Assembly (NCBI GenBank): GCA_002633005.1
Contig: NMRA01000176.1
Coordinates: forward strand, 208,607 to 272,606
Length of the DNA stretch: 64,000 nt
Source: Phoronis australis
Taxonomy: Eukaryota; Animalia; Phoronida
Direction of reading: 5' to 3'
Shown: positions 1-64,000 of the stretch, one piece after another
Layout of the letters: each line of letters starts with the position of its first letter
How positions within the stretch are numbered: position 1 is the first letter of the stretch
The notes under the pieces: model-generated
What the model was told of the DNA's origin: nothing
The model's database searches: none
What the model saw: the letters and a program-made list of their open reading frames with translations, nothing else
Made by a program: the position numbers and the translations under genes

Positions 1-3000
1 ATTTGTTAGTTGTGGGAGAACAAAAGACAGTGGAAATGAAGGTATCGTAAAATAAAATGATTTCAGGACCTTTACTGAAAGGTTGTGTTTTAGTTAGCTC
101 TTTCTCAGTGTTCGATTTCCCCGGCCATCACTGACTTACAACAGGTCGGTCAACACGTTTCGGCTTACGTCAATCCCTGACTTTAAAAACTCAGGAAAAC
201 GTGTCAACATCAGCCTGGCGTACCATTAACTAGACTTTCTGCAATAGAACCCCCACTTGCAACGCCTCAAACGTGTAAGAACTTGTTGATTCGAGGTCGG
301 GCTCCCCTGGGCCCTGAGCCAATTGCTTATGGCTTATTGGCTAGTCAGGCTCGGAACCGAGTTCCTCACAAAACCGCGCGTCAGTGGCCTCAAGTGCGTA
401 TAAATAGGCATTTATCTGTCGCATAATATCATTCACCACCTCTAAATTGCCCTAATATATCTTTTTTAATCGCACATAAATATACTTTGCTATGGATTAC
501 AAAAATTTTAACATCAAATATGCAAAAAGTAAAGTCAAATGTAAATATAAGATATCGAGCACATACAATAACATCAAACATAACTTTTTGAACATTGAAT
601 TTTGTAACACATAGCACGCCTTAGACAACAACGATAATTATGCATTGAACTTGTAAAATAAGAATATTTGTAGTTACCAAAGAGCCGGCGTCTGTAGTCC
701 AAGGAGTGCAATAAAGAAATAAATACCAAATGGCCGTATTGCACTCAATTTATTCAACGCTTATGGGATAAAATGTAACCAGCCATTTTCACCGTTCATA
801 GACTGAGATACTCAGAAATTTTTTCCAGATGATTTCGTCAAGATTTTTGTTACTGGTGGAGGAACAGAAGAGAGTGGAAATAAGGGTATCATCGTTCAAA
901 TATAGCTATTGTCAAATAAAATGATTTTCAGGACTTTTCCTGAAAGCTTTTTTTCTAACACCTTCAGGACGCAATGTAAGCAGACATGCATGTATTTACC
1001 GTTTGCGTTTTAAAACTTTTCTCTTTTCCAGAAGATTTCGCCAAGAAGTATGTAACTGATGGAAGAACAGAAGGCATTATAGATGAAGGTACCGTCATTT
1101 CAATCTTGCTATTATCAAAGAGAGTGACTTAAAAGATCTTGCCAGACAAGTTTTGAAACCATTTAGAGCTTTCCCATCTCCAAATTGGAGTGATCATTCA
1201 TAAAGCGAGATGTCTGTAATGTAAAGGAAACCGGTCACCTCGTTTCGGTGAACAATTTTTTCTCTTATCCTCTTATTTTCATCCTACTTTCCTGTATAAA
1301 ATAAGGATCATTTTTAGAGACGTTTATCAGGCTTCCATCAAGTACAATATGTACTTAACAAACTTGCGTTTCAGCTGCATCAAGACCAAAGATCGCTTTC
1401 TTGACACCACTGCTCACTCTGACAGCTAGACCAATTTTAGATCATTTCATTGTAGTACTTGGACATTTAAAAATGTAGCGGAATCTTCTATTGCAAATTC
1501 TTTGATGTTCTTAATTGAAAATTTTGAGTTATTCACATCGGGTGATAGTCTCCCAACAATCTTTTCAGAATTGCCAAGTCTATTACAGGTGTATATTTAT
1601 TGAAGAGTTCTATTATACATTATTACACTATCCGTTTGCCATACTAGAATGTGATATTCACACGGTTGCTACAGTACATCCTCCACTTTGTCAAGAATGC
1701 ATTGTTATGATTTGGTGTGGTATTTTATACGGTGCCACGTTCGCGTGTCTTATTGTGTTTTTGTCACGGTTGTCACGCTTAACACGCGAACGTCGCAATT
1801 TTTACACCTTTGCAACGTTTGCGTGTTATATTCTGATACGGTTGTTACGCATTACACGCGAACGTCACAGATTCTTACATGTTTGCCGCGTAATGTGCTA
1901 TACATGCAATTTAAACGGATTATACGCTAGCGTGTCATATTTGTGCACGGTTGCCACTGCTCACTCGCTGGTGCGGTTTTTATACACGGATGTCACACTT
2001 TTTACACGGATTACATGTTTTCCAATATTCACACACCAAAACCTGTGAAATCCATGTAAAATGCATACCTTTGAAGTACTCAGTTCGTTTGTTTGTGCTT
2101 TGTGTATACGAATAAACAATCGGAGAGAACCTATTCGCTTTGAAAGGCTATTTAGAGGAGCGAAGGACATGGAAGAGTTATACGAAATAAAACCAAAAGC
2201 TAACATCATTTATGATAAACCAAATAATCAAATTCGTACCAATTTCCCAATGCCAAAACCTTATTCACCAACAGCACTTTAAACCAAAATGTCATTTTCC
2301 AGAAGGTGGAAACTCAGCCATACCAGGGGGTCATAAAATTTCAAGTCACGGAATCCATAATTTGCAAATATGACCACTCAGAAAAAAGTGGGCCTCCTCA
2401 GCCTCCGCCGCTAATGGCAGCTGTATGTGAAGGATATAGAATGACAAGAGGCAATGCTCTGGTAACATAGTCGCCATTACCCAGTCATTTTTGGCTAGAT
2501 TTGTAAATATGCTAACCCTTTTGCTTCCTTATTATTGTAATAGCAGCTTTAGGTCAGAGAATGGACCGATATAAAAGAAACAACATTATTTTGACACATC
2601 AGGTGACATTTACTGTACGATATTATAGCGTTTGTTTCTGTTGCTAAGTAAAGTTTACTTTATATTGGCTCACGTATTCTGAGGTTTCTGTTATATAACC
2701 CTAGAGAAAGAAAAAAAACCAGGTTGCTGTCTCCCCCTGTTGCACAAAACAATTCTGTGTAACCATAGATGACATACTCGCCCCCCTAGTCATACCGAAC
2801 AATCACAGATTCATCATTTGACCGTGCTGATAAGTCATTTTATTCATGCTTATAATCTCAGTGAACAAGTATTGGCCAAAATGACGCACTTGGGGAACTC
2901 GGTAGTAATGGGAATTGTTACCCTTTTAAATGCGTTTTGATGAATTTCACGTTTATTTATAAAAACTTAAACCATGTTGAAGAGAAATACCTGCAGAAAA

Positions 3001-5894
3001 GATGAGACTCCTCTTTAAGAAATTAATTGAACCAAAGCGACGTCTAACATTCACACAATAATTTTTTATCCATTTCACTGTCTGGTGTCTTAATGAATGT
3101 ACACGCATTGTTCTACTGCAGCTTTTGGCAATAGATGTTCGTCAACCCGATCAAACACCTCAGTTCGGACAATCGACGAGAGATACACGATCGACTCTCC
3201 TGGACTAGTAATAGTCCTGAACAACAAGAAATTTCATAGGTCAGAGGGGGATAGACATGGCAGCGAAAAAGATGTTGGTATGTACAGTTGTATTAACTGA
3301 TAGCCCTGAAAAAACGTCGGCTGCAATGTATGTGTGACTACAAGTACATGTGCTTTAGCGAGGCGTTATAAACAAGTCATCTCGGCATCTAATATTTGCA
3401 TGTGGAGGTAGCCTACGCAGTTGAATGTAAACGACAGAACTGAGTTTAAGAAGGTTTGGCAGTTTTAGTTTTTCGTTGATTTTCTAAAAACTTAAAATTG
3501 CTTTTTTCTTTGTCTACTACAAATCTGTAAAAATATAGTGCTCACCAAATGAGTTTTGACGTTACATCTGCCTAAACAACGGCACCTCAGGCAAAAATTT
3601 GGATATGTGTATATGTATATGTACACACACCCAAACACACACACACACATACATACATACATACATACATACATACACACACATATATACATATACATAT
3701 ACATATATATATATATGGGTGTGGTTGCCATCTCCGGAGCGAGCTCAAGAGAACAAGTCTGTGAGACTCCATCATATATCTGATATCTGATGTACGGACA
3801 TCTGAAAAAGACGGGCGCATCGCCAGAGCAGTGCAGATGTGGACCAAGAGGCTACAGGGACTAAATGGGACGACATCTTGAGAAGAGAAATTAAATGGGA
3901 TTATCTGTGGAAGATTACGCCTCTGCAAGCCAAGCTCTTCATTCAATCAGTGTATGATGTACTATCTACTCCAAAGTAACTTGGGTATATGGAGATTATC
4001 AGATGACGCAAGGTGTTCTCTCTATTGGGAAGTGATGTAGCTTGAAACACATCTCTCATCATCAGTTTTTCTTTTAACATTAATTCATCAAACATAACAT
4101 TACACATTACATAAACTAGACAAGTCATTGAGTATACGAATGAGTGAGTGAAAAGCATATTCAGCAAAAACATAGCCTCACATGGTGACAAAAGTTTTTG
4201 TAGCTCTACCTATCTAGGATTATGGATGCCTCGCAACAACTGTGAAGGTAAAACACTCATTAGTTCATGTTTCTTTAAAAACCGTCACTTGACAAAAGGT
4301 TGGGCAAAGCCTGCACACGTAAATAACCGTGGGGCGCGTTCCAAGAAACAAATTTACTCTCATTTTGTACTTAAGTTCACCACTTGTCTCAAATTCAAAC
4401 TTTGAAGCTTCCACATCCAGTAAGTTAATCAAACTTAAGTCAAAAACTTATGTCAAACTTAAGATCACTATCTTGAAACTTGCTTAAGACAAATTGACGT
4501 TTAATCTTAATATTGACTTAAATTTAAGATTTGTCTTACCTAAACCACTTTTCTTGGAACGCGCCCCTGGTTTCCGAATGACTTCAACTACGCGTGAGCG
4601 TCACGATAAGACCTACACGTAAATGAGAACTATAAAAATCTACATCTGTGTTGGACATTACGATTGTCATCGTTGTTTTCTGTTGTAGAAAACATTTGCG
4701 AAACTATGACCAATCTCGGACTCGAGGTGATTATACGCCAGGACTTCTCTGGAGACGCCATGAGAGATTTTTTAGAAGAATATGCAGAAAAGCAACTTGA
4801 TCACAGTTTCTTCATGGTTATTGTTATGAGCCATGGAAGAAGGGGTGACATACTCGGCACGGACGGGGTCGCCGTTCCTGTTAAGGACATAACATCAATG
4901 TTCACGGCGTCCAAATGTCCGTCTATGAGAGACAAGCCAAAAATTTTCGTTATAGTGGCTTGCCAGTCTGACGAACCAGGTCAGTATTGTAACTTACTTG
5001 AGGATTTATTAAATCCTGATAATGTGATATAGCCGTGCATAACCAGTTAGTTTCGTCTCACTAGGCCGAGCAATGACTCGGTCAAATGACGCGGCACAAA
5101 CTAGGACCGGTCACTTTGAAAACTGCATTGCGGAACATTCACCCTGTTGAGGGACCTTGATACGCCGTTGATGAAATACTCGAATCGGAATTTTCAAGAG
5201 ATCTTTTCCCACGTTGTATATTCCAACAATTAACCCTGCTTGTTGTCAATTGCTATATGAATAGTACTAGTGCAATTCGTATGATTTTTTGTCTGTGTAA
5301 GGTTACCTTTTTGACACAGTGTACAAACTTTTATGTCATAATGTCAACTTGCAGATGTCGTGGCAGAGAACGACCTTATGTTAGACAGCCATTTCCTTGT
5401 TGGATATTCGGCCGTGCCGGGCACCAGTTCGCTACGTGAACCGACTTCGGGCACTCCTTACATACAGCGCTTGATGAGGAATATACGTCGCTATGGAAGG
5501 GTCGATCGGATCACAACGATTCTGGAAAATACCAATAAGCACGTAAAGAAAGAGACGCAGGGTGATCAGAAAGCTTACATGTTTTCGTCACTGGAGAAGG
5601 CGTTCGTTCTGGGAAACGGTGTCCCTCCATTGCACAACCAAATGGTAAGTTATTTTACTATTTTGTCATTGCCCAAATGCGCACTCAGGCTTTATCATGC
5701 AGTATGAAGCTCAGACCTTCTGATGGGAAGAGGGCACCCAAAAATTGAAAAGGCGCCCAGAAAATGGGAATGACCGGGTTGTGAAAGTTAGAACTGAAGT
5801 ATAATTTTAGCACGTACGTTGTTAAAACGTTCAGTGAATATCTGTTTTGTTTTAGTGGACGTCGTTAACAATACCCGCAAACTGCATTGAATGA
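1..5894 (+). CDS. Caspase-like cysteine protease (peptidase C14), 5'-truncated by the window edge, multi-exon
   Basis: Phase-compatible AG/GT exons: <1-41, 829-885, 1032-1088 (prodomain repeats), 3122-3277 (YTIDSPGLVIVLNNKKF..DRHGSEKDV), 4689-4979 (FMVIVMSHG catalytic His; KPKIFVIVACQS catalytic Cys), 5355-5644 (p10-like: FLVGYSAVPGTSSLREPTSGTPYIQ..SSLEKAF), 5856-5894 (WTSLTIPANCIE*). ATTAAA near 6052. Linkage of the short upstream exons is inferred. Confidence 0.88.
1660..2040. repeat. Degenerate ~60-bp tandem repeat in a caspase intron
   Basis: Recurring cacggttg-..-acacgcgaacgtc units (e.g. near 1765 and 1838). This explains the internally repetitive ORF 1515-2048. Confidence 0.55.
3604..3716. 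repeat. Compound microsatellite (CA)n/(TACA)n/(TA)n
   Basis: Directly visible dinucleotide and tetranucleotide runs. Confidence 0.95.
3800..4060 (+). mobile_element. Degenerate fragment of an RLE-type (HERO/R4/NeSL-like) non-LTR retrotransposon
   Basis: Translates to RAVQM..KWDDILRREIKWDYLWKITPLQAKLFIQSVYDVLSTPK*L, followed by frameshifted C-x-L..LKHI remnants. This resembles the post-RT YDVLP-x-P-x-NL/CCHC region of RLE retrotransposons. Contains stops and frameshifts. Confidence 0.65.
4331..4567. mobile_element. MITE with 18-bp terminal inverted repeats
   Basis: ggggcgcgttccaagaaa ... tttcttggaacgcgcccc. Internal cttaagtc repeats. Related copy at about 12200-12435. Confidence 0.8.
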
Positions 5895-6914
5895 GTTATG
5901 AGAACTGATTCATGCATTTTCGGGAACGGTCTTTATTCCAATGTTTTACACTTGACGCGGCAATGTTTTCGTAAAGCATAGAGCTTGCAGAATTAGGGTT
6001 TGGACTTTTTACTTATCTGTTGTTAATTGGGTCATGTGACCGTGTGTGTTTATTAAAATTTAGTACAAATGTACATTGGTAGCAAAAAGGCGGTGTAAAA
6101 AGACACAGCCAAATTTTATTCGATAAAATTGTTCAAGATGAATCATCAAAAATGTTGTCACAGTTTTCTAAATATAGCATTTCGTTTTCATCTTTTAGAA
6201 TTTGTTATGTTTTTTATGAAAAAATGTAGTAGTCCTATTTGTGAAAACTCTTCATCGACCAAAAGCAATACTTTAAAAGCAATTCTTAACAGCGTGTTTC
6301 AGAACAGTGTTGAGTATCTGGAAGTTTCACGTAAATATGGTCAGCTATTTGTGAGATATGCTCTAAAATTAAACATATGTGGACATTTTTCTAAGCTCCT
6401 CCATTACCTTAAAAATACTAAAATCGTCGTTTTTGCCTTTGTTGGCAATCTGCAACGTGGTGTATCTTTGGACGAAATTATTGGATTTTGCCGCACGAAT
6501 AGTGCTGATTTTCTGTTGTCGAGAAGTACTATGTGGTCTTTTAACATCCATGATTTGATGGTACCGCGCTATAATCTAGGCTAGAACAGGAGCTATTTAG
6601 TTGCTCAGAATCCGATTGTAACACCTTGGAGACAAATGAACTAATGAACGAGTGACCATAAGGCGGAATCAATAGTAGAGGTAGACTTTAGCACTGTTAA
6701 CTGAATAGGTGAAATTATGATGAAAAAGAATTGGTTTGTGACAGCATGTTCGTCATTTACTTTTATCCGCAAATTTCCCTTCCTTTGTACCAGCGCACCA
6801 CAAGTGCATTGAGTGTATAAGTGGTCCAGTTTAGGCAGAGCTTGAAGTGGGACTCTTCCTCTGCTCCTNCCATGCTTGCCAAATTTGGCCATTTTAGAGG
6901 GTCCTACGTACACT

Positions 6915-7275
6915 TAAATCGATACCAAACCCGGTTCTGGTCTGTTATTAGGTGTTAAAAACGGCTTTCCCATCAAATTCTCTGAAACAAAATAAAGCTC
7001 TGTAAGTCTCAACAACCCTCAAACGTCTGAAGGAAAATTCGAAACCTGTTCGAAGTCTGCCTAACAGGCAAGCGTGACCTACGGTTTTACCGAATTACAA
7101 CAGTGGGGAAAACCACGCAGCAAGAACTATAATATCCAATCTGTGACATAGGGAGTATTGAGTTTTTAGTTTATTCCTTTTTTTATCTTTCAAGATTGAC
7201 GCCAATAATGCATTAGCACATGTGATACAACAAGGATTGGTTGAAATCATCAAAACAACGTTTAGTATCCTTTAA
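6915..7275 (+). mobile_element. Non-autonomous DNA transposon family, probably Kolobok-type (TTAA ends); copies at ~13285-13635 and ~39615-39942
   Basis: Three copies share tacca..ccggtt.tgg, caatctgtgacatagggagtat and aaatcatcaaaac. Ends read ttaaagggatac (39615) and gtatcctttaa (7265). Confidence 0.65.
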
Positions 7276-7484
7276 AACGTAATAAAGTACGTATAAAAAC
7301 TGTTTTGCATGAACTCGACGGGCACGAATATTCAGTGGCGAGTATTGTCTGCTTTTGTACATTTCTATTGTTTTTGAATGTACGGATGAAGCTTGGCACA
7401 TTAAACTGTCCCATCAAGTTTGAGTGGATTTCTGTAATCGACCGTTAATCCCGATAATTCAGTTGACTAGAGCGTCTGTCGTGC

Positions 7485-8043
7485 ACCATTACAGCGTTCT
7501 GTCGTTCAGTAACCTTTCCAGACGTACGTGAGGGGTGTTGAACGTGCGATAACATCTGGCTCTTTTGTTAACTGCCCAGCTCAGTCTTTTGTACCGTTTG
7601 ATAACAAGCAGGCAAATTATCTCCCAGGCTTCAAAGAAAACGTATGGTGTTGTTGCACGCTATTACCGAACGCGTATGAACATAGTCAAACCCTGTGCGT
7701 TGGTAATCCATTTGGACAGGATAGATTGTCTTAACTTCTGTTGTAGTTGGGCGATTTTGGTGATTCAAAAACGGAGCATGATCAGCATTTGACGAGGAAT
7801 TCAGAAATGCTATTGGTTTAAGCTCATATGTATTATAATTTAACTTTCTTTTTTATCAGCCCAGCCCAGTCTGGCTAGAGACGATCTGATCGGAGATTAG
7901 AGCAATTATAGAACAAATGAGCGCAGGCTCTTCAACCATAAATGCCAGAATGGAGTTAATCAGTCGTGTAAGATATTGGCTATGGGAGTAAACTTCCCAA
8001 CTTGTTGTTGGGCTATAGAATCGAACAAGTTGGGAGCAACGGG
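7485..8043 (+). repeat. ~550-bp interspersed repeat, second copy at ~48045-48565
   Basis: Colinear similarity, e.g. atgatcagcatttgac-aggaattcagaaatgctattg, cataaatgccagaatggagttaatcagtc and gggctatagaatcgaacaagttgggagcaa in both copies. Confidence 0.85.
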
Positions 8044-9372
8044 ATGTCGTCATGCAGTTAGGAGAATGTCCCGGGTTCGAGTTCCAGTCCGACAGCAGAG
8101 ATCTTGGTCAGACTTAGGTCACGTGATAAGACATACATAGAAGACCAATAATTCTTACCTATGCCACAAACTGACTTTTCCTTAGTTTTAAGTTGAAGAA
8201 TTTCCTTTCTTTACAAGAGTAAAATTATATGAATATCGGGGTGGAAATGGGCTTATTAGACTTAAGCCCATGCAGATGTACTTCGAAAACTATAATCTCA
8301 GTTTGTAATACTGGACGTTTCTGGGTCTCCCTGCCATCTTAAGAAACCACATTTTTGTACCATAGATCTACAGGCACAGCGTGTCAGATGTTCTTGGTTG
8401 ATGAGGAAGAGACAATGCAAGTCAGCGGCATAAAATTTCGACTACACTTTTTGTAAAGAGCGATGGTAAGACCACGCGCTACGTCGATCAGTCAAATGAT
8501 AAATATTTCAGAGACTCCCAGCTCGTTCATAAGTTCTGTCATTATCATAATGTTTGTAACAGAATTGCATGAATCAAAGATATCACAAAGGTATAAACCT
8601 TTCATAAGTTACAATTCTGTATGCCCGTAGTTACTCATATGCTATTCAATCAAACTGTGGCCACGTTAGTACAGTGTACATGTATGCCGGCAACTGTCGC
8701 AGCTTATGCAGTTGTGTGTCGAGTCCAAGTTCGCACTCGATTCCTAAATTTTTGAACTACAGCTCGTGATCAAGGTCGATATTTCAAGTAGGTCTAATAA
8801 CTCTAGATTTCAAGTTCGAACTCGAACTACAGCCTTAATGGTGGAATCATTAAATTTAAAATAGCATTAGACATCCATCCACGTAAATCATAACGCACTT
8901 CAGCACCAAGTTATAGTCAATAATCTTCAGTTTGTACTTAAGTGATAAGATAAAACTCAAAAATAATTTCACGTTCGATTTCGAGTAAAAAGATTAGAAT
9001 CTGTCCCCAGGGTTTGGTTGCATAAACTTGAGTTATATACGCTTGGTAACAAGGATGACGTTGTTCCTTCAACACACACCACCGATGTTGTGCGTTGTAA
9101 TTGACGTCATGCAACGATCACACTTATCCAGCGTATATGTTTTGAAATTGCAACCCTGATGAAAAATAACAGAGATCAAAAGGTCACTGAAGTGTATACA
9201 TTAGGGGTTTTTAAGTAATGTAGAACATTAACGTATTAGATCAATGACCTGAAATAATATTTTTAATCAGTAATAATCCACCCTATTCCCTCGTGTGGTA
9301 CCTGCCCACGTGTCTGAATGAAAAATAAACATTCATGTACTTCATTTTCATCTACAATCGGCCAATTTATGT

Positions 9373-9463
9373 GTAACCATGGTAACCAGATGGTCAGGTC
9401 ACGTGAGACATTCTCGCTGCGTTTAATATAGGAAGCGATCTCGGTGGGAATACCAACGAAAAG
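9373..9463 (+). promoter_or_regulatory. Putative promoter and non-coding first exon of the ASB gene, with RFX X-box and E-box
   Basis: GTAACCATGGTAAC (9373-9386) fits X-box GTNRCCATGGYAAC. TCACGTGA at 9399-9406. Strong donor AAG|GTGAGT after 9463; acceptor tttcag at 10265 just before the ATG. Confidence 0.45.
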
Positions 9464-10270
9464 GTGAGTTCTAATACACGAAATTAAACGATCTACCATT
9501 TAAGATCTTCATCTGTGACATATTTGTTTGCGCCTATTCGTGTGCAGGATAAATGCAAGATTCAGTTTTATTTGTGAAATTTTCTACTCATCATCGATTA
9601 AGCTTAATATAAATTATGTTAATACGCTGTGGCTGGAGTCAACGGAACACCTGACTGTAGACAATGTATGAAGCTGCTGTTGTCGAATTGTGATCTCGAA
9701 TTGGCCCCCAAAGCTTCCCGGCGATATTATGTTTTTTGTGTAACTACTATTTCTTTCTGTTTAGCAAAGGTTCAGCAAAGTTGTAACTACTAATCTCGGT
9801 AAAGGTCAATGTTTGTAATATAAGATGCACTGCTGGTTTAAAGCTGCGGTCGATATCTCTGTAAACGTCTCTATTGTTCGTAAGACTACATGTACACACA
9901 GCAATATTGCCAATGCGTTGTCACTGATCTAAGCTTGTAATAGACGGAATTCTGAGCCTTCCTAAGGAAAAGGTTTCTGAAACAAACAAACGAAAAGCCT
10001 TCCGCCATTTGTCGATGGTCGAGTGTTGGATTGCCGCAAAGACAAAACAATAATTGGGGCTGAGCGAAGACAAGAATTTTGACGTATCTGTTTACGACCC
10101 ATGGGGCCACGGTGAATATTACCATTCACTATAGTTTCGTTGAACATTGCTTGGTTTTCCGGATAACTGCCATATGGGGCTTAGTATCAAAACTTCCCGT
10201 AAACGATTTTATCGTGATAAAACATTAAGTATATTCTAATTATTGTGTTTTTGTTTCACTTTCAGCTACC

Positions 10271-11488
10271 ATGTTTCAGGAAAGGTTGTATTGTGCAATC
10301 GTTGATAATGACGAAAGGGAAGTGCAAAAATTGGTCGCTCAAAAATGTGTCGACGTCAACGGGGCGTTCGTTTATACTACAGAGAAAACACATCGAGGAA
10401 AAAGGCCTCTCATCCTGGCGTCTTGGCTCGGACATTTGGAAATTGCAAAAACACTGCTCGATTCCGGCGGCTTGATCAATTTGCCATCGGCTGAACTCAG
10501 AAGGACTGCGCTCCACCTGGCAGTTAACGGAGGACACATTGAAATAATACGCCTGCTGCTCCTAAACGGGGCTGAAGTTGATGCAGTCGACGCGTTTGGA
10601 ATGTCGCCTTGCCACTATGCCATAGAATACGAATCTCTTCCCGTTCTACAGGAGCTGTTGAGAAATTCAGCAGACATCAACATCCAGGATATCACTGGAA
10701 AATCACCGTTGCACAAGACTATTATGAAAAAGCGAAACGACATTCTAGGCGAAATACTGAACCGCGTATCGGACGTGGATGTTAAAACAGATTCCAACGA
10801 CACAGCTCTCCATCTCGCTGCTCGTGTTGGATACGTAGAAGGTATTCGACAGTTGCTGCTTGCGGGCGCTGATACTAGTCCAAGAAACAAATCTGGTAAC
10901 ACGCCGTTACTAGAGGCAGTAATATACCGTCAGAAAGATGCCGTTAAGTGTCTCCTTCAATACGGGTGCGATCCAAATGGACGACAGGTGATCACCCAGT
11001 CATGTCCCCTTCATGTTGCAATCTATAAGGGATATGGAGATATAGCTGGCTGTCTGTTGGATGCTGGCTGTCTCATCGACGCAAATGCTAACGGTGAATA
11101 TCCCGCCCTTAGTCCGGCTTTACGTAATGATTTCGATATGATCAATTTCCTCATTAAACATAATTACGACTTTTCATTGCCAGCAAGACATCATGATGGA
11201 AGAAACCAGAGTTTGTGTTATGTTGCTTGCGCGAAGGGTCATTTCAATTTAGGCGCACAATGCGCTCTTCTGTCCTGCAGACGACCCATTGGAAAGGAAC
11301 TTCTTTCGACGAATCCAAATATTGATGCGCGTTGTAGTTCGGTTTTATCATCCATAAGCTCTTTGAAAGATTACGCACGAATGTATGTGAGGAAATATTT
11401 TGGACCTGGACAATTTACTCATAAATTAGACAGGTTAGACATCCCACAGTGCCTAAAAAATTTCTTGCTGTTTTCAGAGTTAAGCTAG
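10271..11488 (+). CDS. Ankyrin repeat and SOCS box protein (ASB family), 405 aa, single coding exon
   Basis: About 8-9 ankyrin repeats (TALHLAVNGGH, SPLHKT, TALHLAARVGY, TPLLEAV, CPLHVAIYKGY). C-terminal SOCS box SSLKDYARMYVRKYF..LDRLDIPQCLKNFL. Kozak accATG after a splice acceptor. Confidence 0.93.
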   Translation: MFQERLYCAIVDNDEREVQKLVAQKCVDVNGAFVYTTEKTHRGKRPLILASWLGHLEIAKTLLDSGGLINLPSAELRRTALHLAVNGGHIEIIRLLLLNGAEVDAVDAFGMSPCHYAIEYESLPVLQELLRNSADINIQDITGKSPLHKTIMKKRNDILGEILNRVSDVDVKTDSNDTALHLAARVGYVEGIRQLLLAGADTSPRNKSGNTPLLEAVIYRQKDAVKCLLQYGCDPNGRQVITQSCPLHVAIYKGYGDIAGCLLDAGCLIDANANGEYPALSPALRNDFDMINFLIKHNYDFSLPARHHDGRNQSLCYVACAKGHFNLGAQCALLSCRRPIGKELLSTNPNIDARCSSVLSSISSLKDYARMYVRKYFGPGQFTHKLDRLDIPQCLKNFLLFSELS

Positions 11489-12199
11489 TGGTTCACATAG
11501 CCGCCTAATTGTACGGCTCGGCTTTAGCTTTGCCTTCAGAAACTGTATTTGATCTTTTAATTAGTGCTTATTTAGAATAAGACCTAGATTGTGTGTAGCC
11601 GATCAATGTCTCCCGTTCGTAGACAAGCAGGCAAGAACTTCGTATAAAGTACTCGAGGTGGTCCATCTGCACTTGGTATCCCCACACTCGTCGGATGATA
11701 ACTTGCCCTAAGAGTTGGTCACGCGTACTGCGGATTAATTAGACCTTGCAAACCGTTTCCAAACAAGTATTGTTTTAAAGCGCTACCCTAGAAACTAATT
11801 GTTTTGGTCTGTACTGCATAGGGTGGAATCCGTCTTGACCTAATGATCGCTGTGTGGGACTTGAATTATGTGATTATGCTCTGTTGTTGTAACTAGTTGT
11901 TAGAATATCGATATTTTTTCAAACCTCTTTGTTTTAAAAATACTTTTTCATTCATGGTGAAAGGGTATCATATGTCAGGCGTTTTTTATTTTTTAAAATT
12001 TTTTTGAGTTGCTTTTCGCTCTATGTGTTTTAACGAAAAGATTATACACAGAGTTAGTAACTGGGTGAAAATCCCGCGCTGAGCTCAGTCTTTGAAAAAG
12101 GGTCATTATCGATTTTGCGACAGAAAAAAAATTTTTAGGGCGTATTGTTAAAAACGTAAAGTTAATAGACTTCTTGAAGTTATCAGCTTTCCCCTATGT

Positions 12200-12435
12200 C
12201 CCATTCCAAGAAACTGGCTTAAGTTTATTTTCACTTAAGTCCAAGATTTTTTTCGAGTTCCAAACTTTGAAATTTCCACATCCGGTAGAAATTCGTCAAA
12301 AATGAGACAAAACTAAGTCAAAAACTTAAGTCAAAATTATTATCTTTTTCTTGGAACGGAATTGAGAATTTTATGTACTTTTCTCAATTTAAAATTTGTA
12401 TTAGGTAAGTCCTTTCTCTTGGAAAGGGCCCCAGA
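12200..12435. mobile_element. Second, more degenerate copy of the 4331-4567 MITE
   Basis: Shares ttccaagaaac, caaactttgaa..ttccacatcc, aagtcaaaaactta and cttggaaagggcccc. Confidence 0.65.
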
Positions 12436-13284
12436 ACTATAAAAGGATGTGGATTCGATTGTGGGATTTGGTTCTGAGGATTAGTATTGGGCTGCTCAGT
12501 ACTACGAGACGAAGGGATTCGATTCCGCACGCTTCCGCTTCTTGAAAACTACTCTTCTTGCTGAGAATGTCGGTTTTAGTACTTCACAAACCATTGTGGT
12601 TTAGTGTGGGTGGAGTGTTTTGTCACTCAAAACACATTTGTCATCAGTTGCCATGGTGAATTCCTTGCATGTTAACATATAGATGAATTCTTTAAATATA
12701 GTTCACAAAGCACAGTGCTGATTTGACTAATGGTTCATTTTTTCATAGTTCTTATATGCCACCGACAGCAAGGGCTCTTTTAGTCTAATTCCGTTCACAT
12801 CCCTTTTTGTGAATTAATACTCAGGAAAACAACAAAACACGATAGTTCTTTGGAATATGAGCTGCTTTGATATTCTATGCGTTTTTTTCAGTCTTGAGTT
12901 TTCGTAATGCACTCAATGAATGAGCTTTTTAGCCTTTAAAATAATTATGTCAATGACATATGTCAATGACATACGACACTAAAATTCGTTGCATCGCCAA
13001 CAACGACACGACAGATTTCTGAGGATGAAGATCGACATGTTTGGAAATTAGCGGCAGGACTGATAAAAACTGTCAATGGTACAATGTTTTTCACGGATAG
13101 ATAAGGTTATTTGGAGTGCAACCAATGATGTGTTAGTCAAAAATTCAAATTTTTCTGAGAAATCCATGCACCTAAGGTTCCCACACGTTTGGAACAAAAA
13201 TACAACATTGCGAAAAACGAAGGGTGTGATTTCTAATTATGACTACTATCAGGTGATAGTGCCGATGGATAATATCATCTCATT

Positions 13285-13635
13285 TAACCGGTACCAACCC
13301 GGTTTTGGCTTATTTACATATATTAAAAATGACTTTCCAATCCAGTTCTCTGAAACAAAATAATGCCATGTAACCCTTAGCAACCTCCAAAAGTCTGCTA
13401 AACGGGCACGTGTAATCTACATGTACGTACGCTTTTAGCGAATTACCCTTCAACTGAGGGAAAAGGCCACCCACCAAGGACCATAATGTCCAATCTGTGA
13501 CATAGGGAGTATGGTCGGCTTTTAGTTGATTCCTGCCTTAACTTGGAAGAAGTTGATGCAGATGATGCATAGTTAGCAAGTGACAGAACGAAGATTGGTG
13601 GAAATCATCAAAACACAGTTTAATAACCTTTTAAC
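13285..13635 (+). mobile_element. Copy of the 6915-7275 repeat family
   Basis: gtaccaacccggttttggc..ttctctgaaacaaaataa..ccaatctgtgacatagggagtat..aaatcatcaaaacac. Confidence 0.65.
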
Positions 13636-14363
13636 AACGAGTGGTAGACAGGGATGCAAGTTTGCATTTCAAAGCTGCTATAATATGAAGGACATCTAGA
13701 GGGGGTTTTACTCAACATTTGGGCGTTGTAGAAGATATAGCAACCGATGGTGCCCACGACACGCGGGCGTCGCGAATAATATCGCGCTGTTTTAATAGAA
13801 ATGCACTAAAAATATTAATCATGCAATGGGTTTAGAAATGTAAGCATCAAATTGAAGACCCTTGCACTAAATCTTACGCTGGTCAGCTTTAAATTCCTTT
13901 GTTTGGGATAAGGCTTTTGACTACTACTTTAATCAGTGACATAAACTCAAGTGGTCAGGGTTAGTGCACAATAGCGCTACCTTTAGGAGACTACGTGTGC
14001 CAAGGTTGATGTCCGATTATTCTGGAACTCATTGCGTGCAGAAGCGTTAACGCAAATGAATGTGTCGCGCGCTCAAGTACAATGGGATACAGTCAATGGT
14101 ATTACCTTACTTGCCATATATATTGGCTTAGTCATACGTTGATATTGATTTAATAATAGACGGCTCTCAATCGATCTATTGTGCAAATATATAGAGCGCG
14201 CTAGTTGTGTGTTTGGATTTACAGCAGTCTGCCGTGAGTATTTAGTATACGGGGAACAGGCTTGAACTTCTTCATCTAACGAATAAGTTCAGCAGACACA
14301 GAATGAGGACCTGTCATTTGCTCGAGCGCAACCTAGGACTCGCGTAGGGCCCTGAAACCGTCA

Positions 14364-17300
14364 ATGTCGGTCATTACCAATCTGCGAACGCAGGTGAGTG
14401 GTCATGGACGGACTGCAGGGTCAACACCATGAAAATGCTCTGATCTTCAAACTCTATAGTGCTTGAAAAAGCACAGAAGGGAAGGGTTTGTAAGTCGAAT
14501 GCAATACATAGGCTGCGTGAGAAATAAACGATGTCCACGCATGATCTGTGATTACGTGACTTTTCAATGGGCACTGGCAATATATTCACTTCTTATGCAT
14601 GCGATCAGTCCACTACTACAAATTAATCCCTCTAGGTTAGAGCCAGTAAATACAACAGGACAACTACCAGTTTCCCGACGCCGGCTACAGAAATGAGGAA
14701 GAACGATTTCTTTCTCTCTCCAGTGTCACTCAGATCAATGAGCTCTCATTGTTCAGATCGATGAACACAGAACGGTCATGGAATGTTTACACGTTTAACT
14801 TCAAGTATTATCTTCAATGTGTACACTCCTTAACTTGAAACATTATGGTTTTGGTTGCCTACACACTTACTGGACAATGTATAGGTCAGATTTTTAGAAT
14901 TCAACCAACGACGTAAAACAGCGCGTATATTCTTTTAAAAGGTTTGTAAATTACTAACGGTACTCAAAATTCAAGCCTACAGGTTCAGGTACACTTGAAA
15001 TTTAGGATTTTCAATCATTCGATCTACATGTATATAGGATATCTTTTATTTCTAGATTAAATTTGTTAAGCGTGTTTTAATAACACAGTATACATCGTAA
15101 GTTTATTAATAAGGGTGCCAAATCGACACTATACATCTTCAAAACAATTATAAATGGATTATTTTCGTCAGTTTCAGAGATACTCAGCTGAGACAGCAAT
15201 GGACTGATCATGATTTATAAGTACTTAAGTATATTGGTAAGCAAAGAATTTGTCTACATTCATTTATATTCAACATTTCAATGCTACTTATGTACCTTTG
15301 AGAAAATACTTAGCGAACTTTTATCTCGATAGAAGCATTTAAATTTCTTTTAAATAAGTCGACTGTCAAAAACACGGACTAACGTTTGCTGAAGATAGTT
15401 TAACGATGTAGAAGTGGCGTGCGTTCAGAAACGCTAGGACCTACGCTAGTACTTAGCTAAAACCTAGCCAAAGTCAATTGTTCTCATTAGAAATACACGG
15501 CAACATCTCACGCAATCTCGCGAAGTCTTCTTTTTCAGCGAGGTCCTAGCGTTACTGAACGGGAAGCTGGTCTCAATTTTTCGGTACTTAGGTTAAAAAT
15601 GTTGCAGGGTCGGATCCAGGATTTTAAGTTAGGGTGGGTCAGGGCAGAAGATTAGCCAGGATTTTTACGGTTAGCCATTCGCTCCGCCGAACTGCCAAAT
15701 GGAATCTGGGAGAATTATAGGGGGCATGGCCCCCTTTTGACCCCCTCTAAATCCGCCACTGTATTGTCTGCATGGGCTTAGGGAGAAAATGCAGTTCGCT
15801 AATGCTTGAAGCCATGATCGGGCAATCGAATAATCCAGGATATATCATGATGTATATCAAGCCAATTTATTGAGACAGGTCTTGAGGGATAGTGAACAAT
15901 CATTTTTTCAACCTCCGGAATCCCTTGTAATCTGTCAGAAGCAATGTATTAGGAATATTCCCGTATCCCTAACTGGTTCAAATTACGAAATGTTTTGACA
16001 GGAGGCGGGTGAGGGTCTATAGCAATTTAAATTATTTCGTACTTCTACACATGTTTGAGACGTCTTTCCTGATTGCAAAATATAAACGCGAATGGTGCGT
16101 GGGATGTGTCGGCTAACGGTATAGTTATTGGTTTTACAAGTCTTGTCTTGTGAGAAAACAGAAGGAAAGCAAAACGAACTTTTATAGAAGACGGATATCC
16201 AAGTAAGCTTGCGAAGAAAATAAATTTTATGGTTTGTCACTCTCGTTGAAGATTTGCATCGTGTCTACGCTCTGCAGCAGCGTGTTTTCCCAACGGTTGA
16301 CGTCAAACTGTTCAACGAAGACAGCGAACTGCACGGGAGACCAAATTTACTATTGTTTTCCCAACCCGCTCAACAATGGTTGCTACCCACGGGTCAACTG
16401 TATCTCAGGTTTGTTGTAGACTAGCTAGGAAATTGGCAGACAACTAAAACGAGGACTGGATATAGAGCTGACTGTAGTAAATCGATGATTTTATTAAAAT
16501 GAAATTTTATAATGATAAGAAAGTGTCAAATCAAGTTAAGATTGTACGTCATTAATCAGTAACATGTATATTTATGTATGCTGACAGACATTCAGTATTC
16601 CAAGATATTCTTTCACTTGTTTTCACAAAGAACAGATTTTGAGCTATGGAATGAAAAATGTGTCCTTGAATAGAATTATTTCGTTAATTTAAGACCTGTA
16701 GCTCGCAGGCTTTTGTCGTCATTTTTACTATGACTACGTCTAAGTTTAAGCAACATTTCGCGTTGTTAGACTGCCAGAAAAACAAAAATCGATTTTGGCC
16801 ATTTTTATTGCAAAATATATTTTCATCTTCCCTCCATCTCAACTAATCACAGGTAGTGCAAACTACCCCCCGACGTTTTTGAATGCGCAGTCTTAGGTTG
16901 GTAGCTTTAGCAGGTAAATTAGGTATCTTTCAACCATGGTGGCGATTTTGTTGGTTAAGCTCTAGTCATGTCTAGGCTAGAAATTCAAAAATTAAACTGA
17001 GGTCTAAAAGTAACTATTGTAAATAATTTTTATTTCAAACTATTTTGTATCAGCTTCGTACGAACTCTGGCAGTAAAGATATGCTCAATATTATATGTTC
17101 CCAGGTTCTTTCGTGGCTATCACTCCGCCGGCTACCAACTCGTCCCTAGGTCCATCATTGACGTGTAAGAAATGTTCACAGGGCCAGACAACGAACGCTA
17201 CCAACTCGCTCAAATGCTATGAAGTGTGAGTATAGTGTAGACTGCCATCTAGCGACACGCCAAAGTCTTCCGTCCTTACGAACCAAACGGGCGCTCACAC

Positions 17301-19144
17301 AAAGGGCGCTCTTTTCTCCTCAACACACTTCTTTTCTTGCGAGTCGCAGCTCTTTTGTCGCTCACCGTATTAATTACGAAAACATTTCCCTTCAACCTCA
17401 GTTCTCCTCACTATCTGACAGTGATAAGAGTCGTGCGTCAGCACGCTCGTGGTACAGTGTGTCAAATGCCTGCATAACAAAAGGGGAAAATTAACGAAAT
17501 GGCAAGAAAAGAACAGCGGTAAGAAAGGAAACGCAAAACGGGAGAACAAATTTGTAGTCCTAAATGAAAACGGAGACTGTGAAGGAATTTGATGGCTCCC
17601 ATTGCTAAACAATGTTTACGAATTCCGAAAAATCGCCTTTTGTTTTTACACATGCCATGATAGAACGTGATTTTTATCTAGAACTTGGACCATCCTTCCC
17701 AAAACGTGGACCGGTTAATATAATTTTCAGGTGAAATATCATTCGATTTGGGTGGTAGAACCAACTGCAATCGCAATTTGTGTCAAAAAAATCTTTCACA
17801 ACCATTTATGAGAGTTTACCAGTCTGTTTTATGGTTTCCGTGTCTGCTGTAAGTAGCTAGGCTACGTGTGGGAGGGAAGCTTTGTTTAACGCCGGGTCTC
17901 ATGTAGATAGTCTGATGCAAAGTCGACGTGGCAAGCACTGGTCATAGTTTTGGCAAGCTGCTATTGTCGTATGCATTTCTCGACACTCGTACTCCGCATC
18001 GAGTAATCCATTATTTTCGTGTTTCAGCTGCCCAGACGGACAGACGATGCTGGAAGGAAACGTGGTAGGCGACGCCAGATGTACAGAGAAGCGGAAGAAA
18101 TTAAATTACGAGACTGTTATTTTCATCATCTGCGGCATCGTGGGATTCTTTTGTATGTAACAAAGAAGTTTTCTTGTGTAACTTAAGGCCAAAAAGCAAA
18201 GTAGGTTCTGGTGTCTCTTTTTATTTGAAACCGAGTCAGTGTTGCTGTTATTCTTTATTTGTAGGAGACTTCACCTTAAAGGAACAAAACTGATGTGAGA
18301 TCTGTTGTATTTTTTACTCATCGCGGACTTTCATGCTTTGCTTACCCTTCCTTAAGTGCCTTTGTTCAACCTTTCAAAAACACACGAAACCTTCCCTGAA
18401 ATTGATTCGGGCATGCATTTTCTTTTAAGTTCGGCGAGCGCAGGTAGTGGTAGAAATCTGAACCAACAATTCTTTTCTGTCCTAAAGAGACGTTTCTATC
18501 TTGCTCCATACAAGTCACTGCCAAAAGCGCAGCTTGTGAACCAGGTTACACAATCACAAATCTGTCATGATAGACAATGATTTCCAACCTCAAGCATATC
18601 ATTCAGGGCAATCATGAAATAACTTAAGCCTACAGTTTTGACAGGGTTGCAACCCTTCCAAACAGGTCCGCTTCATGTCGGTAGTAGGTAAACTTTCAAC
18701 CCACCCTTTGATGGTAGAAGCAAATGCTGTGATGGCAAGGTTTGTGGTAGTGAACCGGAATATTCGTGATTTACATGTTTTGAGTGCTGTGCCTGCTTAT
18801 GGCTGTAGGAACGAAATGCACTTACAATGAAAAATCATTTATTTTTCATTGATTTTTTTCTAATTGATCGAATCGTTTTGGGTGACTAGGTGTTTCTGTA
18901 AGCTTAGTCGATAACACGAAAATCGTACTTTTGATTAGATATGAATGTTTTGATATTTTTTTCAGTGTTGTGCATCATAACATGGCGTTGTGTTCGATAC
19001 AGTAAATGCTACAGGCAACAAGTTCACACGGCTAAAGATCGAAGACACGCATGCGCAGCATTTTGCGTGCGGCACTTCTGCCCGGAATGTTGTGAGTTGA
19101 CCAAAACACCTGTTATGTGTGGTGTCAACAAAATAGTTATGTAG
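14364..19144 (+). CDS. TNF-receptor-superfamily-like cysteine-rich type I membrane protein (~203 aa)
   Basis: Phase-compatible exons 14364-14393, 16252-16408, 17105-17225, 18028-18152, 18966-19144 (612 nt). Signal peptide MSVITNLRTQICIVSTLCSSVFS; TNFR-like TCKKCSQGQTTNATNSLKCYEVCPDG..EGNVVGDARC; TM TVIFIICGIVGFFLLCIITW; Cys/His-rich tail. AATAAA at 19301. Exon 2 uses an AAG acceptor, which is less common. Confidence 0.72.
15418..15570. mobile_element. ~150-bp MITE family; copies at ~23615-23761 and ~62635-62785 (inverted)
   Basis: TIRs gttcagtaacgctaggac ... gtcctagcgttactgaac in all three copies. Confidence 0.8.
15605..15762 (+). repeat. Short 'ggcggatcc' interspersed repeat; inverted copy at ~58270-58416, relatives at ~57930-58080 and ~63655-63765
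   Basis: cggatccaggatttt..ttagccaggatttt..gaactgccaaatggaa..ggggcatggcccc matches the reverse complement at 58270-58416. Confidence 0.7.
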
Positions 19145-20409
19145 CAACAAATCAGGATCAGAACCCAACGCCATTCCCAGTTAATCTTATCAAGCAAATT
19201 GAAATCTTTTTTTCTTACGTAACTACTCGGTGGTGTAGTGGTTAGAATACCTTGATGACAATCTAGATGCCCCAGGTTCAACCCATTGACTTGCACTAAG
19301 AATAAAGCGCTCATCATTGACCATCAGAAGTGTACAAATACACACATGCTCGTTCTTCTAAGAACTTGAAGATGGCAAAGACATCACGGCGGACCGAAAC
19401 GCCGTGTCAGTGTAAATAGGTTCGATCAGATACCAGAACATATAGAACAGATCAGTGTCAAATAGTTATCTGCAGACGAGTTACGTGTCTAATTTACTAC
19501 CCAAGCCAACAAACCGTTTGACTAGTGTTGTCATAAACGTGCGTCATTGTAGCCTAGTATCCAAATCATCCCAGAAATGAGGGAAGATATAGTACCTGTA
19601 CGTGTCGTTTGTTTATTGCTGCGATTTCTTACGAATGCATCCATTAAATGGCAGCAGCCCGTCTGTGAATGCACTGTGTGGGTTCGAATGACATACCTAA
19701 CCCAACTGTATCAATGTCATGGTGGCCTGGTACGACCTACCCGCGATATATTATGCCCATGTATTGCTCTATGTGCAGTCAACAAATAGAGAGAGAGAGA
19801 GAGAGATAGTAAAAGCCATTCTTAATACAGATAGTCATGCATCTATACAAGTCGTTCCTAGTTGCTAAGCGCATCTTAAAGTGACAAGAGAGGGACTTGT
19901 AGTAGTCGAAGGTTAAAACAAAACTAAGGTTTTACTAAGACTAGAGCTGCTTGCATGAAAGCCACCTACCGTCCCGTAACAAGCATTGCGCGGGGGTGGT
20001 TCGAACTTCTGGTACGGTGGATCTTTGATATTTTACAAACGTCGACACTTCAGAGTTTCCAGTAAGGCCCTTGACGCAGTTTCACAAGGGGGAGGGAAAT
20101 CTACATACACAACGACGACTCTCAGCTCTATGTTCCCAACAGATCAGACGGAATTCGTAATACCAAAAACGAGGATTCCCTGACGGTTGCTCACAAAGAA
20201 CGGGAGCCAAATTCGGATGTAATGTGGTCCAGAAAGAGAATGTTCCCGCGTTACCCCCTGCCAAACTTTCAAACCGGGCGTGCTTAAATGAGTGATTACA
20301 CCTCATACATACTCGGTTGGAAATATTTAATCGAAGCATGATTGACTTGAATATTTTGATCTGGTTGTATTTTGCGTGTTACTTAACTTGCTTACATCGC
20401 TGGAAATGG

Positions 20410-21256
20410 GAACAGCCCAGTATTCCAAAGGTTCACTACTCTGAAGGTTCACTTCTCCGAAAAAATCTAAAATTTCGAACTTGGGTGTGTCAGGCATCCC
20501 CTTTACCTGCAGAAATAAACGACACTTCGGTTATTAGAGGCACTAGGTGGTCTACCTATGCTTAAACAACGCCCGGATTTCATGCGCATGGGAAATTGCC
20601 CGCATGTCTTTTGAAAACGAAAAATGAGTACGTAATGGGATTTTTAAAAAATTAAGAAGTAGGAATATTGATGAATTATCAACCATGATACATTCATCAA
20701 ATCCATGCAAGGTCGCATCATTTCACAGCGTGACTGAGCTAGTTTAGGGCTGCTGCCCCTCAAACTCACCCATCGGAACCACGCGCATGGCCGGGTCGAA
20801 ACTAAACGGTAGGCTACCCTGTCCCTACCAGTCTTCACGAAGTCGGAGAGTCCCATTCAGTCGTCTTGAATTTAAAATCGTCGCTATTAGTTGCTGAAGT
20901 CTTGACCTAATGTTGTCCCTGCTTCAGACTGAATGAGTTGATAGCCATATTGAAGAGTCACAATTGGCAGTGCCTTGGAAGTGAGCTCATTTGTAAACAA
21001 TGTAATCAATGTTTTAAGAACTATTCAACTTTTGTACACCCTTTAAATAGTTACTAAATGGGCACAAATACAATACTTTTCTCATGTCAGTTCCGACTCG
21101 TTAGCACACAAGGCAGAGTAATGAACTTTCGGAGTTTTGGTTTCGGAATTGTGGACATTCGAAGTAGAGTGAACTTTCGAAGGTAGCGAACCTTCGCAGT
21201 AACTTCGGAGTAGTCGACTTTTGGAGTGGTGAACATTCGGAATAGTGACATGTAAC
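20410..21256. mobile_element. Possible foldback-type DNA element with arms made of short subrepeats
   Basis: The left arm has repeated aaggttcactactc-gaa; the right arm (21115-21250) has about 6 inverted copies of ttcggagtagtgaac-. Confidence 0.45.
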
Positions 21257-21414
21257 CTTGGAAATCTTTTCCGTCAAGTTATTTGCTCGTATGACGCACT
21301 GGTTGACAAGAGAAGACTTTCTTCATTGACCAAAGTTTATATTAGGTCTAGACCTAATTTTCCCTAATATTATGAACGGGGTTTTCATAGTGCAAGAAAA
21401 TACGGTAGTTCATG

Positions 21415-21548
21415 TGGGTGCAGCACTGACAAAAGTGAGGCCTATATCCCCCCTGTGGTGCACCGCCCCCCCGGCATAACCATGGGCGGCGCAGCACTGA
21501 AGAAAGTGGTGACTATAGCCCTCCAAACCCCTATGGTGCGCCGCCCAT
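21415..21548 (+). repeat. Two tandem copies of a ~70-bp hairpin-ended repeat; third copy at 62234-62313
   Basis: tgggcggcgcagcactga...cccctatggtgcgccgccca, with self-complementary ends. Confidence 0.6.
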
Positions 21549-23614
21549 TTAGTTAAATGTCTGATTTTTGAGCAACGACGGAGGATTGCCTGTAGTGAAT
21601 TTAATTATCATAGGCGTGTACTGAATTTAAAAGAATGGAAGCGCACACACGTGTATACGCATGCATGTGATCCACCAATCCACAACCAAAGTGGCCGGAA
21701 ATTTGTAAATGTCTGCATTTTACCGTACTCTGCCACTATCAAAATAGCAGATAAACCTACTTTTGGCTATATTGTTTCTTGGTCGATTTTAAGACGTTCA
21801 CACGGAACTACCTTTTGGGAACTCTCTCGCTGCTATATAGCCTATTTAGGTATAGACATTTACTTCTAGGCTCCCGTGTTACCCTATGTTGTAGCCACCA
21901 CACACGTTCAATACCGATGAATAACATAAAGCCTCCTCTAATCGTCTGTACGATCCTGATCATCAAACACCATTCAGGCGAAGTTGACCGGGTACGGCCC
22001 GATAATTACGTGAACTAAATTCAAAATTATTAGTGACTTAGTTATCATTGCAGTTAGCAGTACCAGTAATTGCAACAATTTTGTTGTTGTCTATCTATAT
22101 CCCATCTTTAACGGATAGGTCGGGCTGGACCTTTTCCGCGGGGGGGCAGGTTCGATCGAACCACCCGAACCCCCCCCCCCTGGCTACCGACGGGCCTGGT
22201 TAGTCACAAATAAAACTAAGTACCCGGTAATTCGTTTTAACAATTTTCTCACTACATGAGTGAAACACAAACCTGTGTTGAGTATCAACAAAGTGATTAT
22301 ATATTTATGTAAAAGTTGTACATGTACAATTATCTAGGGTTTACAATTCAAACTACGGAGGCAATAATGGGAGAGACTAAAATAAGGTACAAATTAAGAA
22401 TGATGCAACCTAAACTCTAACATGGTTGACACAATAGTATTCCTTAAGATAGCACACTCTTTTTTCAGATACTCGTCAAAATTATCGTACCGACGGAGAT
22501 AATCCCACTGCAACGGGAAACACGCAACGTGACGCACACACCAGCGGAACCGCCAGAACTTCAGAACAAGATGGTTTTCGCAACCCTGCCTTCAGTGAGA
22601 CTTCTATTGACAGATATTGAAAGGATATTAAAATAGCCTCAGCATCTATCAAATAACTATCGGTTTCCATAGCTTTCTGAAAATTACATTTTTACTAAAA
22701 TAATTATATTTTAACCGTCCAAACAAGAGGTACGCTGGTTGGGCTTACGTGATACTGGTAAAATAACATCACCGTTTTTTCAGCATTCCCTTGGAATTGA
22801 TAGTCTAATCTGCAACTGAAATGAAAAGGTCTTACTGGCAAATTTTAGAAGGGACGATCAACCAGGCTGCTGATTTTCTTATCAAAAGAGTAAATGGCCT
22901 CCACACTGTAACTTACGGTACGTAGACGCTTCGTTAAAAGTGAAAAAGGTTGTGTACTGCGTCTGCTCCCAGCTACACCGTTGAAATGCATTGGACTTTG
23001 CGAGCCTACGTAATATATTGCCAGGTATTTTAAGTGAGAGCACGTGACTTTTGCTAGATTCTAGCGTTGCTGAACACACGTCTGGCCTCCACGAAAATCA
23101 CAAATGCTGATTTGAAGGGCCGGAAGAAGTGGTAACGTTTTGATTCCGGAGTTTGTGTCAGATGATCAAGTGGGAATCGGTGCAGTTTTAAGTATTTTTT
23201 TAAACTGAGCTACGCTTGCAATGACTTCAAAAAACGGGTAATCAAGAGACATTTCTACCAAAGTTGGGACTGAAAGGGGTGTTATCAAGTTTTGAAAACA
23301 TCGCTCTCAACTTTTAGTTGAAGAATGAGGTTACCGAAAATTTTGCACGCGCCGGGTCTTCAGACATTACAATACGAGCCTGTGCGTCATGCATTTGTGA
23401 CGACTCAGTAGCAAGATATTTTTAATGTTTGTCACAAATTTTTTGGCCAAGGATACACTAACAAGCTCACATATTTAATAGAGGCCGAGTTTGCGGCACG
23501 TCCGAAATCAACATTCGGGAAGCTTTCCCGTGTATTTAAATATTCTCTACTTGGTTGAATCAGTTGGAAACCATTGTTTTGATCAGTTTACTTGTTCAAA
23601 TCAAAATCATTGCC

Positions 23615-23761
23615 AAGCGTGCATTCAGTAACGCTAGGACACAGCTAAAATCTAGTTATATGATAGTCATGTGTTCGCAGTTAGAATAAACGGCAATATC
23701 TTACATAATCTTGCGAATTCTTGCTTTTTAGCGGTCCTAGCGTGACTGAACGGGAGGCTGG
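23615..23761. mobile_element. Copy of the 15418 MITE
   Basis: ttcagtaacgctaggac ... gtcctagcgtgactgaacgggaggctgg. Confidence 0.8.
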
Positions 23762-25576
23762 AGGCTTGAGACACACATGATGTTTATGAACGTTACCCAA
23801 TGCCAAATTTTTTAATGTTAAAAGGATTGTTGTACAGAGTGAATTAATATGTAGTTTGTAATGGTTTGAAGAATAGTTGTTGTTTGTTGAGAAGACAGTT
23901 GTTTCATAATAAAGTTTTATTTACTTTCGAAAGGATTGTACCAGACAATACAGTTTCTAATAAGGCCAAAATAGAATAACTGGTTCTAGTCAGTGTGGTG
24001 TTTTGACAAATTGGTGAGGAATTTTTCAGTCGTCCCCATCTTCAAAAAGAAAGTCACGTGATGCCACCTGGAATGGATCCGATCCTTCCTTTTTTAACCC
24101 AGCGCCACCTGATGCCATCGTACAAAATGGTTTCACAATGAGTATGACACATATTTTAACCAGTTATGCTATTTTTGCCTAACCTGAAGCACTAGCAGGA
24201 TGGACAAATAACCTCATATATTCAGTAAATATTCAGTGATGGCCCTAACAGACAAAGTTACAAACAAATGGCGACAACAGAATTTAACAGTTACATTCTG
24301 GAACAGTGAAAGAAACATGCCACGTTCTTGTTTACATATTTCAAAAAGACGCAGTGTATACATCAATAGCAAAATTTAAAAACGATACACAATGATTTTA
24401 TAATTCATATTTAGGAATAAAGAATTAATCTCTGGACATTCAAATGCCATTACACATTTTCAATCAAAATATGATAATTCTGGAGCGGAAGATTTTGTTT
24501 GGCATGAAATCATTTAATATCAAATTGTTTTTGCTTACTTTCAATCTGACAAAATGTACAAGAGCCTCTCAAAGAATAATTCGCATTATTAAATATTATT
24601 ATATAATTTTACAACATACAATTCTAAAAAGAAGATCAAAATGCAGACAAATTAACAGGTCTGCGAATACACCAGAACAAATCCTCCAAAATCAAGATAT
24701 CTAGCAGGCACCAGCTCTCTGCTCCGCTGCTTATAAAGAAATTCACAACCTCTCAAGATGTTATCTATAACTACTCATTTACAACACAAGCGTGTATACC
24801 CAAAGTGTTGTCTAATGAACATATTAAACAAACACCCTTCAAACATAAAGAACAAAGGGAATGTTCTAATATTTCTCATTGTCCTGATTTTACGCAACAC
24901 GTAGTGATTTTACTTAAAATAAACCCTGTCTAATTTTGTAATAAGCCAATTAATTCATCATAAACTAAGCCATATTCCACATCATTGGCTTCCTGCATAA
25001 ATATTGAATTATGGTCTCAATTTATTATTAATTGGGTCATGTGACTATGACTTTCTAGTGAAATTTAGAAAAAGAAGAAAAGCACATGGATAACAAAACA
25101 ACAGAATGAATAACATGATTAATTTCAATTATTCGATATATAATTAATGTTTAAGGTCAGATCTCGAAATACTGTTTCAATTTTCTAAAATTTCACTCCG
25201 TTTTGGTTTTATGCAACTTTATTTTTTTCCAAGAAAATCACAAAAGCCAATTTTTTCATAGTCCCTCATGCAAAGACAAAAATTTTTAAAACAATCCTAA
25301 CAGCGTTTTGGAGAACAATGCATAAAGCAAAGTATCTGAAAGTTTCATATGAATCCATTTGGTTGTTCCTGAGATATGTTTTAAAGCCAGCCAAACTTGG
25401 GCATGTCTGTAAGGTCTGACATAATCTTAAACAGCAAAAAAAAGTACCAGCAGCCCAGAGCAAACAAAATAATGTGATCAGTTCACTCATAATCTACGGC
25501 ATATGAAAGCAACGTGAACCTCATCGCATATAAAGCGAGCTATAACCTAACATAGTGTTCTCTGTCCTTCAACTCA

Positions 25577-28500
25577 TTATTTCTTCTTAATGAGATTCTC
25601 TTCTCCCACAATTACCAGCAACATCTTCTTGTAGTCACCAGAGCAGTCATCCTGAAACAACATAGTGTTCACAGTACAGTCGGATGGACAGTAGACAATT
25701 GATATGGTGGATATTCTTCCACAACTAAATGTGTGGTTTCTGAGTAGTAACATTAGAATTGTTCACTAACGGCAGTCATCTGACTCAGTCTCTGTCCGTA
25801 GCTAGATTTGGACTTTTCCATCTTAGAACTAAGTGTGTGATCCCTAAGCTTATCTTATTGGTGGATTCATCAACTGCAATTAGACCAGTGTCTGGTTGAT
25901 CTCCCCATATACAAAACTGCAAGAAGTGTACTTTGTATTCAGATATTAAGTTACTCCCTTATATGTGAGCAGTGATTTTATCCAATGTTTTGCAGTAATT
26001 GGCAAAAAAGGCCTAATTCATAAAGGCACGATACTTCTTCATATACAATGCCAACCTATTAAGACTGCCAAGCATGGGATGGCTCTTTCATTCAATTAAA
26101 CTACAAACTAAAAGTATTCAGATGACAAAACGGACAGGAATTCCCGTCATCACGGCTGGGCAGAAGCTTAACTAATCATCAGAGTAGTCTTCCCTCACGA
26201 CCATAAATGAAGGGAAGTAACATCCGTCATGACCTTAGCCTTAGAAATATCAACTTACAGCAATGAACTGTCCAAGTGTCTGGTTGTAGCTAGTCTGAAA
26301 CTCTTCCTTTATCTGTACCATATCAATCTCACATCGTGATATCACAATTCGACACAAGGTGTCATCGTCTGTTCCAAGTCCCTTCATAGTCTTGTACAGC
26401 TCGTGGGCAAAGTAACCTGCTTTGTTCTGCACACAGCGAACTGTAAGGGATAGCAACATTTTGAGCAATAGAGCATTTGAATAAGGTTTCCTTAACACAA
26501 GCTTTACTACGGCAGCAGGTATAAACTCACCTTGCATCAGAGAAACTAACTTTTGCTGCTGTGAAACTGATTTCAGCTTGTTCTTTATTCAGGTGAGAGG
26601 AGATTTCTAACGTTGGAAAGGACTCTTTGTTATTGCCTGATACCACTGCCTCCGAATGAAATGAGTTTGTTCTCAACCAGCAAAGAACTTTAAGTTCTTC
26701 CCAAGCCAAGAAACAAGTTGAGACCAGTTTGTAATTGAGTTCTATCAAAAGTTTATTTTTTTGACATGGATGATGGGTTGATAACATGATTAGACATCAA
26801 ATCTCACCTTACTTTTGTTGGTGATTTCTTAAGCTTGTGAAATGTCATTTAAAAGGACGAGAGGTCAAACTTAGATCTACATTTTGAGTTGTTCAAAATT
26901 TTGTGAGTGCAGTGGGACTGTAATGAAGGACCCTAAATACTTCAAAAACATTCTTGACGAAAACTGCAATTTTTCTGATAACATATTTTTGCATATTATT
27001 ATTTGGTAATTAATTTACTTTCACGGTTTCCTGAATGAAATCGTGGATACTTAATCTCAACTTGCGAGTAAAAGGTGTTTCTGGCATCTAAGAAAAAGGA
27101 TACACTACAAAATTAAGTCAAATCAGGGTTCATGTGGACGTACCTATGGCAACCATGCCAGTCTTGAGGTCACCAGACATTTCGCTCTTAATGGCCTCTT
27201 CAATGTTTTTCTTGGACAGTTTCTGGTACTCCTCAAACACTGCTCGCAGGTGAGGATAACTCCTCGACACCAAGATCACATTGAATCTATGGAAAAAAAA
27301 ACCCGACTCACAGATGACGGATCAACTGTACAACTCACGGGTGAAGAAGTTGGGTTGAGTACCAATATTTGAAAATTTGTACAATATGTATACCAATACT
27401 GCCAATTTGATACGGTCGTTTGACACCCATCAAGTTCACTAAAATCAACTGACAAATGGTTGAGTGTAACATGATGACCTTGTAAAATGCTGTGTAACAA
27501 CAATGTTCACATGATTAGCTACAACATTTATCAAAACTGAAAGTGTCAATTCTAAAACAAATCCATCAATTTCATATAAAGAGGAGGCAAAATATGATCA
27601 TGCTTTAGATCATCCGGTCATATTTCTCCCAGTCACACTAGATGTACTCGCATTTCCTTTAAGAGTTGTATTTAAACACGCTATTAAAATGACAATTAGA
27701 GGTTAAACTTCCCATTAGGCGCATGTAAACCAGAGTTTAAATGCTAGTAACTGCAACCAGGGCTGTGTACTGTAGACCCAACACATAAGTCATGCCCTTG
27801 CGATGAAAAATCTTCAGTTATGGAATGCAAACATTGAATTCTAACCCATAATTCATGTATTATATCCCATAATTCAACATTACAGCCTCACTGACTAATC
27901 ACGTCTGATCAGTGGCAGCCATTTTGTTCGGTTATGCTAGTAAGCTCTCAAGCATACGTGTGCAAAACACTCGCCTTTCACTCACGTGACTTTACGTGAT
28001 CTTTATGGCATGAAACATGGGTCTACGAATTGCACCCCTACGACATTTCAGATCCCCACAAAATGCTTCCCAGAGATGTAATGACTGCACATGATCCTTG
28101 TGTGCCACCACCAAGAGAATTGGATTAACAAACACTTCACACAACTCAAGGAGAAGGTGACTTCTCACTCAATTAGCAAAAAAAGTTATGATTGATTACC
28201 TCGACTCATCAGTTCCCCAAGATTTCTCGCCCGCATCAAACAATGCCTGGGCATCCTGCTGTGCCTTGGTTCTGTCAAACTCTTGGTTTTCATCACGGTT
28301 AGCTTGCAGTAGAGCCACCAGGAGGCGCTTGTAGTGTCCAGATGTCTCCGATGTAATGGCTTCCTCTAGATCCTTGCTGAACACTATTAAGAGGGACGAA
28401 AAAAATTTTAAATAATCAAATACGTAACTATTTCCAAACCTTTTGTAAAGAACTGGGTGGCATGAAAGTTCAAGTTATCATCTCCCATGGATCATACCAA

Positions 28501-31500
28501 CAACATACAAATTAACCACTATCAATGTGTAATTTTTCTAAACTGAAATGCAGGAAGTCTGTCCAATTACATTTATATGACACAGAAACTTTTTTCGCGT
28601 CCCACCCAGGATCTGGGTATCAAATCATAGTTATGTAAAGACAATGACGAATTGCGATATGCACTATAGTTTGATAAGATTCTTGTACTCAATGTGGGGC
28701 AATGGTGTGACAAGAGTCCAACAAGATTTGCCTGAATGTGACACCTGGTGAATTTCTAGTGACGTACTTTTTGACAAAACAATTCATTGACAAAAATTGT
28801 ACTCCACAATAAACACAACTTTGAAAGTACAGCAGTTGTCATCAAACATCATTTCTGAGTAAAGCAGAAAGCCATACCAAATGTCATTCGGCAATAGCTA
28901 TCGTGCAAACCAAGCAAAGTAAATTTTCATGAAAAGATACTTTAATTTGTTGATAAATTTGACCAAAAAACGAAATTTCACTTGGCCACCATGTTGTGTC
29001 CCAAACTGAGGAATTTTTAACATTAGTAAATATTGAAAGAAAACAATTTCCACATTTTTGATTTTGGCCCCAAATTGAAAAACTTTTACCACACATGTCA
29101 TTCACGAAAGACAGAACGTACATTTCTTGTAGGACGCCTTGATCTGCTCCAGCTGAGCATTTGTCCTGGTACACAGTATCTCTATCAACACTTGTTCGTC
29201 TGTTCCAGCACCCTGGAAAACAATACAGCAGATCAGTATTATAATAAATGTCATTAACATGGTAGTAAAATTATCATTGTTTTTATTACCATAATTGAAT
29301 GACTCACATGAAAGTATCCAATGTCTCAAACTGAGAGTGAAAGAAACGGCAGTGCATCCATATCAACCTAGCCCATCTTCAACAGTGAGAAATTGGACCA
29401 AAGGGAAACACTCTTTCATGCTCTCACAACACTAAAGAGTTATAGGCTGACTGTTTCCCATTAAATTGGAACTTGTATAATAATTCCTTACCTCTGTGAT
29501 TGCTTAGTCAAATTAATTAGAAACAAAAGACATAGCTGCAATGTGAATATGAAGTGGGTTGAAAATTGCCTAATGTTTTTAAGAACAGTTTTGTATTGAA
29601 AATGTTCCACGACTGTAAATCACTCAACCATGTCTAGTAGGTATCGTGACATGGCTATGTGACCCCTCAAGGCAAGCCATTAGTGAAAAGGCCACTTATT
29701 TGCAGAATTTCTTGATTCCTTAATTTACAAGTTGTCAATGAATACACTGCAGTTTGTTTTGCCTAGATGATGTTTAAATAGTATTGTCATTTAGTTCCTG
29801 CTATACATTAGCATAGTTAGGAGCGTGCAAATACATGTTTAAGACAATATCATGCATGCACAGAGGAGTTTCTGGTCCAACCCTTCAAAAACAGACAGCA
29901 GACAATGGTCATCTTGCTGTGGCAGCAACTTTCTCCAGCTCACAACTGTCATGTAAACAGTCAACGAAAAAATACACCCTTCATTTGAACACAGAAACAC
30001 ACACTTGATATGTGAACACAGGAAATACACCACAACAAAGTGGGCAGACTCTTGAAGGCTACTTAGCTAATCCTCCAAGATTACATTACACACGACAGTC
30101 ACACTACAAATCAATCTCACTCTCCATCTCAAAAATCACATGGCATGCAATATGGCCCTAACCACTAAGTTGACAATTTTCAGGGGTGTCGAGCTCACTC
30201 GGTCCCGCCTCACCTTTTGCCACAACCCTGAGCCCTTACCTTCATAGCCTTGTGCAACTCATTAGCATCAAAGTCGGCTGGCTGCATGCAGAATCCGAGA
30301 CAGAGAGTCAGAAAATGGCTACTCAGCTCACTCTTGAGTTCCTTCATGAGATCCTGTTGACACAAATAGGATATGGATTCAATGAAATATCAATAAAAGA
30401 TTCGATGACAATAAGGTGCACTAGTCTTCATAAACAAGTTCACAAAATTTCTTCTCAGGAAAAATCAGTGAATTAAGCAAAAATGTCCACCTAATGCAAA
30501 ACTGGTTTCGACATATTTTTGACCAGTTTCCCTTTGAATGTTTTCAAACAGCTCAAATTCAAAATGGCGCAATTTTATGGAGTCAGGCAAAACCTTCACC
30601 ATGTAAGCCAATGCGCCACAAAAAATGTTAGTTCAGAAGCTTTAAAATACCACACATCCCAACATATGCTACACACAGTAGGACAAATCCAGCCACTTTC
30701 CCAAAAGTCCATCCGTTACATATTAGTAAATTTGCCCATCTTTTTCATTGCATATGTTACGGTTAAGCAGAACCCTACAACGTTCAAATTGGTCAAACTT
30801 CCAAACATATCTCAGACATGGCTTACAAGATTCAAAGGAAACTATCAGATACTATGCACTGTTCCTCAAAACGCTGTTAGAAATTATTGCTTATTGATAA
30901 CTTTATGCAAGTGTGGTTATTAAAAATAAGACTAGTGTGATTTTTATGAAGAAAACAATCATTGAAGATGCCACTTTTTGCAACTGATGTAGTTGTCTTT
31001 TGTGCCAAATTTTAGTAAAAAGACTGATGGTCACATGACCTACTCCATGGTACAGTTACAAGTTTGCTTACTTTTAGAAAGTTAGTGCTTGAGTATATGC
31101 AAAAATGATTCTGACATTTGGCTTATTTCTGTTTCCAACAGCAGATATATGGCGCAAGATAATGGGTCTATTGTGTTGCGTCCAGGGCAGAACTAACAAA
31201 ATGGGGTACTGATATGGATTACTTTTTATACAATAGGCAGGAGCTATTTACAACCTTTTTATAGCCTGTGATTGAGGCTATTACCCACCCGACTACAAGT
31301 CAATTAGAAAGATAAAACCAGCTTCAGTGTGACCATTTCTCTTGGTGCGTTCACACTGGTTTAGATAACAAGCAGACTTCATAACACTCCATAGATAATT
31401 GAGATAGGTACGTGCAGTAAATCAAGATATGTTCCCACCAAACTTGCTTAGCTACTGAAATAAATATCGGAGGAGAATATGACCACAGAAGTTGCAAGTG

Positions 31501-34473
31501 TATGTACCACACAAAATATAAGGTTAGAGTCTCTGAATAGGCCAAACATCTTAAGAAAATGAGCGACCAATTACCAAGTATATTGCTCTGTCATAAAGTG
31601 ATTTGGTTAGTTTCTTTACACACTGCTGCAGCTCTCATTTTCAGTATGATTGACATGAAATTTCTACACAACATGTATCTTGTGAATAGCTCAAGCATTA
31701 CTGTTTCTGGGTGGAATCATACACCAGAAGGTGCTGTGATGGCCATTATTATTATGTGAATGGATCTCTTCAAGAGCCATCTTGAGTGCACGTAGCATCA
31801 GGCATTTTTCACAACAAAAATTGTTTATTGATTGATTTCTTGTTCCGCAGTATCCTTTGGTGGATCACTCTGAAACTTGGTGAAGAATAGATCTCGTCAA
31901 GAGCTATAACATGTGTATCATTTACACACTTACGATGCTTGCTAAGAATGTTACAGATGTGGCGTAAACTTTTCAATACTATATTTGAAAGTACTAGCAA
32001 TCTTAGAAGCCAGTCAACCAGTCAATTTGCCTTAAGCTGGTTGGTTGAAGTGTCACTGCAGTGTTCTTTTCATGAAGAGAGCCTCCTAGATCTTTCTCGA
32101 ATGATCACTGTTGATGGCAAGACAACAAGTTTTGATAAAATTCATTGTTTCTTATTTCCACAACCAGAAATGCTAGGTCCAATAGATTTGGAAGATGGCT
32201 GCCAAGGTACTAAATGCTGGTTGTGAAAATAAGAAACAATCAATTTGTACTCTACCAACCTGATGGAATTATTTAGTGACAGCAGGTTTTGATGCTAGCC
32301 GTCTGTGCTGACCAGTTGCTTAATGCAGTGTACTCCCTAGGACTGTTCGCCCAAAACACCTCAAGGAATGCTAACAGTTATTTAGAAACCTGCCTGGACT
32401 GACCTGCTATAAAGTGCTTACCTTTCCAAACATGGTCTTGAATGTCTTGACAATCTCAACTCTCTGGGTACACGATCGCCGTGCCAACACATCAATAATC
32501 GCTTGCTCGTTAGTTCCTACAAAATCAAGAATTATTGTTGACATCAGTGCAACAGGCAGTGACGTCCAGTGGGATTTGAACCTATGACCTTGTGAAAAGG
32601 AGGGAGACACTCACCCTGCTAGGCGACACTTACTCCTCAGTTCATACAGTACCTAGCTTATAGTTTCCTCATAATTTGAACAAGGACCGAACTAAAACGC
32701 TAACGTTTCTTAACTTACAAATGTTATAACTAAAAGCTGAAAGCTGCAATGTAAAATGTAGGCCTAAATACAAAAAACATTTCTGATTCGGATTATGAAA
32801 ACATCTAAAAAATCTACTTTGTTCCACTAAAAGGAAACTTTACTTTTAGTAGGAAAACTGAACATTGTTCAGATTTTGGTGCATCCAGATTGCCAGATAC
32901 CGACAAAACTCCACATCAAATTTTGAATTTTGTTTGCGAAATACATACACCTTTTTAGTGGTTTTAAAAAATCATTTAATGTATTTTTGTTGATACCACA
33001 CTAAAAACTAATGCCTAACAGATAACAGAATTATATTTTACTTGCCTACCTACATGTAGTTTTTGAAAGAAGTTGAAAATATTTTTGGTTAAAATTAGTG
33101 TTGTTTTCTGTCCGATTTTCTTCTGAGTTTTCGCATGAACTTTGATAAGACCAAATTTCAAAAGCATTTTTAAAGTACTGTATCCACCTCAGGGGAATGG
33201 CTTTTGTCTTCTGCCATTTTGCATATTCTGAACTGAGCAGGAATAGAATGTGACACAATATTGAATGTGACACAATATTGAATATGTGACACAATATTGA
33301 ATGTGACACAATTATACTGAATGTGACACAATATTGAATATGACACAATATTGAATGTGACACAATATTGAATGTGACACAATATTGAATGTGACACAAT
33401 TATACTGAATGTGACACAATATTGAATGTGACACAATATTGAATATGTGACACAATATTGAATGTGACACAATATTCAATGTGACACAATATTGAATGTG
33501 GCACAATATAGAATGTGACACAATTATACTGAATGTGACACAATATTGAATGTGACACAATATTGAATGTGACACAATATAGAATGTGACACAATTATAC
33601 TGAATGTGACACAATATTGAATGTGGCACAATATTGAATGTGACACAATATTGAATGTGACACAACATAGAATGTGACACAATATTGAATATGTGACACA
33701 ATATAGAATGTGACACAATATTGAATGTGGCACAATATTGAATGTGTCACAATATTGAATGTGTCACAATATAGAATGTGACACAATATTGAATGTGACA
33801 CAATATTGAATGTGACACAATATTGAATGTGACACAATTTAGAATGTGACACAATATAGAATGTGACACAATATTGAATGTGGCACAATATAGAATGTGA
33901 CACAATATTGAATGTGACACAATATTGAATGTGACACAATATTGAATGTGACACAATATTGAATGTGACACAATATTGAATGTGACACAATATTGAATGT
34001 GACACAATATTGAATGTGACACAATATTGAATGTGACACAATATTGAATGTGACACAATATTGAATGTGACACAATATTGAATGTGGCACAATATAGAAT
34101 GTGACACAATATTGAATGTGACACAATATTGAATGTGACACAATATTGAATGTGGCACAATATAGAATGTGACACAATATTGAATGTGACACAATATTGA
34201 ATGTGACACAATATAGAATGTGACACAATATTGATTGTTTCTGGTAACCGACACAAGTGATTTCTTACAAAGTTTATGCTCTATCTACGCCTCGTACATA
34301 AAGCCTTTGATAAAATAGGACTTAGGCTGCAGGATAAACTTGAAAGTGCGTGTTTGGCATTTACGTTAATTTCAATCTGGTCTGTACTTACCAAATCCTT
34401 TCATAGCCTTTCTCAGAGCCTCAGCATCAGCTTCACTATTGAATCCACCAAATGGCTTCACTGTCCCCTCACA
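25577..34473 (-). CDS. Annexin core domain (four repeats), 8 exons
   Basis: [96 protein letters not shown]; C-terminal DDCSGDYKKMLL. Confidence 0.97.
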
Positions 34474-37400
34474 CTGTGGGTAAAATAAATAAAATATATG
34501 TATTATTAATAATTATTGTCAATTTAATATCAATTAAAAAAATTCACTGTTCTTGTCTGTTTACTATGTAGCATGACTGAAACTAGATCAATTTGCAACA
34601 TACGGAAAAAATTCTCCAGTCTCCAGTTTTGGAGAGTGGAAAAAGTATTATAATTGTATTCAAGGTCGCACCTTGTATAATGCATAAAAATTATAAATAG
34701 GCAATATTGGCCATCTCAAATTCACAAATTACAAGAAAGGCAGGTAAATTACCCAATCCAATTTTATTCCAAACAACATATTGCCAATAGTCATGACAAC
34801 TGACAGACATTGCATGCAAGAACTAGCTGCTCTGTTGGTTGTCATAATAAAACTGAAAACATTTCATGAATCTCCAAGGCAACTGAAACACTGAGGAAAA
34901 GCTGAGCTCACAGATGTGTTGCAATGTTATTGAATCCATTCTAATGAGCAAAGTTGCATTTGTCAAATACTCGTAAACAAAATTTGAGGAGTGCAACACT
35001 ATATGGTCAAGAAATGACTGGGTATTTTTGGTGTTTTAAAAAACACTAGTTAACTTTCTTCTGCTTCTGAAATTTCAAGTTCAATTTGTTTAAGACACTG
35101 ACCTGTGCAGTTGCGGAGGCCATGGCTCAGACAGCAGGCCGAAAATGGTCACAACACACAAACAGCTTGACTAACATACAAAAGCCCACTCAGACACAGC
35201 AACACATTTATAACAGTGTGTGGCAAAGTAGCTAGGTCACTGTCACACAGAGATGCATACAACAAAAGGTCATGAGCACAGGGTCAGGAACTACATCAAA
35301 AGGTCATGAACCCAGGGTCATGGGTAAAGAGAAGTGTGGAAGACACACCCACCCACTACTTATATGTTTACTACTTTACTGTAAAGTCATGGGATTTTGA
35401 GAGGTACAAAGTGCAAGGAATTTGAGAGTATCACCTGTAACGCTGGTTATTTTTTTGTCAAATTACTCTTTGTTTTCTAGTAAATTGCAATCCAACCAAT
35501 TTGCACCAACTTTTATTAAAAATGTTTTGGATGTAACACAATGTAAAGTGGTTTAAAATGTTCAAGTTAACTCACAGCTTCAAATACTAAAAACCTGCTC
35601 ATCAGCTAGTCAGAATAAAGCTGTAATATGCCTACATTTTGTTAATTAAAAAAGACAACCTTTGGAAAAATAGAAAAACTTACTACCAAGGTTGATGAAT
35701 TTGATGTATATTAACTCAGTAGAACTTTGTTAAGTATGATAATCAACTAAGAGTCAATCAATGATCTAGACAGGAAAAGCTATAAAGATGCAACAAAAAT
35801 TGCATGTAAGGTGTAGGATTGTACCAAATACGAAATGCATGTGTTCTGAAGTCTCAATTGCCTAACCCTATCCCTAAACCCAACCCCAACCCTACCGTTA
35901 ACCCCAACCTTAACTTTAATCCCAAGCTAGTCTCAAAAGGTACAATCCTGCGGCTAATAAAACTGCTGAGACAGAAAAACATGAACAGAACAATTGTGAC
36001 ATCAACATCAAGTCAGAAACTTGCAGACAAACAAACTGCAACCTCCCAGACATACAACTATATAAAGATGGCAAACTAGGTGAATAAATCTACAAAAATT
36101 ACATTTGGCTGACGTAAAGACAACAAGAAGTCTTCTAGTCATGACAGACATGTGGTAGTTCTGCAGTTATGAATAAAATGGGTGCTAAAATTGTCATTTT
36201 TTAAGTTTTCAAAAAGACTGAATACAGTGCTATTAGTTATAAAAAATACCAAGATTAAGTTGTTCTGAAACAAAAGAAGCTCAATTTTTGCGATGTAGAA
36301 TTTCATTTTAATTTTTGTAGTGAAAATTTCATAACAAAAAGTCAAACCTCTCCCCGCGTATGCTGTTAGGAATTAGACGAACGTGTAGATGAAAAGCCAT
36401 TCCTACAGCCCTCTCATGCTCACCTCATACTCTTCCATCTCAAAGAAAGGTTCCGGGTCTTTTGGTCCCTCAACAACAGGCTTCTTCTTAGCAGGGGCGG
36501 ATGCAGGTTTCTTCTGAGGGGGAGGTGGCGGTGCCGCACTCGTTGTTGAAGGCGGAGGTGTCTTCTTCGGTTTGGCTGGAAGAAACCCAGAGCATTTTGA
36601 GTATTACGGTAATTATCTACTTACTGTATTTTGAACAAAAATAATTGCCAAAGTTGTCATTTTCCATTTTTCTAAGGTTCATTATCTTGATGTAAGTAAT
36701 GAGAGCTTCACCAAGCTTTATTTTTGAGGAAAGAAAATTTAAATTTCACTTGCTTGTCATATTGAGAGCTAAATAGTTGAAAAGTAACTGTGATTAAAAA
36801 TAATCTCTCCTAGAGTACACAAAAAGATAGAAAAGTACATGAATTATAACAGACAAATATGTAGCAATTTTAGACAGACGTTTTCTCTCATTAACGTTTG
36901 CAAAGGGAGCAATGACAGACTGAAATGGATAACTGCACATCAAAGGTACAATGTCTCTGAATATATGCATCAAGCAGGTGAGTGCAGCTGGTTTTCTTCA
37001 CAACATTGAATGTACTCTGTACGTCAAGTCATCAATCAAGGCTTCATTTTTGCATCATTTGATGCAATTAAGCTGAAGAAGGCACATATTGAGTTGATTG
37101 GTACGTTTTCGTATAAAACAAAAGAAGTGAAAATCATCCACTAATTTGTGTCATCTTCCATATTTTTCAGTAATCAAAGTGTAAAAAGATTCTTCTCTTT
37201 TATCAAAATTTACTTTGAGTTTCATTCTGTGCTATTACAACAATGGACTCGGGTTACACGGAACCCAAAATTTTTGGAACGTGGGTCCCCTAAACCCCAA
37301 TGTTTGGAAAATTTTTGTAGGTCAAACATTGTGTTGTCCCATACGTTTGTCGGTGTTTTTCATTAAATATTGTTTTGTGCATCTGGGAAGGATGTTTATC

Positions 37401-40400
37401 ACTGGAATAATTTAAGAATTCCAAGACAGATGTTGTGTTAATTAGTTGGTTGAATTTTCATTCATTACAAAACATCATTCATTACATCACAATCCATCAA
37501 ACAAACACAAACTACACTCATTAGTTCACTCCAACATCTTAAACTGTAACTCGGTAGTAATTATTTTTCAATAAAGTTCCAGGGTTTAAAAGACCAAAGT
37601 GTCCAAACTTGTTATGAAAGCAAAAGGTCTCAACGGCAAAACTTAATTGTTAGACAAGTGAACACAAAAACATCTGTGAGTGTCATTAGTCTAAAAGCTG
37701 CCACGTTAATTTTATTCAGTGTCTGTTTCATGAAAGAAGACTTTATAAGACTTAAGACAGAAATTTGGTCTTACGCTACCACTTGACAGTTACTGAATAA
37801 AGGTTAAGACAATGTATTATATAGCACATCCCAACCTCAAAAAAATTCATCTGAATTATCTTAGAAACAAGCAATCAAACGTGACGTACTCCCACAGAGA
37901 CGTTGTGTTTTTCCACAAGTGACATTTAATTTACAAATATCTGTGGAGCATAAGACCAAACCCTTGATTAAAAATTCAATACGCAGTCACTTTTCATCAA
38001 AACAGACCCCAATTCGCTTAGTATCAAATTTGCGGAAATGAAAAAAGTATGTCTATGCATAGAATTCTATGTTAATGATGCTTTGAACCAACCTTGAGTG
38101 AAGAAAACTTTTGACTTGGAACACTTTCCATGAAATTGGTCTAAAATATACATTTTACACAGGGCAAAAAAGCCCTGAGTGGTTCAGCATCGAATTTAGG
38201 TTGCGATAAAAGATAACATGACACTTGAATGGAATTCCAAATTATGTGAAGATGCAATAAGTAACTTTGATTTAGATCAGTTACCATAAAAACCCATAAA
38301 ATTGGTCTTGACACTTTACTTGCATGTAGTCTGGGGAAGTTCCTTATTGCATGAGATAACGTTCAATAAGTTGCCTTGTCTCAGAATGTCATTTTGTGAA
38401 CAAACCATCGGGTTTCCTTTAAGACCAGAAATTACTTGTGACATCAACCTATACTGAACCACTTGAGGCCTGCTTTACTACGCCGTCCTAAGTAGCCTAA
38501 TGTGAAAGATAGTTTCTTTATACACAAGGATAGTTAAAGCCCCTTCAAACAAAAACCACAGGAACGTTAAACTAAAAACATTCAACCTTAAGCACAGAGC
38601 AAAAATTCAGTCAAAATCAAGCATTCTGAGTGTGTAAGGGCCCTCAGTGCCTCTATTTTGGGGTCTAATATCGGCCTCCATTCCCCTTCAGTGATTGAAA
38701 AGTTGCCCCAAAGGATAGAATCATCCCTTTAAAACATAAATTATGACTGCTTAAGGTTTCACTGAAGGTTGGTGTCTGAGGTGGCATTATCCACTCAACC
38801 AAAACATTGTGTCTCTAAGAAGGCACAGGCACCGTTCCCCTCAGGTGAGCAAGGGCCGTGTACGTGATCAGGATTGTGCATTTTTACACTCGCTTACCTA
38901 ACCGGTTACACATTGCCGCTATTTCTAAAACATGGAAAAAACATGTTTCGATTTTCCTGTATACTTGACTCATTTCAAAAATGCAATCTATAGTCCACTA
39001 CACATGAACAGCATAGAACACAAAAATCTTTCTAGCAGTATAGGACTAACTGTAATCGGGTAAAATACCATTTCCACGTAATAACATGAAACTCAGGTTA
39101 CAACAAAGATGAATAGTAATGACTCGTCATTGCAGCAAAATCCTATTGACAACACAGTCCATTTTGTACACTTTTCAATAAATTACCCATCACTATTGGT
39201 CATGATGTACTAAAAGATAAGCCACAGAATTCCTTTCACTCAACTTCAGAAAATGACAGCAAAACCATGAATCTAGTTTAAACTTATTCTAAAATGACGC
39301 TCTTCATCATGTTATCAAAATGTTTTCAAAATCACCAATGAAAATGAATGTGGAATTTTCATAAAAAATTGATTTTCTGATTGTGCACCTACAAAATGGC
39401 CGCCTCAGAACAGCATTGAACTCCACTATTTATTTATTGCCAGTAAAGAACACAATTACAGCACATACCAAAACTATTCATACAGAAGGACCCAGAATTC
39501 CTGTCCAATCAAATTCATCATAAGAGTAGACTTCCCTCGTGACCAAGAATGAAAGGAAATTGACAGGAAAATTAGAAAGGTAGCTTAGTTGCTCTGTAAT
39601 TTGAAATTCTACAGTTAAAGGGATACCAGACTCGATTTGGGCCTATTGACAGAATGAAAAATGACATTTCAATCCAATTCCCTGAAACAATGCTCTATAA
39701 CTCTCGATAACCCTCAGACATTTTGAGAAAAGTTTGGTAAATGGGCAAGCGTGACCCACAGTCTCAGCGAATTACAAAGCACCTGTGAAACGAGACCACC
39801 CACCAACAACCATAGCAATCTGTGATATAGGGAGCATATTCAGTTTTAAGTTGATTTTTGATACAAGAATGGAGAATGCATTAGCAGGTGACAAAATAAG
39901 GATTGGCTAAAATCATCAAAACAGGGTTTAGTATCATTTTAACCCAAATAGCCATCATGACGGGGAATGGAATTTTGATTATTTTTGTCTCTGAACACAT
40001 GAGACTCTTTACATGTACTACACTGATGGAAATAAAGAAAAGAGTTGGGCAGGGCAGTAGTCAAGTATGAGAGTCTCTAATTCTGAGAACCAGTTTGATG
40101 CGTGTTATGCAGAGGAGAAAACAGGTTCTCAAATGTGGAGCCCTCCCTCCCATTACCGAAAGAGTGTCTTCAATAACATGCATCCAGCAGCAATGACAGG
40201 AAAAACCTCAAAACATTAGGTATGATCTCTCACATTTAGTGCACACTGTAGTAACATATTACCGTGAAGCAAAAACTATGCACTTACGAGTGGCAGTTTT
40301 AACAGGAGACGGCTTTTTCTTTGGGGCACCAATTTTAGCAAGGCCAACTGTTAAAACATAACCGTCATCAGCTTCCTCAAAATCAACGGACACAATCTGG

Positions 40401-43400
40401 AAAAGAATGAAATTGCTACTGCTTTTAAACGGTCATGTCATCTGTTGCAGACAACATACTGATAGTGCTTTTGCCTAATTGTGTTTTTGAACAAAATTTG
40501 TTTGTCGACATACAGACACATAGCTAGGGCGATGTTTTTTAAAAGAAAAAATTCTAAAAACAAACTAAACAATTAAAAAATTTAAAATAAAAAAACTAAA
40601 CAACTTTACAAATTGTTTAGGTTAGATATAAATCAATTTTGAAACTAGTTGGCGTTTGACAAGTATAATTTAAAAAATCTCTTAATTGTCATGATTTCCT
40701 TTGTTGAAGTTACTGAAAAAACTGTGGATAATGAAAAATATAATGTACACAGAGTAAACTGAGAGAACGCTCTTTGTTTTCTCCAAGACTTTCGGATTGT
40801 TTTAGGCTGAACATTACTACGAGTACTACACACTTCAACCAATGATACTTTCCCAATTCCCAAAATGTGTGTTTAACTAACATTTTTCACTTACATAGCA
40901 CAAATATGGTGTACAAATGACAATTTTTTCAAAAAAAATCAAGAAAATTTTAGTCTATTGCTAACATGGCTTGTACTGTGTAGACGTCTTAAAATCAGCT
41001 TTTGGTAAATTTTCCATGATTTTCAGAAATGTAATCAGCATTTGGAAAATGGAAAAATGACAGTATTGGAAATTATTTTTGTGCAAAATAAATGGAGAAT
41101 GATTGTATTTTTAGTAGTCTAAACAACAGAAAACATTCTACTACAACTCTTTAGCATCGTAGGAGCACAAATGTGTCTTTCACTTGACCTAATTTCAATT
41201 TTTGAGTTGCATAAAAAAGCTTTAAAAATTATCTGGTCCTGGTTGCATGCCAGATCAACACAATGACATTGTATTATCACACATCACACGTTAACTATGC
41301 ACTTAGCATCATTCAACAACCAATCTTATCCACGGAATAAAATTTGAAGTTTTATGCATATGGATAGGTCTGACTCTGGCCTGATGTCAAAAACATTGTT
41401 CAACAACGGCAATGATGAACGCGATAATGTAATGTCACTGCTTTAATACATGTTCTTCCATGCATGCTGGCACCAGTGAGCAAAATGAGCGGTATTAAAA
41501 GGAATGAAACGCAATGGTGTTCTACCACAGACACTGTGAGACATTGGAGATTTTTCTGCGAATACCCCACCACACAGTAGTGGCAGTTTGAATGCATGAT
41601 GGTCAGATGAAGAGTAATTTCACTATCTAGCTGGATCTCGCTTATATATCATAAAATGGCTACTGTAAGTAATAGTCCATGAACAGCAAGACAACCACCC
41701 ATTACCTGTCCCATCTTGGGTTCTCCAACTTCATACTGGAACTGTTGGTCCTGACGACCGTAGTTCAACAGGTGTGCGTAGATGTGTTCTACCTGCTTTT
41801 TCCAGTTTCCTAGAAACACATAGAGGGCAGTGTGAAAATACACACGATGTATGAGAAAGTCAACAAAGGATGATAATAGGCTGACGGTAAATTATTTTGC
41901 GGGACACAAAAAAGATCATTTGGCACAAATAACCAATCCACAATGTTTCCAATGTCAAAAACATTCATTGCCAACAGGCACCCATGAAAGGCCTATTACA
42001 CAATACATGTAGGTGTTGATAGTGAGGTGGATAGAATCTACAAGAAAGGTGCTTGACGACTTACAGAATGCAACATTGAAGAGATCTAGCCTATCAACAA
42101 GTGCTGCTGGTAAACAACTTACAACAATCATTTAGCCGTGGAAAATAATATCACATTGATTTTATTCCTAGCATAATCAGTTCAGAATGGTCTTTAAATA
42201 CAAGAAATCCATACACAGTTAGCATTTCTATTATTTGATGTGACAATATCAATGTAGTGGTCCTCCTCTCAGTGCACTGAAATCCAACATAAATACCAAA
42301 CATAAAACATCAGGACTTGCGCCATTTTATCCATGGTGGATCATGTATGATAATTAAAGAGAGATAGTTAAGCCCACATTTTAGAGTTTGCTCCCATGGG
42401 TATGTGGTTAAGACAACTTTGCATTGGACTTGTCTTAGTCACAGTGGCTAGTCTCAACTTGTTGAATACCAACAGTGTTACATTAACAATTATGTTCCTT
42501 TGAATAGAACACAATTTGTTAGCCAATTTAGTTATTACCAGATTAATAAGTGATGTGGAGCTATAGTCAAGAGTTCTATGCATACAATATGCGCATAAAC
42601 CGTCTTGAAATCTAGAATAATCATGTAAAAACAAAAAAAAAAACACTTCTTTACCATTCCCTGGACTGACAGCATTAAGTTCCGGCTCTGCGGGACGCAC
42701 AGGATATTCAATAGCTCGCTGAGGAGGGGGTGATGGTGCCTGTGGTGCCACCTCCTGGAGGGTCTGTCGGATGTCTGCCACTGTTTGCATACGACTCTGG
42801 TCAATCCTCTGCAAGACATTAAAAACAATACAACTAAATTTACAACATAATTTTAATACAGTTTGTGCCAAAACTTCCAGGAAATAAATTATGATGACAA
42901 AGTATTACTCGATTACCTCCAACAGGGCCACCCCAAAAAGACTGCTCTACCTCGCGACCAGGCGTCTGTTTCATGAACTGAAGATTTTAATACAAAAGAT
43001 TGGTCTTACACTCCACACAACTAATTCAAATCTCACACGTGCAAATTTAACTGAAAAAGTCTCTGAGAATATACTCGTTACTGGTAGTCAGGGATCATTA
43101 CCATGAATTACTTCACTTTCATGAAACAGGTCCATAGCAAGCAGTTGGATGACACAGAAATCTGGCTCAAGCAAGGCCTGACATCAGACAAACACCATGT
43201 ATTGGCCAAATAACAATAGGACACTTGACACAGCAATCTCTAACAAAAGACTAAGAGTAAACAGGTTGGCATAACATTACCAACACCCCATTCAGAGTTC
43301 ACTGCACCCAGTCTACGAAATGTCTCGTGGTTTTCCCGCCGCCCATGGACCAAGAAAATCATGCACTATTCTTCTAAATAAAACTTTAACTATAGCAAAT

Positions 43401-46400
43401 TTTAAAAGAAGTCAACATACTTTTTCTGTTCATTTACGACTGCACAAAGTGACACATACATGGATACAAAATGAATGTGACGAAGATTCCCGCCTTTTGA
43501 GAACATGACATAGTGGTAAAGTGTATTAATTTAAATAAAACCAAATATAGCACTTCGTAGCGCTTTATGGGCTTACAGTACATGTCAAATGTAATCAAAC
43601 AAAACAGCACTTCCCGTCACAGTGGATAGTGACCTGTCACGACAGGTAGCTATACGATGATGGTGAATTCTAACAGCACTTCCCCATCACAGTGGATAGT
43701 GACCTGACATGACAGGAAGATACACTCTGAATTCTAACAGCACTTTGCCAGCATGACGGGACTTCCATTTGTGCTCAGACACCATGACAGAGAAGTCTGG
43801 GTTATCTTGTCCGATTATTTCTGGCATGTACTGCAACATCAACATTTTCTTTTACATAAGAAACAATAAAGGGACTGTCACAAGAAAAATAAAACTGATA
43901 CAATTGCGAAATGAAAAACAGTTCCAATATTTTAGTTATGAAAACCCATTTGATGCAAAGTCATAGCCACATCTCTCTCACAAGAGACCATCTCTCCCTC
44001 TCCCTCTCCCTCTCGGTCAGTGTTCCCTACTGAAGACTGGACTCCCTCTCCCTCTCCCTACCTCTCGGTCAGTGTTCCCTACTGAAGACTGGACAAAGAC
44101 TTTCAATAATGAAACTCACCTGTATCATTTGTTGAGTGAGAAAGCCCATGTCTGCCTGAGGCTTGGGCACGGCATACGGCGGCGGTATGCCATTCATGCT
44201 GGGCTGACCGTATGGCGTGAAGCGTGCAGAGTTGGGGTCTGTGTAAAGTCCCTGGAGACCCTCGGGTGCACCACCCCATACATTGATTTGCGTGCCTGAG
44301 TAGTTTGTCGGGTTGAAAGGGCCCTCAATATCTACAAAAACGGAAAGCCATTGACTTACTGATACATTTCCTCATTGCTTAAAACACAAATGATTGGAAA
44401 TGGATTCTAGACTTGAGAAAAACTCACGGGTTGTTTCTGCTTCAGAACTGAATTCCTAGTCATGACAGACAGTCAAGACTCCAAGCTATTTAATTCTAAT
44501 TCAAGGAAAGCATAAGAATGCAATGATGTCGCTTTGGAAGGGTAAATATGATTGTGAAAAAAGTTGCTCTCTTTTTACGTCAGATCATTAGTTTACAGTA
44601 CTATGATCTTAACTGATATTGTCAAACCTTATCCGAGCAGGCTAACTTGGTTGCATAAAGCTGATTGGTACATTAATGGAAGATGGTGTGTGTTCTTCAG
44701 TGTAAAGTGTGATTTACCACAAATGCGCAGTGAGAGTGGCTCAACATCAATGACTAAATGAAGAAATGCAAAAAAGTTTTACCTTGTTCACCCCTGGGTG
44801 TTCCATTGCTACCAAAAGATGGTTTCTTCTTTTTGTCTTTGTCTTTGTCCTTGTCTTTGTCCTTGTCCTTATCTTTGTCTTTCTTCTTTTTGTCATCTTT
44901 CTTTGGAGTGGAGACTTTCTGAACAAGAGCATTGTGGGATAATGTGAATCTTGATGACAACAACAAGCATTCTTAGCTGTGACCATCTGTCAGCACAGCA
45001 AACAAGAATGACCAATTCGCACGAGTTGCAGTAAACAGTCCTAAATTTAGCATTTAGTATGGCGGACATCTGAAATTTCATTTGAAATTTTTCTGACAAC
45101 AAAAATTCACGGCAAAAGAAAGTTGATTTCAAAACCTGAAGCAAAATTTTGAGCATTTCAGCAGTTGACTTAATCAGGTGTTGAAAAACTGCAACTTAGG
45201 CAATTATTTGTATGCAAAATTGAAAAGAGGTTGCAGCCTACCTAGTACGTTCCCATGATGAAATGTTAGAACAAGATAAGAGCTTGGCTTTACCGCATAC
45301 ACTAATGGGAATTGAAACATGCCCATAATGTAAGACAAACAACTGACTTAGCTTCTTGTTACTTGGCAACTTTTCTTCCACTGTAATATGGCCATAAGAT
45401 TGTGTGTTCTCACCAGGAGGAAGATAGACAAGGCAGGGGCGTTTTTCTAAGGGACTTCATAGGCAAAAGTTCATTTGGCTAAAAATCTACTACTGAGCAG
45501 GCTGCAGATTTATATCTCTTGGCTTTTAGTTAGAGGTAGATTTGCTGACATATAGTCCTAGCCTGATTTGGTGAAACGGGTTGAGTCATTCGTAGGCTGA
45601 GTTTTAGTGAAAAGGTCACAAGACAATTGACTCGTCCACAAATAGCCTCATGATCCGTCGCTTAAAAGGAGAGTTCACAAAGACATCCTATCTGCTGTCT
45701 CATGAGGAATGTGCAAAACATCAATGTGCAAAATGGTCTATGGGAAAAAATGCATGATTTCAAAATATGACTACTACGAGCATCACACACAGATAAACAT
45801 ATTTCATGTCTCCAAATCAAAATCTGGGGACACACGAGTACATAGCTATACAACTAGTACAGTGGTACTCAAATTTGAACACTGACTTATAGCACAACCA
45901 AATTCGTGGACCACTACTGTACCATGTTTTTCTTGTCTTTCAGTCGTTTGTTTCCCACAGAGCTGACGGATGAGATTGAACTGATGCTGCTAATGACGGA
46001 CGAGGCATCGTCAAAATCCTCGATGAACTCATCAACGCAAAATGTCTTTGTGACCACAGCACTCTCTTGTAACCCATCTCTGAAAGAAGAAAAATGACAT
46101 CGATTGTGAACATAATATGGAAGAATTTATTCACTTAGTTATTCTGAGTGTTTTCCATTAACCTTTCTTCTTTCACACATAATAACAGCCCAGTGCTTTT
46201 CAAAGACTTGTTACTTTTCTGTAAACAATAGAAACATTTACAAATGTTGTTTTATGACATCTACAAAGTACATATCATACTGGTAATAGACCAAAATTGT
46301 TTTAACTTTTATTTCTGTGCACAATTTTGGTTTTTCCCGGGATGCCGTTTTTTAGGATTACTAAAAGAGAATGGAAAGACACGTGGCTTTCTGTACTTTT

Positions 46401-47213
46401 TGTACCCAGGTGAAAGATACTGATTGGTTAATTTCTAAATGTATAAATTTATAAAAAAGTTCAGTTCCATTCAGATTTAGGCATATTATTTGTCAAACTC
46501 AAGCGCACTAGATTTAAAAGATGAATGGGTTGGACTTTGACCATTAAAAAGCGACCACAGTACCTAGATATGGCGATGACCTTAAGTGTCCTTTTACCAG
46601 GTTTCAATGTAAAAGGTCCAATGTACTTGAACGTAGATTCTTTTCCTGAAACTTTCAACTGGAATGGATTGGGTTTGGTGCCATCTGTGCTAAAGTATAT
46701 CTTGCAAAGAGGAGACTCTACAACAGACAAATGAAGTTAATTATTTTAAAAACTTTAGCAATGATATTTCAGCATGAGGAATGTTGTTTTATTAGAAAAA
46801 AATGGGTTATGTATAGAAAAACTATAATACTACTCCACAATGTACTACCAAATTTTATTTGGTCAAATAAATGTTGGCATGAATAAAAATATTTAGACTT
46901 TGTTTTCAATCAATCAAAGAAACTTGTGTTTCCAAATAGATGTCAGATAACAAAGCGCAGTGAAACAATGAAATAAATAGAAAACATTTCGTAAAATTGA
47001 TCATGGAAGCCAACACTTTCCACCATTGTCATGTACCTTGAAAATGATTGTAAAGTTTTTACGCAGGGCTGAATTGTTGGTGGATAATAACATTCCCTAA
47101 CCTGTTGTAAGCTCAATGTATGTTCCTGAGTCAATATGACTAGTGGGCCTGCCAGGAAGAGGATCCCGAAGGGGTATAATCTGCGGAGGAATGATTGCAC
47201 CGGCACTGGGCAT
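25577..47213 (-). CDS. DZANK1-like N-terminal modules fused to an annexin core (long isoform, 751 aa, 17 coding exons)
   Basis: Minus-strand exons, all AG/GT and phase-compatible: 47213-47102, 46717-46564, 46079-45923, 44918-44783, 44331-44120, 42808-42655, 41809-41706, 40396-40288, 36575-36424, 34473-34392, 32516-32422, 30353-30240, 29212-29122, 28383-28200, 27286-27144, 26440-26259, 25651-25577 (2256 nt, no internal stop). The 36424-to-34473 junction is inferred from phase, not from transcripts. Confidence 0.8.
33241..34233. repeat. Minisatellite, 17-bp unit TGTGACACAATATTGAA, about 57 copies, in an annexin intron
   Basis: Directly visible. Variants include TGTGGCAC, ATATAGAA, +AT and +TAC insertions. 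It generates the spurious SHSILCHIQYCVTF ORFs. Confidence 0.98.
35103..35123 (-). CDS. Candidate alternative first coding exon (MASATAQ) giving a short 328-aa annexin
   Basis: Strong Kozak gagccATGG, 7 codons, then a CAG|GTCAGT phase-0 donor matching the phase-0 acceptor at 34473. Confidence 0.65.
36424..47213 (-). CDS. DZANK1-like region (N-terminal Fn3-associated/CHB_HEX_C-like domain plus the SPG-x-G-x-WKKQ module), 9 exons, 430 aa
   Basis: MPSAGAIIPPQIIPLRDPLPG..HIDSGTYIEL..IYFSTDGTKP..TFKYIGPFTLKPGKRTLKVIAISRDGLQESAVVTKTFCVD, and AVSPGNGNWKKQVEHIYAHLLNY..F...VGEPKMGQIVSVDFEE. Both resemble conserved blocks of vertebrate DZANK1 as recalled. Confidence 0.82.
39615..39942 (+). mobile_element. 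Copy of the 6915-7275 repeat family
   Basis: ttaaagggatacc..caatctgtgatatagggagc..aaatcatcaaaacagggtttagtatcattttaa. Confidence 0.65.
43604..43770. repeat. Short tandem repeat (~62-70 bp, 2-3 copies)
   Basis: aacagcacttccc-tcacagtggatagtgacctg-ca-gacagg repeated. Confidence 0.75.
43994..44093. repeat. Local tandem duplication (~50 bp x2)
   Basis: ctccctctccctctcc..ctctcggtcagtgttccctactgaagactggac occurs twice. Confidence 0.8.
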
Positions 47214-48044
47214 AGCGAAGCCTGGAACGTGTCACAGGAATGGATGAAGTGGAATGTGCAGAGCTGGCGTGATGTCTGATTCACAAGAAAATCATCAGCA
47301 CAAAATCTCTCTCTGTAGCACCTGAAATAACAATGTCAACATTTACTCAGCAGTCTCTTTTAAATACTCAATTTTCAAAATTAAAAAATGCCTGGACGCT
47401 TCAGCCTGTTCAATTTCAAATCCTACACAGCTAAAATACACTTACTGAAAAGTAATTATTACGGTTTTAGAAACAATATTAGTCTGATAAGCAGTTTCAG
47501 TACAGTTGAAACAGACATTCTCAAAACAGAGACAAACTAAATCAAGAGTATAGCTACTTAAGGTTTTTTGATGAAATCATGAACACAATGACAATTGAGG
47601 TAGTTATCAACCTTTATCACAGACGGATTAAACGCACCAGAAAAACGCAGTAATGATGGTAGTGTGGGTGCAACGTTAACAGAGAATTCACTCTCTGCAA
47701 AGAAATGTTGGGTTAAACAACACTGAGCACTGATTGAACTGCATTCCTTGTCAGATGAAATTTTAATACATCTCCACATATATAAATTTTAATTTATCTC
47801 CATTTACAAGCCAGTGTCATCTTATTTGTTCTGATTCTTTGAATGGTCTTTTATTAGTGGATGAATAAACCAGAAATCTGTCCAAGGTCAAGTTAGCAAA
47901 CTTTTGATCTGCTGATTTCACCACTTCAGAATGACTGCAACAAAGTGGATCTCAACTTGTTCCTTACTCAGAGAGAAATTTCTGAGTTTGCAAAGAATCC
48001 ACATTTCGTTATTTGTCGAGATCGTGCTACGCCTATAAAATGAC

Positions 48045-48565
48045 AGGTCATGACGGCGTTCTCCTGTTCAGTGACTTTACCAGACATTGAGGGTTGTGAG
48101 CGTGTGATAACATCTAGCTCCTTTGTTAAATGCCAAGCACAGTCTTTTGTCTGGTGTGACAACGGGCAGGCCAGTTATCTACAAGGCTTATTACAGACCA
48201 CGTGTGAACACAGTCAAACCCAGAACGATCAGAATTGGTACGTTCATAGATTGTCGTAACTTTGGTTGTAGTTGGATGATTTTGTTGATTCAAAAACTAA
48301 ATATGATCAGCATTTGACAAGGAATTCAGAAATGCTATTGATTCATGTTCAAACATGTTATAAAATAACTTTTATTTTTAACAGCACAGCCCAGTCAGGT
48401 TAGATACAATCTTATTGTGGATTAGAGCAATTATCAAACAAAAGAGAACTGGCCCTCGAATCATAAATGCCAGAATGGAGTTAATCAGTCATATAAGATA
48501 TTGGCCACAGGGGTCATCTTCCCAATTTGTTGTTGGGCTATAGAATCGAACAAGTTGGGAGCAAA
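48045..48565 (+). repeat. Copy of the 7485-8043 interspersed repeat
   Basis: Same shared blocks as 7485-8043. Confidence 0.85.
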
Positions 48566-49435
48566 GGGAAAACGGAGTAATGTGGCTATAACAATGTGGA
48601 CTGAACTGCCAAGCCAACTTTATTAGGGTCTAGTTCAGCTCAAGCAATAACAAGCCGTCTATGCAGTCTTTTGAAGCCCTGACATCATCACCAAATACAT
48701 TCAGGAACAATTCGAGAGCAATTTCAAAATGGTAAAGTGGGCTCAAGCATATGTGCTTTTTGTGATGGGAGATTGGTTCAGACGGCAGATTTTAACTTAT
48801 TCTTTAGCTTGAAGTTTAAAGGTTTTCCCTTTGCAACATTAGTGCATAAACATACAAAGGCACAAATGCATTGCAGCGGTGCGCCCCTCGGGCACATCTT
48901 TTTACTAAAGCAACACTCTTCACAGCCAGTCGGGTAAAACATGACTCGGTTCTTATTTTGATTGGCCCTGGGTCTTCAGTTTTATATGTTACCAATGTAA
49001 TTACACTAAGTGTGACAGGCACATTTTGAAAAAGGCACACTTTTTATCACCAGGTACGCCCAAAGGTAAAGAAGCACGGTAAGGAATGTCTCTTAAGTCA
49101 AAGCATTTCCCGCTCCAACTTTCCTATGATAATTAATTTCTTGTCGTTTGCAAAACAACTGCCACTTGAAGATGGAAATGATGCTCTCGACTTCTGAGAT
49201 TTGTCATTGAGCGACTTTTGACAGCTTTGAGCGTAAATCCCCAACGCGACGTGTATCAATGACATTGACAATGTGCTAGCGCTGGATCTACTCAAGTTTT
49301 GTCCACAAAAATTAGCAGGTGCTCGTCAGACAAGGATAATTGAAATGATGGAATTTTCTGACATACAAAAAATAAATAAACATGACATAAAAACTATAAT
49401 TTCACACTATTATTGGTAAAAACCAGTCAAATTAC

Positions 49436-50000
49436 CTTTGTTTTCACCTGTTTATGTTGTTAGGCACTGGTGTTTATTCGTTTCTCGCAAGGGAGAGCAA
49501 GATTCCGGATGTGACGTCAGTGTACTTCCACATTCTTCCACATGAGAGCGCTGCGGAGGAGTCTCAACTCTTGTATCCGCGATAGATTAGACCGCCGAAC
49601 TTTGAAAAAAGGACCGTTTTCACTCTGTAAACATCTAGAACTTGCTTCCTTCAAAGTGTGATGACAATAGTCTTAACTAAGGCTATTATAAAACTTGTTA
49701 TTAAAAAGTAATCGGATCTCCATGCAATTTTTAAAAGCATACATTCTTTCAAGTTGTTTTTACTCAGTGATCGGAAACCGGATCAGTCCAAGCGCTCTTT
49801 GCAGGCCCGGCGTCCATCGGTTTCAGGATGCCAACGTGGCAATGCGAGTTCTTCTTGAAATGTGACATCTTTACCGTTGGTCTTAACCCCATCAAAATAC
49901 GGACTTTGACAGAAGACATGACCTCTGCAAGCCAATGTACTACAGTGACCCGACGGTATCACGGTCAAGTGCGGCGCGGCCGGGTGTTTTCAGTGAAGGT
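49436..50000. promoter_or_regulatory. Putative bidirectional promoter between the DZANK1-annexin gene (-) and the NAC-alpha-like gene (+)
   Basis: Minus-strand donor AAG|GTAATT at 49436 (non-coding exon spliced to the acceptor at 47321). ETS-like TTCCGG at 49503 next to CRE TGACGTCA at 49512-49519. CpG-richer zone. Plus-strand donor candidate GAAG|GTATCG at 49998. Confidence 0.5.
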
Positions 50001-50948
50001 ATCGTACCGGGAGTTTAAGAGCCCAGTCATCATGGATTCATTTTCATTTCCTGAACTGGAGTCGCGAGCTTTACAGAAGGAACCAGCGAAGGGACAAGAT
50101 ACATCAGATATTGAAGAAATGACAGGAATCCCCGCGAACGCACCGTTTCACGGTACTGTCTAACCGGCACCGAAGTCTTTCGAGTGCTTGTGATTATTTG
50201 AGTCTAAATTCTTCTAATTTGGAAGATTGACATCCTGCAATTCGCAGCGTTCGCAATTTCATGATGATATTTCCGATCGAAATCTTGGTTCCGGAGAAAA
50301 ATTCTGCAAAATGCTCGCATGAGCCAGAGCGTGTNGAAGTGTCCTTTGTTGCTCACAAAAGATTTCGGTGGATTAATCGGCACAAGACCTGCATATGCAT
50401 ACGTATATAGCCCCATTGTATGATCTGTGTAGGCCTAACGGTAATAAATCTTAGCCTGTTAGTTATTGCGGTTTTAGTCCCCGGCGGTCCTGTTTTGTGG
50501 TGGGGCGGTCATGTTTTTGGGTGCGTCAGTCCCATTTTCTGGTGCGGCGGTCCCATTTGATCCCCGGAGGTCCTGTTTAGAGGACCGGCGGTCATGTTGT
50601 TTCTCACCCGTGTACATGTAAGCTCGAGTTTGCTCTAATGGAGGCCAAATACAACAAACCCTTCCGGGTCGAGCTGCAAGTGTAAAAGACAACTTTCAGT
50701 GACTTAATCTTCAGAAATTGTCGTGCCAGTTTAGGCAAGTTGCGTCAATTTGCAACCGACAAAGCTGATTCTTAAATGACACAATTCAGAAGTTGCATCA
50801 ATTTCGGCCACAAACAAATAAAAGAATGATTGACATCGGAAAGTAGCTTGAAACTTAATTCCATACTCTGATATAGGAAAGGCGTTTTGCCGGCGGTACT
50901 GGTGATCGCAAACCTCACAATCCAAATTGTTAGTTGTTGTTTCAGACC

Positions 50949-62074
<11,126 letters not shown>

Positions 62075-62634
62075 GGACGGTTCGAATTTCCATTCTGTAT
62101 TGTCTATCTTTCGGCTTATTTCCACAACACCCAAGAGAAGCATAAAGCACTCCTTGTGTCTTTTTCTTTACTTGATCGTGAAACTGGCCAGAACTCAACA
62201 TTGATTCCTAGAGCACCAAAAAAGGCCTAATACGGGCGGCGCATCACTGGAAAAAGTACGTGGGGGCTACAACAACCCCCCCCCCCCCCCGACCCCCTAT
62301 GGTGCACCGCCCATGAATAAGCACTTGAGTTTTGACTTGACTGAAGAAATCATTCTCACTGATCTCAGTTGACAGCCTCAGCCAGTATTACTAGACTCAC
62401 GCGAATTCCGTCCATGAAGCGAACTTTTAGGTCACTAGCACTGTACCAACTTAATTCGCAAGCTTGTAAAGTACTGACTGTTTTTTCATTTCTTGAGATC
62501 ATGGATGGAATATTAAATGACTTGGCGTACGGCATTGTACGTGCATTGTAAGCCAGCCTGTAGAGTCTATTACCTGCAGCCAGTCGTTCAAGGGACAGCC
62601 CTCTACCCTGCATCCCGTACGGTCTCTGCTCGAT

Positions 62635-62785
62635 CCCATTCAGTAACGCTAGGACTTCGCTAAAAAGCAAGACTTTGCGAGATTACGTGAGATATTTCAG
62701 TGTATTTTGAATGAGAACACATGACTTAGGCTAAATTGTAGCTAGGTCCTATCGTAGGTCCTAGCGTTACTGAACGCACGCCTGG
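62635..62785. mobile_element. Copy of the 15418 MITE, opposite orientation
   Basis: ttcagtaacgctaggac ... gtcctagcgttactgaacgcacgcctgg. Confidence 0.8.
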
Positions 62786-64000
62786 TTCCAAGCAGTATTC
62801 CGAACCCGTGATGTCATCTCCAATTTGACCAATTTGCTTCACTATTAAGTCATACGGGTACTGTAGGCCTACCGAAAGTTGATTCTACTTGTAATGCCTG
62901 GATGGCTCATCTGCAGCTGTTTTGATGTAAATTTAACAGTCGTCAGTTGAATTTTGTGTTTTGGCCCTGTCCACATCAACTGCAACTGAACAACTATTTT
63001 GCTGAGTGTTTCATGTGTGGCACTAGGCTTACACAGCTCTTACGTTCAAAATAGGCACCTTTACCAACGTTCACACGACCTCCGGAAAGGATCAAGTCTG
63101 ACCGAACGTTTCATTAGCCGTTCGAAAACAAATCCACAAGTTTGAACGCTTAATCATCGAACGCCTGATCTGCCTGGTCTTTATCGTTCGACCACAAACT
63201 GCTCTGAGATGAGCTTCTTTATAATAGCCGTTTGAAGTGTAATGAGGACAAAATTTGGTTAAAATTGCTTACCACTCAGATTACCTTTGTGCTCTGACAA
63301 ATTTTATGATGCCTCATCAGCGGACTGCATGGCAACACAAAAAAGTGTGAGTTGAGGTTAGGCTCTGCCGCCCATGGTGGTCGCCCATAATTAAGTTGCC
63401 AGAATATTTGCACGTATATGTTACGCTACTCGCCAGACGGCACATACGACGCCGTTACGAATGTACAGGATCACGTGTACTCCTACACTAACGCGCACCC
63501 CTGTGCGCTGTACATGAGAGTAATAATGCTTTAGTCTAAAATCCATCTCATAAGTTTCTCTATCAACCCGGCGCCATTTTCACGAAAGACGTACGTCGCT
63601 CTAGTCGGTTGGCGACTGATCTTTCACATTATGGCACTTCACATTTACAAAATCAGTGGCGGATCTACGTTTTCACCAAGGGGGGGGTTAGGATTCCCGC
63701 CAAGGTCGAATCCTAGGCGCGTGGCGCCGAGCGTGGGGAGGTCGGGAGGGGGGTTTCCCCTCCCATGTAAGATATTTTTTTTGTTTTTGTAGCCAAATAG
63801 TGAAATTTCCATGCACCCTGGTAAGTTTCTGGCACATAACATGTCTCTGGAGTTTTTCTTAAGATAATTAAAAACCCTTCTCGATTTCGTCACATGAACT
63901 TGGCACATAAGTTTCGTGAAACCATATTGTGCGCATCTGGGTATGAGTCACGCCACCAGCAAAAATTTTTGTTGGAACATCTGCTTACACACACCTTTTT

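What the first reader, a model, noticed from the sequence alone, without database searches (positions are those of the whole stretch)
25577..47213. DZANK1-annexin chimeric gene: DZANK1 modules without zinc ribbons or ankyrins, fused to an intact annexin core
Seen: 17 exons splice with canonical sites and matching phases into one 751-aa ORF. It reads as an N-terminal PQIIPLR/IYFSTDGTKP/VTKTF domain, a K/D-rich and Pro-rich linker, an SPGNGNWKKQVEHIYAHL..EPKMG module, a Pro/Lys tether, then four annexin repeats. No CxxC zinc ribbons or ankyrin repeats are present. Established: both modules are conserved blocks of DZANK1, which works with NINL and cytoplasmic dynein in vesicle transport toward photoreceptor cilia. 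Annexin cores bind anionic membranes in a Ca2+-dependent way and usually carry short or low-complexity N-termini. Inference: the annexin core has replaced the ankyrin cargo end, which could give a Ca2+-switchable membrane-to-motor or ciliary adaptor. I know of no description of this architecture, but I could not search for one.
Basis: partly seen in the sequence, partly recalled or inferred. Interest (0 to 1): 0.9.

Follow-up and report, generated by a model that had tools for sequence, protein, structure and literature searches.

The report
Ancient DZANK1–annexin fusion gene, two isoforms
This expressed animal gene joins two modules of the cilium protein DZANK1 to a complete annexin (a calcium-dependent membrane-binding unit), also makes a short plain annexin from a second first exon, and belongs to an old, widespread but mislabelled invertebrate family whose long form would likely tether membrane to the microtubules at the cilium base.

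Summary
Observation confirmed. The 17 exons give a 751-aa ORF. RNA reads span the 36424→34473 joint (11 and 7 reads in two runs, 0 in two others). Both N-terminal modules match DZANK1; zinc ribbons and ankyrins are absent. The gene is not a one-off: the same build occurs in molluscs, annelids, nemerteans, a brachiopod, flatworms and Priapulus, labelled 'annexin A6-like' (flatworm members were catalogued as annexins B5/B10 in 2013). Four species carry it beside a canonical DZANK1. Sea stars have a form with ankyrins plus annexin, which suggests annexin was appended and ankyrins lost later. The NINL–dynein reading is weak: NINL binds the missing zinc fingers. A 2026 preprint places DZANK1 dimers with LC8 on transition-zone microtubules, so a Ca2+-switched membrane-to-ciliary-microtubule tether is my lead (about 0.45, untested). 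Ten literature searches found no description; one key annexin paper was unavailable. The scan had not noted this before.

The parts
47102..47213 (-). Exon 1 of the long isoform (ATG 47213; MPSAGAII-PPQIIPLR start; first part of the all-beta Fn3_assoc/DZANK1 N-domain)
   Evidence: joint 47102→46717 read 3+4 times; MPSAG start in 42 of 50 family members vs 0 of 25 canonical or annexin-less DZANK1-like proteins
46564..46717 (-). Exon 2, core of the Fn3_assoc domain (IYFSTDGTKP)
   Evidence: Pfam PF13287 E 5e-7; ortholog model: beta domain aa 1-110, block pLDDT 79-96
45923..46079 (-). Exon 3, end of N-domain (VTKTF) and acidic/Ser linker
   Evidence: joint to exon 4 read; the joint from exon 2 was not among the rows shown
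44783..44918 (-). Exon 4, Lys/Asp repeat linker (DKDKDK), predicted disordered
   Evidence: ortholog aa 111-279 pLDDT <50
44120..44331 (-). Exon 5, with the family motif GPFNPTNYSGTQINVWG (44273-44323, aa 190-206; possible variant LC8 site) and GFLTQQMI
   Evidence: GTQ[IVM]N in 52 of 53 protostome-type family proteins; joints read
42655..42808 (-). Exon 6, short helix, AIEYPV, and start of DZANK1 module 2 (LNAVSPGN)
41706..41809 (-). Exon 7, helices of module 2 (WKKQVEHIYAHL..EPKMG)
   Evidence: 40% to bat DZANK1, E 6e-15; no Pfam match above cut-off
40288..40396 (-). Exon 8, beta hairpin of module 2 and start of the Pro/Lys tether
36424..36575 (-). Exon 9, Pro/Lys tether and acidic-aromatic hinge (PEPFFEMEEYE); its donor makes the fusion joint
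   Evidence: joint 36424→34473: 11/7/0 reads in X1/X2/X3
35103..35165 (-). Alternative first exon of the short isoform (ATG 35123, MASATAQ; 5' end not mapped; promoter inferred), giving a 328-aa plain annexin
   Evidence: joint 35103→34473: 16/11/33 reads and 2 contigs; contig piece 35103-35165; in-frame stop just upstream of the ATG
25577..34473 (-). Exons 10-17 (34473-34392, 32516-32422, 30353-30240, 29212-29122, 28383-28200, 27286-27144, 26440-26259, 25651-25577): one annexin core of four repeats shared by both isoforms
   Evidence: Pfam PF00191; joints read 4-35 times per run; four G-x-G-T/WGT loops with acidic cap residues
33246..34238 (.). 17-bp tandem array (57 copies) inside intron 10; not coding

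Best explanation
This is a two-isoform annexin gene of an old invertebrate family, whose long form carries two modules inherited from a duplicated DZANK1 and likely works as a calcium-switched tether between membrane and the microtubule scaffold at the base of cilia, while the short form is likely an ordinary annexin. Shown here: the exon structure, both splice forms, their unequal use between samples, the DZANK1 homology, the family's spread, and its coexistence with canonical DZANK1. From established knowledge of annexins: the four intact type II sites should bind anionic lipid when Ca2+ rises. Inferred: (a) the DZANK1 modules still address the protein to the ciliary base, where DZANK1 dimers with LC8 coat the transition-zone A-tubule; (b) the conserved disordered SGTQIN motif binds an LC8 dimer, or a similar partner, and pairs two chains; (c) the Pro/Lys tether lets the core reach the membrane; (d) history: duplication before the protostome-deuterostome split, loss of zinc ribbons, annexin appended behind the ankyrins (sea-star state), then ankyrins lost in protostomes.
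For: Gene and isoforms. Long-form share at the exon-10 acceptor is 11/27 in X1, 7/18 in X2 and 0/33 in X3 (Fisher p 1.4e-5), so the long form looks sample-restricted. Family: 47 of 58 hits and 10 of 150 have annexin plus a DZANK1 module; 0 of these have zinc ribbons. An Atlas cluster of 158 proteins has Annexin in 100% and Fn3_assoc in 98% (may be the query's own cluster). Mya, Tubulanus, Macrostomum and Priapulus each hold both this gene and a canonical DZANK1 with 10 CxxC plus ankyrins; the sponge Sycon has the canonical form. Tree of the two modules: 21 protostome fusions form one side at 100/99; fusions plus Asterias and Glandiceps stand against canonical DZANK1 at 94/89. The Asterias core scores best against the window core (399 bits, 59%), above any four-repeat annexin in PDB (best 341). 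DZANK1 is a dimeric transition-zone MAP with an LC8 dimer (bioRxiv 10.64898/2026.06.11.731632) and binds DYNLL1/2 (PMC4617706). LC8 prefers branched residues at -1 and +1 around Gln in disordered regions (PMC6607443), which T-Q-I fits. Annexins are among genes shared by oyster and flatworm ciliary-band cells (PMC10396302; which annexin is unknown).
Against: No localisation or binding data exist for any member. The canonical LC8 motif of DZANK1 (TQTVGLFYP) is absent from 53 of 53 protostome-type proteins, and many TQT-like peptides do not bind LC8. The basic [RK]GYWR[KQ] patch of module 2 is eroded in the fusions: mean net charge of the module is -2.1 in 22 fusions against +1.4 in 23 DZANK1s, and -5 in the window. 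That could mean tubulin binding is lost. The preprint does not say which DZANK1 residues contact tubulin. The tissue of the RNA runs is unknown, so 'ciliated cells' is not shown. The AU tests reject neither one origin (p 0.85) nor Asterias grouping with chordate DZANK1 (p 0.64), on quick trees that missed better trees. The Asterias proteins are annotation models whose splicing I could not check.
Confidence: 0.45

Rival explanations
1. The long form is a Ca2+-regulated vesicle-to-dynein adaptor acting through NINL/ninein.
For: DZANK1 works with NINL and dynein in post-Golgi transport to photoreceptor cilia and binds DYNLL1/2 (PMC4617706). An annexin core suits vesicle binding.
Against: NINL binding maps to the ZNF_RBZ domains, absent here and in all 57 annexin-bearing hits (47, 10, some shared). 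LC8 is a general dimerising hub, so binding it does not imply the dynein motor (PMC6607443).
Confidence: 0.12
2. The N-terminal modules have left the cilium: they are a dimerising or partner-binding head that makes a multivalent annexin for membrane repair, membrane bridging or cortical scaffolding.
For: Loss of the basic patch and of the TQTVGLFYP motif. Most mollusc members carry two cores, like the membrane-bridging annexin A6. The short form shares the same core.
Against: The Fn3_assoc domain and module 2 stay well conserved across phyla. The family was found in heavily ciliated phyla, and no insect or nematode member was named among the hits, a weak sign only.
Confidence: 0.35
3. The long transcript is functionless read-through from an upstream truncated DZANK1 copy into an ordinary annexin gene.
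For: The annexin has its own first exon, and X3 and X4 show no fusion joint. No long read spans the whole transcript.
Against: About 40% of reads at the acceptor use the fusion joint in X1 and X2. The same fusion with a conserved hinge occurs across at least seven phyla.
Confidence: 0.03

Closest known systems
DZANK1 (human protein, 752 aa; PDB 11xu chain G1; NINL and DYNLL partner; transition-zone MAP)
   Same: N-terminal Fn3_assoc domain and the SPG..EP[RK]MG module, in the same order.
   Different: No zinc ribbons (the NINL site), no ankyrins, no TQTVGLFYP motif, less basic module 2, added annexin core. It is a paralog: canonical DZANK1 exists beside it in 4 named species.
Annexins A4, A7, A11 and Hydra annexin XII (Pfam PF00191)
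   Same: One four-repeat core with intact Ca2+ loops; the ortholog model superposes at target TM 0.94-0.97, rmsd 1.3-1.8 A on the best ten hits.
   Different: A 430-aa head with two folded domains instead of a short or low-complexity tail (the usual tail is recalled knowledge); the short isoform is the ordinary type.
Database entries 'annexin A6-like' of molluscs (e.g. XP_064594867.1) and uncharacterised Lingula, Lineus, Owenia and Priapulus annexins
   Same: These are the orthologs: 28-47% identity over aa 1-430 for the full-length matches; one clade in the module tree.
   Different: Most mollusc members have two cores; the window, Lineus, Tubulanus, Lingula, Macrostomum and Intoshia have one. 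The A6 label appears to reflect only the double core.
Flatworm annexins B5/B5a/B10 of Cantacessi et al. 2013 (PMC3795353)
   Same: Three rows of its supplementary alignment (E. granulosus B5, C. sinensis B5a, S. mansoni B10) hold the family motif NHSGTQIN.
   Different: In parts 1-3 of 5 of the text the paper treats N-termini as divergent and names no DZANK1 or Fn3 domain.
Asterias 'DZANK1-like' XP_033629438.1 and Glandiceps XP_078000769.1
   Same: No zinc ribbons; both modules; Asterias has the MPSAG start and an annexin core 59% identical to the window's.
   Different: Both keep ankyrins and the TQT[VT]G motif; Glandiceps lacks the annexin in its model.

Membership tests
DZANK1 | N-terminal Fn3_assoc domain | tested here: met
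   Pfam PF13287; 44% to bat DZANK1
DZANK1 | Double zinc ribbons (CxxC pairs; NINL site) | tested here: not met
   0 CxxC vs 10 in canonical members; no such exon by tblastn
DZANK1 | C-terminal ankyrin repeats | tested here: not met
   present only in the Asterias fusion
DZANK1 | TQTVGLFYP motif before module 2 (presumed LC8 site; the assignment is my inference) | tested here: not met
   0 of 53 protostome-type proteins; GTQ[IVM]N instead in 52 of 53
DZANK1 | SPG..EP[RK]MG module (helix-helix-hairpin) | tested here: met
   E 6e-15; same elements in both models
DZANK1 | Orthology to canonical DZANK1 | tested here: not met
   separate side of a 100/99 branch; canonical gene present in the same 4 species; no genome held for the window's own species
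DZANK1 | Binds NINL, LC8 and the transition-zone doublet | not testable with these tools
   needs experiments
Annexin (group B) | Four PF00191 repeats in one core | tested here: met
   4 repeats in the Lineus ortholog
Annexin (group B) | Endonexin loops with downstream acidic cap | tested here: met
   GFGTNE..E, GAGTDE..E, WGTDE..E, GLGTDD..D
Annexin (group B) | Annexin fold | tested here: met
   model of the Lineus ortholog, not of the window protein: Foldseek E 2e-31 to annexin A4
Annexin (group B) | Ca2+-dependent binding of anionic phospholipid | not testable with these tools
   needs a liposome assay
Annexin A6 (database label) | Two cores, eight repeats | tested here: not met
   one set of core exons in the window
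Annexin A6 (database label) | Orthology to vertebrate ANXA6 | not tested

The most novel reading that the evidence does not exclude
The bilaterian ancestor duplicated the transition-zone protein DZANK1 and fused one copy to an annexin. This made a calcium-switchable link between the ciliary doublet and the ciliary membrane, kept by protostomes and sea stars and apparently absent from vertebrates, with a second promoter supplying a free annexin from the same gene.
Probability: 0.3. Interest if true: 0.85.

Novelty: new variant of a known kind. Interest (0 to 1): 0.6.

Why it matters
It turns more than fifty database proteins labelled 'annexin A6-like' or 'hypothetical' into one family with a traceable origin and an apparent evolutionary intermediate (sea star). 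It gives annexin biology a subfamily with folded N-terminal domains. It tells DZANK1 workers which two modules survive without the zinc ribbons and ankyrins; one of them has no Pfam family and no structural match in the PDB copies searched. If the tether model holds, it is a single-protein candidate for the poorly understood, possibly Ca2+-sensitive link between transition-zone doublets and membrane. It can be tested by isoform-specific RNAi in Macrostomum or planarians.

Tried and rejected
No genome is held for the window, so a separate DZANK1 locus in this species was not tested. The run search listed no indexed RNA holder; the four runs came by species label. The search for spiralian DZANK1 with a two-sequence profile returned 810 hits, but the 120 shown were mammals apart from the snail query; the HMMER scan of 1.84 billion representatives filled that gap. 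Complex prediction (module 2 as a homodimer) was not available, so dimerisation is untested. Fold search of module 2 alone, modelled on a DZANK1-type fragment (P0310): 0 Foldseek matches at E<=0.001 and best VIA Z 2.9; inconclusive, and these libraries end in April 2026 and did not return 11xu. The idea that the window's single core is a recombinant of core 1 and core 2 is not supported: identities to both are within 3 points in all four quarters, and its place in the core tree has no starred support. One versus two origins of the fusion is unresolved. Literature searches that found no description: DZANK1+annexin (5 papers, none relevant by title and abstract start), annexin+domain architecture, spiralian-specific+annexin, annexin+Fn3_assoc (0), annexin gene family+mollusc, annexin+CHB_HEX_C/Fn3 associated (1 unrelated), annexin+ciliary necklace, plus three DZANK1 searches. 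Wu et al. 2020 (PMC7441323) has no 'annexin' or 'dzank' in its main text; its supplements were not opened. The planarian 'dzank1' RNAi paper (PMC13594227) does not mention annexin; which paralog it targets is unknown. Fernandez et al. 2017 on atypical annexin architectures (doi 10.1515/hsz-2016-0273, recalled) is not held and could already list this architecture. The supplement of PMC10396302, with the ciliary-band gene lists, could not be read. Earlier scan notes: none on DZANK1, none by sequence. A second Atlas look, at module 2, did not complete.
Full report
OBSERVATION. Splicing 17 minus-strand exons (47213 to 25577) gives a 751-aa ORF with 16 GT-AG introns and no CxxC. Exon 2 is Pfam Fn3_assoc and exons 11-16 are Annexin. 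Two stretches match bat DZANK1: aa 3-105 (44%, E 1e-22) and aa 298-370 (40%, E 6e-15). RNA-seq from runs with the same species label shows 14 of 16 introns as joints, a 15th as loose ends, and leaves intron 2 unseen among the rows shown. The fusion joint 36424→34473 has 11, 7 and 0 reads in X1-X3 and no contig in X4.

A SECOND ISOFORM. A further first exon ending at 35103 splices into the same acceptor with 16, 11 and 33 reads and 2 contigs. Its ATG at 35123 follows an in-frame stop and gives a 328-aa annexin starting MASATAQ. The long form makes 18 of 45 reads at that acceptor in X1 and X2 but 0 of 33 in X3 (p 1.4e-5). An internal promoter and sample-restricted use of the long form are inferred; the tissues are unknown.

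A FAMILY, NOT A ONE-OFF. Exon 2 found a chiton protein with Fn3_assoc and eight annexin repeats. Its N-terminus returned 58 proteins, of which 47 carry annexin plus a DZANK1 module. The named ones are molluscs, the annelids Owenia and Paralvinella, the nemertean Lineus, the brachiopod Lingula, the flatworm Macrostomum and the orthonectid Intoshia; most are labelled 'annexin A6-like', 'Annexin' or 'hypothetical'. A HMMER scan of 1.84 billion representatives (best 150 shown) added Priapulus, Tubulanus, Schistosoma, Echinostoma, Anoplocephala and Asterias. No annexin-bearing hit has zinc ribbons. I could name only 21 proteins through the cluster tool, so the range is a lower bound, and absence from vertebrates, insects and cnidarians means only 'not seen'.

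ANATOMY. An AlphaFold2 model of the Lineus ortholog (45-row alignment, mean pLDDT 75) shows a beta domain (aa 1-110), a disordered linker (111-279), two low-confidence helices, a confident helix-helix-hairpin module (about 330-400), a disordered tether and a standard annexin core (Foldseek E 2e-31 to annexin A4). Module 2 has no Pfam family and no clear structural match. The linker holds GPFNPTNYSGTQINVWG, whose GTQ[IVM]N core is kept in 52 of 53 protostome-type proteins, while DZANK1's TQTVGLFYP is in none. All four Ca2+ loops of the window core have their acidic cap.

HISTORY. Canonical DZANK1 (10 CxxC, ankyrins) occurs in the sponge Sycon, and beside the fusion in Mya, Tubulanus, Macrostomum and Priapulus, so the fusion is a paralog. 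In a tree of the two modules (59 rows chosen from the hits; rows lacking either module, near-duplicates, many vertebrate rows and two divergent fusions, Intoshia and P0056, were left out), 21 protostome fusions form one side at 100/99. Asterias groups with Glandiceps at 98/79, and all of these stand against canonical DZANK1 at 94/89. Five Asterias models from two species have Fn3, module 2, ankyrins and annexin; the one read in full also has TQTVGLFYP, the family's MPSAG start and a core closest to the window's (399 bits vs 341 for the best four-repeat PDB annexin; PDB holds few invertebrate annexins). The simplest order is: duplication, loss of zinc ribbons, annexin appended, ankyrins lost in protostomes. 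AU tests reject neither this nor a separate sea-star fusion (p 0.85 and 0.64). Mollusc double cores form separate core-1 and core-2 clades (99/99 and 99/97).

MECHANISM. [quoted passage not shown] A PDB search showed human DZANK1 as four chains of entry 11xu. A 2026 preprint (10.64898/2026.06.11.731632; abstract, passages and sections 8, 9, 11, 29 read) assigns a DZANK1 dimer and an LC8 dimer to the outer A-tubule of the transition-zone doublet, without residue ranges; that 11xu belongs to such a structure is my inference. Joining DZANK1 modules to a Ca2+-dependent membrane binder then suggests a membrane-to-doublet tether at the ciliary base, with SGTQIN as a variant LC8 site (rules in PMC6607443, passages). 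Context only: annexins are shared markers of oyster and flatworm ciliary bands (PMC10396302, passages) and cross-link to actin and keratin at the mammalian ciliary base (PMC13082021, one passage). Against it: the canonical motif is gone, and module 2 has turned acidic (mean net -2.1 in 22 fusions vs +1.4 in 23 DZANK1s). I put the ciliary tether at 0.45, a non-ciliary multivalent annexin at 0.35, a NINL-dynein adaptor at 0.12 and read-through at 0.03.

WHAT IS KNOWN. The sequences are public. Flatworm members were catalogued as annexins B5, B5a and B10 (PMC3795353; parts 1-3 of 5 read and supplement searched) with no mention there of DZANK1 or Fn3 domains. Ten searches found no description of the architecture in the open library. 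Also seen as passages without bearing: PMC7441323, PMC13594227, bioRxiv 10.1101/2020.10.16.342709. Fernandez et al. 2017 (recalled; not held) surveyed atypical annexin architectures and may list it.

VERDICT. Real, expressed and ancient. It is a member of the annexin family and a paralog, not a member, of DZANK1: a new variant of a known kind, with a testable ciliary hypothesis. Interest 0.6.

Noticed in passing
window 4610-5704 (+): Two open stretches match the caspase domain (Pfam PF00656, E 4e-22 and 1e-11); the first reads QAC-Q-S rather than the usual QACRG (usual form recalled).
   Followed up: partly
window 10271-11485 (+): Intronless 405-aa ankyrin-repeat gene with a C-terminal SOCS box; only generic ankyrin similarity to DZANK1.
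   Followed up: partly
window 56463-56620 (+): Exon-like stretch [26 protein letters not shown].. resembling the C-terminal domain of NAC-alpha/HYPK proteins (label recalled, not tested).
   Followed up: no
window 41706-44331 (-): Run X3 has a few joints for exons 5-8 (2, 1 and 2 reads) but none listed for exons 1-5 or 8-10; a third, partial transcript or sampling noise.
   Followed up: no
window 24000-25577 (-): Stranded RNA depth continues at least 1.5 kb past the stop, a long 3' UTR.
   Followed up: no
P0054 (Candidula), P0184 (Batillaria): Two gastropod DZANK1 models sit in the canonical clade but have no zinc ribbons: a second loss, or skipped exons.
   Followed up: partly
window 36424-36460 (-) and orthologs: A conserved hinge P-[YF]-[FY]-x-x-E-x-E just before the core, in the long form only; it might fold back on the core.
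   Followed up: no
P0190 (Priapulus), P0034 (Owenia), molluscs: Core number varies from one to more than two across the family; annelid and mollusc double cores do not form shared clades in the core tree, so doubling may have happened more than once.
   Followed up: partly
window 59692-60338: Two 324-bp tandem copies, 99% identical, with an N near their junction; possibly an assembly artefact.
   Followed up: no

Follow-up and report, generated by a model that had tools for sequence, protein, structure and literature searches.

Evidence for an expressed alternative first exon in an old DZANK1-annexin fusion gene of Phoronis australis

We consider it highly probable that the minus strand of the window (the whole 64,000-nucleotide stretch of Phoronis australis DNA analyzed here) carries an expressed alternative first exon, through which one old DZANK1-annexin fusion gene gives rise to a plain 328-aa annexin as well as a predicted 751-aa protein, the latter likely at the ciliary base. 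RNA junction reads revealed that two different exons, ending at 35103 and 36424, are spliced to a single acceptor at 34473. Because both exons are joined to the same annexin acceptor, one locus makes the plain annexin and the predicted fusion protein.

Transcripts joined to the first annexin-core exon

The RNA data comprised three raw-read runs (X1-X3) and one contig set (X4), chosen by species label. The reads of X1-X3, mostly 95-99% identical, and the contigs of X4 were aligned to positions 34300-36700 of the window. The initial annotation had proposed an exon with seven codons that splices in phase 0 from 35103 to 34473, and had named reads across this junction as the check to be made. Such reads were detected in all three runs (16, 11, and 33 in X1, X2, and X3, respectively; 60 in total), and two contigs of X4 carry the same joint. 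The joint 36424-34473 was represented by 11, 7, and 0 reads (18 in total) and by no contig of X4. The orientation of all junction reads fits that of a minus-strand transcript in a stranded library. Loose read ends at 34391 carry sequence resembling the next core exon. The proposal of one locus with isoforms of 328 and 751 aa was likewise borne out, since both joints occur in reads and the small exon is not the only one spliced to 34473; the 751-aa chain is modeled from the open frame and homology.

The isoform ratio differs between samples. It showed no difference between X1 and X2, whose junction reads together number 27 short and 18 long, whereas X3 yielded 33 short and none long (Fisher p=1.4e-5). 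In X3, exon 36575-36424 has no depth in the orientation of the minus transcript, and none of the loose ends listed points there. A few X1 reads run antisense across this exon. Opposite-orientation reads were also seen over 36325-36700, where a 36-nt piece (36637-36672) common to other transcripts is probably a repeat.

The alternative first exon of the short isoform (35103..35190, minus strand) contains a 5′ UTR and seven codons, and is defined by the 60 junction reads and two contigs reaching 34473, by the depth profile, and by the gene model. No joint or loose end was found on its 5′ side among those listed. Because no listed splice enters it, the small exon behaves as the first exon of a short transcript. 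Read depth is 12.7-24.9 in the bin 35110-35190 and 0.8-6.7 in 35191-35271, and falls to zero from 35353 to 36324. The main depth ends at about 35165-35190, tapering, with a minor extension in X2 (10 reads at 35222) to about 35270-35300; no sharp start was called on the exon among the read ends listed for 34300-36700. The upper bound of 35330 given initially is too wide for the main transcript, because most depth ends near 35165-35190 and none remains from 35353. We did not accept two contig ends, at 35163 and 35165, as sites of initiation, since they match k-mer bubble edges around allelic differences.

The ATG of the small exon lies at 35123-35121, codon 7 ends at 35103, and a GT donor in phase 0 follows from 35102 on the minus strand; joined to 34473, the exon opens a 328-aa annexin frame. 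A TATAAA box (35207..35212, minus strand), from its sequence the predicted core promoter of the short isoform, is located 20-45 nt upstream of the point where most of the small-exon depth stops. In the 19,381 intron bases of the gene, nine ATG-to-donor candidates have an equal or better donor score; of these, only that at 35123 combines a Kozak context with a TATA box no more than 150 nt away, a criterion set post hoc. The sequence alone is weak evidence for the small exon, and it is the RNA that decides. We rejected the exon as a coding cassette of the long form, because an in-frame TGA (35129-35127) stands 3 nt 5′ of the ATG and none of the seven upstream AG acceptors checked yields an open in-frame exon. 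Further 5′, an ATG whose context is poor begins a frame of 16 codons (35177-35127), in frame with the main ATG and closed 3 nt before it; this frame is a possible translational brake on transcripts starting further upstream.

Two other readings of the transcripts were weighed. One holds that there are two separate genes, a stand-alone annexin starting from 35123 and an upstream DZANK1-like gene that occasionally reads through into it. X3 and the X4 contigs, which show the short splice alone, would fit such an arrangement, but the long splice accounts for 11 of 27 junction reads in X1 and 7 of 18 in X2, no stop interrupts the upstream part ahead of the junction, and several phyla share both the fusion and its junction motif. 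This reading is largely refuted, and we give it hardly any chance. Very improbable, too, is an unseen upstream non-coding exon or trans-spliced leader preceding the small exon. AG dinucleotides at 35188, 35170, and 35165 do lie close to the depth ends, and four weaker loose ends fall outside those listed, yet the listed joints and loose ends include none on the 5′ side against 60 junction reads, the depth declines gradually instead of breaking off, and there is a TATA box upstream.

Parts of the long isoform and distribution of the fusion

The gene model consists of nine upstream and eight core exons, with GT-AG borders at all 16 introns, and gives a long protein of 751 aa. The eight exons above 36575 are modeled from the open frame and homology. 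Exons 1-3 (47213-47102, 46717-46564, and 46079-45923; 45923..47213, minus strand) hold the start ATG and, by Pfam and homology, a DZANK1-type Fn3_assoc domain (PF13287, E 1.9e-07) that spans the first 105 residues. This block is 44% identical to bat DZANK1, 58% to snail DZANK1, and up to 75% to fusion homologues. Exons 4-5 (44120..44918, minus strand) encode a Lys/Asp-rich stretch and a GTQ[IV]N motif recognized by its conservation. TQT-type motifs bind LC8 (dynein light chain), and the GTQ[IV]N motif is a candidate LC8 site. GTQ[IVT] was found in 38 of 40 fusion proteins between the Fn3 and middle blocks, where DZANK1 has GTQT; the version in the window is TQI, compared with TQT in DZANK1.

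Exons 6-8 (40288..42808, minus strand) encode a predicted helix and, on the basis of homology and a model of the Lingula orthologue, the DZANK1 middle domain of two helices and two strands. The middle block matches residues 430-500 of bat DZANK1 (E 5e-14), and DZANK1 (11xu) was the sole match of exon 41809-41706 among 177,635 PDB sequences (E 0.0026). In the Lingula orthologue, the two helices and two strands of the block were predicted with a pLDDT of 66-87. A homodimer prediction for the Lingula helix and middle domain scored 0.05 (mark 0.32), a value that speaks to binding in neither direction. The fold searches were taken up by annexin matches and have no bearing on the middle domain; in the Atlas, Fn3-type leads were below 0.9 and DZANK1 clusters lay below the naming bar. 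The last exon of the N-terminal half (36424..36575, minus strand), supported by the 18 junction reads of X1 and X2, encodes a Pro/Lys linker and an acidic junction motif kept in fusion homologues, and ends in a phase-0 donor. Zinc-ribbon CxxC motifs are missing from the first 430 aa, both in the long form and in all 40 fusions, whereas bat DZANK1 has eight; ankyrin repeats are absent from the long model and from the five fusion orthologues scanned.

The annexin core begins with the first shared exon (34392..34473, minus strand), whose common acceptor is set by the junction reads and the gene model. Its other seven exons (32516-32422, 30353-30240, 29212-29122, 28383-28200, 27286-27144, 26440-26259, and 25651-25575; 25575..32516, minus strand) rest on Pfam and the model. 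Annexin matches (PF00191) were obtained on four of the five core exon frames scanned, three of them above the cut-off. The core is 62-69% identical to orthologue cores, and all four repeats carry a calcium-site motif, a GxGT-type loop followed downstream by an acidic residue. The Lingula orthologue model superimposes on the annexin XII and A11 structures with an rmsd of 1.8-1.9 Å. Within the first core intron, a 17-nt unit is repeated 57 times in tandem (33246-34238). Elsewhere in the window, the plus strand carries caspase-domain exons at 3097-5704 (PF00656 matches on 4610-5029 and 5342-5704), a single long frame at 10229-11485 for an ankyrin-repeat and SOCS-box protein, and a gene at 49771-54429 with a NAC-domain exon (54238-54429) that appears to lie head-to-head with the upstream start of the fusion gene.

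The long model is 52% identical to a chiton protein over residues 1-742. A search with the N-terminal half of this chiton protein retrieved 58 proteins. Of these, 44 combine Fn3, middle domain, and annexin core, 3 more have the core, 2 are DZANK1 proteins, and the other 9 carry Fn3-type repeats but lack annexin. The best 150 of 7,452 matches in a second, representative search added Priapulus, Tubulanus, Macrostomum, Schistosoma, Echinostoma, Anoplocephala, Paragonimus, and sea stars. In molluscs, annelids, brachiopods, nemerteans, flatworms, and Priapulus, the fusion orthologues are named "annexin A6-like" or "annexin A11"; the fusion sequences are present in public annotation under generic names, with the DZANK1 half unrecognized. 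Repeat number varies, from four in the window, Lingula, and Lineus to mostly eight in molluscs and annelids and eleven Pfam matches in Priapulus.

In the careful tree of annexin cores, a protostome clade (98/98) unites 32 fused cores, including that of the window, with nine short proteins. This tree comprised 65 rows under LG+G4, with a bootstrap that had not fully settled, after seven of 72 rows (long branches, CFAP97 fusions, and a choanoflagellate) had been dropped; AU tests on the core carry no weight, since their constrained trees beat the free search. The tree of N-terminal halves sets bat and snail DZANK1, its two DZANK1 rows, apart from 21 fusions (98/94), and the nearest row to the window is Lingula, at 62%. 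Given that the fusion is present across Spiralia and in Priapulus, and that the window core falls inside the 98/98 clade, the sequences indicate that the fusion is older than the Spiralia-Ecdysozoa split. The initial annotation had suggested that a DZANK1 duplicate was captured upstream of an annexin. That the N-terminal half derives from DZANK1 agrees with its Fn3 and middle domains, but a local or recent capture does not fit a fusion common across Spiralia and in Priapulus. The nematode Plectus has an annexin core (P0125) that pairs with the Priapulus fusion core (100/96) behind a linker-like N-terminus, and this protein may be an incomplete model of a nematode version of the fusion.

Sea stars (Asterias; P0250, P0397-P0400) have a DZANK1-type protein with ankyrin repeats and an annexin core. 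The Asterias N-terminal half joins the fusions (98/94), though a grouping of Asterias with bat DZANK1 could not be rejected (p-AU 0.089), and its core fell inside the fusion clade in a quick tree but outside the protostome clade in the careful one. The DZANK1-annexin fusion may have arisen twice, because the best tree sets the sea-star core outside the protostome clade; the sea-star protein could be either an intermediate or an independent fusion. In a different combination, a Hemingway/CFAP97 domain precedes 13 annexin repeats in P0243 (Nematostella) and 8 in P0257 (Haliotis), a second case of a cilia protein fused to annexin cores.

Origin of the small exon

In our weighting, late birth or turnover of the start exon came slightly ahead of an ancestral relic, and the start of a tandem duplicate came last. 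We tentatively read the small exon as a later-born or turned-over start exon. Its seven codons carry no homology signal, and its final Gln is there because the CAG donor consensus yields Gln anyway. The initial annotation had instead regarded it as the ancestral annexin start. It might indeed be a relic, left when a DZANK1 duplicate was spliced past the first exon of a neighboring annexin in the protostome ancestor, with exon and promoter kept since. Annexin N-termini are usually short or disordered, and those of plain annexins have a median length of 7 aa (n=96), with 15 aa or fewer in 73 of the 96; a phase-0 exon of 7 aa directly before the core follows this plain-annexin pattern. The sizes of the core exons (82/95/114/91) also agree with those of vertebrate annexin A5. 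Three short-start annexins (P0402, P0137, and P0410) and three flatworm annexins that have no DZANK1 half nest in the fusion-core clade, as expected of a relic because the internal start would then have existed for long, but these may equally be paralogues that lost the N-terminal half. Further points weigh against a relic. Neither a Lineus short isoform (best match 60% identity) nor a Lingula one was found among 120 of 133 short matches listed, in a search whose lengths exclude short forms of eight-repeat species; the 10 clusters inspected held no named isoform with a short new start; and a terminal Gln, the residue that a CAG donor gives in any case, was seen in only 12 of 62 short N-termini.

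It is also conceivable, if unlikely, that the window lineage lost the first of two cores and that the small exon was the start of the second, once a separate annexin copy. Molluscs and annelids carry two cores, and it is the second of these, from Owenia and molluscs, that the window core joins in the careful tree (90/82, not starred; similar in the quick tree). Against this, two other trees put the window core beside the single cores of nemerteans, at weak support, and the 1,950-nt intron showed no trace of a further core. Whether later born, as we tentatively read it, or kept, the internal exon illustrates how a fusion gene can keep or regain a plain annexin.

Predicted function and comparison with known systems

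The intronic TATA promoter would start the short transcript independently of the upstream promoter, and the short protein, judging by its motifs, would be an ordinary calcium-dependent membrane-binding annexin. For the long form, analogy with DZANK1 suggests a role at the ciliary base. DZANK1 has been reported to bind DYNLL1/2 and to sit at the ciliary base and on microtubules, and its zinc fingers to bind NINL (PMC4617706). In a recent study, a DZANK1 dimer and an LC8 dimer are assigned to the transition-zone doublet, on its A-tubule, where a helix lies between A06 and A07 and a globular part sits on A07 (10.64898/2026.06.11.731632); the text examined names no DZANK1 residues in contact with the doublet. 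The long form keeps the TQ motif, helix, and middle domain and is missing the NINL-binding zinc fingers. It would most probably dock on microtubule doublets or dynein/LC8 at the ciliary base via these three kept elements, its annexin core would grip the membrane upon a rise in calcium, and the internal start would supply free annexin where the tether is not needed. With DZANK1 now located on the transition-zone doublet, one would expect the fusion to form a direct link, dependent on calcium, from microtubule to membrane. Other work reports that annexins at the base of mammalian cilia were cross-linked to actin and keratin (PMC13082021) and that RNAi of a planarian gene with the name dzank1 led to a reduction in dopaminergic neurons (PMC13594227).

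A more far-reaching reading, which we put forward as doubtful, joins these elements. The fusion would be an undescribed protostome linker, calcium-switched, between the ciliary membrane and the transition-zone doublets, built from a DZANK1 docking module and an annexin core; the promoter of the captured annexin would survive in the intron and switch the locus to the plain annexin in other tissues; and, with sea stars having fused independently and cnidarians and molluscs carrying CFAP97 fusions too, annexin cores would have been recruited to ciliary scaffolds repeatedly. A search of the literature by title, with subscription journals outside its coverage, found no paper on a DZANK1-annexin protein, and the words "fusion," "octad," and "eight" are absent from the text examined of an invertebrate annexin survey (PMC3795353). 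A protostome-wide annexin with the folded domains of a ciliary-base protein has been hidden behind generic names.

The long form and DZANK1 agree in the layout of the N-terminal half: an N-terminal Fn3_assoc domain comes first in both, and after it a GTQ motif, a helix, and the middle helix/strand domain. DZANK1 carries zinc ribbons and ankyrin repeats, in place of which the long form has the annexin core; the DZANK1-like protein P0053 of a snail is also without zinc ribbons (CxxC). Asterias P0250 likewise sets a DZANK1-type N-terminal half on a four-repeat annexin core and, unlike the window, retains ankyrin repeats and the TQT motif. The entries named "annexin A6-like" and "annexin A11" share the N-terminal half and junction of the window and are its orthologues, the automatic names ignoring the DZANK1 half. 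Vertebrate annexin A6 itself has eight repeats, whereas the window core has four and lies outside the vertebrate clade (in a tree without an A6 row).

The short isoform shares with plain four-repeat annexins (PF00191; A4, A5, A11, and Hydra annexin XII) a short start (7 aa here), four repeats, and calcium motifs. Unlike them, it is produced from a start that lies inside a fusion gene, and its core falls in the protostome fusion clade rather than the vertebrate A clade. Alternative first exons are a known phenomenon, and N-terminal annexin isoforms are already known, as passages of PMC9554710 and PMC13341712 describe. As in the window, one gene varies the N-terminal domain on a constant core in ANXA13a/b and in ANXA11 (505/472 aa), according to the same passages. 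Splicing of ANXA13 and ANXA11 as described there alters tens of residues, whereas the second start in the window leaves out a 430-aa module that originated in an unrelated gene.
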